Source: a virus
Length of the DNA stretch: 64,000 nt
Virus record (IMG/VR): IMGVR_UViG_3300043436_002883
Location: 45,283 to 109,282 of that record
Strand: one strand, 5' to 3'
Shown: positions 1 through 64,000 of the stretch, piece after piece
Position numbering within the stretch: the stretch's first letter is position 1
Layout of the letters: every line of letters begins with the position of its first letter
Program-made: the position numbers and the translations under genes
Notes under the pieces: model-generated
Told to the model about the DNA's origin: nothing
Databases searched by the model: none
What the model saw: only the letters and a program-made list of their open reading frames with translations

Positions 1-29
1 TCCAGAGATTGAGGCTCTTTTTCTTCCAT
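1..29 (-). CDS. 5' end of a gene running off the left edge (MEEKEPQSL...)
   Basis: Minus-strand ATG at 29-27 overlaps the TAA of the upstream ORF (TAATG coupling); frame is open to the window edge. Confidence 0.5.
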
Positions 30-232
30 TATGGTCTCCCCATATCTTCCCAAAATTTTTCTCTCCCCATAGAATCTGTTTCCGTAAGGGTGTTTGACTC
101 AAATTCATATGAAGAAAATGTCTCTTCATCCGCCGCACTGAAATTCGCACTATTTTGCGGAATCACTTTAATGTGAAAAAAATTCTCTTCTTGTTCACAG
201 GCACATTGCCCGTTTTTACATTTATCCAACAT
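29..232 (-). CDS. hypothetical protein
   Basis: 67 aa ORF overlapping both neighbours in a leftward operon. Confidence 0.55.
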   Translation of the reverse strand: MLDKCKNGQCACEQEENFFHIKVIPQNSANFSAADEETFSSYEFESNTLTETDSMGREKFWEDMGRP

Positions 233-431
233 TTTCCACCGCTTTCACGATATTGTCGTAATCTTTAGATCCAAGGACTTTTTTATAATTACAGGATAAG
301 CAGTAAACAAATACCCTGTCTTCGCCGTCTTGATTAGGATAAAGAGAGCCTTGATCCATTGGGCATAAAAGCTCTGGAACAAGGCCCTCTTGTGATAAAG
401 AGAGATACTTCGATACATACTGTACCTTCAT
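222..431 (-). CDS. small zinc-ribbon-like protein
   Basis: CPMD...CLSC motif pair; AGGA upstream of ATG. Confidence 0.65.
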   Translation of the reverse strand: MKVQYVSKYLSLSQEGLVPELLCPMDQGSLYPNQDGEDRVFVYCLSCNYKKVLGSKDYDNIVKAVENVG

Positions 432-436
432 TTATC

Positions 437-988
437 CTACTTCTTTTCAGTTGTTGGGAATCGCAATAGCCATTCCTGCGCTTTTGGGGTCATACCCTTC
501 CAGCTTGACCAATCTAAACCGCCGTTGGTCATATAGTACGTTATCTCTGCGTTTGTTACTGGGTCGAATAACTCTTTGTTACTCTTTAGGTTGAATTTCT
601 CTAGTCTGTCTGGACCGAGATCTCCAATCATGTTTATCTGGAATACTCCGTAAGAACTATCTCCAGTTTTCCTATCCCCGTTATATGCAAGCGGTCTTCC
701 GTTAGATTCACGCTTTGCTATTGACCAAGCTTTCTTAAGGCCTGCTCCTTCGAATCCTACAGTCTTGAGTAGCAATACTAGCTCTTCGTCTGTAAGCATC
801 TCAGATGGTTTGTAAACTTGATTACTGAACTTATCTAAGACTTCTTGCTTTAGTTGGGCTTCAGTTTTCACTAAAGGTTTTACTACTAAGGCTTGTGCGG
901 GCTGGACTGGAAACATAAATAATGTTATCATTACTATTGTAACCAGATTATGAGCCAAATCACTAACCTGTTGTTTTATTTTCTCCAT
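437..988 (-). CDS. secreted lytic transglycosylase / lysozyme-like protein
   Basis: IAKRES (catalytic Glu), SYGVFQIN, LFDPVTNA and WSSW motifs of the lysozyme-like fold; N-terminal hydrophobic stretch ending PAQA; GAGGAGG RBS favours start 988 over 1075. Confidence 0.8.
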   Translation of the reverse strand: MEKIKQQVSDLAHNLVTIVMITLFMFPVQPAQALVVKPLVKTEAQLKQEVLDKFSNQVYKPSEMLTDEELVLLLKTVGFEGAGLKKAWSIAKRESNGRPLAYNGDRKTGDSSYGVFQINMIGDLGPDRLEKFNLKSNKELFDPVTNAEITYYMTNGGLDWSSWKGMTPKAQEWLLRFPTTEKK

Positions 989-1021
989 TGGCATTTCCTC
1001 CTCTAGAGATAACGAACTACA

Positions 1022-1051
1022 ATCATAACATTGATAGGATAAGCCTGTCAA
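1022..1051 (-). promoter_or_regulatory. sigma70-type promoter for the leftward operon
   Basis: TTGACA-18 nt-TATGAT with TGn extension on the minus strand. Confidence 0.6.
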
Positions 1052-1073
1052 GCCAGTCAACCAGAAAGAAAAC

Positions 1074-2075
1074 ATGGATATATCTTATTATACTATTCAA
1101 GCAGGACTAAATCCTGCGGTTGGCTTTGGCTATGCGGGAAAAAATATTGTTAAATCATTAAATAATCTAGGACACTCTGTATCTTTTGCAAATCCTAAAT
1201 CTACTATTCAATTAAATTTTACTCAGCCTCATCATTATAAGCTTCACAGAAATCAGTATCAAATTGGATATACTCCGTGGGAGTCAACATCTATGAGATC
1301 AGACTGGGTTGAAAGATTTAACGCTTGTGATGAAGTGTGGGCAACATCTGATTGGTGTGCACAAGTTTTTAAAGAAAACGGAATAACAAAACCAATATAT
1401 GTTTATCCACACGGTATTGAAGATTTTTGGAAACCAAAGCGCAGGGTTGTTAAAGAAGGACAACCGTTAAAGTTTTTACACATTGGAGAACCATCTCCAA
1501 GAAAAGACGGGCAGCTAGCAGTAGACACTTTTATCAAGCTATATGGCAATAACCCAAACTATCATTTAACTATTAAAGCACACAATTTTAACACTGTTAG
1601 AGTTTATGATAAAGATAATCAGTTTATGAGTCCAGAGATGGCATATAATAATATTACTTTAATAACAGATGAGATTAAAGAAGCAGATCTTGTTGCTTTG
1701 TATCACAGCCATCATGTTTTGTTGTATCCCACATGGGGAGAAGGTTTTGGGTTTATTCCGCTTCAAGGTTTAGCAACAGGCATGCCAGTTATATCAACAT
1801 ATGATTGGTCTCACTATGTGGACTATATGGGACCACTTAAATTAAAATCTAAACTTACAGATGAGACTTTGCCAAAAGCAGTTGGAGACGGACACATTGG
1901 AAAAATGTTTAAACCAGATGCAAAACATTTAGAGCAACTAATGCGTGAAGTTTCTCTTGATTATAAAGCATACTCTGGTTATTATTTTGCTCAGTCAATT
2001 AAAATACATGAAGATTATAATTGGGATCAGTTGACCAAGAAAGCATTTGATCATTTAGTAGAAAAATTTTCCTAG
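1074..2075 (+). CDS. GT-B (family 4-like) glycosyltransferase
   Basis: YTPWES, DEVWATS, YPHG, RK and PTWGEGFGFIPLQGLATGMPVI motifs. Confidence 0.85.
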   Translation: MDISYYTIQAGLNPAVGFGYAGKNIVKSLNNLGHSVSFANPKSTIQLNFTQPHHYKLHRNQYQIGYTPWESTSMRSDWVERFNACDEVWATSDWCAQVFKENGITKPIYVYPHGIEDFWKPKRRVVKEGQPLKFLHIGEPSPRKDGQLAVDTFIKLYGNNPNYHLTIKAHNFNTVRVYDKDNQFMSPEMAYNNITLITDEIKEADLVALYHSHHVLLYPTWGEGFGFIPLQGLATGMPVISTYDWSHYVDYMGPLKLKSKLTDETLPKAVGDGHIGKMFKPDAKHLEQLMREVSLDYKAYSGYYFAQSIKIHEDYNWDQLTKKAFDHLVEKFS

Positions 2076-2162
2076 CGCTTCCACTTTTAATTATTCTTTG
2101 GTAGAATAGGATCTTCACACTAAATCAAATTAACCGCTAGGCGGAGAAACAGGTAATTTTAA

Positions 2163-4097
2163 ATGTCTAAGACTATTGCAAACCCATACGAAAATTTTAT
2201 TGCGTTATCACGTTACGCTAGATGGATTCCAGAAGAGAATAGACGTGAGACATGGGGAGAAACAGTAGATCGATATTTTTCTTTTATGTTAAATCATTTA
2301 AAAGAAAATCATAATTATATTCCAACTGAGAAGCTTGTAGCGGAATTAAAAGACGGTGTATTTAACAGAAATGTGATGCCGTCTATGCGCTCCGTGATGA
2401 CATCAGGAGCAGCATTAGAAAGAGACAATGTGGCTGGATACAATTGTTCATTTGTTCCAGTAGATTCTCCACGTTCATTTGATGAAACAATGTATATTCT
2501 TATGTGCGGAACAGGTGTAGGATTTTCTGTTGAATACAAGTACGTTAATAAACTTCCTGCCGTCCCAGATTCGTTTGAAAAGTCAGATACAGTAATTGTT
2601 GTAGAAGATTCAAAACAGGGTTGGGCAAAAGCATATCGTGAGCTACTAGCATTGCTCTGGACTGGACACATTCCAGCAATTGACGTTTCTAAAGTACGTC
2701 CCGCAGGTGCACGTCTTAAGACAATGGGTGGACGCTCATCGGGACCACAACCACTTGTAAATCTTTTTGATTTTACTATTGCAAAGTTTAAAAATGCAGC
2801 AGGTCGTCAACTTAAGCCTATTGAGGCGCATGACATTATGTGTAAGATTGGAGAAGTTGTTGTCGTTGGCGGAGTACGTAGATCAGCAATGATTTCTCTT
2901 TCCAACATTAATGATATTGAGATGGCTGCAGCAAAGTCAGGCAACTGGTGGGAAAATAATACACAACGTGCACTTTCAAATAACTCTGTTGCTTATTCAC
3001 GCAAGCCAGAGATGGAGCAGTTTATAGCAGAATGGAAAAACCTTTATGATTCAAAATCAGGAGAACGAGGTATATACAATGTGGCCGCAGCTCAAGCCCA
3101 AGCAGCCAAGTATGGAAGAAGAGATCCAGATATTCACTACGGAACTAACCCATGCTCAGAGATTATCTTACGTCCTTACCAGTTTTGTAATCTTTCAGAA
3201 GTCGTACTTCGTGAAAAAGATACAGTTGAAGATGTTGCAAACAAAGTTCGCCTTGCTACAATTTTGGGAACATGGCAATCAACGCTAACAGATTTTAAGT
3301 ATTTACGTAAAATATGGAAAGATAATACAGAAGAAGAACGCCTGCTTGGTGTATCCTTAACTGGACAATTTGGACATAAGTTCTTTTCTGGAAAGCAGGG
3401 CTTGGATAAGTTGGAAACAACTCTATCGGGTCTTCGTGAATATGCAAGAGAAACGAATAAAGAAGAGGCTGGGAAAATTGGGATTCCTGAGTCTGCAGCT
3501 ATTACATGTGTAAAGCCTTCTGGCACAGTATCTCAATTGGTCGGGGTATCTTCAGGAATGCATCCTTGGCATTCACCATATTACATTCGTACAGTTCGTG
3601 GCTCAAAGGGAGATCCAATTTCTACATTCTTAAAGGAAGTCGGAATTCCAGTAGAAGATGATGTTATGAAGCCAAATGATACATACGTATTTTCATTTCC
3701 AGTTAAGGCACCAGAGGGTGCAATTGTTAGAAATGATTTAACAGCATTAGACCACCTAAATACATGGTTAGTTTATCAACGTGCATGGTGTGAGCACAAG
3801 CCTTCAATTACAGTTTCTGTAAAAGAAGATGAGTGGATGGAGGTTGGGGCATGGGTATATAAGCATTTTGATGAGGTATCTGGAATTTCATTCCTGCCTC
3901 ATTCAGATCACTCATACAAGCAGGCTCCCTACCAAGAAGTAGATAAAGCAGAATATGATGCACTTGTTGCAAAGATGCCTAAAGAAATTCGCTGGGAAGA
4001 TTTATCTTTTTATGAGACAGAAGATGGCACTTCTACTAATGCCACTCTTGCCTGCAGCTCAGATGGAAACTGTGAGCTTGTAGATATTTCCGCTTAA
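2163..4097 (+). CDS. nrdJ: class II (adenosylcobalamin-dependent) ribonucleotide reductase
   Basis: YNCSF, GGVRRSA, TNPCSEI, CNLSEV, TCVKPSGTVSQL motifs and C-terminal CxxxxxC. Confidence 0.92.
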   Translation: MSKTIANPYENFIALSRYARWIPEENRRETWGETVDRYFSFMLNHLKENHNYIPTEKLVAELKDGVFNRNVMPSMRSVMTSGAALERDNVAGYNCSFVPVDSPRSFDETMYILMCGTGVGFSVEYKYVNKLPAVPDSFEKSDTVIVVEDSKQGWAKAYRELLALLWTGHIPAIDVSKVRPAGARLKTMGGRSSGPQPLVNLFDFTIAKFKNAAGRQLKPIEAHDIMCKIGEVVVVGGVRRSAMISLSNINDIEMAAAKSGNWWENNTQRALSNNSVAYSRKPEMEQFIAEWKNLYDSKSGERGIYNVAAAQAQAAKYGRRDPDIHYGTNPCSEIILRPYQFCNLSEVVLREKDTVEDVANKVRLATILGTWQSTLTDFKYLRKIWKDNTEEERLLGVSLTGQFGHKFFSGKQGLDKLETTLSGLREYARETNKEEAGKIGIPESAAITCVKPSGTVSQLVGVSSGMHPWHSPYYIRTVRGSKGDPISTFLKEVGIPVEDDVMKPNDTYVFSFPVKAPEGAIVRNDLTALDHLNTWLVYQRAWCEHKPSITVSVKEDEWMEVGAWVYKHFDEVSGISFLPHSDHSYKQAPYQEVDKAEYDALVAKMPKEIRWEDLSFYETEDGTSTNATLACSSDGNCELVDISA

Positions 4098-4165
4098 TGG
4101 TAGAATATGAGTATTGGGTATTAACCCAAAATTCTGGGCACCCCGCCCAAAATGGAGATGATAAA

Positions 4166-4408
4166 ATGGCTATCAAAAAATTTGATAAGGCTGACTTGAA
4201 CAAAGATGGGAAAGTAACAATGCAAGAACAAATTTTAGCAGCAATTGGAACATACGGAAGAGCATTTTTGGCAGCAGCCACAGCTCTATACATGACTGGA
4301 AATACAAATCCAAAGGATTTGATTGCAGCTGGCGTAGCAGCAATTGCTCCAGTAATTCTAAAGGCATTAAGCCCAAGCAACAAAGAATTTGGATTTACAA
4401 GCAAGTAA
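4166..4408 (+). CDS. holin-like small membrane protein with N-terminal EF-hand loop
   Basis: GGAG RBS before ATG 4166; DLNKDGKVTMQE loop followed by two hydrophobic helices. Confidence 0.6.
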   Translation: MAIKKFDKADLNKDGKVTMQEQILAAIGTYGRAFLAAATALYMTGNTNPKDLIAAGVAAIAPVILKALSPSNKEFGFTSK

Positions 4409-4482
4409 TTTAATTATTACTGTTAGGATAGCTCCTGTGCTAAAATAAGCATAGGAGTTTTCCTATTTAGGAGTACTATAAA

Positions 4483-4830
4483 ATGGCAGGGCAAAAGAAT
4501 TTCGAAGTGGATCAAAATGCCACATTTTCATTTATTGTTGAATACAAAGACGATAATGGGCTACCTATTGACCTAACAGGCTCAACAGCAAAAATGCAGG
4601 TAAGAGATACAAAAGGTGGAACTAAATTAGCTTTTAGTTTAACTTCACCATCAGGCGGAATCACAATAACCCCACTACTTGGCAAGTTAACTATTAAAAT
4701 GACTCCAACACAAACCAATAAACTATTCTATCCAAAATCATCATATGACATTATGCTGACAGATTCAAACGCAAATAAAATTAAATTGCTAGAGGGCTTT
4801 ATGACACTTAGCAGATCGGTGACAATATAA
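4483..4830 (+). CDS. virion protein (beta-rich, BppU-N-like)
   Basis: PIDLTGSTAKMQVR...YDIMLTD pattern typical of phage baseplate/fibre adaptor domains; AGGAG RBS. Confidence 0.6.
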   Translation: MAGQKNFEVDQNATFSFIVEYKDDNGLPIDLTGSTAKMQVRDTKGGTKLAFSLTSPSGGITITPLLGKLTIKMTPTQTNKLFYPKSSYDIMLTDSNANKIKLLEGFMTLSRSVTI

Positions 4831-5267
4831 TGGTAGAGACAATTGTTGTAACAGTTCCAAGCAACGAAGTTGTAGTTTCTACTCCTGGCCCCCAAGGCCC
4901 AAGAGGAAAAAGCATACTTAATGGAGTAGGTGCTCCTGCAGAAAATTTTGGTCTTGAAGGAGATTTTTACTATGATAAAAATACAACAAGATTCTATGGG
5001 CCAAAGCCAACAGATCTAACTTGGGCAGGAGCAACAAATTACCTTTTAAACATGACTTTAGAGTACTCTTGGGAACTTACACAAGTTACTGGACCAGTAT
5101 CTGGAGTATATTCTGTAGAAATTAATCATAATTTAGGCATGAAGCCAAACGTTACAATTAAATCAAGCGCAGGCGACGTTTTAGAAACAGGAATAGATTA
5201 TAATAGTAGTAACAAAATAACACTGACAATGGCTCAACCATTCTCAGGGACAGCGTACCTGTCTTAA
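4830..5267 (+). CDS. virion/fibre protein with short collagen-like motif
   Basis: PGPQGPRG; C-terminal HNLG motif shared with the next gene. Confidence 0.6.
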   Translation: MVETIVVTVPSNEVVVSTPGPQGPRGKSILNGVGAPAENFGLEGDFYYDKNTTRFYGPKPTDLTWAGATNYLLNMTLEYSWELTQVTGPVSGVYSVEINHNLGMKPNVTIKSSAGDVLETGIDYNSSNKITLTMAQPFSGTAYLS

Positions 5268-5279
5268 GGGAGTTAGCAA

Positions 5280-6701
5280 ATGGCAAGAAAATTTTTAGTT
5301 AGCGTTGATCTCAATAAGAATGAGCTTCTCAATGCCAGAATCCAAAACCTCGGAGCTGCACCATCTAGCCCAGTAACTGGACAAATTTACTATGACAGCG
5401 GCAACAATGTCATGTACTACTACAATGGATTACCTTCACCAAATGGTCCATGGATGCCAATGTCTGGCTCTACAGAAGTTATCCAAGATGTTATTGGGTC
5501 TTCAGTATTAGGTGGAAATGTTTTAACAGCGACATACGATGACACCGCTGGAACAACAACAATTGATTTAGACAATACAGCAGTAACAGCTGGATCTTAT
5601 GGTTCAACAACAGCAATTCCAACATTTACAGTAGACGCACAAGGTCGTTTAACTGCTGCAAGTACAGTAAGCGTAGCAACAGCTCTTTCAATTGCTGCAG
5701 AATCTGGAACAGCAGACACAGTAGACCTTCTAACAGATACACTAACCTTTGCCGCAGGCGAAGGAATTAATACAGATGTTACAAACAACACAATTACAAT
5801 TTCTGGAGAAGATGCCTCTACAAGCAATAAGGGTATTGCGTCATTTAATTCAGATGATTTTAATACAACAGATGGACATGTAGAGCTAGAGGATACAGTT
5901 GTTAAAACAGTTACAACAGACTCTGGAGCTCTTACTCCATCATCACACGGCCTCTCTATTCTTGGCGGAGAAGGAATTGATGTAACGCATTCTGGAACAT
6001 CAATTACAGTGGCTGGAGAAGATGCAAGTACAACTAATAAGGGTGTGGCTTCATTCTCAACAGATGACTTTACAGTAACATCTGGTGCAGTAACAATCAA
6101 GAATGTGAATCTTGCTACACAGACAACTGGAAATTATATTGCAACAATTGCTGGAACAGAAAATGAAGTTACAGTTTCAGGATCTGGAACAGAAAATTCA
6201 GCAGTAACAATTGGACTTCCAGACGATGTATCAATTACTAACAACTTAACAGTTGGCGGAAACCTAACAGTTAATGGTACAGTAACTGCGGTAAATACAG
6301 AAACAACAACATTAAATGATAATATTATTGTTTTAAATAACAATGAAACAGGTACTCCGTCCCAAAACGCAGGACTTGAAGTAGAACGTGGAACATCTGC
6401 TAATGTTTCAATAGTATGGAATGAATCTTCAGATCAATGGACACTTACAAATGATGGTACAAACTATCATGAAGTAGTACGTAAGTGGAAATCTAATATT
6501 ACTACAACCACTGAAGCCCCTTACACATTTGCGGCAGAGCATAATCTTGGAACACGTGATGTAACGGTTGCAGTTTATTCAAACTCTACTCCATATTCCG
6601 AGGTTGAGGTAGATGTTGATCATACATCAGATACTACAGTTACACTAACATTTGCAATCGCACCAACAGCTGGAGCATATAGAGTAGTAATTACAGGATA
6701 A
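5280..6701 (+). CDS. fibre-like virion protein
   Basis: Thr/Ser/Gly-rich, with an internal 70-aa duplication and [10 protein letters not shown] fibre motif. Confidence 0.7.
5690..6100 (+). repeat. tandem ~210 nt (70 aa) intragenic duplication
   Basis: GEGI...[19 protein letters not shown] versus GEGI...[19 protein letters not shown]; GEG codons at 5757 and 5967. Confidence 0.8.
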
Positions 6702-6704
6702 AGT

Positions 6705-7121
6705 ATGACAAAAAAATTCTTAACGCCTATAGCACCACCAGCGCTTACTGAAGATCCATCTGTAGGAATAACTGGAGCTATTTACTATAATAGTTTAACT
6801 GGAAAGTTAAAGATTTATTCTGGTACGGCTTGGGAAAATGTTTCTACAGGAGTTTCAGTATTATCGGGACCACCATCTAATCCAGATTTAGGGCAACTTT
6901 ATTTTGATACATCAGAAAGTACATTTAAAGGCTACAATGGACAAGTTTGGTATGACGTTGCGGGACCAAAAGAAATTTTGGAGCATACACACAACGCATC
7001 AAGTGGTATAGTAGAAGAAGTAAATTATGGAGAGTATGTTGATGACTCTAGAATTTTTGCAAGTTCAGGCAGTGCTAGTTCAAATTTTATAGGTGATTAT
7101 ATTGACGGAGGTGGTGCATAA
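6705..7121 (+). CDS. virion protein
   Basis: Two G(A/Q)(I/L)Y(Y/F)(N/D)...Y.G..W fibre-type motifs; coupled to the next gene. Confidence 0.6.
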   Translation: MTKKFLTPIAPPALTEDPSVGITGAIYYNSLTGKLKIYSGTAWENVSTGVSVLSGPPSNPDLGQLYFDTSESTFKGYNGQVWYDVAGPKEILEHTHNASSGIVEEVNYGEYVDDSRIFASSGSASSNFIGDYIDGGGA

Positions 7122-10100
7122 TGGCAATTAGAATTCAATTACGCAGAGACACAGCAGCAAATTGGACTTCAGCAAATCCTGTTTTAAGAGCAGGAGAATT
7201 TGGTGTTGAAACAGATACACTTAAGGTAAAGGTAGGTAATGGCACCAGTACATGGACACAAATATCTAGCTACCTAAATATTACACCCGCACAACTAGCA
7301 ACAACAGTTACAGCAGTAAATGCTTATACAGATGCAGCAGTAGCATCTTTAGGAAATACTGCATCAACCACTTATGTTCCTCTTTCAGATGTTGGAAATA
7401 TAGATGGCGTTGCCTCACTTGATGCCACTGGTAAAATCCCAGATTCACAAATTCCAGCAGGAATAACTAGAGACACAGAGCTATCTTCTGCTATTTCAAC
7501 AGCAATTAATAATCTTATTGATGGTGCGCCAGGCGCATTAGACACACTTAACGAGCTTGCAGCAGCAATTAATGACGATGCATCATATGCATCAACTATA
7601 ACAACAGCCCTTGGTTTAAAAGCACCACTGGCCTCACCAGCACTTACTGGAACACCTACTGCACCAACAGCAGCGGCAGACACAAGTACAACTCAAATTG
7701 CAACCACAGCTTTTGCTAAATCCGAAGCAGATGCAGCACAAGCAGCCGCAATCTCTGAAGCAGCAACAGATGCTACAACAAAAGCAAACGCAGCAAAGTC
7801 TGGCGCAGAAGCAACAGCAGCATCTGCACTTTCTTTGCACGAATCAGATACAACAAATATACATGGTATTGCAGATACAGCAGAACTGGCAACCAAAGCA
7901 TTTGCAGCAGAGCTGCTTACAAATGCTACAAAGTCTAATATATCAATTACAGGAGATAAAAACGGACTTACTATTAATGCTGAAAATGGAGTGGCGGACT
8001 CTACAACAGACGCCTTAGCTGAAGGTGGTACAAATAAATACTTTACAGATGATAGAGCACAGGATGCTGTAGCAACCGCTTTAGCAGCTGGTACACATAC
8101 AAATATTTCAGTATCTTATGATGATGTAGCAAATTCAATTTCTTTAACTGGAGCGGTAACATATACAGATGAAAATGCTCAAGATGCAATAGGAAATGCA
8201 GTTGGAACAGGCCTTTCTTATAACGATACAACTGGAGCAATTTCTGTAGACCCTTCAGAATTTGCACTAAATACAGTCGGTGCACCAACTGGCAACGTAT
8301 CTCTTGCTACCTATAAAATCACAAGCCTTGGAACACCAACTGATTCAACAGATGCTGCTACAAAGGCTTACGTTGACTCAGTAACAGAAGGTCTTCATAT
8401 TCACGAGTCCGTAATTGCAGCAACAACTACAAATGTTAATCTCGCAAATGCTCTTGAAAACGGTGACACTCTTGACGGAGTAACCCTTGCAACTGGCAAC
8501 CGAATTCTTGTTAAAAATCAGACAACTACATCTGAAAACGGTATTTACGTAGTTCAGGCTTCAGGACAACCAGTACGTGCAGCCGATTTTGATACAGCAG
8601 CAGAAGTTGATTCTGGTGATTTTGTATTCGTATATTCAGGAACAGCAAATGCTAGCACTGGATGGGTACAAACAAATAAACCAGCAACAATTGGAACGGA
8701 CCCAATAGTATTTACACAGTTCTCAGGTGCTGGTACATATCTTGCGGGTAATGGATTAAGCCTTAATGGAAATACATTTAGTATTAATACAGGAACAACT
8801 GTAGATTTAAATACAGCTCAAACTCTTTCAAACAAAACACTGACATCTCCAGTTATAAATGGTGCAACAATTGGTGGAAGCTTAATTCCATCAGCAAATG
8901 CCTCATATGACCTTGGATCTGCAGCTAACAAGTTTAAAGATCTATATTTGTCTGGAACAACACTTTACCTAGATACAGCATCTATGCAGTTGGATTCTGG
9001 AAATATTCAATTTAGTCATAGCGGAAATACAACAACAATTCCAGTTGCAAATGGTGCACATACAGTAACAACTCGTGCTGGTATTGAAACTTTAACAAAT
9101 AAAACTTTAACTGCTCCAGTTATTAATAATCCAACTGGAATCACAAAATCTGATGTAGGTCTTGCAAATGTTGATAATACTTCAGATGCAAATAAGCCAG
9201 TTTCAACTGCTACACAAACAGCACTTGACCTTAAGGCACCACTTGCGTCACCAGCACTTAGTGGTGTACCAACTGCCCCAACAGCAGCAGCCAACACAAA
9301 TACAACTCAAATTGCAACAACTGCTTACGTGCAAACAGAGATTGCTGACTTGATTGCAGCTGCTCCTGGAGCACTAGATACTCTTGATGAGTTGGCAGCA
9401 GCTCTTGGTGATGACGCAAACTATGCAGCTACAATAACAACAGCACTTGGTACCAAGGCTCCAATAGCATCACCTACATTTACAGGGACAGTAGTACTTC
9501 CAAATAATACAATTACCAACGCAATGTTAGCTGGATCAATTGAAAACAACAAGCTTGTAAATTCCTCTATTACAATTAATGGGAACGCAGTATCTTTGGG
9601 TGGAACGGTTACGCTGGCCACTTCTGCAGCAACTGAAAATACTCTTGGAACTGTATACGGAAAGGTAACAACATCTGGTGTTGACAACACATCACTAGGA
9701 AGCCTAACTTTACAGAATATAGAAACTGGAACTGAAAATACAGCACTCGGAAATGAATCTTTAAGATCATTAACAGAAGGAAGCAGAAACGCAGTGCTAG
9801 GATTCCAGGCTGGTACTTTAATAACAAGTGGAATAGGAAACGTCCTATTAGGAACTAGCGCAGGAAGCAATTTGGTCGGCGGAAGTAATAACATTATTAT
9901 CGGTGATGTTGTACAGTCCACTACAAGTAATACCAGCAACGAAATTATTATTGGAAATAATGCAAGCAACGCATTTAAAATTCCAGGAATAGGTCTTTCA
10001 GCATCAGTAGCTAACTATATTATAACAGCAACAGATACACAAAATTTAACCAATAAAACAATAACAGCACCAACAATTAGCAACCCTAACTTTACTGGGC

Positions 10101-10525
10101 CAATATCTGTTGCAGACCCAGTATCTGCAAGTCACGCAGTAAATAAAGCTTACCTTGAAGCAGAAATTGCCGATTCGGTAGGAAGCGATATATATCCTTT
10201 AGACTCATTGTCTCAATTGTTTGATGGATATACTTCAAGATTTAAGCTAAAATTTGATGGAGTAGATTTTATTCCATCAAACCCATATAAGCTTTTTATA
10301 ACAATTAATGGTATAATTCAAATATTGGGAAACCAAGATCAGCACTGGCTCAGCGCATTGCCGTCCGAGGGGTACTTTTTAGATAATGATGGATATATTC
10401 AGTTCGGGGAACCAATTCCAGCTGGGTCATCATTTGAGGCAAAGTATATCTCAGGACCAAATACGCAAACAGTTAAAAAATCTAGATATCCGTTCAGAGC
10501 AACAGATATATTATTAGGAGATTAA
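7121..10525 (+). CDS. large fibre protein (Mtd-N-like N-terminus)
   Basis: MAIRIQLRRDTAANWTSANPVL..GE.GVETDT.KVKVG.G N-terminus; two copies of APGALDTLxELAAA and KAPLASPAL.G.PTAPT tail-fibre repeats. Confidence 0.8.
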   Translation: MAIRIQLRRDTAANWTSANPVLRAGEFGVETDTLKVKVGNGTSTWTQISSYLNITPAQLATTVTAVNAYTDAAVASLGNTASTTYVPLSDVGNIDGVASLDATGKIPDSQIPAGITRDTELSSAISTAINNLIDGAPGALDTLNELAAAINDDASYASTITTALGLKAPLASPALTGTPTAPTAAADTSTTQIATTAFAKSEADAAQAAAISEAATDATTKANAAKSGAEATAASALSLHESDTTNIHGIADTAELATKAFAAELLTNATKSNISITGDKNGLTINAENGVADSTTDALAEGGTNKYFTDDRAQDAVATALAAGTHTNISVSYDDVANSISLTGAVTYTDENAQDAIGNAVGTGLSYNDTTGAISVDPSEFALNTVGAPTGNVSLATYKITSLGTPTDSTDAATKAYVDSVTEGLHIHESVIAATTTNVNLANALENGDTLDGVTLATGNRILVKNQTTTSENGIYVVQASGQPVRAADFDTAAEVDSGDFVFVYSGTANASTGWVQTNKPATIGTDPIVFTQFSGAGTYLAGNGLSLNGNTFSINTGTTVDLNTAQTLSNKTLTSPVINGATIGGSLIPSANASYDLGSAANKFKDLYLSGTTLYLDTASMQLDSGNIQFSHSGNTTTIPVANGAHTVTTRAGIETLTNKTLTAPVINNPTGITKSDVGLANVDNTSDANKPVSTATQTALDLKAPLASPALSGVPTAPTAAANTNTTQIATTAYVQTEIADLIAAAPGALDTLDELAAALGDDANYAATITTALGTKAPIASPTFTGTVVLPNNTITNAMLAGSIENNKLVNSSITINGNAVSLGGTVTLATSAATENTLGTVYGKVTTSGVDNTSLGSLTLQNIETGTENTALGNESLRSLTEGSRNAVLGFQAGTLITSGIGNVLLGTSAGSNLVGGSNNIIIGDVVQSTTSNTSNEIIIGNNASNAFKIPGIGLSASVANYIITATDTQNLTNKTITAPTISNPNFTGPISVADPVSASHAVNKAYLEAEIADSVGSDIYPLDSLSQLFDGYTSRFKLKFDGVDFIPSNPYKLFITINGIIQILGNQDQHWLSALPSEGYFLDNDGYIQFGEPIPAGSSFEAKYISGPNTQTVKKSRYPFRATDILLGD

Positions 10526-10529
10526 GAAA

Positions 10530-13500
10530 ATGGCAAGAAAAGTATTACTAGAAACGTCTTATACGTTTACCCCATCAACAAGAACTATTTCGATTCCAAA
10601 AACAATCTTGAAAGAAAGATTGCTTTTGATCACGAACGTAACAACAAATCAGGTTATTTATAATTTTTCAGATCCAAGCTTGGGTTCAACATCATACTCA
10701 GCTACTACAAACTCTGCGATGGTAGAAAATACAACAATTGTTCTATCATATAACACTGCATCTATGACATCAACAGATAAACTTATGTTTACAATTGATA
10801 CATTTGATGAAAGCTTTACTCCAGCAGAGTCACAGCTAGACCCAGCTAACAAGTTTAGAGTTTCACAACCAAGAGCTCTTATCGACACTGATTTTGAATA
10901 CGGAACACAGACTTCTAAGTGGGAAAACCTAGGATTAATTAACAATAGACCATTTTCTTATGCAAGACCAACACCTATTGCTAATATCTCTTCTATTAAT
11001 CTCCCAACAGGCTCAAAAACAGTAACAGTTACACTCAGCTCTGGAACAGCTCCAGCAAACGGAACTCCAGTTACAATCCAAGATTCATTTTTGGCAATTG
11101 CAGATGGTAACTTTATTATCGAAAACGGCGGTGGAGGATCTAGCTTCACATATACAGCCTCTGCTATTAACAGAACAAGCATTACAGAAATCCTTGATCC
11201 AAACAAGACAATAGTTAATCAGGGAGTTCTTTTTAGCGGTGCTCAAATTGGCGGAAGTGCATCATTAACTTATTCAGGAAGAAAGATTACAGCAGTAACA
11301 TCAGTTCCTCACGGACTTGCCCTAGGAAATGAAATTGTTGTACTTGGAGCTACAGCAACAACTAATCCTCCAAATGGCAATCAAGAAGTTGCTCAGATAA
11401 TTAACACAACAACATTTGCATTCTATGTAGATGCAGCACCAACAGGAACAATTGCTGGTGGAATTGCAATTTTTGTAAGACCACAGTCTACATTTGCACA
11501 TAGACCACATGATGGTGGTGTTTTGTTTAGTGCTAACTCAGGCTCTAACTATGCACAATGCGTTCGTCAAACACGTCGCTACTTTAGATATCAATCAGGT
11601 AAGGGAATTCAGATTTCTTCAGGAACAGTTCTAAAGCCTTACGCAGGAATTGAAAATATAACATCAAATAACACAGTAGCAGTAACAGTTCAAACAAAAG
11701 AAAAGCACAATCTACAACCAGGAACAGTTATTAAAATTGGTGGATGTAATGAAGTTGCATACAATGGAACATTTACAATTACGAATGTATTAAGTGCTAC
11801 AGCTTTCCAATATCAAGCACTATCAATTCCTTCAGCCACAGTTGCAACAGGACCATTCTACGCATCAGTAGAATCTTGGTATGGTTGCCAAAATAGACTA
11901 GGTGCTTTTGATGAGCAGAATGGTTTGTTCTGGGAGTACGACGGAACTACACTTTATGCAGTTCGCAGAAGCTCAACTTTCCAGCTATCTGGTAAGGTAA
12001 CAGTTTCACAAAACTCTGCAACAATTCTACAATCTAGCGCAGAATTCCCAACATATTTCTCTAAGCAGCTAATCCCAGGAGATAAGATTGTAATCAGAGG
12101 ACAATCATATAAGGTTGTTTCAATTGCATCAGATACATCTCTAACAATTAGCCCAGCATACCGTGGAGCAAGTGCTTCAATGTGTATTGTTTCTAGAACA
12201 GATGATACAAAAATTGCTCAAAGCGATTTTAATCTAGATAAGATTGACGGTACAGGGCCTTCTCAGTACAACATTGATCTTGGAAAGATGCAAATGTTCT
12301 ACATCGACTATACATGGTATGGTGCAGGATTCGTAAGATGGGGAGTTAGAGGGCCAAAGGGTAACGTTATTTACGTACACAAGATGCCTAATAACAACGT
12401 TAATACAGAAGCCTACATGCGCTCTGGTAACCTTCCAGGTAGATATGAAAGCTCAACAAATCCACCTTACACAAAGGCAACTACAGAAATTTTAACAACA
12501 GATGCAGCGCTAACAGTTGCTTCTACAGCTGGATTCCCACCTTCAGGAACACTAGTTATAAGAAACGAAAATACTTATGAGTATGTTAACTACACAGGAA
12601 AGTCAGCAACAACATTTACTGGACTTACAAGAGGAAAAGCTGGTGTAGAAGCAGGACTAACTGTTACTATAGCAACTGGAACAAGCACTGGAACAGTAGC
12701 AAGCGCAACTGGAATTCAGGTAGGACAAAGAGTTATATCTAATGCCTTCCCTGAAGGAACATTTATTTCTTCAATTACTGGTACATCAGTTCAGTTTAGC
12801 AAAGCAGCTTTAACAGATAACCCTACTGGAGTAATTATTGCTCCAATGGGAGCCACATCCGCTCAAGCCTTTACATTTGCAGCAACTTCACCAACAATGG
12901 TTGAGTTAGCATTCCCATCATTCTCAGCATCCATATCACACTGGGGAACATCGGTAATCATGGACGGTAACTTTGATGAAGATAAGTCTCTCGTGTTTAC
13001 ATACGGACAGAGAACTGGAAACTCTATTCCAGCAGGACAATCAAGAGCACTATTTGCAATCCGTGTAGCACCTTCAGTAGATAATGGTATTGCTGCAGCA
13101 TTCGGACAAAGAGAACTAATTAACCGTATGCAGCTTACACTTAAAGCACTAGATGTTACAACGTCTCTAGCTAACGCTAACCTTCTTGTAACTGCAGTTC
13201 TAAATGGAGTTCCATCAACAACAAATGCATGGACTAATGCGGTAGGAAACGTAGCAGGAGTAGCAAACTCATCACTAGCACAGATTGTAGATTATCAAGG
13301 TAGCTCAACCACTTTATCTGGTGGAGAAACTACTGCAGGTTTCTTCGTAGGAACTGGAGCTAACTCAATCGATCTGTCAAACGTTAGAGATCTTGGAAAC
13401 TCAATTGTGGGTGGAGGATCAGTAAACTCAAATACAAACATCTACCCAGATGGTCCAGACACACTAACAATTGTTGTTGCAAATCTTGGTTCAACAACAG

Positions 13501-13544
13501 CTCCAGTGTTCGCAAGACTATCCTGGACTGAGGCACAGGCATAG
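10530..13544 (+). CDS. large virion structural protein
   Basis: 1004 aa, Thr/Ser-rich beta content, within the fibre block; AGGAG RBS. Confidence 0.6.
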   Translation: MARKVLLETSYTFTPSTRTISIPKTILKERLLLITNVTTNQVIYNFSDPSLGSTSYSATTNSAMVENTTIVLSYNTASMTSTDKLMFTIDTFDESFTPAESQLDPANKFRVSQPRALIDTDFEYGTQTSKWENLGLINNRPFSYARPTPIANISSINLPTGSKTVTVTLSSGTAPANGTPVTIQDSFLAIADGNFIIENGGGGSSFTYTASAINRTSITEILDPNKTIVNQGVLFSGAQIGGSASLTYSGRKITAVTSVPHGLALGNEIVVLGATATTNPPNGNQEVAQIINTTTFAFYVDAAPTGTIAGGIAIFVRPQSTFAHRPHDGGVLFSANSGSNYAQCVRQTRRYFRYQSGKGIQISSGTVLKPYAGIENITSNNTVAVTVQTKEKHNLQPGTVIKIGGCNEVAYNGTFTITNVLSATAFQYQALSIPSATVATGPFYASVESWYGCQNRLGAFDEQNGLFWEYDGTTLYAVRRSSTFQLSGKVTVSQNSATILQSSAEFPTYFSKQLIPGDKIVIRGQSYKVVSIASDTSLTISPAYRGASASMCIVSRTDDTKIAQSDFNLDKIDGTGPSQYNIDLGKMQMFYIDYTWYGAGFVRWGVRGPKGNVIYVHKMPNNNVNTEAYMRSGNLPGRYESSTNPPYTKATTEILTTDAALTVASTAGFPPSGTLVIRNENTYEYVNYTGKSATTFTGLTRGKAGVEAGLTVTIATGTSTGTVASATGIQVGQRVISNAFPEGTFISSITGTSVQFSKAALTDNPTGVIIAPMGATSAQAFTFAATSPTMVELAFPSFSASISHWGTSVIMDGNFDEDKSLVFTYGQRTGNSIPAGQSRALFAIRVAPSVDNGIAAAFGQRELINRMQLTLKALDVTTSLANANLLVTAVLNGVPSTTNAWTNAVGNVAGVANSSLAQIVDYQGSSTTLSGGETTAGFFVGTGANSIDLSNVRDLGNSIVGGGSVNSNTNIYPDGPDTLTIVVANLGSTTAPVFARLSWTEAQA

Positions 13545-13556
13545 GAAAACATAACA

Positions 13557-14057
13557 ATGTCTATTACTAAAGGAAAGTTTCCCTACGAAACAGATTTGCA
13601 GGTTAAATCATTATCAGTTTCTGATAACTGCGGTCTTTCTGGAATAACAACATTTTCTGGAGTAGTAAAGTTAAGTGGAACACTTGACAGCACATTGGGT
13701 AATATTCAGTTTATAGATGGGGTACAGTCAAAACAAGGTACCCCGTCTATAACACCTATATATACTAAATTTTTTAATTACACATTAAGTAATTTAAATG
13801 AAAGAGATTCCATTATCGATATGAGAATGACTGTTGCAAATACAGTAACCATTCCAGCAGATACGGTTATCAATTTCCCAGTTGGTACTACTCTTGATAT
13901 TTTACAAACAGGAGCAGGACAAACTACGGTTCAAGCAGGACCTGGTGTAGTATTAAACTTTACTCCAGGACAAAAGTTAAGATTTCAATGGTCAATTGCA
14001 ACAATATTAAAAAGAGATGCCAACACTTGGCTTTTGTTCGGAGACTTGACAGCGTAA
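13557..14057 (+). CDS. virion/fibre-associated protein
   Basis: TVTIP...FPVGT...QTGAGQTT...W.LFGDL C-terminal domain common in phage fibres. Confidence 0.6.
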   Translation: MSITKGKFPYETDLQVKSLSVSDNCGLSGITTFSGVVKLSGTLDSTLGNIQFIDGVQSKQGTPSITPIYTKFFNYTLSNLNERDSIIDMRMTVANTVTIPADTVINFPVGTTLDILQTGAGQTTVQAGPGVVLNFTPGQKLRFQWSIATILKRDANTWLLFGDLTA

Positions 14058-14073
14058 GAAGGGTATTTAAAAA

Positions 14074-15738
14074 ATGGGTAAAAAGACGGGTAGAAAAGCG
14101 CAACTTTCTGGAGATTTTGAATATCCAGTACCACCAATAAATGTAGTTGCAACAGATGTAGGAACAAATAGACCATATAACAATGGGGCTATAAATATTA
14201 CTTTTGAATACCCAACAGGCCAATTGCCTATTATAAATTACACTGCAAAGTTTACTCCTAATACTGGATCAGTAACTTATACAGATTTTTCTGCAACATC
14301 CCCAATTTTAATTACTGGAATACCTTCAGGACTAACTGGCTTTGTAACAGTAAATGCAACAAATGTAAATGGAACTTCTCAGGAGTCTACCGCAACCGCC
14401 CCTCTTTTAGTTACAACAGTTCCACAATCACCAAGAACAGTTACAGCAGTATCTAACACTACAGGTCCAGGCCATAGCACAGAAGGTACACAAACCACTA
14501 CACCAGGACAACGTGGACAAGATATTGTTTCATGGGGGCACCCAGCAACTGGTGGAAAAGATATATCAAAATATATAATTACATCTTCAGATTTAACTAC
14601 ACAGCCAGGCGGACTAGCATCACCATATGAAGCTAATTTCCCAGCAACATCTATAGCAATTAGAGAGACTATGGCAAGTGCCCAGATATATACAGTAAAA
14701 GCAGTAAACGCAAATGGAACTTCTTTAGGTTCTGCAACTGGTGAAGTTACAACATTCTTTTCACCACCAGCTTTTTTCTCCCCACCAAACTTCTTTGCGC
14801 CACCTAACTTTTTTGCGCCACCTAACTTTTTTGCGCCACCTAACTTTTTTGCTCCACCAAACTTCTTTGTGCCGCCAAACTTCTTTGCGCCACCACAATT
14901 CTTTGCGCCACCAAACTTCTTCGTGCCGCCACAGTTCTTTGCGCCACCACAGTTCTTTGTGCCACCACTATTTTTTACACCACCAAACTTCTTTACACCT
15001 CCACTATTCTTTAGCCCTCCAAGATTCTTTTCACCTCCAGGGTTCTTTAGCCCTCCAAGATTCTTTTCACCTCCAAGATTTTTTGCACCTCCAGGATTCT
15101 TTGGCCCTCCAAGATTCTTTGGCCCTCCAGGATTCTGTATACCAGCAGATACGGAGGTGCTTACTAAGGACGGATACAAAAAAGCAAAAGATATAAAGAT
15201 AGATGATATTCTTTTAACCGCTTATTTTGATAATTTGCCAGAACATTCTTCTAACTGTGCACAAGGATACATAAGCACAGACTGCATGATTCAAGTTGCT
15301 TCATGGAGAGATTCTAATTTAATTAATCAAAAAACATTAGAGTCAAAGGTTACAAATATATTCAAGGAAACAAAATCATCAGTTGTAAGAATTAATAACA
15401 ATCCTAAATATGATTTGTCATTAGTAGAACAACCTGTGATAAAAAGAGGCAATGAATATATGCTTCCAGAAGCAGCTAACCTAGAAATTGGCGATGAAAT
15501 ATTTAATTACGATAACCCTTCTGATCCAATAGTTGTTGAGTCCTTGGATCTTGTAGAAAAAGATACAGACGTATTTTTATTCTACAGAGAACCGTGGGGA
15601 CTTCTTGTGGCAGGATCAATGCTTGCATATAATGGATGCGAAACTTACAGCGAGATAGATCCAAATGATGTGGACCCTCATATTGCTGAAAATCCACACA
15701 ATGAAGAAGAGTCGGACGCAGAATTTCAGGATAACTAA
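14074..15738 (+). CDS. Fn3-like x2 + (FFxPPx)21 + Hint domain + acidic tail protein
   Basis: Fn3-type motifs (PP.NVVA, VTV.ATN.NGTS, VSW..PATGG..I..Y, YTVKAVNANGTS); repeat array; Hint block A CIPADTEVLTKDGYKKAKDIKIDD and C-terminal LLVAGSMLAYN. Confidence 0.8.
   Translation: MGKKTGRKAQLSGDFEYPVPPINVVATDVGTNRPYNNGAINITFEYPTGQLPIINYTAKFTPNTGSVTYTDFSATSPILITGIPSGLTGFVTVNATNVNGTSQESTATAPLLVTTVPQSPRTVTAVSNTTGPGHSTEGTQTTTPGQRGQDIVSWGHPATGGKDISKYIITSSDLTTQPGGLASPYEANFPATSIAIRETMASAQIYTVKAVNANGTSLGSATGEVTTFFSPPAFFSPPNFFAPPNFFAPPNFFAPPNFFAPPNFFVPPNFFAPPQFFAPPNFFVPPQFFAPPQFFVPPLFFTPPNFFTPPLFFSPPRFFSPPGFFSPPRFFSPPRFFAPPGFFGPPRFFGPPGFCIPADTEVLTKDGYKKAKDIKIDDILLTAYFDNLPEHSSNCAQGYISTDCMIQVASWRDSNLINQKTLESKVTNIFKETKSSVVRINNNPKYDLSLVEQPVIKRGNEYMLPEAANLEIGDEIFNYDNPSDPIVVESLDLVEKDTDVFLFYREPWGLLVAGSMLAYNGCETYSEIDPNDVDPHIAENPHNEEESDAEFQDN
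14755..15132 (+). repeat. 21 x 18-nt coding tandem repeat (FFxPPx)
   Basis: Counted directly: TTY TTY NNN CCN CCN NNN x21 with invariant FF and PP. Confidence 0.97.
15136..15633 (+). other. Hint (intein-like/hedgehog-like) autoprocessing domain, no endonuclease
   Basis: Cys1 at 15136; block A; LEIGDEI; block F/G DVFLFYREPWGLLVAGSMLAYN ending Asn at 15631-15633. Confidence 0.75.
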
Positions 15739-15741
15739 TCC

Positions 15742-15770
15742 TTGACTATATTACGCAAAAATGCTATTCT
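15742..15770 (+). promoter_or_regulatory. sigma70-type promoter for the oxygenase cluster, probably leaderless
   Basis: TTGACT-17 nt-TATTCT with TGn; ATG begins 7 nt after the -10 and has no SD. Confidence 0.65.
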
Positions 15771-15776
15771 TTAATA

Positions 15777-16400
15777 ATGATATACAACAAAAAACAGTTG
15801 TACCCTGGGATATGGGTATATCCTAATTCTTTTCCAAAAGAACTTGATTTAATTAATCGTATTGAAGATTGCGTATCCAGCAAAGAAACTGACTGGAATA
15901 GTGCAACTGTTTGTTTAGAAGAGACAGATAAAACATACAGGGATGCATGGGACTTTAAGATCTCTGCTCTTGGAAAATCTCACCCACTTTACAAAGATAT
16001 TTATAATTGCCAAAAAGATGCAGTTGAAGATTTTTGCAATATGTATTCAATTAAAATGGATTTTTGGGAATGGACTAATGTAGTTAAATATTACCCTAAT
16101 CAATTTTTTCAAGAGCATGCAGATGACGGGTGGTCATATAAATGTGCCGTATCTTTAGTCGGATATCCAAATGATGGTTATACTGGCGGTGGGCTATATT
16201 TTCCTAAATTTAATTTACATATAACACCAGAGATAGGGGATTTAGTTATATTTCCTTCCTCTTTTATATATTCTCACGTAGCTCTTCCAGTTGAGTCAGG
16301 AGTCAAGTATTCTTTTGTTACCATGCTAGACTACAATGATGATGCCCATACCGAAGAATATGATAGAATGATAGATAACAAACACAAGGGGAAAAAATAA
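15777..16400 (+). CDS. 2OG-Fe(II) oxygenase, prolyl-4-hydroxylase-like (1)
   Basis: HAD...YPNDGYTGGGLYF...GDLVIFPS...YSH...KY. Confidence 0.88.
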   Translation: MIYNKKQLYPGIWVYPNSFPKELDLINRIEDCVSSKETDWNSATVCLEETDKTYRDAWDFKISALGKSHPLYKDIYNCQKDAVEDFCNMYSIKMDFWEWTNVVKYYPNQFFQEHADDGWSYKCAVSLVGYPNDGYTGGGLYFPKFNLHITPEIGDLVIFPSSFIYSHVALPVESGVKYSFVTMLDYNDDAHTEEYDRMIDNKHKGKK

Positions 16401-16401
16401 T

Positions 16402-17142
16402 ATGCTTCCAAATGCAGAAACTATATATCCAGGAATTATTGTATACAGAGACGTCTTTAAAAAAGAGTACAATCTGGCAGAAAGACTAGAAAAGGTTTTA
16501 GAAAAACAAGAAAGCAAGAAGCACTGGAACCTGGCTCAAACAGGCTTTGATACACTAAATACAGATTATCGTGATGCCTGGGATTTTAAAATTAAAGAAA
16601 ATGACGGCGGATCCCTAATGTATGGCAATGGAAATCATGTTCAGCAAGAAGATCTTACAGAGGATGAAATAGAGCTAAGACAGATATGGAGAGACTCAAA
16701 AGGAGTACAGCTTAACGCTGTAGCAGATTACATGAAAATGTTTCAGCTTCCACCCTTAAACTATTGGGAATCTTTTAACTTTATTAAGTATGCAAAAAAT
16801 CAACACTTTAATGTCCATTCAGATCACGGATATTCATATGTGTGTGTGCTTTCATCAGTAGGTTATATTAACGACGACTACGAAGGCGGAGAGTTGTTTT
16901 TCGATAAGCTTGGCTTAAAGATTAAACCTAAAGCTGGAGATCTATATCTTTTTCCTTCTTCTTATATTTATTCTCATGCAGCAATGCCAGTAAAATCTGG
17001 AACTAAATATGCAATTGTTACAATGTTAGATTATCAAGAGGCTCCACACACACCTCTTTATAGAGAAATAGAGGCAGGCTATGAATATAACCATTTTACC
17101 GAAGGTAAAAAATTTATCCCAGCAGAACAAAGGGATAATTAA
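16402..17142 (+). CDS. 2OG-Fe(II) oxygenase, P4H-like (2)
   Basis: HSD...YINDDYEGGELFF...YSH...KY; clear paralog of the preceding gene. Confidence 0.88.
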   Translation: MLPNAETIYPGIIVYRDVFKKEYNLAERLEKVLEKQESKKHWNLAQTGFDTLNTDYRDAWDFKIKENDGGSLMYGNGNHVQQEDLTEDEIELRQIWRDSKGVQLNAVADYMKMFQLPPLNYWESFNFIKYAKNQHFNVHSDHGYSYVCVLSSVGYINDDYEGGELFFDKLGLKIKPKAGDLYLFPSSYIYSHAAMPVKSGTKYAIVTMLDYQEAPHTPLYREIEAGYEYNHFTEGKKFIPAEQRDN

Positions 17143-17856
17143 TTGATTAAGGTAACAGCATATGATAATTTGCAAGATACAGCTAACATAGAGCCACTCT
17201 CTGCAAAAAGAGATTGGATGGACCAGACGGAGCATAATCATGCATACAGGTGCTTTCCACTAACTCTAGCAAATCAATTAGGCTGGGGAATATCTTTTCC
17301 AGAAGATATAACTTTTATGTGGGATGGAGTAACAAGTACCTATCCACATAATGTTCAGGTTTTACAAGGACAAAAATACTGCGAAACTGGTAGAGGTCAC
17401 TCAACAATTAATTTTAAAACAAATCTAACTTTTGAAACAGAAAGTAATTACACATTGCTATCTTTCCCAGTTCCAAATATGTTTGTTGATGGAGCCCAGG
17501 CCGTAACAAGCTTACTAACAACATCTTTTTTTGGTAGCCCATTGCCAGTTGCATGGAAGATTACAAAGCCATACGTTCCAATCACAATCAAAGCTGGACA
17601 ACCAGTAATTGCAATTTTGCCAATATCTTTAACAGAGCTAAACAACTCTACTCTTGAAGTAAAGGATATAAGGCATATGCCACAGCCACACTTTGAGAAT
17701 GTTCCAACTTATGAAGGAGCAGTTGCTGCAGCTAAAGAGGCGGCAGAAAAACAAATTTGGACAGACTACTATAGAGATGCCACAGACTATCTAGGAAATA
17801 AACTAGGATCTCATGAAGTAAAATCAATTAAGCTGAAAGTCAATAAATACAAATGA
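17143..17856 (+). CDS. DUF6065-like protein
   Basis: RDWMD...AYRCFPLTLANQLGWGI...WDG motif as recalled for DUF6065; TTG start abuts the upstream stop. Confidence 0.7.
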   Translation: MIKVTAYDNLQDTANIEPLSAKRDWMDQTEHNHAYRCFPLTLANQLGWGISFPEDITFMWDGVTSTYPHNVQVLQGQKYCETGRGHSTINFKTNLTFETESNYTLLSFPVPNMFVDGAQAVTSLLTTSFFGSPLPVAWKITKPYVPITIKAGQPVIAILPISLTELNNSTLEVKDIRHMPQPHFENVPTYEGAVAAAKEAAEKQIWTDYYRDATDYLGNKLGSHEVKSIKLKVNKYK

Positions 17857-18563
17857 AAATTGTTTTTAATTCAAATAGACACTATAACAATAAAGATCTT
17901 GTTCCAAGCCCTACAAAAAATGTTATGCCAGGATGGTTTAAGAATGCTAGCAAGTACTGGAAAGATTTTGAAGGAAATGATGTAGTCGGTCCTCCAGACA
18001 ATCAAAGAGGCCCAGGCTTTAAAGCCTGTCCAGCCTTACATGATATTTTTACGACAGGATATATGCTTACAACACCATGCGACATTAATGTTTTTATAAA
18101 AGACGGATACACATTAGTGCAAGCAGAGCCAGGATTTGATGACTTTGTTTCAATTCGTTCGCACATGGGAGAATTTCATTATCCAGAAGGATATTATAAA
18201 TTTGTTTATCACTGGTATCCAAATTGGGGATTTACCCTTCCAGAAGGGTATAGCGCTTTAGTTGTACAGCCTATTAATAATTTTGAGCTGCCTTTTTTAA
18301 CGGTAGGCGGTATAATTGATAGTGATAGGTATGCCCCGCCAGGGCTAATGCCATTTTTTATTAGAGATGGCTTTAAAGGAATTATTCCAAAAGGAACTCC
18401 CTATGCACAAATAATTCCAATCAAAAGAGAAGAATGGAAATCAGAGTTTAATTTGTATACGTATCAAGAAATGCAAAAAAGACACAATGACCATGTGGCC
18501 ATATATAGAGCAAATACTGGAGTATATAAAAAAAATACCTGGGTACCCAAGAAATATGAATAG
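17853..18563 (+). CDS. DUF6065-related phage protein (possibly dUTPase-like fold)
   Basis: P.WFK, KACP...D...TGY....PCD, PEGYS, GIIDSD, IPKGTP..QIIP.KRE.W motifs; this family is often near phage 2OG oxygenases. Confidence 0.6.
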   Translation: MKIVFNSNRHYNNKDLVPSPTKNVMPGWFKNASKYWKDFEGNDVVGPPDNQRGPGFKACPALHDIFTTGYMLTTPCDINVFIKDGYTLVQAEPGFDDFVSIRSHMGEFHYPEGYYKFVYHWYPNWGFTLPEGYSALVVQPINNFELPFLTVGGIIDSDRYAPPGLMPFFIRDGFKGIIPKGTPYAQIIPIKREEWKSEFNLYTYQEMQKRHNDHVAIYRANTGVYKKNTWVPKKYE

Positions 18564-18572
18564 GAAAAATAA

Positions 18573-19256
18573 ATGGAAAACACTGTAGAGAACCCTTCGG
18601 ATATTAGAAAGCACAGAACATCAATCACGCCTTCTGGTTATTTTGGCAATGGTAAAGAAAACATTGTTGAAATAGAGAACTTGTTAACGGAAGAAGAAAA
18701 CGAATACCTTTTAAATTTTATTAAAAATAATGAAGTTTGGGATCAGGGCCAAGATGTTAAAAATGAGAATGGAACAATCATCTATCAACACAACGTATGG
18801 GCAAACCGTGTTGCAACAAGAAAATCTTTAGATGAGTCAGATCCAGCTGTTTCAGTAATGCTAGAGTCAATAATTGAAAGACTAAGAGTAATGATTGAAA
18901 AGCATTTTAATGTAGAGGTAAAGCCTACAGGCCCATGCCTTGTTAGATGGCCAGTTGGCTCTATGCAGTGGCCACACGCAGATAAAGAATTGCACGAAGG
19001 ACCAGATAAGGGAACTGCAAACAATTTTCCATGGTATGACATTGGGACAGTAATCTATTTAAATGAAGATTACGAAGGTGGTAGATTGCATTTTCCAAAA
19101 CAAGAAATTGCTTTTAAGCCAAAAGCTAGAGCGGCATATTTTTTTCCAGGTGATTTAAACTATATACATGGTGTCGATATTATTACAGAAGGAACAAGAT
19201 ACACCTCACCTTGGTTTTGGACTATAACTAAATTAGGAGAAAAAATAAATGGATAA
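18573..19256 (+). CDS. 2OG-Fe(II) oxygenase, P4H-like (3)
   Basis: HAD...YLNEDYEGGRLHF...YIHGV...RY. Confidence 0.88.
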   Translation: MENTVENPSDIRKHRTSITPSGYFGNGKENIVEIENLLTEEENEYLLNFIKNNEVWDQGQDVKNENGTIIYQHNVWANRVATRKSLDESDPAVSVMLESIIERLRVMIEKHFNVEVKPTGPCLVRWPVGSMQWPHADKELHEGPDKGTANNFPWYDIGTVIYLNEDYEGGRLHFPKQEIAFKPKARAAYFFPGDLNYIHGVDIITEGTRYTSPWFWTITKLGEKING

Positions 19257-20109
19257 TATAGTATCAAAGACCCTGTATCCCAGAATTGAAATTTACAAAG
19301 GTTTACTTCCAGATCATAAGGAAATTTTTGATGTTGTAAAGTCTACAGAAAACATTGAAAAAGATTCAGATGAACATTATTTTGTTCCGTGGACTAGATG
19401 GAGCTCCTTTGGCACATACTCATCAACAAAATTTAAGGGTGCTATGGATAACCTACGTGGCAAAAATGAAACTTTTGACAAAGAGTATTGGGCTGCAGAA
19501 ACAGTTTGGGATGCATATAATATTGCTCTTGAAGACTACATAAAGAAATATAATGTTGACCTTCCAGAAGGAGCAGAGCTCGGCTCATCATCATTTTGCA
19601 AATATTTTACTAACGTAGATTCTTTAAAGAATAATTTAACAATGCAGTATCACACAGATTTTAAACAAACAGATAAGGATGCTCCAGGAAATAAATTTTA
19701 TATAACCTGTACGGTTTATATAAATGACGACTATGAAGGCGGAGAAATTGAGTTTTATGTTAATGGAGAATTTGTTCCCGCATACAAGCCAGAGGCAGGA
19801 GACATAATGGTATTTCCTTCTGGAGAAGGATACTATCATGGCGTAAGAACGGCGACTAAAGGAAATAAATATTTAATCAGAAACTTTATGGTTTATCCAT
19901 ATAAGGGGTCTGATGAATGGCTAGAAAACCAATTAAAATACGGTGCAACAAAATGGGCTGAAATGGAAAAAAGAAGAATGAGCCTAGATGTATATGGCGG
20001 GAACCTAGTATTTGAAAATGGAAAACTAAAGGTTCCAACTGAAAAAGAAATACAAGATCATATAGATTATATCGATAGTCTAGAAGATAAAGATAAGACG
20101 GAGTGCTAA
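19249..20109 (+). CDS. 2OG-Fe(II) oxygenase, P4H-like (4)
   Basis: HTD...YINDDYEGGEIEF...YYHGV...KY. Confidence 0.88.
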   Translation: MDNIVSKTLYPRIEIYKGLLPDHKEIFDVVKSTENIEKDSDEHYFVPWTRWSSFGTYSSTKFKGAMDNLRGKNETFDKEYWAAETVWDAYNIALEDYIKKYNVDLPEGAELGSSSFCKYFTNVDSLKNNLTMQYHTDFKQTDKDAPGNKFYITCTVYINDDYEGGEIEFYVNGEFVPAYKPEAGDIMVFPSGEGYYHGVRTATKGNKYLIRNFMVYPYKGSDEWLENQLKYGATKWAEMEKRRMSLDVYGGNLVFENGKLKVPTEKEIQDHIDYIDSLEDKDKTEC

Positions 20110-20819
20110 TGGAAATTGTATCGCTTAAGGATGATGTTTTTGTTGTTGATGGTTTAATTACAGAAGAAGAATGCCAAAAAATAATTGCTTATTTTGACGC
20201 AATTACCGACGCTGGTCATTTAAAGTGGAATCAAATTTCTTTTTACGGATCTCTTGCCATGGGCTACTGGCCTTGGGACGATAACCTACTTCTATTTGGC
20301 TTGCCTAAAGATTATTTTTCTATACTAAAAGAAAAAGTTAAACTAGCAGGGGAAACCTGTTTTAACAAAGAGTTATCAGAAGTAAGTTACCACGCACAAA
20401 AGTGGGTAATAGGAGCATTTGCAGGTTTTCACTCAGATAATACCCATGAAGACGGAAAGCCTTCCGCATTCTATAAAAGTAAATATGCAGGATTCCTTTA
20501 TCTAAATGATAATTTTGATGGAGGGTTTTTAAACTTTAAACATCATGATATTGCAATAAAGCCAAAGCCTGGTAGACTTGCTTTCTTTAAAGGTGGATAT
20601 GGCAACGAGCATGAAGTCACGATGGTTGAAAAGGCAGAAAGATATACAGTGGGATCGTTTTGGGATGATGCTGATGCAGTTTATACACCAGAACAAATAG
20701 CTGAGTGGGAAGCCGAACTTAAAGAAACAAGAGCAGAACAAGAAAAAACTTACGAAGAGTGGAATGATCTTAAGAAAAGGGGAACTCCACCAACACATAA
20801 AGGTAAGTATGATGCTTAA
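20103..20819 (+). CDS. 2OG-Fe(II) oxygenase, P4H-like (5)
   Basis: HSD...YLNDNFDGGFLNF...NEHEV...RY. Confidence 0.88.
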   Translation: MLMEIVSLKDDVFVVDGLITEEECQKIIAYFDAITDAGHLKWNQISFYGSLAMGYWPWDDNLLLFGLPKDYFSILKEKVKLAGETCFNKELSEVSYHAQKWVIGAFAGFHSDNTHEDGKPSAFYKSKYAGFLYLNDNFDGGFLNFKHHDIAIKPKPGRLAFFKGGYGNEHEVTMVEKAERYTVGSFWDDADAVYTPEQIAEWEAELKETRAEQEKTYEEWNDLKKRGTPPTHKGKYDA

Positions 20820-21414
20820 AGAAATACTTACTCCAGATATACATTACTATACAGAAGTATTTGACAACCCTGAAGAGTTAATAAAAGAAATTGAATTAAT
20901 GGATCAATTTCAAGATATGGGCTCTCAGATAAGTAAATGGGAGCCATGGAATTCTTCATGCAAAACTGTTCAGTATGGTTATGAAAAAACAATCAATTAT
21001 AAAAATGTTTTAAATAATAATAATAGAGACAGGCATAACTCTAAGTTTGCCAGTATGATTCATTATAGGGCAATACAAATAGCAGAAGAGTACGCTTCGG
21101 CACATCAAATAGATTTAGGGGATCTCCCAACACATTGCAAGATATATAAATATAACAATTCTACAGAAATGGGCCCACATACTGACTGGGATCCAGACTA
21201 TAGCCCACAGCACTTGACAGGCACAGTTTCAATTGTTTTTTACTTAAACGATAATTATCAGGGTGGAGACCTGGCTTTTCCTAATGACAACCTTTCTGTT
21301 AAGCCAAAGCCTGGAAGCGCAGTCGTATTCAAGTCCCATGGAATTTTGCATGAGCCTTTGCCAACAACAGAGGGTACAAAGTATATGGTTGCAATCTTTT
21401 TCTTTAGAAAATAA
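20809..21414 (+). CDS. 2OG-Fe(II) oxygenase, P4H-like (6)
   Basis: HTD...YLNDNYQGGDLAF...LHEP...KY; start 20809/20812 is more plausible than 20764. Confidence 0.85.
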   Translation: MMLKEILTPDIHYYTEVFDNPEELIKEIELMDQFQDMGSQISKWEPWNSSCKTVQYGYEKTINYKNVLNNNNRDRHNSKFASMIHYRAIQIAEEYASAHQIDLGDLPTHCKIYKYNNSTEMGPHTDWDPDYSPQHLTGTVSIVFYLNDNYQGGDLAFPNDNLSVKPKPGSAVVFKSHGILHEPLPTTEGTKYMVAIFFFRK

Positions 21415-21445
21415 TATATAAAGGAAATAGGTATATAATAATAAG

Positions 21446-23218
21446 ATGAGCTACCAACTTAAAGTAATAAACGATTACCCTATTGGCTTTTGGCCGCTAG
21501 ACGAGCTGTCTGGCACTACCGCAACCGACGTTTCTGGATGTGGTAATTCTGGAACCTACACGGGGGCAATTTCTACGGGGCTTATTCCACTTGTTGCTGG
21601 CGGGGCAAATGGATCATTAATAACAAACACAAAGTACATTACTTTACCAGTAACCAAAGATTACTATGGATCTACCGCCGATGGTGGATTTGCAGATAAT
21701 AACTCATCAGATAACGCATTTTCATTAGAAGTTTGGATTTACCCTAAAATTACTACAACTGGGTTAACAACTATATTTGCAGACTCAACAAATAATATCG
21801 GTATTTTTTACGAAAAGGGTAACATAGTATTTAAACTTGAAGCGGAAAGACTTGATTATACTTTACCCAATATTAGCCAATCTCATCATATTGTAGCCAC
21901 GTATTCTATTACAGAAATGTCTTTATATGTAGACGGCAAATTTGCAGCAAGCAAATCTTTAAATAATTACAAGTTTACTAGCCCAACAATTACATTAAAA
22001 CTAGGTCCAACAGGAAATGCGTCCGATTCATTCATTGTAGATGCTCCAGCAGTTTACAGGTATGCTCTTGGCTCAGATAGAATTTTAGAACATTATAATT
22101 ATTCTGGCACTACTTCACCATTTCAAGTTTCTTACCCAGATAGCGGTACGTTGTTTGAAATATACGACGATAGCGTTAGCAAACAATTTAACTTTGCCTA
22201 TCCAGCTAATAAGCCGCTAGAAATTTTTGCATCAGAAGATTTAACATATAACATCCAAGAGAAATGCCTTGAAATAAACAAAACGGACTCTGCAGCCTCT
22301 AAGAGCGTAGTTGTTGTAGATGCCATAGCAATTCCTGCAGGATTCGACTTAGACTCCTCTAAGATAGAGTGGAGCGGCGATAATGGGGTGTCTGTAAGAA
22401 CTTCTACAGATGGAACAACATGGCAAGCCTGTTCTAATGGAAGAGCAATTCCTCAATTTAAATTAGGATCATTTAGTTCTGAAAGAACCCTTTATCTTGA
22501 GATAACATTTGCATCATCAGATACATCTAAATTTATTCCAAGACTATACAACCTACTACTTTGTTTCTATAAAGATCAGATCCTATATTCAATAAGCAAC
22601 CCCGATTATATTTATACAATAGAGGGCACAGCTGGATTTGCCTCAAAAGATATTACGCTAGGACGAGTTAAATATCCTATCTTGTCCCGCCAAAAGCTAA
22701 ATGGTGTGACAACAGCAGATGGGGCGGGATTTAAAATTAACACCGCAGAATCAATAAAGACAATAGAGTTATTTTTAACTCTATCAGACCTTACATCAAA
22801 CTCTATTATATCAAGCACGGCAAATGGAGACTTTGTAGCAGCAGGATATTCTTGGGCTACTAATGGAACTATTACTAAATCTAATATATCTGCTATTTAT
22901 GTTAATGGGGTAGATAGAACATCTCAGACAAATATAAGCTCTGTATTTACCCCAAACGAGCTTTATCATATTATAATTGTAACAAGTGGACCAATTACAG
23001 GCCAAATATTATTTAATCATTCAGCAACAGGTGGCCCTTCTAGCCTATATCAATATATCTCTTACTATCCATCTACATTTACAGCCCCTACCGCACTGTC
23101 TCATTACAACATGCATATTGGAAGATCTGCTACTGTAGCAGATGATTCGTCCATTACGTTGACAGAAAACTCAGTAGAGTTCTACGACAATGACTGGATT
23201 GTACTCCAAAACAAATAA
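21446..23218 (+). CDS. LamG/concanavalin A-like domain virion protein
   Basis: PIGFWPLDE.SGTTATD.SG, FSLEVWIYP, HHIVATY...LYVDG, I.EHY motifs. Confidence 0.75.
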   Translation: MSYQLKVINDYPIGFWPLDELSGTTATDVSGCGNSGTYTGAISTGLIPLVAGGANGSLITNTKYITLPVTKDYYGSTADGGFADNNSSDNAFSLEVWIYPKITTTGLTTIFADSTNNIGIFYEKGNIVFKLEAERLDYTLPNISQSHHIVATYSITEMSLYVDGKFAASKSLNNYKFTSPTITLKLGPTGNASDSFIVDAPAVYRYALGSDRILEHYNYSGTTSPFQVSYPDSGTLFEIYDDSVSKQFNFAYPANKPLEIFASEDLTYNIQEKCLEINKTDSAASKSVVVVDAIAIPAGFDLDSSKIEWSGDNGVSVRTSTDGTTWQACSNGRAIPQFKLGSFSSERTLYLEITFASSDTSKFIPRLYNLLLCFYKDQILYSISNPDYIYTIEGTAGFASKDITLGRVKYPILSRQKLNGVTTADGAGFKINTAESIKTIELFLTLSDLTSNSIISSTANGDFVAAGYSWATNGTITKSNISAIYVNGVDRTSQTNISSVFTPNELYHIIIVTSGPITGQILFNHSATGGPSSLYQYISYYPSTFTAPTALSHYNMHIGRSATVADDSSITLTENSVEFYDNDWIVLQNK

Positions 23219-23279
23219 TTTGTCCTACTGGTTGACAAAAGCTGGACTTAAGCGGGAAGTAATGGTAAAATAAATTACT

Positions 23280-23621
23280 ATGGATATCAACCGAATAAAT
23301 TCTAAAATCCTTGAAGAGGAAACAACTCTTGGGATATATGTTTGGCAAATGCCAGATGGTAGATGGATTGGAGACGATGATGGCAATTTTCTTTCAGTCA
23401 CGTCCAAAAAAGGAAATAGATCCAAGATCGATGCTTTGGCTAGAGAAGTTCGCTCATTCGGCATATATGAAGGCGGGCCTAAATTTCTTTCTGGAAGAAG
23501 AAAGATTGACGATGAAGAATTCCAACACCAAAAGCAAAGACTAGACTGGGGACTAGTTCCAGACCCACTAGATATTGGAAACTATAAAGACGAAATGAAA
23601 AAATTACGGGGTATAAAATGA
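23280..23621 (+). CDS. hypothetical protein upstream of portal
   Basis: 113 aa ORF with ATGA overlap to portal and a promoter upstream. Confidence 0.7.
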   Translation: MDINRINSKILEEETTLGIYVWQMPDGRWIGDDDGNFLSVTSKKGNRSKIDALAREVRSFGIYEGGPKFLSGRRKIDDEEFQHQKQRLDWGLVPDPLDIGNYKDEMKKLRGIK

Positions 23622-25201
23622 GCGTAGAATTTCTTGATGAGGACAACTCAGAAAACATAATTAATATTTCAAACAATGCCGATTGGTTTTCTTTAAAGAA
23701 AGATGAAATTAGCAATGACCCATTTGCGGTAGGACTAGAAGATCTTAAAAAAGTAAGAGGTCTTGGAACATCTTTTAAGCGCAAGATGAGCAGAGAATTT
23801 TCTAAATCATTTACTGGTAGAGAAGAGACTGGCACACAGCAAAATTTATTAGCACAAGCAATTACTGGCTATGCTATGTTCGACCTAGTAGAACCTCCAT
23901 ACAACCTAGAATACCTTTCAAAGGTATATGAGATTTCAACATATAACTACGCTGCAATTAATGCTAAAGTTGCAAACATTGTTGGCTTAGGATATGATTT
24001 TATAGAGACAAAGAAAACAAATGACGCCATTGATTCACTTACAGACGACAAGTCACTTGAAAGAGCACGTAGAAAGCTAAGTAAGCTAAGGCAAGATCTG
24101 CACACATGGCTTGATACAACAAATGATGAAGATACATTTACACAAACACTGATTAAGGTTTTTACAGATTACGAAGCAACAGGCAATGGCTATATTGAAA
24201 TTGGTAGAACGACAAATGGAAACATTGGATATATTGGCCACATCCCAGCAAAGACAATGCGTGTGCGTAGACTTAGAGATGGATTTATTCAACTGCTATA
24301 CGGAAAGGCTGTTTACTTTAAAAACTTTGGAGACACAGAAACAGAGAATCCAATTGCTGGTCAAGAAGACCGACCAAATGAAATTATACATTTGAAGAAG
24401 TACACTCCGATGAATAATTATTATGGAGTGGCAGATATTATTGCAGCTCAAGTCTCTTTGGCAGGTAATGAATTATCTGGCAGATACAACCTAGATTACT
24501 TTGAAAACAAGGCTGTTCCAAGATATATTATTACAGTTAAGGGAGCAAAGCTTTCAGCAGAATCAGAAAGAAAATTGCTTGAGTTTTTCCAGGTGGGACT
24601 AAAAGGAAAGAATCATAGATCCCTATATATTCCACTTCCAGGAGATACCCCAGACTCAAAGACAGAATTTAAGATGGAGCCAGTGGAAGCAAATCCACAG
24701 GAATCTTCATTTAATGTTTACCGCAAATCAAATAGAGATGAAATCCTATTGGCCCACCGTGTCCCAATTAATAAAATTGGAACTCCAGAAGGAGTAAATT
24801 TAGCGGTAGCTCGTGATGCAGATAAAACATTTAAAGAGCAGGTTTGTCGCCCAGCACAAATGATTTTAGAGAAAAAATTAAATAAAATATTTGAGGAAAA
24901 GACAGACGCATTAACTCTTAAATTTAATGAATTAACCCTTACCGATGAAGATACTCAATCTAAAATCGATGAAAGATATTTAAGAATGCAGGTAATTACC
25001 CCTAATGAAGTTAGAATTAGAAAGGGAATGATTCCACTAGAAGGCGGAGACGACGTAGTAGATTTAAAGGCTCAGGACGCCGCAGAGCAAACAGCCCAGG
25101 CTGGAAATACCCGACAAAGATCCCAAAACCGACAGGCAACTTCCCCAGATAATTCTGGAGAAGGAAGAAATGCTAAGGGCGATGGAAGACAGGTTGACTA
25201 A
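23618..25201 (+). CDS. portal protein
   Basis: GNGYIEI.R, EIIH, YYGV, YFEN.AVP, EILLAHRVP, ITPNEVR...G..PLEGGD motifs; position before protease and capsid. Confidence 0.9.
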   Translation: MSVEFLDEDNSENIINISNNADWFSLKKDEISNDPFAVGLEDLKKVRGLGTSFKRKMSREFSKSFTGREETGTQQNLLAQAITGYAMFDLVEPPYNLEYLSKVYEISTYNYAAINAKVANIVGLGYDFIETKKTNDAIDSLTDDKSLERARRKLSKLRQDLHTWLDTTNDEDTFTQTLIKVFTDYEATGNGYIEIGRTTNGNIGYIGHIPAKTMRVRRLRDGFIQLLYGKAVYFKNFGDTETENPIAGQEDRPNEIIHLKKYTPMNNYYGVADIIAAQVSLAGNELSGRYNLDYFENKAVPRYIITVKGAKLSAESERKLLEFFQVGLKGKNHRSLYIPLPGDTPDSKTEFKMEPVEANPQESSFNVYRKSNRDEILLAHRVPINKIGTPEGVNLAVARDADKTFKEQVCRPAQMILEKKLNKIFEEKTDALTLKFNELTLTDEDTQSKIDERYLRMQVITPNEVRIRKGMIPLEGGDDVVDLKAQDAAEQTAQAGNTRQRSQNRQATSPDNSGEGRNAKGDGRQVD

Positions 25202-25254
25202 CTCTACTCAACTGTTATTTGCCTTTTTATGTATAAGTCGCTAAAATTAAGCAT

Positions 25255-26607
25255 ATGAATATTGAAAAGTCTTTGTGGTCAAGTCATGGCGACAACATCA
25301 GTTTATCGGTTCCCTTCACCAAGGTCAACCGTGAAAAAAGAACTGTATCTGGATTTGCCACACTAGACAATGTTGATCAAACAGGTGACGTTGTAACAGC
25401 AGAGTCAAGCCTGAAAGCATTTGAAAGTTTCCGTGGAAACATTCGTGAGATGCACGGATCCAACGCAGTAGGTAAAATGGTTTCATTTAAGCCAGAAACT
25501 TTTTACGATGCGACATCAAAAGAATTTTATAACGGAGTCTATGTAGATGCATATATTTCAAAGGGTGCACAAGACACCTGGGAAAAAGTTCTAGATGGTA
25601 CGCTTTCTGGTTTTTCGATAGGTGGAAAGATTCTTGAATCAGACAACGAAGTTAATAAGTCAAACGGTAAGACTGTAAGATTTATTAAAAACTATGAACT
25701 AATTGAGCTTTCTATTGTTGATTCTCCAGCAAATGAACTATGCAACATTCTTTCTATACAGAAGGCAAACGGTGCATTGATATTTAAGGGAATAGCAACT
25801 GAAGTTACAACTGAAAATATTTTTTATTGCGAAGACAGCAATTCTGTTTTTATCTCAACAGAAAAAACATATGACTCTCCAATATCTGGAAAGCCAGCCA
25901 CACTAATAGGCTGGGTTGAAAGTTCAGATGTTAATAAGTCAAAAGAGATAGATAAAATTCTTGATGCATATAAGCATTCAAGATTTACGTTGCCTGAAAC
26001 ACAAACAATTGCAAAACAGGCAAACGCAGAAGGAGGTAATGAAATGTCAGATAATACAGAAAACGTAGTTGTCGAAGATGTTGCAGTTGAGGCACCAGCC
26101 GAAGCAGTAGCAGAAGAAGCAGCCGTTGAAGATACAGCAGTAGTTGCAGATGATGCAGCTCCAGCTGAAGCTCCTGCAGAAGAAGCAGCAGCAGAAGACG
26201 TTCCTGCCGAGACTCTGGAAAAAGCAGCCGAAGTATCAGAAGATAAGGTTGATGAACCTGATTTTGCGAAGATGTTAGGCGATCTAAAAGGCTTTTTCTC
26301 AGAAACTCTAAATAAGGCATCTGAAGTAAATGCAGCACAAGTAACAACAATACAAGAGACTGTTGAAGCTTTCAGCAAGAGCGTAGATATCAAAATTTCA
26401 GAGTTGGCAGAACAACACACAGCGCTTTCAAACGCTGTAAATAACATCAAGAGCACGATTGATGGTGTACAAAAGCGTGTCGATGCAGTAGAATCAGAGA
26501 CTGCAATTAAGAAGTCTTCAGATCTTGGCCGATCCGAAGAAGTAACAATCAGAAAATCTAAATGGAACGGTTCTTTCCTCGGTTCCGTAAACGAAATATT
26601 TAACTAA
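25255..26607 (+). CDS. HK97-type prohead protease fused to scaffold domain
   Basis: REMH, GFSIGG, ELSIVDSPAN motifs; acidic Ala/Glu-rich and coiled-coil C-terminus. Confidence 0.85.
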   Translation: MNIEKSLWSSHGDNISLSVPFTKVNREKRTVSGFATLDNVDQTGDVVTAESSLKAFESFRGNIREMHGSNAVGKMVSFKPETFYDATSKEFYNGVYVDAYISKGAQDTWEKVLDGTLSGFSIGGKILESDNEVNKSNGKTVRFIKNYELIELSIVDSPANELCNILSIQKANGALIFKGIATEVTTENIFYCEDSNSVFISTEKTYDSPISGKPATLIGWVESSDVNKSKEIDKILDAYKHSRFTLPETQTIAKQANAEGGNEMSDNTENVVVEDVAVEAPAEAVAEEAAVEDTAVVADDAAPAEAPAEEAAAEDVPAETLEKAAEVSEDKVDEPDFAKMLGDLKGFFSETLNKASEVNAAQVTTIQETVEAFSKSVDIKISELAEQHTALSNAVNNIKSTIDGVQKRVDAVESETAIKKSSDLGRSEEVTIRKSKWNGSFLGSVNEIFN

Positions 26608-26622
26608 GGTAGGTATAAAATA

Positions 26623-27672
26623 ATGAGCAATGAAACATTAGAAAAGGCCGTAAACGCTGGTACTCAGGTATCAACAGGATTCGGTTCAACAACTGGTGGA
26701 ACAGGAGTACACGTAGCGTCAGAAAATGGCAACGGTGGACTTCTAAACCCAGAACAATCTGCTCGCTTCCTTGACTATATGTTCGACGCAACCGTAATCG
26801 GTAAGGTCGCACGTACAGTTCGTATGAAGTCAGACACAGCAGAAATTGATCGCATGTCAGTAGGCGAAAAGCTTATGAAGCTTGCGACAGAGGCAGACAA
26901 TACTGCAGTTAACTCAGCAGTAACTTTCTCAAAGATTTCTTTGACAACAAAGAAGCTACGCATGGATTGGGAGCTTTCAACAGAGTCTCTAGAAGATAAC
27001 ATCGAAGGTGCAGATCTAGAAGATCACATTGCACGTTTGATGGCAACACAGGCAGGAAATGACATCGAAGATGTTATTCTTAACGGTGATGCATCTAATA
27101 CAGGAGACGCTCTTTACAAGTCATTTGATGGCGTTGTAAAGAAGGCAAAGGCATCAGGTCGTGTCGTAGACGCAGCTGGCGCTAACGTATCACGTGAAGT
27201 ATTCAACAAGGCACTTAAGGCTATGCCACGTAAGTACAAGCAACGTCGTGGAGACCTTCGCTTCCTTGCTGGATCAAACTTGATTCAGGATTTCCTATAT
27301 GCTAACAGCATTGGAACAAATCAGACAATCCCACAGGATATCGCTTCAAGCGTAATTCGTGGAGGAGTTGCACCACTAGGTGGACCTGCAGGATATGTGG
27401 CACCATTCGCATTTGGTATTCCAATTGTTGAAGTTCCACTACTTCCAGAGACACAGACTGGAACACATTCAGGAGCCGCTGGTTCACATGGAGATATCCA
27501 CTTGACATTCCCAAATAACGTAGTTATTGGAATCAAGCGTGACGTAACCGTTTACCGCTTCTTCGTACCACGTAAGGACACAATCGAGTACACAATGTAT
27601 ACTCGTGTAGGTGTTCAGATTGAACAAGCAGATGCTTGGGTAGTCGTAAAGAACGTTAAGGTTGCTTCTTAA
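26623..27672 (+). CDS. major capsid protein (HK97 fold)
   Basis: GGLLNPEQ, ESLEDNIEG, ILNGD, FDG.VK, GIPIVEVP motifs; synteny; terminator follows. Confidence 0.9.
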   Translation: MSNETLEKAVNAGTQVSTGFGSTTGGTGVHVASENGNGGLLNPEQSARFLDYMFDATVIGKVARTVRMKSDTAEIDRMSVGEKLMKLATEADNTAVNSAVTFSKISLTTKKLRMDWELSTESLEDNIEGADLEDHIARLMATQAGNDIEDVILNGDASNTGDALYKSFDGVVKKAKASGRVVDAAGANVSREVFNKALKAMPRKYKQRRGDLRFLAGSNLIQDFLYANSIGTNQTIPQDIASSVIRGGVAPLGGPAGYVAPFAFGIPIVEVPLLPETQTGTHSGAAGSHGDIHLTFPNNVVIGIKRDVTVYRFFVPRKDTIEYTMYTRVGVQIEQADAWVVVKNVKVAS

Positions 27673-27692
27673 TTAATTAAGAAATAGACCCC

Positions 27693-27729
27693 GAAAGGCC
27701 CCCAATTAATTTTGGGGGCTTTTCATTTT
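27693..27729 (+). terminator. intrinsic terminator after capsid gene
   Basis: GAAAGGCCCCCAA-loop-TTGGGGGCTTTTC followed by a T-rich tract. Confidence 0.85.
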
Positions 27730-27773
27730 AATTTAACAATGCTATAATTAAGGAACCTAACAAAGGAGAATAT

Positions 27774-28181
27774 ATGTCATTTGAGACATTGAAAGTAGCA
27801 GAACTCAGAAAAATTGCAGAAGATTTTGCAGTTGATACTGATGGACTAAAGAACAAGGCCGATATTGTTGCCGCTCTTGCCGAAGAGGGAGTAACATGGT
27901 CTGTTTACCAAAAGACTATCCAGGATATTGAAAAAGCGGCAGACGAATTTAGTGATGAAGCAGAAGAAATTCTTCCAAGATTTAATCCTGATTCTCAGCC
28001 AGAAAATACAATGCTAGTTAGAATGACTAGAGATAATTACAGGTATGATATTCTAGGTTTTACTTTTACAAAAGAGCATCCTTTTGTCGCAATGACATCA
28101 GAAGACGCTCAAGAAATTTTTGACAAGGAGGAAGGTTTTCGTTTAGCAACTCCAAAGGAAGTTCAGGAGTATTACGGCTAA
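27774..28181 (+). CDS. protein with N-terminal HeH/Rho-N-like motif
   Basis: LKVAELRKIAE...GLKNKADIVAAL; TGCTATAAT promoter and AAGGAG RBS upstream. Confidence 0.6.
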   Translation: MSFETLKVAELRKIAEDFAVDTDGLKNKADIVAALAEEGVTWSVYQKTIQDIEKAADEFSDEAEEILPRFNPDSQPENTMLVRMTRDNYRYDILGFTFTKEHPFVAMTSEDAQEIFDKEEGFRLATPKEVQEYYG

Positions 28182-28195
28182 ACAAACCTAAATAA

Positions 28196-29176
28196 ATGGC
28201 CGAGGTTTTAATAAAGAGTCAATCACCAATAACACATAAAGTTTTCTGGAATGGTGATGTTGCAAATGCAGACTCTCTTCCAACGGTAGCGTTGTATGAC
28301 GTCACCTTAGATGTAGCTGTAAGTCCAACAATTAGTCCTACACAGCTGCTTGCCACGCTCACAGCATCCCTGGATGAAAACAACCCTGGTACATATACCG
28401 TCAATATTCCATATCAATTTACAGACAGAAGCAAAACTTTAAGATTAAGTTGGAATTACTCTGTAAATGGAACTACAGTAAAGCATGATGATGAAGTTTT
28501 TGTTATTACTCCGTACGTAGATTTTAATCACGTATCAGATTTAAATTTTAGCACAGACTCCTCTGACCCAAACTATAAGTCCTATAGAGATCTTATTTTG
28601 GCAGAAAAATATGCTCGAAAGATTATAGAGCAGCACACAGGACAGAGATTTTATTTAGAAGACGAAACTGTTGTTGTATACGGAGATAATTCAGATACCC
28701 TGCCATTGCCTTCAAGAATTCATGAATTGCATTATTTACACGCAAACGACATATTACTATTAGACAATATCAATGAAATAAATAATTGGAATTATGATGT
28801 TGTTATCAGTGAGAGTGCATACGGTATCAGAATCAATCGTGCTTCAATGATAGACAACACAGTTTATGTGGCAAATGGAATGATACCTCCAAGCATAAAT
28901 GATTACAGCTATGGAGTTTTTCAGTCTGGAGTTCCATATAGAGTTCATGGAAGATTCGGTTGGGAAAAGGTTCCAGACAATGTCGAGCTAGCTGCAATAG
29001 AATTAATGAAAGACTATTTCTCTAAAGACAAAGTATGGAGAAATAAATATATACAGAGTATTCAGACTTTTGACTGGAACTTTAAATATGCAGATCAATC
29101 ATTTAGTGGAACTGGAAACAACTACGCAGACCAATTGCTTTCAGACTACGTTCTATCAAGATCGGTAGTAATCTAA
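28196..29176 (+). CDS. head-tail adaptor (putative)
   Basis: AEKYARKIIEQHTG and FGWEKVPDNVELAA motifs; position. Confidence 0.65.
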   Translation: MAEVLIKSQSPITHKVFWNGDVANADSLPTVALYDVTLDVAVSPTISPTQLLATLTASLDENNPGTYTVNIPYQFTDRSKTLRLSWNYSVNGTTVKHDDEVFVITPYVDFNHVSDLNFSTDSSDPNYKSYRDLILAEKYARKIIEQHTGQRFYLEDETVVVYGDNSDTLPLPSRIHELHYLHANDILLLDNINEINNWNYDVVISESAYGIRINRASMIDNTVYVANGMIPPSINDYSYGVFQSGVPYRVHGRFGWEKVPDNVELAAIELMKDYFSKDKVWRNKYIQSIQTFDWNFKYADQSFSGTGNNYADQLLSDYVLSRSVVI

Positions 29177-29605
29177 ATGAATAACCTCATAGACTCCGTT
29201 CTGTCTATGACGTTAGACGTTTACAGACAGTTTGATACACAAAACGAAGACACAGGGGCTATTTTAAAAGAATGGCATTACTATAAAAGCGTATCTTGCC
29301 ATGCCAAGGGTGTAATAGGTAACTCATCTACATCGGGTTCAGGAGACAAACAGGTATTTGGTAATAGATACACTAATGATCAAACTATTCAAGTAAGAAC
29401 TGCTGAAAGATTAACTGCCAGAGAAAAGGTAACTAATATAAGAGATATTGACGGCAATGTAATTTGGGTAGAAATAAATTTTCCAACAGACACTCCAACA
29501 GTATTTGAAGTTATGGGCACTACTCCAATTACAGACCCATTTGGAAGAGTGGTTGCATATAACTCATCAATGAAAAGATCGGAGAACCAGGTAATTGGAC
29601 AATAG
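29177..29605 (+). CDS. head closure / neck protein (putative)
   Basis: Synteny between adaptor and tail genes. Confidence 0.5.
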   Translation: MNNLIDSVLSMTLDVYRQFDTQNEDTGAILKEWHYYKSVSCHAKGVIGNSSTSGSGDKQVFGNRYTNDQTIQVRTAERLTAREKVTNIRDIDGNVIWVEINFPTDTPTVFEVMGTTPITDPFGRVVAYNSSMKRSENQVIGQ

Positions 29606-30377
29606 CTCTCTACTAGTTACAGCAGCCAGCGGATTGCAAAAAGGCATGTCTGGTACTAAAGGCAAAATTTTAAAAGACAGCACAGTGGCACAAATATCTG
29701 CTGCAGTTTATTATCAAGCTCAAGTTGTGTCCAAGTTAGCAACAAACAAGGCATTTGAAAAGAAATTTCAGTCAGTTATATTTAATCAAATAGAACAAGA
29801 CTTTGGATTGTATGTAGACTCTCAGGCAAGAGTAAATCCTAAATCTTTACACCATATGTACGAATGGAACAAGACGGGCAGCAAAAGCGCAAGATTGTTT
29901 AACCTTACAATGATGCCCGCAAGCGGTCTTTCATTTAAAATAGTATCTAATTTTTTGCCATCTAAATCATCCGTTCCAAATAATTTTGGAAAAAGAAAGC
30001 ATGTGTTTATAAACAAAGCTTCTGTGATAGAAGCTGGAATGCCTCTAACAATCCGTCCAAGGTACGCAGAGCGCCTAGTATTTGAAACTAACACTGGAGT
30101 GGTATACATGCCCAAAGGGGCCTCTGTGACCGTTACAAGGCCTGGCGGAGGCAAAGCAACTGGAAGATTCCAGATAGCTTATGCACAATTTTTTACAGGC
30201 AATTTAGTAAACTTATCAATAAAAAAGTCGGGATTTCAAAAGATATTTAATTCATCATTAACTAAAGCAATGAGAGTCCCGTCTGATGTTAGAAAAGTTA
30301 AATATTCATTTAATGCTAACACATTAAATATGCAGGCAGAATCAGCAATTGCTTCAGCATTCGGAGGTGCAGCATGA
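29595..30377 (+). CDS. neck / tail completion protein (putative)
   Basis: Synteny; basic protein. Confidence 0.45.
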   Translation: MDNSSLLVTAASGLQKGMSGTKGKILKDSTVAQISAAVYYQAQVVSKLATNKAFEKKFQSVIFNQIEQDFGLYVDSQARVNPKSLHHMYEWNKTGSKSARLFNLTMMPASGLSFKIVSNFLPSKSSVPNNFGKRKHVFINKASVIEAGMPLTIRPRYAERLVFETNTGVVYMPKGASVTVTRPGGGKATGRFQIAYAQFFTGNLVNLSIKKSGFQKIFNSSLTKAMRVPSDVRKVKYSFNANTLNMQAESAIASAFGGAA

Positions 30378-30883
30378 CAGATTATAAAGCAGATGTAATG
30401 ATTGATTTAAGAAAATACCTTTGGTCGGAATTAAAGGCTAATGATATTTTTGTGGATACAGATTATTACTCAGATAATATAGGGCAAGAGATTGTCCCAA
30501 TTATTCCTGTCCAGCAGTCTCCAGAAATGAACCAATTTTTAAGCGGTAAAAAACATATCGTCTATGACAAGATAGGCCTATCCTATGAGGAAAACTGGGC
30601 AATATGTTGTGAGCAAATTTTATTTACCATTTATTCAACAGATGTCTCAGAGATCAATGAAATCAGAAATCTTATGACAGACCTATTTAGAAGAATGGAT
30701 GAATCGGCTAGGGATACCAACGCCTACTCTGGGATATCAAAAAAGTTTAAATTCTTTAGCATATTTGTTGCCGACATCTCTCCAACAGCCCCATCTGAAG
30801 AGCTGGCAGGATTTTTGTCTGCGGACGTAATCCTTGAGGTTAAATATGCAAGACATATAGACTCATCGGGCAGATTCCTATAG
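30374..30883 (+). CDS. tail terminator (putative)
   Basis: Acidic ~170 aa protein directly before the tail tube gene. Confidence 0.5.
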   Translation: MTDYKADVMIDLRKYLWSELKANDIFVDTDYYSDNIGQEIVPIIPVQQSPEMNQFLSGKKHIVYDKIGLSYEENWAICCEQILFTIYSTDVSEINEIRNLMTDLFRRMDESARDTNAYSGISKKFKFFSIFVADISPTAPSEELAGFLSADVILEVKYARHIDSSGRFL

Positions 30884-31006
30884 TTTGCCTTTTGGCGTAT
30901 TATACTCTATTATTGGATATAGAGGGAAGGGCCTAGCCAGCCAAGATTTAAGGTTTTACATTTTTAAAAAAAATATATATATTTTGAAAACAGGAGGTAC
31001 GAAACA

Positions 31007-31729
31007 ATGGCATTTAACTCAGCCAAAAATATTCTTGTAGGAGCTTCACCGCTCTACATTTCAACAAGCGATTCAACAGTATCTGGTTATAAGGAAAACC
31101 TTTTAGACAGAGCAACTGGTGGAATTTCTTTCACAGCAAGAACAAAAGCAGCAGTAGCACTAGACGCATCTTCAGATGTTCGTAACGTAGGATTTACAAA
31201 CAATGGTCTTCAGATCACTTACAACCCAACTTACGATTCAGTAACAGTAGATCAGCTTCTAGATACAGCAAAGCTTTTCAAGTCTGCTATGGAGGTTATG
31301 ATTGCAACCGAAATGTCCGAAGGTACACTAGAGAACACTCTGGTAGTATTCGGTCAAGGAGGAGCAACACTAACTAAGGCAGGTACAGCAGGAGCTGCAA
31401 CAGATGATTACCCAACAAAGGGTGCAACTGGCGCAGATGACAAGACTCTTACACTAGGACTTGAGGCAGGATCACTTGGTATTGCCCCAACAGAACGTCA
31501 GCTATTCGCAATTGGTCAAGCACCAACGCTAGCAACTACAACAACAGGTGAAGTAGACGCAGCAACAGAGCGTGTATATTATGCACGTCGTGTTCTTTCA
31601 GTACAACAGTCACAGTTCTCACTTGCACGTAACGCAGCAACAACTTTCCCAGTAACATTCCGTCTTCTACCAGACGCTAACTATAGCGGCTCAGAATACG
31701 GTAAGATTATTGACCGAGTTCTAGCTTAA
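31007..31729 (+). CDS. major tail tube protein
   Basis: NILVGA, VGFTNNGLQITY.P, TFPVTFRLLPD motifs; AGGAGG RBS; terminator follows. Confidence 0.8.
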   Translation: MAFNSAKNILVGASPLYISTSDSTVSGYKENLLDRATGGISFTARTKAAVALDASSDVRNVGFTNNGLQITYNPTYDSVTVDQLLDTAKLFKSAMEVMIATEMSEGTLENTLVVFGQGGATLTKAGTAGAATDDYPTKGATGADDKTLTLGLEAGSLGIAPTERQLFAIGQAPTLATTTTGEVDAATERVYYARRVLSVQQSQFSLARNAATTFPVTFRLLPDANYSGSEYGKIIDRVLA

Positions 31730-31741
31730 TTTATTTAAGCA

Positions 31742-31770
31742 AGAAAGGCCCCCGAAAGGGGGCTTTTCTA
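31742..31770 (+). terminator. intrinsic terminator after tail tube gene
   Basis: AGAAAGGCCCCC-GAAA-GGGGGCTTTTCT. Confidence 0.88.
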
Positions 31771-31829
31771 TTTGTATAGATAATATCTATATGTTATAAT
31801 AATTAAGACTAGATCCTAGGAGGATTAAA

Positions 31830-32162
31830 TTGGCAACAACAGTATATAGCGTAGAAGAACTAACGCTTCAGAATGGCTCAACAGTTAAGCTGAAGCCTTT
31901 AAGTATCAAAGAGCTAAGAAAGTTTATGCTCGTATTACAAGCAGCAAGCGATTCAACAACAGAGGATCAAACACTCAATGTATTAATTGACGCAGTTGCA
32001 GTAGCACTTGAAAAACAACTACCAGAGTTGGTAGCAGATAGAGATGCACTAGAAGATGCACTTGACGTCCCCACAATTAATCGCATACTTGAGGTATGTG
32101 GTGGGATTAAGATGGACGACCCAAACCTTCTAGCGGCAGCGGTTCTGGCTGGTCAGAACTAG
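31830..32162 (+). CDS. tail assembly chaperone (G-like)
   Basis: Lies between tail tube and tape measure; GGAGG RBS with TTG start; slippery site near the 3' end. Confidence 0.8.
   Translation: MATTVYSVEELTLQNGSTVKLKPLSIKELRKFMLVLQAASDSTTEDQTLNVLIDAVAVALEKQLPELVADRDALEDALDVPTINRILEVCGGIKMDDPNLLAAAVLAGQN
32120..32126 (+). other. -1 programmed ribosomal frameshift site C CCA AAC
   Basis: In-frame XXXYYYZ heptamer; the -1 frame is open from 32111 to 32497. Confidence 0.8.
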
Positions 32163-32497
32163 ATTTAGCCGCTTTAGAGGGTGAAGTTTTTCTTCTAGGT
32201 CACTGGAAGAATTACGAAGAACTAGAAGACAGTCTTTCAATGCCAGAACTTATTCAAACATTGAAATCTTTTAAGAAGCAGAAGTCGGAAGATAGAAAGT
32301 TTACTGCAAGTCTTAAGGGAATAGATTTAGATGTAGAAGAGGAAGATTCAGTACCACAGGGAAAAACTTTTGACGATGTTAAAAGGAAAGCGCTTGGTAT
32401 AGATGCTTCAGGTGATGATATAGTTTCCTTACAAGGAAGCCTGGCATCACAAGCAGGGTTCGGAATCGGAGCAGGTCTAGGCTACACAAAGGAGTAA
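32120..32497 (+). CDS. tail assembly chaperone frameshift extension (GT-like)
   Basis: -1 frame reads PSSGSGSGWSELDLAALEGEVFLLGHWKNYEELEDSLSMPELIQ...; includes ORF 32240-32497. Confidence 0.75.
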   Translation, partial: PKPSSGSGSGWSELDLAALEGEVFLLGHWKNYEELEDSLSMPELIQTLKSFKKQKSEDRKFTASLKGIDLDVEEEDSVPQGKTFDDVKRKALGIDASGDDIVSLQGSLASQAGFGIGAGLGYTKE

Positions 32498-32508
32498 GAT
32501 AAAGATAA

Positions 32509-35500
32509 ATGGCTGATGAAAATATTGTAACTAATATAGTTGCTAATGCAGATTTTTCAGGTCTTATTGCAGATGTCAATAAGGTCACAGCATCTTTATC
32601 AAAACTTCAAGCACAAATAATTCAATCAGACACAAGACTCGCAAGTCAAGTGGCTACAATGAACAGGTCTTTTGGTGAAAACCTAAGAAGAACTGGACAG
32701 TTTTCATCACACTTTGTTACCTTAACATCTGATGTTGAAAAGTTTGGCACCAACCTAGACAGGGGCCAGATGAAGCTGAAGCAATATTTTCAGACGTTTC
32801 AGCAACATACAAGGACACAAGGCGGGTTAATTAGAGATCTTGCTAAGCAGCAAGTAGCATTACAAAATGCAATCATTCAGCCGATGGGTAAAAATGCTCA
32901 AGGGCTTATGCAGTACAGCGTACATATCCCACAAGGACTTGATGCTGTAAAAAATAAAACTGCCTTAGCAAGACAAGAACTACAGATCATGAACAAGGTT
33001 GTTCAGGATGGAGGAGTTCAACTTATTAACTGGGGTAAAAATACTCAGTGGGCAGGTCGTCAGTTAACTGTAGGGTTAACGGTACCGCTTGCAGCATTCG
33101 GTAAAGCGGCAGCAGATGCATTTAGAATGGCAGATGCAGAACTAGTTAGACTTACAAAGGTATACGGTGGAGTAGCAGCAACTTCTGCAGCAGATCTTGA
33201 AAAAGTAAGAAGAGAAGTCACTCAAACAGCTAAAGAGATTTCAAAGGCATACGGAGTTTCATTTAAAGATACTATTACTCTTGCGGCAGACATTGCGGCT
33301 ACTGGCAAGCAAGGCGATGAGCTTTTGCAATCAGTTAAAGAAACAAGCAGACTCGCAGTGCTTGGAGAAGTAGACAGACAAGAAGCAATGAAGGCCACCC
33401 TGGCAATTCAAACTACATTTAAACAAAACACAGAGCAACTTTCTGAATCCATTAACTTTCTTAACTCAGTTGAAAACCAAACTTCAACAAGTCTTGCAGA
33501 TTTAATTGAAGCAATTCCAAAGGCGGGTCCTGTTATTCAGGGTATGGGCGGAAGCGTAAAAGATTTAGCGCTTTATATGACCGCAATGAAAGAAGGCGGA
33601 ATTAATGCTTCAGAAGGAGCAAACGCTCTTAAGTCAGCACTTGCATCACTTATTAATCCTACTAAGGTAGCAAAAGAAAAATTTTCTGAAATGGGAATTG
33701 ATCTAGGCGGAATAGTAACAAAAAACGCTGGGAATCTGACGGGAACAATTTTAGAACTGCAATCAGCATTAGATAACCTAGACCCATTGCAAAAACAACA
33801 GGCGATTGAACAACTGTTTGGAAAGTTCCAATTTGCTAGATTAAATGCTTTATTTTCAAACCTTGGAAAGCAAGGAAGCCAAACTCTTCAAGTAATGGAC
33901 TTAATGAAAGCAAGTTCCCAAGAATTATCACAGGTAGCAGGACGAGAATTATCAATGGTAACAGAGTCCGCTTCTGGAAAGTATAAGAGAGCAGTAGAAG
34001 GATTAAAAGCAGATCTTGCAGGTATTGGCGACGAGTTCTTAAAAATTCAAACATTCTTTATTAATATTGTAGACGGTGTTATTAAGTTTATAAATAAATT
34101 ACCAGACCCAATTAAATCTTTGTTAACATTTGCTACAGGATTTACAGCAGTCATCGGCCCAGTAATTATGTTAACTGGTGTTCTTGCCAACTTCTTTGGA
34201 TATATAATTAAAGGAGCATCACACTTTAGAGCTTTATTTAAAGGTGGAGAAGGCTGGAAGATGCTTACGCCAGAAATTTTGGCAGCACAAAAAGCAGGAT
34301 CACTTGTTGAAGCAACATTCTATAGTGATGCTAAAGCAGCTACAGTATTAAAAACTGCAATTGCAGGCCTTGTAACAGAATTTGAATTACTTCAGTCCAA
34401 GGCTATGACTGGCGCAGTGTCTGCGTCACCAGCAATTTCAACAATGGCTGGAAATGTTGTTAAGCAAAGCGGAGCAAGAGTTGTTGATCCAAACCACCCA
34501 TTAATTAGCCCAGAAGACACAAGGTCAATGTCTCATCTTAATCCAGTTGCTGGAATGACACTAGATCAAAAATCAACACAAACAATTTTCAGTACAGTCC
34601 CAGGAGCACCAAAAGTAAACCAAAAGATTGGAAACAATCCTCAGATGTATATGTCTGGAGACCTTCCAAAGATTCCAGGACTGACATCTATTGGCGGAGC
34701 ATCAACAGGTATTGTTGCAGCCGAAGCAGCAAAATGGCATGCAATGACAGGCGCACTTGCAATGCAGTCACAGGCAGAAATTGCTTTACTTAAAAAAGAA
34801 GTGGCATCAACTGGCCTTATAACAGCATCACTATCTGATTCATACCAAGCATTGCTTCCAACAATGACAAAGCTTACCGCTAATGCCGCAGCTGAATCAG
34901 CAGCAATTGTTGCACAGTTGCAAGCTGGTAAATTAACAGTAGATCAAGCAAGAGCTAAAATTGTTCAATTAAACGCACAGGTAGAGGCTATGATTGCACA
35001 AGCTTCTGTAGACATTGCGGGACAACAGGGAAGAACAATTGGCCTAACAACAGTGCCATTGTTAAATCAGCCAGTTGTTAATGCAGCTGGAAAATCTAAT
35101 ATGAAAGAACTTCTTCGCCCAGGAAGAACCAGAAGCCTTCTTAATAAAATTGCAAGCGGACTTGGCGTAAAAACATTTGGTGCTGGATACAGCACAGAAA
35201 CAACAATTCCAAAAAGATTTAACACTGGAAGTCTTGTACCAGGAACTGGCAATACCGATACAGTTCCCGCAATGCTTACTCCAGGAGAATTTGTTATTAA
35301 CAAAGAAGCAACAGCAGCAAATCTGCCATTGCTTCAAGCAATAAATGGTGGAAAGGGATCTAATGGCCCTAATTTTAATAAAGGTGGAAAAGCTTTAAGA
35401 CTTCAAAGAACTCATATAACAGATGACTTAAGTGGTCTAGCTTTATTGTTACCAGCATGGCTAAATCTAGGAGTTAACTCTAATGGAAGTGGTTTAACTG

Positions 35501-38500
35501 GAAGTAAAATTGCTGATGGAATTAGAGAAACTTTACAGTCTGGATATGATCCAAATGACTTAATGAACGAAGCAACTGTTACTTTAGGTGGGGATAGAAG
35601 ACAGTCATCAAGAAGAACTAATGCAGCTTTAGAAAAACTAATTGCTTCTTTAGAAAGTCCAGAAAATGCAAATAGAATGATTGGCGGTAAGTCAGATCCA
35701 TTTGGATTTGAAAGACTTGCAAAAGAAATATATAGACCAGCACTTCGTGGAATTAAAATTGACTCTGCAAAATCTGGTGGAAGAAGAAATTTATTTTCTG
35801 CAATATCTCAAATATTTACTGAAAGATCTAAGGAAGTTTTAACTAGAGATGAAGCAATATCTCGTGGACTAATTACTGGATCTCCAACAGGATCAAGGCA
35901 AAAGGGCCAGATGGTTCAAAGAAGAAATGGAAGACTATCATGGGTCAGCGAAAATAGAACAATAGGCTCTAGGGTTCCTTCGTGGGCAAGAGGAACAAAT
36001 TTACCAACACTGCTAACAACATCAAGTGGTATTAGCCATGCTCTTAAATTGCTTAGAAGAAATTCTGGTGGGATTATACCAGGATACAATGCTGGCGGAG
36101 TTGTCGGAAATGTATTAAAGGGCACAGCTTTTAAAAATGTAGGAGCTAAGTTTGGAAAGATAGGAGAGAAGTGGGGAGCCACTTCTCTATCCATTGGTAT
36201 GGGAAGAAAACTATTTGGAAGTTCTGGCTTAACACCTAAAGCGCAAAACTTAATGTATGGAAAGCTAGTCGAGAATCTTGAAAAAGAAAGACCATACGGT
36301 TACGTAAAAGATGCTCAGGGAAGTCTTCAAAAGGCTTTAGAGCCAGACATTGTAGATTCATTATTAAAGATGTCAGCAGGAGATGTGCTTAGCACAGGAG
36401 GAAAGAGTTTAAGCAAGATTGATAGAGAAATCTTGCGAACTAAATATGCAAACTGGGATAACAAATCATGGACACCTTCAACTACTAAAGTAAGAAAACA
36501 AATGTTTGGAATGAACAAAGGCGGAATGGTACCAGGAGTTCAATACTTTAACAGAGGCGGGCAAGTAAAGGGTGTTCAGTATTTAAACAAGGGCAGCAAA
36601 AATCCTATAACATTTGGATCAGCTTACAGGCAAGAAAGAGCAAAGGGAAATATAGGAGCAGGAATGATGGGCTCAGGCCCAATGGCTGGCATGGGTATTG
36701 GTATGGGAATGCAAATGGCTGGCGGAGCAATAGGAGGACAAGCGGGACAAATTATGCAATTTGCATCAGTGCTTCCAATGCTTGCTCCAAATATGTTGGG
36801 CTCACTAGGTAAGCTAGCTGGAGGATTTAAAGGTGTTGGCGGAGCAGCAGGAATTGCAGGTAAAGCAATTGGCTTAGCAATGAGATTTGCACTAGGCCCT
36901 ATTGGTTTGCTTCTTACAGCACTTACTGCAGGATATGCAATATTTAAAAAGTTTAAGCAAGAGCAAGAGCAAAATAAAATTGAGAAAACTAACTCGGTTG
37001 GAATTACAGAGAAATCTGCAGCAGAAGCAGGCATTAAATATAACAATCTTTCTAATTCAATTAAAGCTGTTAATGATCAACTTGAGCTAACTAGAGCAAA
37101 AGGAAGAAATGCGTATGAAGCTTTAAACTCATCTGGAGTACAGGGACTAACCTTAAGCATTAAAGAATTAAGAGAAGGTATCAAGAATGCAAAAGAAAAC
37201 CAGAAAGAATTAGTTGGAACTTTTACCGACATAGATGTATCTGGAGATTCTAACAAGCAAGCAAAAGTTACTGAAATTGCTACTAATTTAAAAGCACAAT
37301 TTATTGCCGCTGGTGTTTCTGCTCAAGATGCAACAAATAAAATATATGCAATTATATCTGCTTCTGATAAAGCCGATATGGCATTCAACGCAATATCTAG
37401 TAAGGGATTTAGAGAAATTACAGATTCAGCATCAGCAGCAGATGCTATGATTAAAACTTTAAATAAAAATATGCAAAACGCAGCAGGAGCATATGATCCA
37501 GATGTGCTGTTTGGAAAAGATTTAGGTGTGGTTATTTCAAATACTACAGATGCCCTTGATGATAATCTACAAACATTAATGAAAACTAAAAAAGAAAACG
37601 GCGAATTAATGACACAGCAAGAAGCTATGTCAAAAATTCTAGATGATATTAATGCAAAAGAAGGATCTAAGCTAACACTAACTCAAGGGCAAATTACATC
37701 TCTTAAAGAAACTCATCCCGCTCTTGCTGAGATACTAAATGAGTCAGACAATGTTGCAGGCATGTATTCAAAATGGAGACTGCTTCTTTCTGGAGTTAGA
37801 ACTGATTTAAAGAATATAACATCAGAGCAGGCCCAAGCCCTGGTAGCATTTGAGTCAGCACTAGACTCTTCTATAGCCGCCTCCGAAGCCAAATCTTCAG
37901 GAAGCGGTATTGGAGCTAGATCACAAAAGTCTATTGCTGCTTTGCAAAAATTAATTGCATCAGGTGGCGCTAAAGCTGCAGCAAATGCACAAAAAACTCA
38001 AGATCAAATTAAAGAAGAAATTAAACTTATTGATAAAAAAATTGATAAGATTAATGAAGAAGCAGATGCTAGAAAGAAAGCATTAGAAGCTTCACAAAAT
38101 AAAGAAAACTTAGCCCTTGAAATTCAAAAAGCTCAGCTAGAATACGCAGACAAAATGGCTGCAGGAGATATGGCTGGAGCAGCACAAGCACAGCTAAAGA
38201 TTAAGCAGCTTGTTGGAGAAAGAGAAACTCAAAAGTCTATTGATGCAATTGAAGAAAATAGAGCTAAGCGTGAAAAAGAATTAATTGCTCAAAGAGAAAA
38301 GCTTCAGGCTCAGTCAGATAAGACTGCAAAAAATTTAACTAACGCTCAAAATAATGCTACCGCAGCAGGCGAAAGAATGAATAAGGTTGATCAATATCAG
38401 AACGAATATCAAAGATTAGTAAAAGAGCAGGCTAGACTTGATGTAATTTTAGAAAAAGATCCATCAAACAAAAAAGCATTAAAGGATCAACAGGAACTAG

Positions 38501-39378
38501 TAAGAGGACCTCTAGGGGATCTTGCAAAACAAATTGCTGCAGACTCAAAGGGGTCAGATAAAATTTTAGCAGCAGAGCTAAAGAAAATATTTACGGGAAC
38601 ATTAATTAATGAAAAGGGAGAGTCTATGGCAGGCAGAGTTATGTCTTCAACTCACCCAAAGGGTGTATCTACCTATAAGGCTGGCTCAGCAGATGCAGCA
38701 TTAAAGCAAGATGCTGCTGCGGCACTTGCGGGAGCCAAGGCAATCACAGGTGGAAAAACTATTGCAGATCTTTACAACGCATATATGGGTATTGGCATAC
38801 AGGGATCTAAAACTAAAGACACAGCATATGAAATTACAGCGACAGGAACTAAATCGGGAGTGGCTTACGGAGGAAATACTAATAAGGGCGGTCTTGAGCA
38901 ATGGGCTAAAGAATCAATTGTTAGAGAGTATGGTTTACAGGCAGGACAATTCTTTAAATACAATGGGCAGACATATAAAGTTGGATATAAAAACTCCATA
39001 ATTAGACAAGCAGAGGGAGGGTACATATCTGGCCCAGGAACTGGAACATCAGATTCTATTCCAGCAATGCTTTCAAATGGTGAGTTTGTTATTAATGCCA
39101 AGTCTGCAGCCTCATTCGGATATGGAAATCTAGAAACAATTAATAAGATGGCGGCTGGAGGCCTTGCTGCAAGATTTGATATTCCATCATACAACACATC
39201 AAGTAGAATGAAGTACGGATCAGAAGAATCAAGAACTTCTAATGTTACAATTAATGCTACACTTACTTTTGGAGATTCTCCTAAGAATGGCAGAGAGCTC
39301 TGGAAAGAATTTAAGCAGATGGCTAAAGCAGAAGGTGCAAAAATTGGAGAGAATATCGTTATAGGGGGAAGCAATTAA
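32509..39378 (+). CDS. tape measure protein
   Basis: 2289 aa, helical and Ala-rich; TMP core region; two PAML..GEFVIN motifs; follows the chaperone. Confidence 0.92.
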   Translation: MADENIVTNIVANADFSGLIADVNKVTASLSKLQAQIIQSDTRLASQVATMNRSFGENLRRTGQFSSHFVTLTSDVEKFGTNLDRGQMKLKQYFQTFQQHTRTQGGLIRDLAKQQVALQNAIIQPMGKNAQGLMQYSVHIPQGLDAVKNKTALARQELQIMNKVVQDGGVQLINWGKNTQWAGRQLTVGLTVPLAAFGKAAADAFRMADAELVRLTKVYGGVAATSAADLEKVRREVTQTAKEISKAYGVSFKDTITLAADIAATGKQGDELLQSVKETSRLAVLGEVDRQEAMKATLAIQTTFKQNTEQLSESINFLNSVENQTSTSLADLIEAIPKAGPVIQGMGGSVKDLALYMTAMKEGGINASEGANALKSALASLINPTKVAKEKFSEMGIDLGGIVTKNAGNLTGTILELQSALDNLDPLQKQQAIEQLFGKFQFARLNALFSNLGKQGSQTLQVMDLMKASSQELSQVAGRELSMVTESASGKYKRAVEGLKADLAGIGDEFLKIQTFFINIVDGVIKFINKLPDPIKSLLTFATGFTAVIGPVIMLTGVLANFFGYIIKGASHFRALFKGGEGWKMLTPEILAAQKAGSLVEATFYSDAKAATVLKTAIAGLVTEFELLQSKAMTGAVSASPAISTMAGNVVKQSGARVVDPNHPLISPEDTRSMSHLNPVAGMTLDQKSTQTIFSTVPGAPKVNQKIGNNPQMYMSGDLPKIPGLTSIGGASTGIVAAEAAKWHAMTGALAMQSQAEIALLKKEVASTGLITASLSDSYQALLPTMTKLTANAAAESAAIVAQLQAGKLTVDQARAKIVQLNAQVEAMIAQASVDIAGQQGRTIGLTTVPLLNQPVVNAAGKSNMKELLRPGRTRSLLNKIASGLGVKTFGAGYSTETTIPKRFNTGSLVPGTGNTDTVPAMLTPGEFVINKEATAANLPLLQAINGGKGSNGPNFNKGGKALRLQRTHITDDLSGLALLLPAWLNLGVNSNGSGLTGSKIADGIRETLQSGYDPNDLMNEATVTLGGDRRQSSRRTNAALEKLIASLESPENANRMIGGKSDPFGFERLAKEIYRPALRGIKIDSAKSGGRRNLFSAISQIFTERSKEVLTRDEAISRGLITGSPTGSRQKGQMVQRRNGRLSWVSENRTIGSRVPSWARGTNLPTLLTTSSGISHALKLLRRNSGGIIPGYNAGGVVGNVLKGTAFKNVGAKFGKIGEKWGATSLSIGMGRKLFGSSGLTPKAQNLMYGKLVENLEKERPYGYVKDAQGSLQKALEPDIVDSLLKMSAGDVLSTGGKSLSKIDREILRTKYANWDNKSWTPSTTKVRKQMFGMNKGGMVPGVQYFNRGGQVKGVQYLNKGSKNPITFGSAYRQERAKGNIGAGMMGSGPMAGMGIGMGMQMAGGAIGGQAGQIMQFASVLPMLAPNMLGSLGKLAGGFKGVGGAAGIAGKAIGLAMRFALGPIGLLLTALTAGYAIFKKFKQEQEQNKIEKTNSVGITEKSAAEAGIKYNNLSNSIKAVNDQLELTRAKGRNAYEALNSSGVQGLTLSIKELREGIKNAKENQKELVGTFTDIDVSGDSNKQAKVTEIATNLKAQFIAAGVSAQDATNKIYAIISASDKADMAFNAISSKGFREITDSASAADAMIKTLNKNMQNAAGAYDPDVLFGKDLGVVISNTTDALDDNLQTLMKTKKENGELMTQQEAMSKILDDINAKEGSKLTLTQGQITSLKETHPALAEILNESDNVAGMYSKWRLLLSGVRTDLKNITSEQAQALVAFESALDSSIAASEAKSSGSGIGARSQKSIAALQKLIASGGAKAAANAQKTQDQIKEEIKLIDKKIDKINEEADARKKALEASQNKENLALEIQKAQLEYADKMAAGDMAGAAQAQLKIKQLVGERETQKSIDAIEENRAKREKELIAQREKLQAQSDKTAKNLTNAQNNATAAGERMNKVDQYQNEYQRLVKEQARLDVILEKDPSNKKALKDQQELVRGPLGDLAKQIAADSKGSDKILAAELKKIFTGTLINEKGESMAGRVMSSTHPKGVSTYKAGSADAALKQDAAAALAGAKAITGGKTIADLYNAYMGIGIQGSKTKDTAYEITATGTKSGVAYGGNTNKGGLEQWAKESIVREYGLQAGQFFKYNGQTYKVGYKNSIIRQAEGGYISGPGTGTSDSIPAMLSNGEFVINAKSAASFGYGNLETINKMAAGGLAARFDIPSYNTSSRMKYGSEESRTSNVTINATLTFGDSPKNGRELWKEFKQMAKAEGAKIGENIVIGGSN

Positions 39379-39860
39379 TGGCAACCACAGTATATTTACC
39401 AGTAGGCTCACTTCTATACATTGACACATCTACTACAGATACTCCTACTTGGGCAAAGCTTTCAGAGCACAACAGGCAGCCAATGTCTATTGGCCAAAAC
39501 CGTATTCAAAAGGTAACAAGAATGAGCAATGGAACACTTAGAAAGTTTTTTATTGCAGATAAAAGAGAATTTAGCACATCCTGGAACATGCTGCCATCGT
39601 TTTCAAATATGACTGTAGATGCAGGATACGGAGCAATAGATTTAAAATCATATTTTGAGGGAGCTAAAGGTCAGGGTGTATTTAAGCTCAAGATAGTATA
39701 TGGCAAGAATCAGACAACACCATTTGCAGATAGAGAAGAAATATTCACGGTGTCTTTTACATCTTGCAGTTTTGAGGTAATAAAAAGAAACGTTAAAGAT
39801 TCTTCAAGCGATCCAGCTCAAGAATTTTGGAATGTATCTATTGCAATGGAGCAGGTATAA
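39378..39860 (+). CDS. distal tail protein (putative)
   Basis: Immediately follows the TMP gene; RMSNGTLR motif. Confidence 0.55.
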   Translation: MATTVYLPVGSLLYIDTSTTDTPTWAKLSEHNRQPMSIGQNRIQKVTRMSNGTLRKFFIADKREFSTSWNMLPSFSNMTVDAGYGAIDLKSYFEGAKGQGVFKLKIVYGKNQTTPFADREEIFTVSFTSCSFEVIKRNVKDSSSDPAQEFWNVSIAMEQV

Positions 39861-42100
39861 TGATTACCACAGTTCCATCAAATAACAACACTGTTGTACA
39901 AAATCTATTTAAGCAAAAGTCTTCTGTTAAAATAAACACGGGATGCACAATAGAATACAACATGAACTCTATGCTTGACAATATTACCGTTACATATCCA
40001 TCTACAATGGATCAATATTATGCCAAGTCAGCAGATGGTAAAATTAATACATACAAAAAGCTTTTTCCAATTGATTCAATTATTAAGCCATTCAGACCTC
40101 TTTTCTCTGGAGTAAAGTATCTTATATGGACAAAGCTTCAAACAGATACTCCAGCAAATAGTTTTTATGCCCCAAGAACATTAATTTATCCACGGTCAAC
40201 ATCCCCACAAACAGATGGATATGAGTCTGCCGTCACAACACTATATCCAAGACTTTACTACCCTGGTCTAACAACTTCATATAAATATTGGGTAACACCA
40301 ATTAATCAAAGCGCAGATCTAACTGTTAACTATTCTATTCTTTCTGCAACGATTAAAGAAGCTTCTTCTTCTGGTTCTATTGTTACATACAAAACATTAA
40401 ACAATCACGGATTTTCTTCAGGGCAAACAGTAACAATTACTGGTCTTTCAACAGCTTCTTTTAATTTATCTGCAAGCGTAATTGCCTCTACTCCAAGCCC
40501 AACATCTTTTACTATTGCTTCATCTGCCACAGGAGCTTGGGCAAGAGAGCAATCAGCGACAGCAACATTGTCTGCAGCAACAAAGCCTGCCGTATCAAAC
40601 AAGATTGTTGCAAGATTTGAAAAAACTCACGCCTTCCCAAGTAATTATACAATGACCATTACATATTCAGATGCTACAACAGCAACAGTAGGTCCATCCC
40701 CAGTAGACCTCTCTGGACAAATTGTTTTGTATTATAACGGAACCACTTGGACTTCAACAGAGCCAGCTGCTTATGCTACACCTAAATTAATTAAATCAAT
40801 TAGACTTCAAGCAACAAATCCAGGCGGCGGTAAAGTGCTAGGAGTTATTGAGCTATCGGCAAGATGGATTAAGGATATATCTTCAGACATAGTTGCTCTT
40901 GATATTGAAAAAGAATCTTCTTCAAGCTCAGAAGACATCCTGCCTGTAGGTAAGATTACTGCAAACAGCCTAAGCATGGATCTTGTTAAGTATAATCAAT
41001 CTGCAATTGAATACGTTTCATACAATAGAGAATCAAATTTTGATATAACAAAAACATATCTAGTTAAGAATGCAGAAATGAAGCCCTACTTTTCTGTGTA
41101 CCACTCCGCTGGGACATATGGGTCGGCAGGAGATTTGTATGACAAAGTGCCACAAGGATCATTTTACATAGACTCCTGGCAAATATCAGATACTGGAGAT
41201 GTATCTTTAAATGCATTAGATGCTGCTAAATATCTAATGGATACGGTAGCCCCAGATATTCTATGTGAATCATATCCCGTAACTAGTATCATAAGAAGAC
41301 TACTAGACTCTATAGGCTTTACAAGCTATGAAATTAGAACTGCATCAGATGACAAGTCTATCCCAGTTATTAATTATTGGTGGACAACAGGCTCTAAAAC
41401 GGTTTGGCAGTGTCTACAAGAACTATGTCGTGATATACAGATGAATGCTTTCTTTGATGAAAATAACATTTTGCAGTTTGCAAGTCGTGATTATATTTAT
41501 AAGAAGACAGGCATAGACTGGGCATTTACTTATGATACAGATGGAACAACGCTTGCAAATATAGTTGATTTTAATAAACAAGAAATACCTTCTGCAAACC
41601 AAGTTAAAATTTTGTGGCAAAGCCAACTCACATCAAACTATGCTGGAAACTCAGGAGACTTGTGGACAGACGAGGTTTCATACCTAAGTGCTGGCGGACT
41701 AAGATCAAACATATCTGCAGATACTTCCCCAGAAAATACAATACTTGCAGTCGATGTAGAAACACTAGATGATTATAGTAATGCAACATTGTATAATTTT
41801 GCGGGATATGTTATGATTGATTCAGAAATAATTGAATACGATGCAATACAGTACCAGTATACTCCCATAGGATCAACAACATCTCAAAACGTATGGGTTG
41901 AGTCATCATCAGATGTAAATAAATTTAGATATCTATCTAGGCCAGGATATGACCTTGTGTCAAATCAAACATTTTTTAGACCTACAGGCTTATACCGTGT
42001 AAAGACAAGGGGAGCTTTTGGAACAACACCAGCATATCACGCAGCCTCTGCACTAACAGGGTTAGCGGACTGGTCTCAAAGAAAGGCTACGTGGGCATAA
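39860..42100 (+). CDS. tail tip / hub protein
   Basis: TAATG-coupled start at 39860; WQCLQELC...FFDENNILQF hub-like segment. Confidence 0.6.
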   Translation: MITTVPSNNNTVVQNLFKQKSSVKINTGCTIEYNMNSMLDNITVTYPSTMDQYYAKSADGKINTYKKLFPIDSIIKPFRPLFSGVKYLIWTKLQTDTPANSFYAPRTLIYPRSTSPQTDGYESAVTTLYPRLYYPGLTTSYKYWVTPINQSADLTVNYSILSATIKEASSSGSIVTYKTLNNHGFSSGQTVTITGLSTASFNLSASVIASTPSPTSFTIASSATGAWAREQSATATLSAATKPAVSNKIVARFEKTHAFPSNYTMTITYSDATTATVGPSPVDLSGQIVLYYNGTTWTSTEPAAYATPKLIKSIRLQATNPGGGKVLGVIELSARWIKDISSDIVALDIEKESSSSSEDILPVGKITANSLSMDLVKYNQSAIEYVSYNRESNFDITKTYLVKNAEMKPYFSVYHSAGTYGSAGDLYDKVPQGSFYIDSWQISDTGDVSLNALDAAKYLMDTVAPDILCESYPVTSIIRRLLDSIGFTSYEIRTASDDKSIPVINYWWTTGSKTVWQCLQELCRDIQMNAFFDENNILQFASRDYIYKKTGIDWAFTYDTDGTTLANIVDFNKQEIPSANQVKILWQSQLTSNYAGNSGDLWTDEVSYLSAGGLRSNISADTSPENTILAVDVETLDDYSNATLYNFAGYVMIDSEIIEYDAIQYQYTPIGSTTSQNVWVESSSDVNKFRYLSRPGYDLVSNQTFFRPTGLYRVKTRGAFGTTPAYHAASALTGLADWSQRKATWA

Positions 42101-43812
42101 TGGGTGTAGAGAGAACATTTGAACCTTATGTAGTTCAATCAACAACTAATATCGGTGCCATACCAGAAATAACTTTTGATTCAACATCATCAATTTCTGT
42201 TAAAATTTCTAAAACAAATATGACTGTTGAGCCAGTGAGCTACTCTGTCACATATTATAAAATAGATGCATCAAATAACATGGTTGCTGGAACTTCTCAA
42301 ACTGTAACAAAAACTGAAAACCCATTTACAATAAGCGGTCTTTCAACAAACCAATCCTATGGAATTTCTGTAAAAGCCAGCAACGGAACTACTTTTGGAA
42401 ATACTGTTTACAGATCATTTGCTACTCCAATTGAATATAATGTGGCAGGGTATAAGGGTACAGTTGTAGATCCTAATAAAGCGGCAGCAGCAAAATCATT
42501 TTTAAGAATGGCTAATAACTCAAAAAGTGCTAAAGAATACTCTGTAGCATATAGAACATTTAGCGCAATATCATTGCCAACGGTTACAACATCGTACGCT
42601 GGGCTTCCTTCATATATTCAGGAAGCAATAAGAGTAAATTCAACAAAGCACTACGCATTTGGAACAAAGATGTTTTTGGAGTCCACTATTGATAGAACAA
42701 GGCAGTCGGCAGGACTCGGATTTTTTGTAGATGGACAGGGAAATGATGGATACTATATTTTAATTGATAGCACAGAAACGGCTGGTGCGGTAAATAAAAA
42801 AGAAGTAAGAATTTGTAAGGTAAAGGGTGGAGATATCCGTGTATTAAATGATACTCAAAAAAATACGGTAACTAGTCTTAATGGGGTATACGGAGGAAGG
42901 TCTTATGATATTGATGTTAAGGTTAAGGTTAATCTATCAACAATAAAGATCAGCGTATACATTAATGGATTTTTAATTTCTGCAACAGATAGCACTGGCG
43001 TCTATGAGGATGAAAATGGAAAAAGCTCAGTAAGCCAGATATTAAATCCAACAAAAACAATTGCCCTTGTGTGTAAGTACGGAGAGGCTATCTTTGATTA
43101 TGTGTATGGTACAGATATAGACGAAAAGAAATATAATGATTCTGAATTTGCAAAAAATATGTATCAAGGATCTTTTTCTAATGACTATTTAGATATTGGA
43201 TTTGGCGACATTATTTACAATAATTCTATAGAAGAAGACAATGCAAATAAGCCAGTGGGAATAGATGAATTTGGAACTTCGGTTAGAGAAATAAGAAAGG
43301 TGTCTTTAAGATACAATAGTGCTCCAGCATACCCAATTAAATTTTCAACAGGGCTAAATACATCTGTAAAGATATTAGGATCTAGGGTTAGCAATTTTGG
43401 TGGGGAGACATATGTATTGAATAACAGCTCCGCCCTTACTCCATTAAATGACGAAAAGGCAGCAACATTTTATTTATATGGAGACACAATTGCCCCATCT
43501 GGAACTCTAGAGTATAACTCAGATATTCTGTCAGAGTATATAAACCAAGAGCCAGTAATATTTGAATCATCCTGGCTACAAAATCTTTCAGATGTAGAAG
43601 CACTAGGAACCTGGATTAAAAATAATATTGTAAATAAGGGCAAGCTAATTAATTTATCAGTATTTGGAAATCCATTTATTGCCGTTGGAGATATTGTATC
43701 TGTTAAATATTTATATCAAGGATTAGATGGCACACAAAAATTTATAGTTACAAACGTTAGACACACGTTTAGCGACGGACTAGATACGGAGATTACTTGT
43801 CGATCATTATAG
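42100..43812 (+). CDS. tail tip protein with Fn3-like N-terminus
   Basis: FTISGLSTNQSYGISVKA; C-terminal GNPFIAVGDIV...VTNVRHTF..G..TEITCR. Confidence 0.6.
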   Translation: MGVERTFEPYVVQSTTNIGAIPEITFDSTSSISVKISKTNMTVEPVSYSVTYYKIDASNNMVAGTSQTVTKTENPFTISGLSTNQSYGISVKASNGTTFGNTVYRSFATPIEYNVAGYKGTVVDPNKAAAAKSFLRMANNSKSAKEYSVAYRTFSAISLPTVTTSYAGLPSYIQEAIRVNSTKHYAFGTKMFLESTIDRTRQSAGLGFFVDGQGNDGYYILIDSTETAGAVNKKEVRICKVKGGDIRVLNDTQKNTVTSLNGVYGGRSYDIDVKVKVNLSTIKISVYINGFLISATDSTGVYEDENGKSSVSQILNPTKTIALVCKYGEAIFDYVYGTDIDEKKYNDSEFAKNMYQGSFSNDYLDIGFGDIIYNNSIEEDNANKPVGIDEFGTSVREIRKVSLRYNSAPAYPIKFSTGLNTSVKILGSRVSNFGGETYVLNNSSALTPLNDEKAATFYLYGDTIAPSGTLEYNSDILSEYINQEPVIFESSWLQNLSDVEALGTWIKNNIVNKGKLINLSVFGNPFIAVGDIVSVKYLYQGLDGTQKFIVTNVRHTFSDGLDTEITCRSL

Positions 43813-43836
43813 TCGACCAGATGATATAATAATAAA

Positions 43837-44607
43837 ATGACAAAAGACACTAATAGAGTTGACGGAAAATCGGTTGTTGTTGGGCCTCCAATTGTTTTGC
43901 CAAAAAATTCTCCTGACCGTGTTTTTTTAAGAAAAACAGTTGGCATAGATATTGAAGAAGGGTCTAGGTCAAACGGAGTTAGCCCATTTGCCATCGGTTC
44001 TGGTGGTGGAGATAGCGGAGGAACCACACCAGTAGATCCAAACCCGCCAGTAGAAATAAATGACATTCCTCAATTAAGCGATATTGAAAATATTACATAC
44101 CAGCAATATTATAATAGCTCTAATGCAATAAGAATTAAAGCTATTATTAAAATTAGAAATTCTAGCAAAAATAAAGCAAATGTTGTAGGGGTAGATGCAA
44201 GAAACCAGCCAAGTGGACAATCATCTTCAACAGAACCTGCTTTGCCAATAGGCTTTACAAAACCTTCTCCTTCAGTTCCATCAGTTGCTTTTGATAGAAC
44301 AGGAACTGCAATAGCTTGGGGATGGAACAATGTATCAGGATTAGGTTCTTATCAATCGGTTACTTATCAATGGGAAATAAGATCATCTTCAAGTATTACA
44401 AGTACAAAAATAAGTTCTGGAACAAAGACTTATGTATCAGGCGGATTGTTATCAATAGGAGATAGCGGAAAGACTAGAAATTATAGAGTCAGCTCAGGGC
44501 AAGGAGATACTCCTGCAACATCTTCTGAAAGATGGCTAAGAGTTAGGGCGGTTGTTTTGGCAACAGACGGCAAAACATATTATTCAGGATATTCTGTACC
44601 AATCTAA
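43837..44607 (+). CDS. minor tail protein
   Basis: Synteny; Fn3-like C-terminus; leaderless-type promoter upstream. Confidence 0.5.
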   Translation: MTKDTNRVDGKSVVVGPPIVLPKNSPDRVFLRKTVGIDIEEGSRSNGVSPFAIGSGGGDSGGTTPVDPNPPVEINDIPQLSDIENITYQQYYNSSNAIRIKAIIKIRNSSKNKANVVGVDARNQPSGQSSSTEPALPIGFTKPSPSVPSVAFDRTGTAIAWGWNNVSGLGSYQSVTYQWEIRSSSSITSTKISSGTKTYVSGGLLSIGDSGKTRNYRVSSGQGDTPATSSERWLRVRAVVLATDGKTYYSGYSVPI

Positions 44608-44615
44608 GGGGAATC

Positions 44616-45539
44616 ATGATAAAAGGAACATATATATACTACGAAGACGGCCATGAAGTATACAGGTCTGAAAATGTTATTACCAAATACGGTAAAAGAT
44701 TTTTGACTAGCTTTATAGCAGGAAGAGATTCATTTCAATCAAAGTCCATGGCTTTTGGTATTGATAGCACGGCAGCCCAAGACACAAATACAAGACTTGG
44801 TTTTGAATTTTATAGAACCCCAGTACTTTTTGGAAGCACGGATATACAAACATTAAATGATACATCTACGTATTCTGTAGTGTATAAAGCAACAATCCCA
44901 CAAGATGTTGTAGGATATATTACTGAGGTTGGCCTATACCCAGAATATAAAGAGTCCTTGGCATCTTATGATAGTAAATTTATAGCAGATTTTGACAACC
45001 AGTTGGATTGGACTAATGCTCCCTCAATAACAACAACTGATGCTAGGGTAGGTCAATATCTTTTAAGCATGTCTTCAGATGGAACATCTTTAAAAGAATA
45101 TAAGGCAAATATACAGCCTATAGATCTTTCAGGTTATAGCGTAAATGATACCTTAAAGTTAGCCTATGTAAAAAATGATGCTAATCTACAAAACATTGTT
45201 ATTAAGCTTTATAGTTCAACACTAGATTATTATTCAGTAACCATAATTCCAGACTCTGGAACTGGATACAAAATGTCTTCTGATATTAAAATAGAAAATC
45301 TTTTCTTGAATGCAAGCACTCTAAATGTTGACCCTTCAAATATTAATCAAATCGGAGTTACAATTACACCAGTCTCTGGGCAATCAACTACAGTTGGTTT
45401 AGATGCTTTAAGAATTAATGACGAAGATACATTTGATCCAAACTTTGGTTTAATTAGTAGATCAGTTTTATCAACACCATTAGTTAAATTGGCTGGAAGG
45501 CAAGTAGATGTAGAGTATAGATTGGATTTAGGATTCTAG
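44616..45539 (+). CDS. baseplate/tail protein
   Basis: NVIT..GKRF, L.FEFYR.P, ITEVGLY, K.AG...DVEYRL motifs. Confidence 0.55.
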   Translation: MIKGTYIYYEDGHEVYRSENVITKYGKRFLTSFIAGRDSFQSKSMAFGIDSTAAQDTNTRLGFEFYRTPVLFGSTDIQTLNDTSTYSVVYKATIPQDVVGYITEVGLYPEYKESLASYDSKFIADFDNQLDWTNAPSITTTDARVGQYLLSMSSDGTSLKEYKANIQPIDLSGYSVNDTLKLAYVKNDANLQNIVIKLYSSTLDYYSVTIIPDSGTGYKMSSDIKIENLFLNASTLNVDPSNINQIGVTITPVSGQSTTVGLDALRINDEDTFDPNFGLISRSVLSTPLVKLAGRQVDVEYRLDLGF

Positions 45540-45540
45540 T

Positions 45541-47865
45541 ATGGCATATGAAGATCTAGATGACTATAGCGTAGGAGCTGCTGGCAGCGATACGTTTGAT
45601 ATTGTCATACCAGATTTAGATCCTTCTAGTGCATACCCAATTCAATTTAGATGGCAGTTTGCAGATAAGACATCTGGTCTATGGTCTGTTTCTAAGGTGC
45701 TGTACACCCCAGAGATCTCCAGACCAGAATCAACAAACGTTGTGGCTGTATGGAATGGAACCAACCTAGAAATTACCTGGGAGGCTCCAAATCTTGCAAA
45801 TGGATTTACAATATACCTAACCTCTGGGGCAACAACGGTACCATTTGGTTATACCCTAGATAAAACAAAGACTACACAAAAAGCTATTCTTTCTTCTCAA
45901 GATCTTATTAATAATTTTTCAAGCGTTCTTCCAACAACTCTGACTGGACTATTAAAAACTACATACATAGATACGTCAACTACTGGAACAGCATTTGCTA
46001 TACCACCTTATTCAGATGCAATTTCAGGTCAGAATATTTTAGATACAGATTGGTCAGTACTTTCTGTTTCAAATGGATTTACAGTTTCTTGGAGTGGCCC
46101 ACTAGTTTCCTCTCCTTCATACAAATATACAGAAGTTCATACTTCATCTTCTCAATCTGGTACGTACGACCTAGTATATTCTGGAATAGGTCCAGCGATT
46201 GTAACAGTTGCATCTTTGTCTACAAACTATATTAAAATTAAGCATGTATCTGTTACTGGATTAAAGTCTAATTTTTCAAGCGTTAAAGAGGCAGTGCCGT
46301 TTGATCCAATAGTTTTTGATAGTACTCCGCCAGTTAACACATTTACTTTAGGCACCGCAACGGTAACAGATGACTCAAATGGATTATTTTCTTTTGACAA
46401 AAAGGTGTTATTCACATGGACGGAAAATACAGACTCCTCAACGTCTGGCTACAGGATAAGGTTTAGAATTGCTGGATCTGCATCTTCTTATACATACATG
46501 TCAGTACCAGGAAAAGAAAAAACTTCTACCTACATATACGGTCTAAAGGGCGGGAACTCTTATGAAGTTGCAGTAAGCACATTTGATATTTATGGAAATA
46601 CTAATGAGACGCAGTGGCAAACTTATCCAAACATAGTGGCTCCAGTAAGCAATTCTCTTTTGCCAGATGTTGCAATTACAGCTGGAGATATGAAATTAGG
46701 ATATGGAATTGGTGGAGATAATGCTAGAAAAGGTCTTTACATTGCTCCAGACAACTACTGGTATGTTCAGGGTAATACAAACGTATCTAGCGCTGCAGTA
46801 CTGTCAGTTGGTGGTGCAACAGATAAGTTGTTGTGGAATGGAACAAGCTTATCCGTAACTGGAACTATTAATGCAAACGCTGGTAACTTTACTGGTGCTA
46901 TTCAAGTTGGAACCCCAACCGTATATGGTCAATTTAAACTTCAAACTCCAACTGGAACTAAAATTGAAATGGGTGCTCTGACAAATTCTTTAGGAGCATA
47001 TACTGGCGGCGTTGGTATTCAAGGAACAGATTCAACAGGAACTCTTTTCCAATTGGACACATCTTCTGGAATTATTGTTAATAAAGGAACAATAGGTGGA
47101 TGGACAATTACATCTACTGCTATTAGCAAATCAAATACATCTTTGGGTTCCGACGGATCTATTACAGCTGGATCCGCTGGACAATTTTCAGTAAACTCAG
47201 CTGGAACTCTTTCAGCAACAGGAGCTACTATAAGCGGAACCATAAGGGCAGTTTCTGGATTTATTGGAAGCACAAATGGAACATCCGCCACTGGATTTAA
47301 TTTTAATGCTACACAAATTACATCAGTCGGTGCACCGTCGGGAACAACTCAAATTGTATTAGACGGATCCACTGGAACAATTTCTGGCGGATTAATTTCA
47401 GGATCAACAGTAAGAGGAGCAATTCTTGAAACTGCTCAATCAGGTACATCTGTAAAAATTGACGGAGTAAGCTACCCTGGAACAGTTCAGCTATATGCAT
47501 CAGGGTATGCATCTCCAGGAATCATTGATGTTAGCGGAAGTTATCCCACAAATGAATACACGCTTGGTGAGCTTATTATGATGCCACCAAGAGCAACGGG
47601 TCATTCTTCACCAACCTTAAGGCTATACTCTAGTGCAAGTGGAGGATTTACTGTTCTTGAATCTTCATCAACATCGATTGGAGATGTAAATGATACAACT
47701 TCTAATGTTAGATTAGATGGGTATGTGACAATAAACCCTACTGGAGATTTGCCAGTGGCACTTAAATCAGTTAGAAATATTGAAGCGTGGCAGGGGTCTG
47801 GCCCTCCAAGCGGATCATCATTTAATGGTAGCCGAATTGGCGACATTGTGCTATTCTACACATAG
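45541..47865 (+). CDS. Fn3-containing tail fibre / central fibre protein
   Basis: GYRIRFR...YIYGLKGGNSYEVAVSTFD Fn3; G.IGGW.I fibre motif. Confidence 0.65.
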   Translation: MAYEDLDDYSVGAAGSDTFDIVIPDLDPSSAYPIQFRWQFADKTSGLWSVSKVLYTPEISRPESTNVVAVWNGTNLEITWEAPNLANGFTIYLTSGATTVPFGYTLDKTKTTQKAILSSQDLINNFSSVLPTTLTGLLKTTYIDTSTTGTAFAIPPYSDAISGQNILDTDWSVLSVSNGFTVSWSGPLVSSPSYKYTEVHTSSSQSGTYDLVYSGIGPAIVTVASLSTNYIKIKHVSVTGLKSNFSSVKEAVPFDPIVFDSTPPVNTFTLGTATVTDDSNGLFSFDKKVLFTWTENTDSSTSGYRIRFRIAGSASSYTYMSVPGKEKTSTYIYGLKGGNSYEVAVSTFDIYGNTNETQWQTYPNIVAPVSNSLLPDVAITAGDMKLGYGIGGDNARKGLYIAPDNYWYVQGNTNVSSAAVLSVGGATDKLLWNGTSLSVTGTINANAGNFTGAIQVGTPTVYGQFKLQTPTGTKIEMGALTNSLGAYTGGVGIQGTDSTGTLFQLDTSSGIIVNKGTIGGWTITSTAISKSNTSLGSDGSITAGSAGQFSVNSAGTLSATGATISGTIRAVSGFIGSTNGTSATGFNFNATQITSVGAPSGTTQIVLDGSTGTISGGLISGSTVRGAILETAQSGTSVKIDGVSYPGTVQLYASGYASPGIIDVSGSYPTNEYTLGELIMMPPRATGHSSPTLRLYSSASGGFTVLESSSTSIGDVNDTTSNVRLDGYVTINPTGDLPVALKSVRNIEAWQGSGPPSGSSFNGSRIGDIVLFYT

Positions 47866-47873
47866 GATAAATT

Positions 47874-50800
47874 ATGTATATTAAAACTGTAGCTGGATCG
47901 GGAAGCGTATCGACTAGATGGAAAAATACTGCAGAATTTTACATTAAAACTGGCGCATCTGTATGGGAAAGAGTTCGTCAGGGATACATAAAAGTTTCTG
48001 CCACATCCTGGAAAAGATTTTTTAATGAAGCAAACCTACCAGTTCAAATTACTGGTCCAACAATTAGAACAACAAACAACAGTGGATCTGGAACTATATA
48101 TGACGGTCCAGTGGCATCAAGTACTCAATTTTTAGACGCAGATCTTTTTGGAAAAGACGGAACCTATTCAAACTACACTTCAATAACTGATAGAAGATTT
48201 TCTTGGGCAGACACACTAGACTCAGCAACACGTACAACAGTTGTATCTGATGATAGGTTTACATCTGCTGGGGGAATAACAAACTCCATAAGACTTGGAC
48301 TAGATGACGATTATTTATTTTATGAGGTTCAGGTAAATAATGGAACAGGTGATAATTTTATTAACCCAGTGTCAAGTCCTGTCAAGATGATTAAAAAACA
48401 GCCAGTTTTAGATACATTTTCAACAGAACTTACAGGTACCGCTTCACCACTATTTACACTGACATTTAACTATGGCTTAGAAAATTATTATTATAATAGA
48501 GCAGAGCAGGCAAACTCTAAAATAAGATGGTGGAGATCTTCTACCACCTCCCCTGGCGGAGTCATGCTTAAAGAAGAAGTTCTTACTGACACTGTTACCT
48601 TTTCAGATTCTACTACCTTGCTAGGGCAAAGCACATATACAATAGGAGCTAGTGCTGACAATGATTCATACATAGTTGTAGAAATAGAAATCGGAAGCTC
48701 ATGGACAAGACATAACGGATACAGCAATGCTTATAGATTGGCTTCATATGCGGCTGGCCCAGTAAAAGCTCCATATAGATTCTCATTTGGAAAAACCCTA
48801 TATGTATCATCTAACGGACATATTGGTTTAGATTCTGGATCGTCTTCATTTTCAACAATGTCTTCTGGCAGAAATATTGCTATATTGGTAAAAGACTTAG
48901 AACAATATTACCTTGCCGAGTATTCGGACAATAGCGTTTATTATCTATATTATAAGGGCTATTTGTATAACACATCAGCTTCTGCTGCAAACGCTGTAGA
49001 TTATCAAATTAAATTTTATAATGATTCCAGTATTAATTATTGTGATGTGTATATGGTTAGAGTTGGAATAAATGTTACTATGCCGAACTTGGACCGTGGC
49101 TACTATGTTTCTGGCAATACACAATATTCTGGTCAAGATGGCGGATCATTTTTTATAGGAACTGGAGCAGTATTCAGGGTATACTTTGATTCAACACCAG
49201 CTAAAACAACAGGGGTATCCTGGACTACAGTAAATGATGCTTCATGGGATACTGTACAAACCTGGGCCTATCCACCTGGAGTAGACGATACATTTACTTC
49301 AGTAGTTTCGGCAGCAAATCAATCAGCCCCAGTTCCGACTACTCCTACTTCTTTATCAACTTCAATTAACGCAAGTAATTTAATTGTTGTAACATTTAGC
49401 GGAGGAACTGGAGATCAATATGATCTTTTTTATGCTAACCAAGACTCTAGGCCTACAGATCAACAAGCTACAACAGATTTTCCAAATGTAACTTCTCCGT
49501 ACACTGCAACAACATTAAATTTAAGAGGAATAACGAGATGGTTTTGGGTAAGAAAATCAACTGGAACACTAAGGTCTAACTGGTTTCCAGCAGGCACTGG
49601 TATTACAGCAAGGATCCCACTGTATGCTCCACCTGCTCCAGTAATAACAAATTCTGCACAAACGCAAAATAGCCTAAGTTGGCACTGGACACAACCTGCA
49701 CTTACAGCTACTCAAGATGAGCCTACATCGTGGGACTATGCTTTAACTCAAAGCACATCTACGCCATCAAGTTGGACAAATTTAACAACCAGGCCAACTT
49801 CAGCTGCCCCTCTTGTTATAGGCTCTTTAACTTCGGGAGTAGATTATTATTTACATGTTAGAGCAAAAAATGACGACAACAGTACGCTTGCTACACCAGT
49901 CCTTGGTAGAACAACTTCAAATAAGGTTCCGCCAACAATGGGCACTCCAACCCTATCAGCCGTAGGAGCTTTTGTAGCTGGGCAAAGAAGACTTTCAGTT
50001 CCATTTACAGCAGTTAGCGGTTCTGGACCAGCCTATCAAATTTATTGGTATTACAGTTCTACTAAACCGTCAGTGGTATCTACACCAGACGGGTCTGGTA
50101 CATCAAGCCCAATTTTAGATGAATCTGGCCCGACATCGATTGGTAGATGCTATGCATACATTAGATCTGCTGCCACAACAAGCACTACTGGATCAGTTGC
50201 TCCTTCAACAACACTTAGCGATTGGAGTGACGGTGTTTCATTTGACATATCGGGTACAAGAACACTAACATATGATGACAACACTACCGATACTACGGCC
50301 AGCATGCCAACTAGTCCAGTTAGCGGAACCGATCCCTGGGATGGGTGGGTTACAACAGTATCTGCAACCACCCCAACTAGAACAGGATATACATTTAATG
50401 GTTGGAACACATCAACAGATGGAACTTCAGGAACAAATTATGCAGCATCAGCAGCAATTACCTTAACTTCAAATGTTACCCTCTATGCAAAATGGACTGC
50501 CAATACATACACAATAACATATGATGGCAACGGAAATACTTCAGGATCTGTTCCAGATTCTCAAACTAAAACACATGGCACGAATCTTACTTTAAGAACA
50601 AACACGGGCAGTTTAGCAAAAACTGGATTTTCTTTTGGTGGATGGAATACAAATGCAGCAGGCACTGGAACAAGTTATACATCAGGTGGTACTTATAGTA
50701 CTAACGCAGGAGCAACTCTTTATGCTAGATGGACATCAACATTTGTTACTCCACAATGGAATGGAACTATGCCAACATGGAAAAATACTGGAACTAATGG

Positions 50801-51170
50801 TGTCTTTAATACAAATGGTTCAAACTTTCAAAGAACATCTACAGCATTAAGATATGGGTGGGATAACGGAACGTTTTCATTTAGTGGATCTGTAAGAGGA
50901 ACTGCTTCTACAGATAGAGGATGGGATTTTTATGTATCTGGAACCGAGCCATCTAGTACAACAACAGTTAGAACCCCAACTCATACAAGAGCATATTCTA
51001 CAACAGCAAATACCAATGCGGTTCATAGCACTAATTTTATATATTATGTTTCACCGACATATAGCTCTGCTTCTCGTTATGGAAGCATTAGGCCGTACGT
51101 ATATGGAACAGACAATAATAAATATGTAAGAGGAACCCAGCCAGATGGCACCTGGTCAGCTTCAATTTAA
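47874..51170 (+). CDS. receptor-binding/tail protein with Fn3 and two InlB B-repeat (Listeria-Bacteroides repeat) domains
   Basis: PTRTGYTFNGWNT...LYAKW and AKTGFSFGGWNT...LYARW at about 50260-50732. Confidence 0.7.
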   Translation: MYIKTVAGSGSVSTRWKNTAEFYIKTGASVWERVRQGYIKVSATSWKRFFNEANLPVQITGPTIRTTNNSGSGTIYDGPVASSTQFLDADLFGKDGTYSNYTSITDRRFSWADTLDSATRTTVVSDDRFTSAGGITNSIRLGLDDDYLFYEVQVNNGTGDNFINPVSSPVKMIKKQPVLDTFSTELTGTASPLFTLTFNYGLENYYYNRAEQANSKIRWWRSSTTSPGGVMLKEEVLTDTVTFSDSTTLLGQSTYTIGASADNDSYIVVEIEIGSSWTRHNGYSNAYRLASYAAGPVKAPYRFSFGKTLYVSSNGHIGLDSGSSSFSTMSSGRNIAILVKDLEQYYLAEYSDNSVYYLYYKGYLYNTSASAANAVDYQIKFYNDSSINYCDVYMVRVGINVTMPNLDRGYYVSGNTQYSGQDGGSFFIGTGAVFRVYFDSTPAKTTGVSWTTVNDASWDTVQTWAYPPGVDDTFTSVVSAANQSAPVPTTPTSLSTSINASNLIVVTFSGGTGDQYDLFYANQDSRPTDQQATTDFPNVTSPYTATTLNLRGITRWFWVRKSTGTLRSNWFPAGTGITARIPLYAPPAPVITNSAQTQNSLSWHWTQPALTATQDEPTSWDYALTQSTSTPSSWTNLTTRPTSAAPLVIGSLTSGVDYYLHVRAKNDDNSTLATPVLGRTTSNKVPPTMGTPTLSAVGAFVAGQRRLSVPFTAVSGSGPAYQIYWYYSSTKPSVVSTPDGSGTSSPILDESGPTSIGRCYAYIRSAATTSTTGSVAPSTTLSDWSDGVSFDISGTRTLTYDDNTTDTTASMPTSPVSGTDPWDGWVTTVSATTPTRTGYTFNGWNTSTDGTSGTNYAASAAITLTSNVTLYAKWTANTYTITYDGNGNTSGSVPDSQTKTHGTNLTLRTNTGSLAKTGFSFGGWNTNAAGTGTSYTSGGTYSTNAGATLYARWTSTFVTPQWNGTMPTWKNTGTNGVFNTNGSNFQRTSTALRYGWDNGTFSFSGSVRGTASTDRGWDFYVSGTEPSSTTTVRTPTHTRAYSTTANTNAVHSTNFIYYVSPTYSSASRYGSIRPYVYGTDNNKYVRGTQPDGTWSASI

Positions 51171-51199
51171 AATGGTATACTATACAAAGGAGGAAATAA

Positions 51200-51427
51200 A
51201 TGAACACAGATCTAACTAATGAAGAAAAGATATTTATTGTTTCGTCTAAGATTCATTTTTTAAATGAAACTTTATTTAATTATAACTTAGACCTAGAGTT
51301 GCATCAATTTGATGAAAACGTAGACAACGATGAATATTTTACAAACCTAGAACAGTTTAAGATTAATGCTGAGGCTAAAAAGGCTGCTTTGCAGACCATG
51401 CTAGCAGAGCTAGAATCTTTGAGCTAA
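51200..51427 (+). CDS. small coiled-coil protein (LTNEEK paralog 1)
   Basis: AGGAGG RBS; own TGnTATACT promoter. Confidence 0.7.
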   Translation: MNTDLTNEEKIFIVSSKIHFLNETLFNYNLDLELHQFDENVDNDEYFTNLEQFKINAEAKKAALQTMLAELESLS

Positions 51428-51456
51428 TAATGATATAATGTGGAAGGAGGAATAAA

Positions 51457-51678
51457 ATGACAACACTAACAAATGAAGAAAAGCTAAGCATTGTAAACCA
51501 GCACATCAAGTCAGTAGACTATAATATTTATGGTCAGGAGCTTGATTTGATTCAGGCTAATGCAGTGGCAACACCAGATGCTGGACAAATCTCTGCCCTT
51601 AATGCTAGAATTACAGAATCAAAAGCTAAAAGAGCAGCCCTCGTTACTGAAAAAAATTCATTAACTGAAACAGAGTAA
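51457..51678 (+). CDS. small coiled-coil protein (LTNEEK paralog 2)
   Basis: AGGAGG RBS; own TGnTATAAT promoter. Confidence 0.7.
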   Translation: MTTLTNEEKLSIVNQHIKSVDYNIYGQELDLIQANAVATPDAGQISALNARITESKAKRAALVTEKNSLTETE

Positions 51679-51688
51679 GGATATAAAA

Positions 51689-51862
51689 ATGGCAGATAAA
51701 GCCGAATTAATTATAACTGCTTTGCAACAAAGAATTGGTGAGATCGTCTCAAACTATGAGACTCAAATTGCTATTCTTCGTGCAGAGATTACAGCTATTA
51801 TGCAGGAAAAGCAAGAAAAAGAAGAAGCGGTAAAAGAATACGAAAATTCTTTGCCTATATAA
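51689..51862 (+). CDS. small coiled-coil protein, 57 aa (absent from the ORF track)
   Basis: MADKAELIITALQQRIGEIVSNYETQIAILRAEIT...; AAGGA RBS; fills the gap between neighbours. Confidence 0.75.
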   Translation: MADKAELIITALQQRIGEIVSNYETQIAILRAEITAIMQEKQEKEEAVKEYENSLPI

Positions 51863-51873
51863 GGAGATAAACA

Positions 51874-52311
51874 ATGGCAACAAATTCATTTATACCAGTT
51901 ACATTTAACGACGGGGAGCCACTAGATCCTACAAAGTTAAATAAGCTGGTTGATAATATAAATAATATATATCAGTCTAATGCCATATCCTTATCTAACT
52001 CATCAACAGGAACAGCTCCTCAAGTTCCCGTTATATTTACATTTAGACATAAGTTTGAAAATGTAGCTGCTGGAAAGCCACAGAGCACTGTTTTTAATTT
52101 TGGTGATAAGTTTACTCAGGCTGAGCTATCCGCAAGCAAAGTATACGTTTCTACAGGAATAAAGGCTTCTATAAACGATAAAGATGTTATAACCGCAAGC
52201 GTAGGTGGAGTTAATACAGGAAGCCCAACGCTATTTGTTAATTTTAGTGGAGACAAAACCCGCACCATATATGTAGATGTAATAGCAATCTGCATGAGGG
52301 ATATCATTTAG
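51874..52311 (+). CDS. hypothetical virion-associated protein
   Basis: F.DGEPLDPTKLNKL N-terminus; AAGGAG RBS. Confidence 0.6.
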   Translation: MATNSFIPVTFNDGEPLDPTKLNKLVDNINNIYQSNAISLSNSSTGTAPQVPVIFTFRHKFENVAAGKPQSTVFNFGDKFTQAELSASKVYVSTGIKASINDKDVITASVGGVNTGSPTLFVNFSGDKTRTIYVDVIAICMRDII

Positions 52312-52316
52312 ATCCC

Positions 52317-52344
52317 TTGACAAGCCCAACAAATATGTTACAAT
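52317..52344 (+). promoter_or_regulatory. sigma70-type promoter for the replication module
   Basis: TTGACA-16 nt-TACAAT with TGn extension. Confidence 0.65.
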
Positions 52345-52356
52345 TACTGTAACATC

Positions 52357-52381
52357 AAAGTCACGTACCCGTGACTTTTTT
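52357..52381 (+). terminator. hairpin / terminator-like inverted repeat
   Basis: AAAGTCACG-TACC-CGTGACTTT followed by further Ts. Confidence 0.6.
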
Positions 52382-52398
52382 ACATATTAAGGTAGAAA

Positions 52399-53199
52399 AT
52401 GAGCAACGATTTAAAATGGATGATTTCATCCGACCAGCAATTTCCATATCAAGATGATAAGATGATTGCCCTATGGTTTAAAGTAATGAAATGGTTTAAG
52501 CCAGACGTTGTGGACTACCTTGGTGATACAGATGATCAGGCTTGCTACAGCAAGTACACAGAAGGCAAATCAGCAGAGTTCTTAAATTACCATAAGAATG
52601 ATAGCAAAGATCTTATTGTTCCTATGATGCGACATGAAGCAAAAGGAGCAAGAGATTTTTATGCCAAGACAAGAGAGATGCTCCCTGATGCCCAGCTATT
52701 TTCAGCCTTAGGCAATCACGACATTAGAGTGTTTAATTATGTAGACGCAAAGTTACCAGAGTATATATCTGAGGTAACACCAGAGTCTATGTGGAGCCTA
52801 GATTCATTGGGCTATGAATACATTTATTACAACGAACTTCCTAGACGACGCTTTGGAGATATTCACGTACACCATGGACTTTCAATTGCAGCAGGCGGTG
52901 CAGTAAGAAAAGATATGGAAGATCTACAGATATCATTAATCCGTGGACACTCACATAGAATTGCTTCACATATGGTAACATATGAACTTAGAAACAACGG
53001 AGAAGGCGAGACACTTCGTGGCTATGAAATTGGACATATGTGTGATGAGAAGAGTGACGGAATGAAGTATAGCCAACACCACGACTGGCAAAAAGGATTT
53101 GCTGTAGCGCATATCGTAAATGACTATCCACATATTCAAATGATTCACGTATCTCCTGACTACTCATGTGTAGTAGACGGAAAGGTATTTACTCTATAA
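52399..53199 (+). CDS. calcineurin-like metallophosphoesterase
   Basis: SDQQ, LGD..D, GNHD, HHG, GHSHR motifs. Confidence 0.8.
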   Translation: MSNDLKWMISSDQQFPYQDDKMIALWFKVMKWFKPDVVDYLGDTDDQACYSKYTEGKSAEFLNYHKNDSKDLIVPMMRHEAKGARDFYAKTREMLPDAQLFSALGNHDIRVFNYVDAKLPEYISEVTPESMWSLDSLGYEYIYYNELPRRRFGDIHVHHGLSIAAGGAVRKDMEDLQISLIRGHSHRIASHMVTYELRNNGEGETLRGYEIGHMCDEKSDGMKYSQHHDWQKGFAVAHIVNDYPHIQMIHVSPDYSCVVDGKVFTL

Positions 53200-53384
53200 T
53201 GTGGTGCGGTAAATGTAGTGGACGGGTTTTTATAGATAGAGTATTTTCTCAAAAACTACATATGGAGTTATTTTGTATCATGTGCGGCAGACGCTGGATG
53301 TGCAATAAGGAGACGAGTGCTTTTGGAAAATGGCTAGACAAAAAAGAAACAACAAACTCAAAAAGATACGGTATTTCTTCTTAA
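53199..53384 (+). CDS. small zinc-ribbon protein
   Basis: CGKC...CIMCG; TAATG-coupled start at 53199. Confidence 0.7.
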   Translation: MWCGKCSGRVFIDRVFSQKLHMELFCIMCGRRWMCNKETSAFGKWLDKKETTNSKRYGISS

Positions 53385-53812
53385 ACGATAAGATACACAA
53401 AGTAATTAAATCATCTAGATCAAAGGATGAAATAGTTGCTTGGTGCTACCCAGATAAAAAAAGAGTTATGTATTCATACTCACAGGTTGAAAAGTACATG
53501 GGTAAAGCTTACGGGATGAAAGAAGTATCTGGTTTGTTAAATAAGCATACCGTAACTCTGCATGACTATATTTTGGAGGGCAAGATAAAGGCTCCTCAAA
53601 AAATATATCCAATAGGTGATCCAGAAAACAAAAATTGGTCTAAGTATATGTTTTGTGAAAAAGATATATTAGATCTTCATGAGTTTATATTAGATTCAGG
53701 ACACTCTGGCAATGTTCCTTCAAGAACAGAATTATTGGGGCTTCTCAAACACAACATTATATTGTATACTAAGACAGACAGCGGGTTCATACCAGTCTGG
53801 AAGGCGGAGTAA
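53330..53812 (+). CDS. putative DNA-binding (HTH-like) protein
   Basis: YGMKEVSGLLNKHTVTLHDYILEGKI resembles a MerR/excisionase-type HTH. Confidence 0.55.
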   Translation: MARQKRNNKLKKIRYFFLNDKIHKVIKSSRSKDEIVAWCYPDKKRVMYSYSQVEKYMGKAYGMKEVSGLLNKHTVTLHDYILEGKIKAPQKIYPIGDPENKNWSKYMFCEKDILDLHEFILDSGHSGNVPSRTELLGLLKHNIILYTKTDSGFIPVWKAE

Positions 53813-53922
53813 TGGCAAGCAGCAGGATTGTAATTTGCCCAACTTGTAATAAAGAACTAGAAGTCAGATCAGATTTTGCACACATAACATTATCTAACCA
53901 CATAAAGAAGGAGCATAAATGA
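53812..53922 (+). CDS. 36 aa C2H2-type zinc finger protein (absent from the ORF track)
   Basis: MASSRIVICPTCNKELEVRSDFAHITLSNHIKKEHK; TAATG and ATGA overlaps on both sides. Confidence 0.7.
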   Translation: MASSRIVICPTCNKELEVRSDFAHITLSNHIKKEHK

Positions 53923-54122
53923 CAACGAGAGTTAAGGTGGACCTATCTTTTACAAGAAACTTAGGTAACTACGAAAGCATTAAAATTGGCGTAGGCGTTG
54001 AAGATGATCTCCGAGATGGAGAAAATGTAGATACGGCTACTGAGAGAGTTTATAAGTTTGTTGAAGACAAGCTTATTGAAAAGACTCGTGAGGTGGAAGA
54101 AGAATTAAAGCGTGGCAAGTGA
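53919..54122 (+). CDS. hypothetical protein
   Basis: TRNLGNYES motif; coupled in operon. Confidence 0.75.
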   Translation: MTTRVKVDLSFTRNLGNYESIKIGVGVEDDLRDGENVDTATERVYKFVEDKLIEKTREVEEELKRGK

Positions 54123-54429
54123 GAAAGAACCGTACGTACTAATTGGCTTGTATTTATCTTTGTATAAAGAAAAGTATAATAAGTCTCTTACCGTTAATAG
54201 GTTTAGAGAAAAATGGGCTATGAATGACGTTATTGAAAGCGTAGGCTTTGAACGTGCTAAAGAACTTTTAATATATTATTTTGCTACCAACAAGCAAGGT
54301 CATCCATTAAACTTTTTCTATAACAACTTTGACAGAATTGATTCATTAAACAAAGAAATTAAAAAGGACAAGATTAACCGAAGCATCCTTTTGGGTGAGA
54401 CGAAGAAGATGGTGGAGGGCGAAGAGTGA
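54112..54429 (+). CDS. hypothetical protein upstream of helicase
   Basis: Coupled operon gene with GTG start. Confidence 0.7.
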   Translation: MASEKEPYVLIGLYLSLYKEKYNKSLTVNRFREKWAMNDVIESVGFERAKELLIYYFATNKQGHPLNFFYNNFDRIDSLNKEIKKDKINRSILLGETKKMVEGEE

Positions 54430-55691
54430 ATACAGAAGCAACATTAATCTCTGCTGTATGTAAGAATAAAGATATCAGCACACTATTGGCGGACAACGTA
54501 GACGAGCTCTTTACATCACATAGAGACATTTGGGAAAGCTTAAAAGGATACTACTATAAGTTTAAAGCAGTTCCAGAGGTTGGAGTCTTAATTGAAAGAC
54601 ATAAAGATTTTGAGCCAGTAGAAACAAAGGCAGAAACTGGATACTACTTAGACATGCTTAAGAATGAATTTATTTCAAATAAGCTTAAGTCTATTATTAT
54701 TAAAGGTGGATCTTCACTTAAAGAAGATGCTGCATCAAGAGTTCTTGCACAAATGCAAAGCGATCTTGCCAACCTAAGCAGGTTTACAAACAACGTTCGT
54801 GACTTAGATATTATTGATGTTGAAAATGCTGCAAGACATTATGAGGCAGTAAAAGAGCGTTCATCCGTAATGGGTGGTGCGCCAGGAATCCTAACTGGGT
54901 TTAGCGCTATTGATAAAGCTTATCCAACTGGAATGGCCCCAGGACATCTTATTGTCGCTATTGGCTGGCCAGGACGTGGTAAGACATGGTTTACATCATA
55001 CCTAGCCTGCAAGGCTTGGGAGCAAGGCTTTAAGCCAATGATCGTGTCTCTTGAAATGTCTCCAGAAAATATGCGTGACCGTATTTTTACTATGCTCGGC
55101 TCTGGTATATTTAAAGCAAGTGATTTGTCAAAGGGAGATATTAATATTGATGACTTCCGATCATGGGGTAATAAAAAGTTTGAGGGCAAGAATAGTTTTG
55201 TGCTTATTTCAAATGAAGGTGCTGCAGAAGTTACTCCAGCAACTATTCAAGGAAAGATTGACCAGCATAAGCCTGACCTAGTTATCCTTGATTACCATCA
55301 ATTATTTAATGATAATAAGAGATCTAATTCTGAAGTTGAACGAAATCGAAATGTGTCTCGTGAGTTTAAGATGCTTGCTGTGTCAAACAATATTCCTATT
55401 ATTGACATCACAGCAGCAACAGCTGACGATGTTTCAGATCAAGACAATCCACCTATGATGAGTCAGGTTGCTTGGTCTAAAGCAATTGAATATGATGCTG
55501 ATATGGCAATGGCAGTTCATAGATATCCTCAGAGTAATATGATTGAGATCGTATCTAGAAAGAATAGACACGGGCACGACTTTAATTTCTATCTAGACTG
55601 GGATATCAACCGTGGTATCGTCAAGGAAATTTACGAAAATCCATTTGAGAATGAATCACAAACAGATAAAAAGATTCCAAGTAAAGGTTGA
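54426..55691 (+). CDS. dnaB: DnaB-like replicative helicase
   Basis: GWPGRGKT Walker A, SLEMS, ILDY, IEYDAD, KNRHG. Confidence 0.92.
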   Translation: MNTEATLISAVCKNKDISTLLADNVDELFTSHRDIWESLKGYYYKFKAVPEVGVLIERHKDFEPVETKAETGYYLDMLKNEFISNKLKSIIIKGGSSLKEDAASRVLAQMQSDLANLSRFTNNVRDLDIIDVENAARHYEAVKERSSVMGGAPGILTGFSAIDKAYPTGMAPGHLIVAIGWPGRGKTWFTSYLACKAWEQGFKPMIVSLEMSPENMRDRIFTMLGSGIFKASDLSKGDINIDDFRSWGNKKFEGKNSFVLISNEGAAEVTPATIQGKIDQHKPDLVILDYHQLFNDNKRSNSEVERNRNVSREFKMLAVSNNIPIIDITAATADDVSDQDNPPMMSQVAWSKAIEYDADMAMAVHRYPQSNMIEIVSRKNRHGHDFNFYLDWDINRGIVKEIYENPFENESQTDKKIPSKG

Positions 55692-55950
55692 GTTTCAAGA
55701 TGATTCTGGTATTCCAAGACTAAGATATCAATATGAAAGCATGCTAACGCATGATATGAGGAGTAAAGGATATGTCAGAGTTCTTGACATAGACACCAAC
55801 TTTTCGGTACAATTTGACGGAGAAACCTGGGTGTTCTTAATGACACTCTATGGAGTATATGTAGGAAAGAAGAAGGCATGGCTATCAGAGGGCATAACGC
55901 AAGGAAAGTTGATTCCACGCAGTATGCGCCAAACCATATCAAGTCAGTAA
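55651..55950 (+). CDS. hypothetical protein
   Basis: ATG at 55651; lies between helicase and primase. Confidence 0.6.
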   Translation: MNHKQIKRFQVKVEFQDDSGIPRLRYQYESMLTHDMRSKGYVRVLDIDTNFSVQFDGETWVFLMTLYGVYVGKKKAWLSEGITQGKLIPRSMRQTISSQ

Positions 55951-56873
55951 TTAAATCTTTAGGATTAGATATTGTGGCGGAACCAGGCAATGAGGTTATG
56001 TTTTACTGCCCATTTCATTCTAATAGACATACCGCTTCATGCTGCATAAATAAATCCTCTGGTGTATGGCTATGCTTTAACCCTTCATGCGGAGAGTCTG
56101 GAACTCTAATTGAATTAGTTAGAAGAGTTTTGCATAAGAATGACTTTGAAGCAATGAGATTTATTGCTGCAGAAGAAACAGCTATACTGAATAACTTTGA
56201 TGAAGTAATGGCAGGAATATTTGAAGAGAAACCAGACTTTGAAGAGTTCTCTCAAGATACTTTAAATAGATTACATGCAGACCTTGCGGGCAATAAAGAC
56301 GCAAGAGACTACCTTGAATCTAGAGGTATCAATGAAGAGTCCATGAAACATTTTAATCTTGGATATTCACCATCAATGAATATGGTTACTACACCAGTGC
56401 ATAGTCCAGACGGCACCCCTATAGGATTGGTGGGAAGATCAATTGAAGGAAAGTCTTTTAAGAATAGCACCAACCTTCCTAAAAGCAAAACATTATTTAA
56501 TGTGCATCGTGCAAAAAGAATTGGTAACCATGTAATTATTGTTGAGTCTAACTTTGATGCAATTAGAATACATCAGGCTGGTTTCCCTAATGTGGTAGCA
56601 GTACTAGGTGGTATATTATCTACAGAACAACACAAACTTTTAAATAGATATTTTAATAAAATAACAGTAATGACAGACTCAGATTTGGCTGGCAGGGAAT
56701 TAGGACTAAGCATAGCCAATAGATTAAAGAATAAAGACCTCTTGTGGGCTTCTTATGAATATGGTAAGATATACCCACATGATGCAAAAGATGCAGGCGA
56801 TATGACCGATGAGGAAATTAAAGCTTGTATTGTAAACGCAGTATCTGATATAGAATACAGATCCTGGGCTTAA
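55878..56873 (+). CDS. DNA primase (CHC2 zinc finger + TOPRIM)
   Basis: CPFH...C....C; YLESRGI; IVESNFDA; D.D.AG; KDAGD. Confidence 0.9.
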   Translation: MAIRGHNARKVDSTQYAPNHIKSVIKSLGLDIVAEPGNEVMFYCPFHSNRHTASCCINKSSGVWLCFNPSCGESGTLIELVRRVLHKNDFEAMRFIAAEETAILNNFDEVMAGIFEEKPDFEEFSQDTLNRLHADLAGNKDARDYLESRGINEESMKHFNLGYSPSMNMVTTPVHSPDGTPIGLVGRSIEGKSFKNSTNLPKSKTLFNVHRAKRIGNHVIIVESNFDAIRIHQAGFPNVVAVLGGILSTEQHKLLNRYFNKITVMTDSDLAGRELGLSIANRLKNKDLLWASYEYGKIYPHDAKDAGDMTDEEIKACIVNAVSDIEYRSWA

Positions 56874-56930
56874 TGCTATAATAGTAATACAGATGGATTT
56901 ATACCATCAACTACATACAAGGAGAAAAAT

Positions 56931-57599
56931 ATGGGAATTGTTAAAGGTTTAAAAGGATTAAATCAAGTTATGGACAAGCCGCAAGCTTCAAGCGGAGATG
57001 GAACCAAGGGTCGCTGGGTAAAGCTAGAAGACGGTGAGAGCGTAAAGATTCGTTTCTTGCAAGAATTAGATCCAGATTCACCAACATACAATGAAAAGAT
57101 GGGTCTAGGATTTATTGCTGTAGAGCACACTAATCCAAAAGATTACCGTCGCAAGGCGCTATGCTCAATGGATGACCAAGGTAAGTGCTATGGTTGCGAG
57201 CAACACCGCAAGGACTACAAGGCAGGATGGAAGGGTCGTTCACGACTTTACATTAATGTTCTTGTTGACGACGGCAAGGAAGATCCATACGTTGGAATCC
57301 TTTCACAGGGTTCAAGCGGAAAGACAGTAACTCCTACTCTTATTGAGTATGCAGGCGAAATGGGAAGCATTAGTAATCTAATGTGGCGCATTAAGCGAAC
57401 TGGCACAAAAACAGACACAAGTTATACAATTATTCCACTTGCTAAGGATGAAACACCATTCGATTCAAGTTCTCTTGAGCTTTTTAAGCTTGAAGAGACA
57501 GCCGTACGTGATATGCCATACACAGAGCAAGAGTCATTCTTTGCTGGTGAAAATGGTCACGGCGAAGAGTCTTCTGCTTCTAGCAGCGTAGACTGGTAA
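56931..57599 (+). CDS. phage ssDNA-binding protein (gp32-like)
   Basis: KIRFL, H...C...C..C metal motif, RTG.KTDT.Y, acidic C-terminus. Confidence 0.65.
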   Translation: MGIVKGLKGLNQVMDKPQASSGDGTKGRWVKLEDGESVKIRFLQELDPDSPTYNEKMGLGFIAVEHTNPKDYRRKALCSMDDQGKCYGCEQHRKDYKAGWKGRSRLYINVLVDDGKEDPYVGILSQGSSGKTVTPTLIEYAGEMGSISNLMWRIKRTGTKTDTSYTIIPLAKDETPFDSSSLELFKLEETAVRDMPYTEQESFFAGENGHGEESSASSSVDW

Positions 57600-57624
57600 C
57601 AGGTTAAGAAGGCGGAGAATTAAG

Positions 57625-60600
57625 TTGAATTTTACACATCTACATGTGCATTCTTTCTATTCATTAATGGATGGGCTTAATTCTCCTGCCGAACTTGTTA
57701 AAGCAGCAAAAGAAGCTGGACAAACAGCAATTGCAATAACAGATCATGGCACATTGTCTTCACACCGTGAAATGCAAATTGCATGTAAGGATCAAGGCAT
57801 TAAGCCAATCCTTGGAGTAGAAGCGTATATATCACCAACAGATAGATTTGATCGCTCCTCTAAAACAGATAAATCAATTCAAGCTTATAACCACATTATT
57901 CTACTTGCAAAAAATAAAAAAGGTTTAGAGAATATTAATACATTACAGGAGCTTGCTTGGAACGAAGGGTTCTATCATAAGCCACGTATCGACAGGGAGA
58001 TTTTAAATGATTATAGCGAAGGTGTTATCGTTCTCAGCGGATGTCTTAATGGACTCATTAGTAAGGCTATCGATAAAGGTAACATGGAAGAAGCTGAACT
58101 TCTTCTCAAAGGCTTTAAGAAAACTTTCGGAAAAGATTTTTACGTGGAAGTGCAATCACATAACCCTGTGGAGATCAACTCCGCCCTTTTAGAATTAGCA
58201 GATAAACTGGGAATTAAAGCGGTGGCAACTGGAGATGCCCACTTCGCTAAAGAAGAAGATAGAGTTTTAGAAGAGGCTATGCTAATTTTATCAACATCCC
58301 CTAAGATGGATAAAGATGCTGACTTTGATATGTCCAGAAATATTAAAGATATTAATGATAGATTAAACTATTTATATCCAGATAGAAGAATATCTTTCCA
58401 GGATTACAACCTATTTATCCAGACTCGTGAAGAAATTCAAGCTGATTTTGTTAAGGCTGGTTTCACCAGAACAGATATTTACGAGAATACAATGGAAATT
58501 GCTAATAAAATAGGAGAGTATGACTTTAATCAGGGCCTAGACCTCCTACCAGTTCCTAAGACCGATGCCGATGAAAGACTACGGGAACTGTCCGAAAAGG
58601 GCTTAGAGAGGCTTCAGAAGGCTTCAGATGATATCTATAAAGCTCGCCTTGAGGAAGAACTTGGGGTAATTGCCTCAAAGAATTTTGCCTCATACTTCTT
58701 GGTGGTGGCAGATATGATTAACTGGGCTAAAGACAATGATATACGAGTTGGCCCAGGCCGTGGTTCTGCAGCAGGCTCTTTGGTCTGCTACGCTCTAGGA
58801 ATTACAGATGTTGATCCAATTAAATATGACCTTTTGTTTTTTAGATTTATTAACCCTGAGCGTAATGACTTTCCAGATATTGATACAGACTTTGAAGACC
58901 GACGTAGAAAAGAAGTTAAAGACTATTTAAAGAAGAAGTTTAAACACGTTGCCTCTATCTCAACGTACACCTATTTTAAAGATAAGGGTGTTGTTCGTGA
59001 TGCTGCTCGTGTATTCATGGTTCCTCTTCAAGAGGTAAACCGTGCACTAAAACCAGTAGATACTTTTGAAGACTTTATTGATTCTCCAAATACAAAAGAG
59101 TTTAGAACACGTTACCCAGAAGTTGTTTGGCTAGCAGAAAGATTACGTGGTCGTATTCGTTCTGTTGGTGTACACGCTGCTGGAGTTGTTGTTGCTAAAG
59201 ACGATATTAGAAAATATGCTCCTGTTGAATCTCGTGAAGACGCACAGGATAAGGTGTCAGGAAGAATTCCAGTCGTAGCATACGATATGGATACTGTTGC
59301 AGACATTGGCCTTATTAAACTAGATGCACTGGGACTTAAAACATTATCTGTTATGTCGGATACTCTTAAATCAATTAAGGGCAGAACTGGCAAAGATATA
59401 AATCTTTCCGACCTGCCTCTTGATGATCCTAAAGTTTATAAGATGTTAAGCGATGGATATACAAAGGGTGTGTTTCAGGCCGAAGCAACACCATATACAA
59501 ACCTTCTTATTAAAATGGGTGTTGATAAGTTTGAAGACCTTGCTGCATCAAACGCACTAGTGCGTCCAGGCGCAATGAATACTGTGGGTGCTTCGTATAT
59601 CAAGCGTAAGCACGGGGATGAGGCAGTACAGTTTATTCATCCTATTATGAAGCCGTTTACCGAGAACACTTATGGTGTTATTATATATCAAGAGCAAGTT
59701 ATGCAAGCTTGCGTCCACTTAGGTGGCATGTCTTGGTCAGAGGCTGATAAGGTCCGCAAGATTATTGGAAAGAAAAAAGATGCAAAAGAATTCGACCAAT
59801 TCAAGGATCGCTTTATTGATGGGGCTTCAAAGCACATTTCTAAGAAGCAAGCCGAAACGCTCTGGCATACTTTTGAGGCTCACGCTGGTTATTCTTTTAA
59901 CCGTTCCCACGCTGTTGCTTATTCTATGCTGTCTTATTACGCTGCTTGGCTTAAGACTTATTATCCTCTTGAATTTATGTTTTCAATTCTTAAAAATGAA
60001 AATGATAAAGATGCAAGAACAGAATATTTAATTGAGTCCAAGCGACTAGGTCTTCGTGTATCTCTTCCACACATAAATGAGTCTGACATTTACTTCTCAT
60101 TGCAAAAAGATAGAATTGTGTTTGGCTTAGCTGAAGTTAAATTTATTTCAGATAGCATTGCTAATAAAATTATTGATCAAAGACCATTTAAAGATTATGC
60201 TGACTTTATTGACAAAGCCTCAAAGAAAGGTAGTGGAATTAACAGCCGTGCTATTGCGGCACTTAATGCAATTGGCGGGGCGGCATTCGATGACAACCTT
60301 AGAACGGGTAATGAAAAAGATAATTATTATGAATATTTAGGTATACCTACATTTAACCTAGAAGGAATACCTCCAAGAATTAAAGCTCAAGCAAGACCAA
60401 TTGAAGACTTTGAAGACCTAGGTTCGTTTGTAATGTTTGGAATGGTCAAGTCAATTAAACGTGGAAACGGATGGGCTAGAGTAGAGCTGGTAGATGAAAC
60501 AGGATCAATTGGGTTATTCCATACGGAACAAACTCAAATTGAAACTAATCAGATGTATTTTATTCTTGTAGGAGATAATCGTATTGCAAGATATATTAAG

Positions 60601-60894
60601 GTAAGCGACATAGACCCAAAGAGTGGAGATATATTTGTTGACTATCTTTATAGAAAAGAGTATGATCTTGAAGAGGATGAGTATACTGTTGTTAACTTTA
60701 CTCCCTATGTTACTAAGGCGGGTAAAACAATGAGCCATATTGTACTCTCTAATAGCAATAAAGAGCTAACAAGAGTTATTGCTTTCCCAACAATGTATAA
60801 GATGTCTTTAGCAAGAATGCGTGAAGGAATGAAGTGTAAGGTTGTTCTATCTACTTTAGATGATGGAACTTTAATGGTAAAGGAAATAAAATGA
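57625..60894 (+). CDS. dnaE: DNA polymerase III alpha subunit
   Basis: HLHVHS.YSLMDG PHP domain, GPGRGSAAGSL, PDIDTDF, HAAGVV, YSFNRSH. Confidence 0.95.
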   Translation: MNFTHLHVHSFYSLMDGLNSPAELVKAAKEAGQTAIAITDHGTLSSHREMQIACKDQGIKPILGVEAYISPTDRFDRSSKTDKSIQAYNHIILLAKNKKGLENINTLQELAWNEGFYHKPRIDREILNDYSEGVIVLSGCLNGLISKAIDKGNMEEAELLLKGFKKTFGKDFYVEVQSHNPVEINSALLELADKLGIKAVATGDAHFAKEEDRVLEEAMLILSTSPKMDKDADFDMSRNIKDINDRLNYLYPDRRISFQDYNLFIQTREEIQADFVKAGFTRTDIYENTMEIANKIGEYDFNQGLDLLPVPKTDADERLRELSEKGLERLQKASDDIYKARLEEELGVIASKNFASYFLVVADMINWAKDNDIRVGPGRGSAAGSLVCYALGITDVDPIKYDLLFFRFINPERNDFPDIDTDFEDRRRKEVKDYLKKKFKHVASISTYTYFKDKGVVRDAARVFMVPLQEVNRALKPVDTFEDFIDSPNTKEFRTRYPEVVWLAERLRGRIRSVGVHAAGVVVAKDDIRKYAPVESREDAQDKVSGRIPVVAYDMDTVADIGLIKLDALGLKTLSVMSDTLKSIKGRTGKDINLSDLPLDDPKVYKMLSDGYTKGVFQAEATPYTNLLIKMGVDKFEDLAASNALVRPGAMNTVGASYIKRKHGDEAVQFIHPIMKPFTENTYGVIIYQEQVMQACVHLGGMSWSEADKVRKIIGKKKDAKEFDQFKDRFIDGASKHISKKQAETLWHTFEAHAGYSFNRSHAVAYSMLSYYAAWLKTYYPLEFMFSILKNENDKDARTEYLIESKRLGLRVSLPHINESDIYFSLQKDRIVFGLAEVKFISDSIANKIIDQRPFKDYADFIDKASKKGSGINSRAIAALNAIGGAAFDDNLRTGNEKDNYYEYLGIPTFNLEGIPPRIKAQARPIEDFEDLGSFVMFGMVKSIKRGNGWARVELVDETGSIGLFHTEQTQIETNQMYFILVGDNRIARYIKVSDIDPKSGDIFVDYLYRKEYDLEEDEYTVVNFTPYVTKAGKTMSHIVLSNSNKELTRVIAFPTMYKMSLARMREGMKCKVVLSTLDDGTLMVKEIK

Positions 60895-61100
60895 CAGAAG
60901 AAACAAGCCCACAAGATATTTTAGGAGCAATGAATGCAACACGAGTTCTTGTTTCTATTTTAGAAACAGTTAAGAATGTTGAAGTTTCAGTAGACACTTT
61001 TGTAAATCTAGATGCAGAAAATCGTGAACTAAATATTGATTACGATGGAGACAAAAGAGTCTTTAATTTCTCATTAAAAAAAGAGGAAAACAATGAATAG
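60891..61100 (+). CDS. hypothetical protein
   Basis: ATGA overlap; AAGGA RBS. Confidence 0.65.
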   Translation: MTEETSPQDILGAMNATRVLVSILETVKNVEVSVDTFVNLDAENRELNIDYDGDKRVFNFSLKKEENNE

Positions 61101-61440
61101 CAATGACGTATTAACAGAGTATGGACTAGATGCGCTTTCTGCTATATTGCATGAAACAGCAATAGAAAAAGGATTTTGGCCCCATGAGATAGATACAAAT
61201 ATTGTTTGTACAAAATTAGCTTTAGTGCATTCAGAAGTAACAGAGGTTCTAGAGGCTATTAGAAAAAATAAACCCACTGAAGAAATTGTAGAAGAAATTG
61301 CAGATATATTAATTAGAACTTTAGATTTATATGCGGCTTTAAGAAATCATGAATGGGTTACAGAAAGCTTAGATGAAATTTTAGAAACAAAGATTAATAT
61401 AAATAAAGAGCGACCAAGGCTTCACGGCAATTTATTTTAA
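61093..61440 (+). CDS. MazG-like nucleotide pyrophosphohydrolase
   Basis: LALVHSEVTEVLEA...EEIADILIR..D. Confidence 0.8.
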   Translation: MNSNDVLTEYGLDALSAILHETAIEKGFWPHEIDTNIVCTKLALVHSEVTEVLEAIRKNKPTEEIVEEIADILIRTLDLYAALRNHEWVTESLDEILETKININKERPRLHGNLF

Positions 61441-61469
61441 TGCTATACTATAAAAAAGAGAGAGTATAA

Positions 61470-62474
61470 ATGAGCATAGATATCGATAATATATTAGCAA
61501 AGCTAGATCCAAAAACACGAGCAAGAGTTCAGTCAGCACAGGATGTACAAGTTGAAAAACAACTTACCCCTAGCATTGGATTAAACTTTGCATTGCGTGG
61601 CGGTCTAGGATACGGCAGACAAGTTCTGGTATGGGGCAATAAGTCTGCTGGTAAATCCTCTTTCTGCCTACAAATGATTGCTCTTGCACAAAAAGAAGGC
61701 AAGACATGTGCCTGGATTGATGCAGAAGCTTCTTACGATCAGTCTTGGGCTGAACGGCTAGGAGTAGATTCTTCTTCCCTTATTTACTCTCCAGCAAAAA
61801 CCGTTAACGATATGGTTGATGTTGCTACTAAATTAATGGATGCAGGTGTAGATATGATTGTAGTAGATTCAATCTCAGCATTACTTCCTGCAATTTATTT
61901 TGAAAAAGATGGAAATGAAATGAAAGATTTGCAAGACACAAAGCAAATCGGCGCTGAAGCAAAGGATATGACCCACGCAGTCAAAATGTTAAACTATGCA
62001 AACAAAAACACATTACTTGTTCTCATCTCACAACAACGAAATCAGTTTGGATCTATGCATGCTAGTCACATCCCCACAGGTGGCATGGCAGTCAAGTTCT
62101 TTTCTTCCACGGTCATTAAGCTCTGGTCGTCTGAGGCTGAGGCTAATGCTATTAAAGCTGGGGTTAAAGTTGGCGACAAAATCATTGAGCAAAGAGTCGG
62201 CAGACCAGTTAACTGGATTATTGATTACAACAAACTCGGTCCCCCAAATCTATCGGGACAATACGACTTTTATTACCAAGGGGAAACTCTTGGTGTAGAT
62301 AGCGTAGGAGAAACTTTAGATGTTGCAGAAATGTGTGGCATTATAGAAAAGGGTGGCGCATGGTATACAGTAAATGGAGAGCGCTTTCAAGGACGTGCAA
62401 AGGCTGTAGCATATTTAAAGGAAAATCCAGATGTTGTAGACAGCTTAATCGGAGAGATAAATGCCAAGCATTGA
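61470..62474 (+). CDS. recA: RecA/UvsX recombinase
   Basis: GNKSAGKS, IDAE, IVVDS, TGGMAVKFFSS, KGGAWY...FQG. Confidence 0.92.
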   Translation: MSIDIDNILAKLDPKTRARVQSAQDVQVEKQLTPSIGLNFALRGGLGYGRQVLVWGNKSAGKSSFCLQMIALAQKEGKTCAWIDAEASYDQSWAERLGVDSSSLIYSPAKTVNDMVDVATKLMDAGVDMIVVDSISALLPAIYFEKDGNEMKDLQDTKQIGAEAKDMTHAVKMLNYANKNTLLVLISQQRNQFGSMHASHIPTGGMAVKFFSSTVIKLWSSEAEANAIKAGVKVGDKIIEQRVGRPVNWIIDYNKLGPPNLSGQYDFYYQGETLGVDSVGETLDVAEMCGIIEKGGAWYTVNGERFQGRAKAVAYLKENPDVVDSLIGEINAKH

Positions 62475-62649
62475 TGAATTTCTTAATAAGCCAGAAAAAA
62501 TATTTTCTCCAGAACTTGAAAGACTAGGTGGAGTTAAGCCTTGTAGCAAGTGCGACAAAGATTCGGAAGAATATTTTTGGGATGCAATTAATATGACAGT
62601 GTCTTGGGAGTGCCCAGACGGACATAAGAATTCATTTACGGTTCAGTAA
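62461..62649 (+). CDS. small zinc-binding protein
   Basis: CSKC...CPDGH. Confidence 0.65.
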   Translation: MPSIDEFLNKPEKIFSPELERLGGVKPCSKCDKDSEEYFWDAINMTVSWECPDGHKNSFTVQ

Positions 62650-62957
62650 TGTCAGAAAGATCAGAAGTAAAACGTGATGGTGCTAAGGCTCAAAAAAATA
62701 GTGGCCGTGGTGATTATCAAAAAGGTGATGCTAAGTGGAATCAGTTCCTTGTGGATTATAAAGAAGCAAAGGCATCATTTAATTTAAACAAAGATGTATG
62801 GGCTAAAATCTGTACAGATACTTTTAAGGTAAGTAGGGATATGCATCCTGCTCTTAAAATTATTATCGGTGAGGATTCCAAGGTTCGTCTTGGAATCATT
62901 GAGTGGTCAGTCTTAGAAGACTTGATCGCATTCTGGGAGGAAAATAATAATGGCTAA
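62649..62957 (+). CDS. Holliday junction resolvase-like PD-(D/E)xK nuclease (putative)
   Basis: SE, NSG....KGD, VDYK motifs. Confidence 0.55.
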   Translation: MSERSEVKRDGAKAQKNSGRGDYQKGDAKWNQFLVDYKEAKASFNLNKDVWAKICTDTFKVSRDMHPALKIIIGEDSKVRLGIIEWSVLEDLIAFWEENNNG

Positions 62958-63372
62958 TCCAACAATTACAATAGTTGGTCGTGTAGGGCAAGATCCAGTT
63001 AAGCTTAATGGAGGCGGAGTTAGACTACGTATTGTATCTAATGACCGTGTAAAGAATGATTCAACGGGTAACTGGGATGACAAAGATACATCTTGGTGGA
63101 CTGTCAAGGCATGGAAGAGTTTGGCAGAACAGAGTATTGCTACCCTTAAGAAGGGCCAGGAAGTAGTTATAGTAGGTAAGATTTATGAAGAGACGTGGAA
63201 AGATAAAGAAGGCAATAGCAGAACATCTTATGATGTAAATGCGGACACAATTGCAGTCACTACATGGTCTCTATCAAAGGGAGATTCAAATGGATCTAAA
63301 CAATTCCCTAAGTCAGACTCATGGTCAGCCCCTGCTAAATGGGACATTACAGAGTCAGAGGTTCCATTTTAA
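62950..63372 (+). CDS. ssb: single-stranded DNA-binding protein (bacterial SSB type)
   Basis: ITIVGRVGQDP, W.V.AW..LAE, L.KG..V.I.G motifs; C-terminal VPF tip. Confidence 0.88.
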   Translation: MANPTITIVGRVGQDPVKLNGGGVRLRIVSNDRVKNDSTGNWDDKDTSWWTVKAWKSLAEQSIATLKKGQEVVIVGKIYEETWKDKEGNSRTSYDVNADTIAVTTWSLSKGDSNGSKQFPKSDSWSAPAKWDITESEVPF

Positions 63373-63530
63373 TGAAAGAATTATTCTTCACAACCGTTAC
63401 TGGAATTGCAGTAGGCGGAGTATTCAGTATATTTAAGTTGCCAATTCCTGCCCCACCAGTATTCGCTGGACTAATGGGAATTGTAGGGCTATGGATTGGG
63501 TATGCTTTAATTCAAAAGGCATTCGCATGA
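63372..63530 (+). CDS. XapX/DUF1427-like small membrane protein
   Basis: G.AVG.VF...KLPIPAPP.FAGL.GIVG...GY. Confidence 0.7.
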   Translation: MKELFFTTVTGIAVGGVFSIFKLPIPAPPVFAGLMGIVGLWIGYALIQKAFA

Positions 63531-63625
63531 CAGCATTTCTTATGGGACTAATGGTTGGGTTTGTAATTGGATACCCTGTAGGGCTATTTCTAGACAAGTG
63601 GGATAAGAGGATAAAAAATGGCTGA
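63527..63625 (+). CDS. 32 aa single-pass membrane protein (absent from the ORF track)
   Basis: MTAFLMGLMVGFVIGYPVGLFLDKWDKRIKNG; overlaps both neighbours. Confidence 0.6.
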   Translation: MTAFLMGLMVGFVIGYPVGLFLDKWDKRIKNG

Positions 63626-63956
63626 AGATAAAAATACTCTTGAGTTAATTAGTGATATTACAGAATTTAACGATCTGCACGAGTTCATGAAAGATGAACA
63701 CTTAGACAGAGCTCTTTCAATTGTGGTAAAATTGTTAATGAATCCTGATGTCCCATCAGCAAAAGCACCACATTTAATTATGGAGCTTCAGGCAATGTCA
63801 ACAAAGTTTGCAGTGCTTGCATCTGTATATTCTACAATTGCTAAGGACAAAGCGGGAACAGTAAACAATAACAAAAAGAATATATATTATTCTGTAAAAG
63901 AGTCCATAGACAAATTGGTAGATGCGCTTAAATATGTTGTGAGGTACAACTCGTGA
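63618..63956 (+). CDS. hypothetical protein
   Basis: 112 aa; GAGG RBS. Confidence 0.7.
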   Translation: MAEDKNTLELISDITEFNDLHEFMKDEHLDRALSIVVKLLMNPDVPSAKAPHLIMELQAMSTKFAVLASVYSTIAKDKAGTVNNNKKNIYYSVKESIDKLVDALKYVVRYNS

Positions 63957-64000
63957 AAAACAAAATAATCATATCGTTATTTGTAGTAGTTTCTTTTGCA

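Follow-up and report, generated by a model that had tools for sequence, protein, structure and literature searches.

In the window, a 64,000-nucleotide stretch of DNA whose source is an uncultured freshwater actinobacterial phage, the gene for an aromatic-proline repeat protein (P0001) is followed by eight close-packed genes on the same strand, six for 2OG-Fe(II) oxygenases and two for DUF6065 proteins (positions 14074–21414, +). The anatomy of this module, its family, the coupling of its genes and their assignment to protein families are documented below. From these sequence comparisons we consider it probable that the module is a phage-encoded protein-hydroxylation system acting on the FFxPPx repeat protein, which would make P0001 the first candidate protein substrate for phage oxygenase arrays. 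The features are as follows.

13557–14057 (+): small conserved gene just upstream of the repeat gene; 166 aa; phrog_18179, phrog_8780, phrog_16053
14074–15738 (+): repeat protein P0001; 554 aa; basic conserved N-terminus, Fn3-Fn3, (FFxPPx)21, Hint, acidic tail
14131–14751 (+): two predicted fibronectin type III (Fn3) domains, aa 20–226; AF2 and Foldseek
14755–15132 (+): 21 tandem FFxPPx hexapeptides, aa 228–353; counted by regular expression
15136–15633 (+): Hint/bacterial-intein-like domain, aa 355–520; profile match to 2LWY, pLDDT ~90
15634–15735 (+): acidic C-terminal tail, aa 521–554; predicted disordered
15777–16400 (+): ox1, PF13640 2OG-Fe(II) oxygenase; Pfam 33.4 bits; HxD/H/K intact; paralogue of ox2
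16402–17142 (+): ox2, PF13640 oxygenase; Pfam 46.3 bits
17143–17856 (+): duf1, DUF6065 protein; PF19541 at 118 bits; AF2 pLDDT 89; predicted dUTPase-like β-barrel
17853–18563 (+): duf2, distant DUF6065 paralogue; phrog_7084 at 2e-36; GIIDSD motif
18573–19256 (+): ox3, PF13640-like oxygenase; Pfam 26.7 bits (cut-off 27); phrog_61 at 3.6e-14
19249–20109 (+): ox4, PF13640 oxygenase with C-terminal extension; Pfam, orthologue group, active-site residues
20103–20819 (+): ox5, PF13640 oxygenase; Pfam, orthologue group, active-site residues
20764–21414 (+): ox6, PF13640 oxygenase; Pfam 49.4 bits; likely true start 20809

A preliminary description of this region had listed tandem Fn3 domains, 21 repeats, a Hint domain, an acidic tail, six oxygenases and two DUF6065-type genes, and every detail of that anatomy is confirmed. 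So is its claim that no gene separates the repeat protein from the enzyme block, the first ORF of which starts at 15777, 38 nt past the repeat gene; the genes of the block are set apart by gaps of 38, 1, 0 and 9 nt or overlap by 4–8 nt. As also described, the unit sits within a block of virion fibre genes: Pfam and PHROG annotation places fibre-like genes upstream and a LamG protein, portal and protease downstream; the repeat gene is set among fibre-like, portal and capsid genes. The C-terminal part of the 166-aa product encoded just upstream resembles that of tail-fibre and minor-tail proteins (PHROG), and of 80 related loci 65 have a homologue in this upstream position. Position alone does not imply a virion role, because non-structural genes, for ribonucleotide reductase (RNR) and glycosyltransferase, likewise lie upstream of the portal.

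The predicted structure of P0001 has pLDDT >90 over residues 20–226, and Foldseek matches this region to NEO1 FN5-FN6 (E 3.7e-12). Precomputed PF00041 annotations are present on P0001 homologues, P0001 itself being missed by Pfam. As modelled, residues 20–226 are a tandem Fn3 β-sandwich. The repeat that follows consists of exactly 21 contiguous units, with Phe354-Cys355 directly after them, and is unstructured in the AF2 monomer model (pLDDT <50). Phe1, Phe2, Pro4 and Pro5 are invariant in all 21 units, x3 is small (A/S/V/T/G) and x6 is variable (N/Q/L/R/G); the codons differ synonymously while FF and PP stay constant. A collagen-like protein was considered and rejected, since P0001 does not have Gly at every third residue; its period is 6 and Gly occurs only occasionally, at x3 or x6. 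The acidic tail is confined to the window's close clade, and most relatives stop 1–8 residues past the Hint domain.

The C-terminal domain is not recognised by a Pfam search of P0001. A profile built from 32 family members nevertheless finds the solved bacterial intein-like domain 2LWY (E 6.8e-8), followed by mini-inteins at ~1e-6, and 13 of the 32 members match Pfam Intein_splicing. P0001 carries Cys1 (Cys355), a block B Ser-x-x-Glu (Ser-Leu-Val-Glu) and a terminal Tyr-Asn, then Gly, which leaves it without a +1 nucleophile. Among the 32 members, position 1 is Cys in 28 and Ser in four, and the block B Ser/Thr is present in all. The terminal Asn is found in 26, with a +1 residue that is mostly G, K, A or L. 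A splicing intein was rejected on account of the missing +1 nucleophile and of the relatives that end shortly after the domain; the layout, with Cys/Ser1, terminal Asn and a C-terminal place, predicts cleavage rather than splicing. Competence for cleavage is itself uncertain, because Glu replaces the usual block B His (E in 18, H in nine and Q in five members).

Five of the six oxygenases reach the gathering cut-off of PF13640 (2OG-FeII_Oxy_3; 27 bits) with scores of 33–49 bits, and ox3 falls just below it. The HxD motif, the distal His and a Lys or Arg ∼10 residues later are intact in all six, as the preliminary description had read them, and 30 ox1/ox2 orthologues show no variation at the iron- and 2OG-binding positions. 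The best PDB match of both ox2 (E 2e-5) and ox6 (E 6.7e-6) is the Bacillus anthracis prolyl 4-hydroxylase (P4H); judged by sequence, the closest solved relative of the array enzymes is a peptidyl-prolyl 4-hydroxylase, not AlkB or TET/JBP. For ox6, the presence of Met16/Met17 in the ORF and an orthologue length of 197–200 aa indicate that translation probably starts at 20809, not 20764. Two further PF13640 genes lie elsewhere in the genome, away from any FFxPP gene, and cyanophage PF13640 genes are likewise distant from FFxPP genes.

The array paralogues form fixed orthologue groups of conserved order. Orthologues of ox1 occupy the first array position in related loci, ox3 is among the best-kept groups (nearly all full arrays, 50–92% identity), and for ox3–ox5 the best match lies far above the second-best. 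The six paralogues are ancient and distinct, and their fixed order fits non-redundant roles. The earlier suggestion of divergent, possibly position-specific enzymes is borne out as far as these six old groups and their order go.

For the duf1 model, the top 13 VIA-align matches (Z 10.4–8.1) are dUTPases or dUTPase-fold proteins, one of them HCMV pp71, and the next unrelated folds have Z ≤5.2; Foldseek against dUTPase-like structures gives E 4.6e-4. On this modelling the DUF6065 fold is a dUTPase-like β-barrel, which rules out DUF6065 as an oxygenase. A DUF6065 sequence profile searched against the PDB found no dUTPase. A Pfam search of duf2 gave no match, and its tie to duf1 comes from their common phrog_7084 and a joint profile; duf2 homologues occur in haloarchaeal tailed viruses. 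Of the five catalytic motifs of dUTPases, motif III alone has a resembling stretch, GIIDSD, which the duf2 group keeps and duf1 lacks; neither protein is classed as a dUTPase here.

P0001 has 507 relatives in IMG/VR. A search of 185,579 cellular genomes gave two matches to the family, both frame artefacts, so that it is found only in viral contigs, and the cultured phages searched contain no P0001 relative. Across the ∼150 related phage loci examined, the oxygenase array occurs only beside an FFxPP-type repeat. The coupling was counted over the 82 unique members of the family whose downstream DNA extends to 5 kb or more, taking PF13640 ORFs within 8 kb. At least four PF13640 genes lie downstream of 61 of the 62 FFxPP-type genes, the first usually beginning 4–80 nt past the stop codon; the lone exception has three PF13640 ORFs in 5 kb of sequence. 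Repeats of the single-Pro aromatic kind (FSPFGVFG, FTPYSF) are encoded by 18 genes, none of them followed by the array; behind 15 there are instead two or three ‘XY’ paralogues, and behind the other three a lone DUF6065 gene. XY is a different oxygenase-like family, related to PF13759 (2OG-FeII_Oxy_5), which its distant relatives match just under threshold. The co-occurrence of repeat genes with adjacent oxygenase clusters, proposed earlier as a check, thus separates FFxPP-type repeats (61/62) from other repeat types (0/18).

Several different C-terminal modules lie between repeat and array (Hint-Cys, Hint-Ser, a short FGSRFIRAY tail, Cys-rich knots), and the repeat and array stay paired while this module is exchanged. 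The Hint domain of the preliminary description, borne out by its profile match, is not needed for the pairing, many array loci having other modules in its place. Array size varies from five to nine diverged paralogues, and x3 and x6 vary freely across loci (N, G, L, R, Q) with no change of enzyme set. The FFxPP module is also C-terminal in several other large virion-type proteins of these phages (300–900 aa), one of which is encoded at a locus apart, next to an oxygenase gene of its own. These patterns support the view that the repeat protein and its oxygenases form one coupled unit: the array is found with FFxPP-type repeats and is missing where other repeat types occupy this genomic position.

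On the portal tree the FFxPP-plus-array state needs three changes, two of them forced by well-supported branches; a tree of the first 49 loci had required only one. L079 and L080 have FFPP repeats and an array, yet are nested in a clade otherwise without arrays, and L074, whose repeats are FGFTPFG and which has no array, groups as sister to L032 and L033, which do have one and whose portal is 90% identical to its own. Monophyly of the FFxPP loci is rejected by an AU test (p 2.8e-5). The enzyme set therefore tracks repeat type over at least two to three switches. With so few independent contrasts (2–3), the perfect contingency is largely phylogenetically correlated, and neighbouring genes can be transferred as one cassette even when they are functionally unrelated.

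We propose that P0001 lies on the virion surface, where a conserved N-terminus anchors it and the FFxPPx repeats, beyond the two Fn3 domains, form a distal stalk. In the infected cell, five or six co-transcribed, long-diverged P4H-type 2OG/Fe(II) dioxygenases would hydroxylate the invariant repeat residues. The free variation of x3 and x6 under one enzyme set points to Phe or Pro as the target, and Asn and Arg, which had been offered as candidates, drop out as conserved targets. The two prolines are the most likely sites, perhaps modified at different positions or with different regiochemistry, and the phenylalanines may be a further target. The product would be a hydroxyproline-rich stalk, more soluble and stiffer, of polyproline-II type. 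The two DUF6065 proteins, with their dUTPase-like fold, would serve as obligate non-oxygenase partners. The Hint domain may be a removable module that undergoes an N-S acyl shift at Phe354-Cys355 and then thioester cleavage, leaving a mature protein that ends at the last repeat, as in naturally Hint-less relatives. The overall interpretation put forward earlier is thus partly supported, by the coupling, the distinct orthologue groups and the likeness to P4H; Asn/Arg modification is not, and a RiPP-like product is unlikely.

The most serious alternative, though rather unlikely in our judgement, is that the array is an auxiliary-metabolism, nucleic-acid or small-molecule cluster that merely adjoins the repeat gene, the correlation reflecting shared descent and cassette transfer. 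PF13640 enzymes also use non-protein substrates, and the tandem dioxygenase arrays of cyanophage Syn9, for which no protein substrate is known, have been ascribed to secondary metabolism (PMC2938197). The dUTPase-like fold of DUF6065 could point to nucleotide chemistry, and both a haloarchaeal-virus DUF6065 homologue and the lone DUF6065 of L053 adjoin ribonucleotide reductase. This explanation also gains from there being just two or three independent contrasts. It does not readily account, however, for a pairing left unbroken by repeated swaps of the C-terminal module in between, or for the presence, in this one position, of a distinct enzyme-like set for each repeat type, and the nearest solved relatives are peptidyl-prolyl hydroxylases.

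Two further readings accept protein modification. The enzymes could be hydroxylases whose main substrates are other virion or host proteins, such as translation factors, with the repeat protein a neighbour or minor substrate. Bacterial P4H-type enzymes do hydroxylate EF-Tu or ribosomal proteins, and a second Pro-rich repeat protein, (EEPPA) ∼19×, is encoded near a separate PF13640 gene (G000:C1:12325-14919). Array presence nevertheless follows the FF(x)PP repeat type itself, and a host target leaves unexplained why phages with FSPFG-type repeats and the same gene order, and in L074 also a 90%-identical portal, have no array; we consider this reading improbable. Far less credible still is a RiPP-like system, also raised in the preliminary description, in which the repeat is a precursor that is modified, freed by Hint cleavage and a second cut, and active as a free peptide. 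The tight operon of a repeat ‘precursor’ with tailoring-type enzymes, and a Hint domain of self-cleaving type at the C-terminus of the repeat, would suit it. But the repeat is in every case preceded by folded domains, either Fn3 or other large ones of virion type; its carriers have 266–919 aa, not the form of short leader-core precursors; many family members have no Hint domain at all; and Pfam and PHROG annotation of the block shows no protease, exporter/transporter or recognition-element gene. The embedding of the gene among fibre-like, portal and capsid genes likewise speaks against a RiPP-like system.

Comparisons with known systems place the module's parts individually. The Hint domains of the BIL and Hedgehog types share with the P0001 family a Cys/Ser at position 1, a terminal Asn with no +1 nucleophile, and a place at the C-terminal end of a surface-type protein, the BIL 2LWY being the best profile match, whereas in the phage domain the block B His is replaced by Glu/Gln in 23 of 32 members, and what precedes the domain is an aromatic-proline repeat, within a phage protein of structural type. 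Cyanomyoviruses resemble the present phage in having several non-identical 2OG-Fe(II) dioxygenases; Syn9 has 10 tandem dioxygenase genes with no substrate identified, for which secondary metabolites were proposed (Iyer et al. 2010, PMC2938197). Among cultured phages, the enzymes nearest to ox2 are those of cyanophages (identity <30%), but these adjoin recombination (UvsX-type) genes. By analogy only, the short Pro- and aromatic-containing repeats of P0001 recall those of plant extensins and mussel foot protein-1, whose heavy hydroxylation yields surface polymers that are extended, adhesive or able to cross-link; P0001 is unrelated to them in sequence, different enzymes are involved, and its hydroxylation is our proposal.

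The B. anthracis P4H (PDB 3ITQ, 5HV0), which acts on Pro-rich repeat peptides, has the PF13640 core, HxD...H triad and basic 2OG-binding residue in common with the phage enzymes, ox2 and ox6 being alike to it over only ∼80–90 residues of the catalytic core. There, as in collagen-type P4Hs, a single enzyme acts, in contrast to five to nine diverged paralogues per phage locus, and unlike the substrates of collagen-type P4Hs the putative phage substrate has no Gly-X-Y periodicity. Paramecium bursaria Chlorella virus-1 encodes a P4H that acts on (PAPK)n-type repeats, and Mimivirus L230 is a collagen lysyl hydroxylase; both viruses likewise combine a 2OG oxygenase with Pro-rich or collagen-like repeat proteins thought to be its substrates. 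Both are giant viruses of eukaryotes that have one such enzyme, whereas the bacteriophage described here has several enzymes in an ordered array, along with DUF6065 partners, a Hint domain and a hexapeptide repeat of Phe-Pro type.

All the parts attributed to P0001 in the preliminary description of this locus are present: a 554-residue open reading frame containing Fn3 domains, a proline-rich repeat, a Hint domain and an acidic tail, with eight genes following it. Direct counting gives exactly 21 contiguous FFxPPx units at residues 228–353, in which the FF and PP pairs never change and the codons vary synonymously. An AF2 model built with 23 relatives places two confident β-sandwiches at residues 20–226, for which tandem Fn3 structures are a Foldseek match (E = 3.7e-12), and a further confident domain at residues 355–520; the repeat has no predicted structure (pLDDT below 50) and the acidic tail is disordered. 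Two long open reading frames cross the repeat in other frames, at 14379-15179 (-) and 14741-15196 (+), encoding 266 and 151 residues respectively; they were rejected as genes, being by-products of the 18-nt repeat periodicity.

The source record, an IMG/VR virus entry of 109,282 bp from which the window takes bases 45283-109282, is rated complete by CheckV. It encodes a WhiB regulator (G000:C1:17605-17778, in the part of the record outside the window), its capsid protease is ∼44% identical to Streptomyces phage counterparts and its GC content is 35–43%, which makes a siphovirus-type phage infecting low-GC freshwater actinobacteria the most likely identity of the virus. The repeat gene and its array lie between fibre-like and head genes, in the following order.

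Gene order around the repeat gene
Upstream of the fibre-like cluster: glycosyltransferase, then ribonucleotide reductase
4483-14057: fibre-like gene cluster
14074-21414 (+): repeat gene (14074-15738) and array of eight genes (15777-21414)
After the array: LamG protein, portal, protease, capsid-type protein and adaptor
After the adaptor: 2289-aa gene at the tape-measure position, and minor tail proteins
Last: replication genes

Within the fibre-like cluster, a 1134-residue protein (7121-10525, +) opens with an Mtd_N domain, the N-terminal domain of the major tropism determinant (Pfam, 60 bits). Elsewhere in the record an 865-residue protein (G000:C1:12325-14919, +) carries ∼19 tandem EEPPA units behind an N-terminal hydrophobic segment resembling a signal or anchor, and a separate PF13640 gene (G000:C1:16495-16767, -) lies 1.6 kb from its gene; this protein is possibly another candidate substrate for hydroxylation in the phage.

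The family to which P0001 belongs is large and phage-only. A search of 5.8 billion proteins gave 53 relatives and a scan of IMG/VR gave 507, all of which begin with a basic N-terminus of the MSKKAGRK.Q.SNDF type and continue with Fn3 domains (two or three) and an aromatic/proline repeat; when the repeat alone was used for a further scan, 179 loci were recovered. Among 185,579 cellular genomes, FFxPP repeats gave only two matches, in Trichodesmium and Gordonia, neither with an oxygenase nearby, and both were rejected as out-of-frame or low-complexity artefacts. No relative of the block or of P0001 was found in cultured phages by megablast and tblastn, and Pfam, PHROGs and a single-sequence PDB search returned nothing for P0001 or its Hint part, for which a family profile was required.

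In related phages the FFxPP run also ends other large proteins that differ in their N-terminal parts, namely those of L118 (839 aa), L135 (788 aa), L131 (614 aa, with a Hint domain too) and L121; the L135 gene shares a contig with L117, 77 kb away, and has its own adjacent oxygenase. The repeat is thus a reusable module, and its reuse at the ends of large proteins is consistent with virion appendages that carry it as a distal stalk. The product had been proposed to be either a virion appendage or a RiPP-like peptide; the former agrees with this arrangement, which disfavours a small released peptide. Some family members (L071, L075, L079, L080, L114/L115 and L118) end in Cys-rich tails, such as CSANYCWNCPCYPCAC or CSFNCPYGTYCDNGKCIG, that come after FFPPFFPFFP-type or FFxPP repeats, and these tails suggest small disulfide or metal knots serving as alternative tips. 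The idea that the SSIRFKKDI-type tails of some relatives represent Peptidase_S74, an intramolecular chaperone, was dropped, as only ∼10–20 residues precede the end of the gene.

The relation between repeat type and downstream genes was examined in 82 unique family proteins, each followed by 5 kb or more of sequence; open reading frames were called in all fetched loci and searched with HMMs made from the paralogues of the window. The expected co-occurrence of repeat genes with oxygenase clusters is borne out, in that at least four PF13640 reading frames lie within 8 kb in 61 of the 62 loci with FF(x)PP repeats, the exception having three in 5 kb, versus none of the 18 loci with single-Pro aromatic repeats (FSPFGVFG, FGFTPFG, FTPYSF). 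In the FF(x)PP loci the array is always accompanied by at least one DUF6065 gene, and its first reading frame mostly begins 4–80 nt past the stop codon. The 18 array-less loci occupy the same genome position, with the ribonucleotide reductase and portal genes downstream; in 15 of them the repeat gene is directly followed by two or three paralogous genes from an unannotated family, here called XY, and the three FTPYSF-type genes have a single DUF6065 gene after them. One array-less locus, L074, carries a second, different 'array' at 11360-18718, where some eleven closely packed genes for proteins of 190–290 residues come after an FGFTPFG repeat gene, among them two DUF6065-like, two XY, two PF13640-like and several with no recognisable family.

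Shared descent is the weakest point of the correlation between repeat and array. In a first portal tree, built from the 49 loci in which a portal gene was present, two deep clades separate the FFxPP from the non-FFxPP loci, so that a single event could suffice for the whole correlation. Portals of further records were then added, with loci whose retrieved DNA has no portal, near-identical rows and L071 (truncated portal) omitted. In this extended tree the label needs three changes, two of them forced by well-supported branches. L079 and L080, with FFPP-type repeats, six oxygenase genes and two DUF6065 genes, fall inside a clade otherwise devoid of arrays, and L074, which has XY and DUF6065 genes and lacks a PF13640 array, pairs as sister with L032/L033, both of which bear arrays (SH-aLRT 97), the portals being 90% identical. 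The array tracks repeat type in every independent pair, two on supported branches and three in all, a number with which a sign test cannot reach significance. In an AU test, a portal tree that unites the FFxPP loci in a single clade is rejected (delta lnL 427, p = 2.8e-5), the group having been named after the tree was seen. A tree of the N-terminal Fn3 region suggests five switches from only 205 usable columns, and we therefore rely on the portal tree. Module exchange provides a second argument for coupling, independent of the tree: what lies between repeat and array, be it a Hint domain with Cys1, a Hint variant with Ser1, a short tail (such as FGSRFIRAY or FWD) or a Cys-rich knot, has been exchanged many times with the repeat-array pairing intact. 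We conclude that the anatomy is real and that the coupling of the genes is strong.

The eight genes of the array are packed with gaps of 0–38 nt or short overlaps, and this packing is the basis for regarding the block as a putative operon, a promoter and terminator scan of it giving nothing above shuffled expectation. PF13640 oxygenases account for six of the eight, one scoring 0.3 bits below the cut-off, and all six keep the HxD motif, the distal His and the Lys/Arg. The closest solved structures to ox2 and ox6 are Bacillus anthracis prolyl 4-hydroxylase, then PKHD-type hydroxylases and the collagen lysyl hydroxylase LH3. Even in loci where the repeat proteins share only 30–60% identity, each paralogue has orthologues at the matching position of the array, and for ox3 the best matches score 220–420 bits compared with ∼60 for the second-best paralogue. 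The duplications are therefore old and every copy is maintained, which argues for distinct roles.

As to the residues modified, the variable positions x3 and x6 differ widely among loci with the same enzyme set, x6 being mostly N/Q/R in the clade of the window, L in L008-L011 and G in L022-L030. For this reason Asn and Arg, which had been listed among the possible hydroxylation targets, are removed, and conserved targets, if they lie within the repeat, must be the invariant Phe or Pro residues. A complex prediction for ox2 (30-row alignment) with repeat residues 234–275 gave a score of 0.01, which speaks neither for nor against binding.

The XY proteins (∼215 aa; for example L041:11322-11981 and 12215-12607, and L074:14721-15368 and 16201-16848) have the invariant motifs WHDH, FHGYY, E.GHPH and RITIAYD and more than 1,200 homologues without a Pfam domain. 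Pfam gave only noise on 29 members, a PDB profile search gave no match, and hhalign found no similarity between XY and the ox1/ox2 profile or between the two L041 genes and DUF6065. An NCBIfam search gave only far sub-threshold PKHD-type hydroxylase matches. Their ESM-Atlas neighbours are PF13759 '2OG-FeII_Oxy_5' clusters, and four of ten distant relatives from an exhaustive profile search match PF13759 at 21–25 bits (cut-off 27), suggesting that XY is probably another double-stranded β-helix oxygenase family, a lead rather than a demonstration. One of these relatives, P0272 (369 aa), naturally fuses a PF13640 domain to one of XY/PF13759-like type, linking the enzyme families found with the two main repeat types.

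One of the remaining array genes, duf2, is of the type whose closest homologues among cultured viruses are in haloarchaeal tailed viruses such as Halorubrum phage HF2 (L156, NC_003345.2: 48119-49003), in which a lone DUF6065 gene, flanked by the tail/baseplate module on one side and the ribonucleotide reductase on the other, has no oxygenase genes near it. In the array itself one gene is a clear DUF6065 member and another its distant paralogue. The AF2 model of duf1 (pLDDT 89) matches trimeric dUTPases (Foldseek E = 4.6e-4); the top 13 VIA-align entries, with Z-scores of 10.4–8.1, are all dUTPases or of dUTPase fold, and the next, unrelated folds score 5.2 or below. This modelled fold indicates that DUF6065 is not an oxygenase. 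A GIIDSD stretch, kept in the duf2 group and absent from the duf1 group, resembles dUTPase motif III. A PDB profile search with DUF6065 gave no match, and the literature searched does not mention it; at the locus the proteins may act as a partner, as a chaperone or scaffold, or through a second chemistry.

The C-terminal domain of P0001 was not recognised by Pfam, but a profile built from 32 members matches 2LWY, a bacterial intein-like domain of solved structure (E = 6.8e-8), as well as several mini-inteins, and 13 of the 32 match Pfam Intein_splicing. Position 1 is Cys in 28 members and Ser in four; the block B Ser/Thr is kept, with Glu (18), His (9) or Gln (5) at the usual His position; and the final residue is Asn in 26. 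Most have Gly, Lys or Ala after the domain and end 1–8 residues further on. Position 1, the terminal Asn, the following residue and the nearby protein end together give the layout of a cleaving, non-splicing Hint or bacterial intein-like domain. Relatives without Hint stop a few residues past the last repeat and so resemble the predicted Hint-processed protein, from which we infer that Hint is a removable C-terminal module, its cleavage being predicted.

Genes for 2OG-Fe(II) oxygenases are abundant in phages, especially aquatic ones, and often form tandem arrays. Iyer et al. (2010) described the tandem arrays of cyanophage Syn9, with as many as ten dioxygenases, as unprecedented and proposed secondary-metabolite synthesis, and predicted that bacterial β-hydroxylases modify co-encoded collagen-like or tail-collar proteins (PMC2938197). 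Phage arrays of this kind were first pointed out in 2010 (PMC2938197), and no paper in the literature searched links such an array to a repeat protein. The present locus gives a concrete candidate substrate, a surface-protein family with invariant Phe-Phe/Pro-Pro hexapeptide repeats, from whose presence both the existence and the type of neighbouring enzymes can be predicted. The most likely reading, which we hold to be reasonably probable, is that this phage system serves to hydroxylate virion-protein stalks made of Phe-Pro repeats. If true, bacteriophage virion proteins would be extensively hydroxylated after translation and the repeat would represent a new polymer; DUF6065 and XY, both large and uncharacterised families, would gain functional leads, and a structural-protein role would be added for Hint domains in phages. 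The encoded parts look small and soluble.

A more elaborate joint reading, which we consider improbable, combines several distinct hydroxylations per FFxPPx unit with Hint-thioester ligation and a modular repeat/tailoring code for phage surface fibres. Both prolines would carry, for example, 3- and 4-hydroxyproline and the Phe side chains would be hydroxylated, yielding a new hydroxylated aromatic-proline biopolymer that would give the virion an adhesive or cross-linkable appendage. Rather than being simply hydrolysed, the Hint thioester would ligate the C-terminus of the modified stalk to a different nucleophile, for instance on a virion protein or a host envelope component, and FFxPP, FSPFG and FTPYSF repeats would each come with a matched PF13640 array, XY family or DUF6065. 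Hydroxylation of the stalk repeats, the reading we prefer, places the locus within the known theme of a prolyl 4-hydroxylase paired with a Pro-rich structural repeat, in which it is unusual for the size and order of its enzyme set, for the enzyme families that go with each repeat type and for its Hint module.
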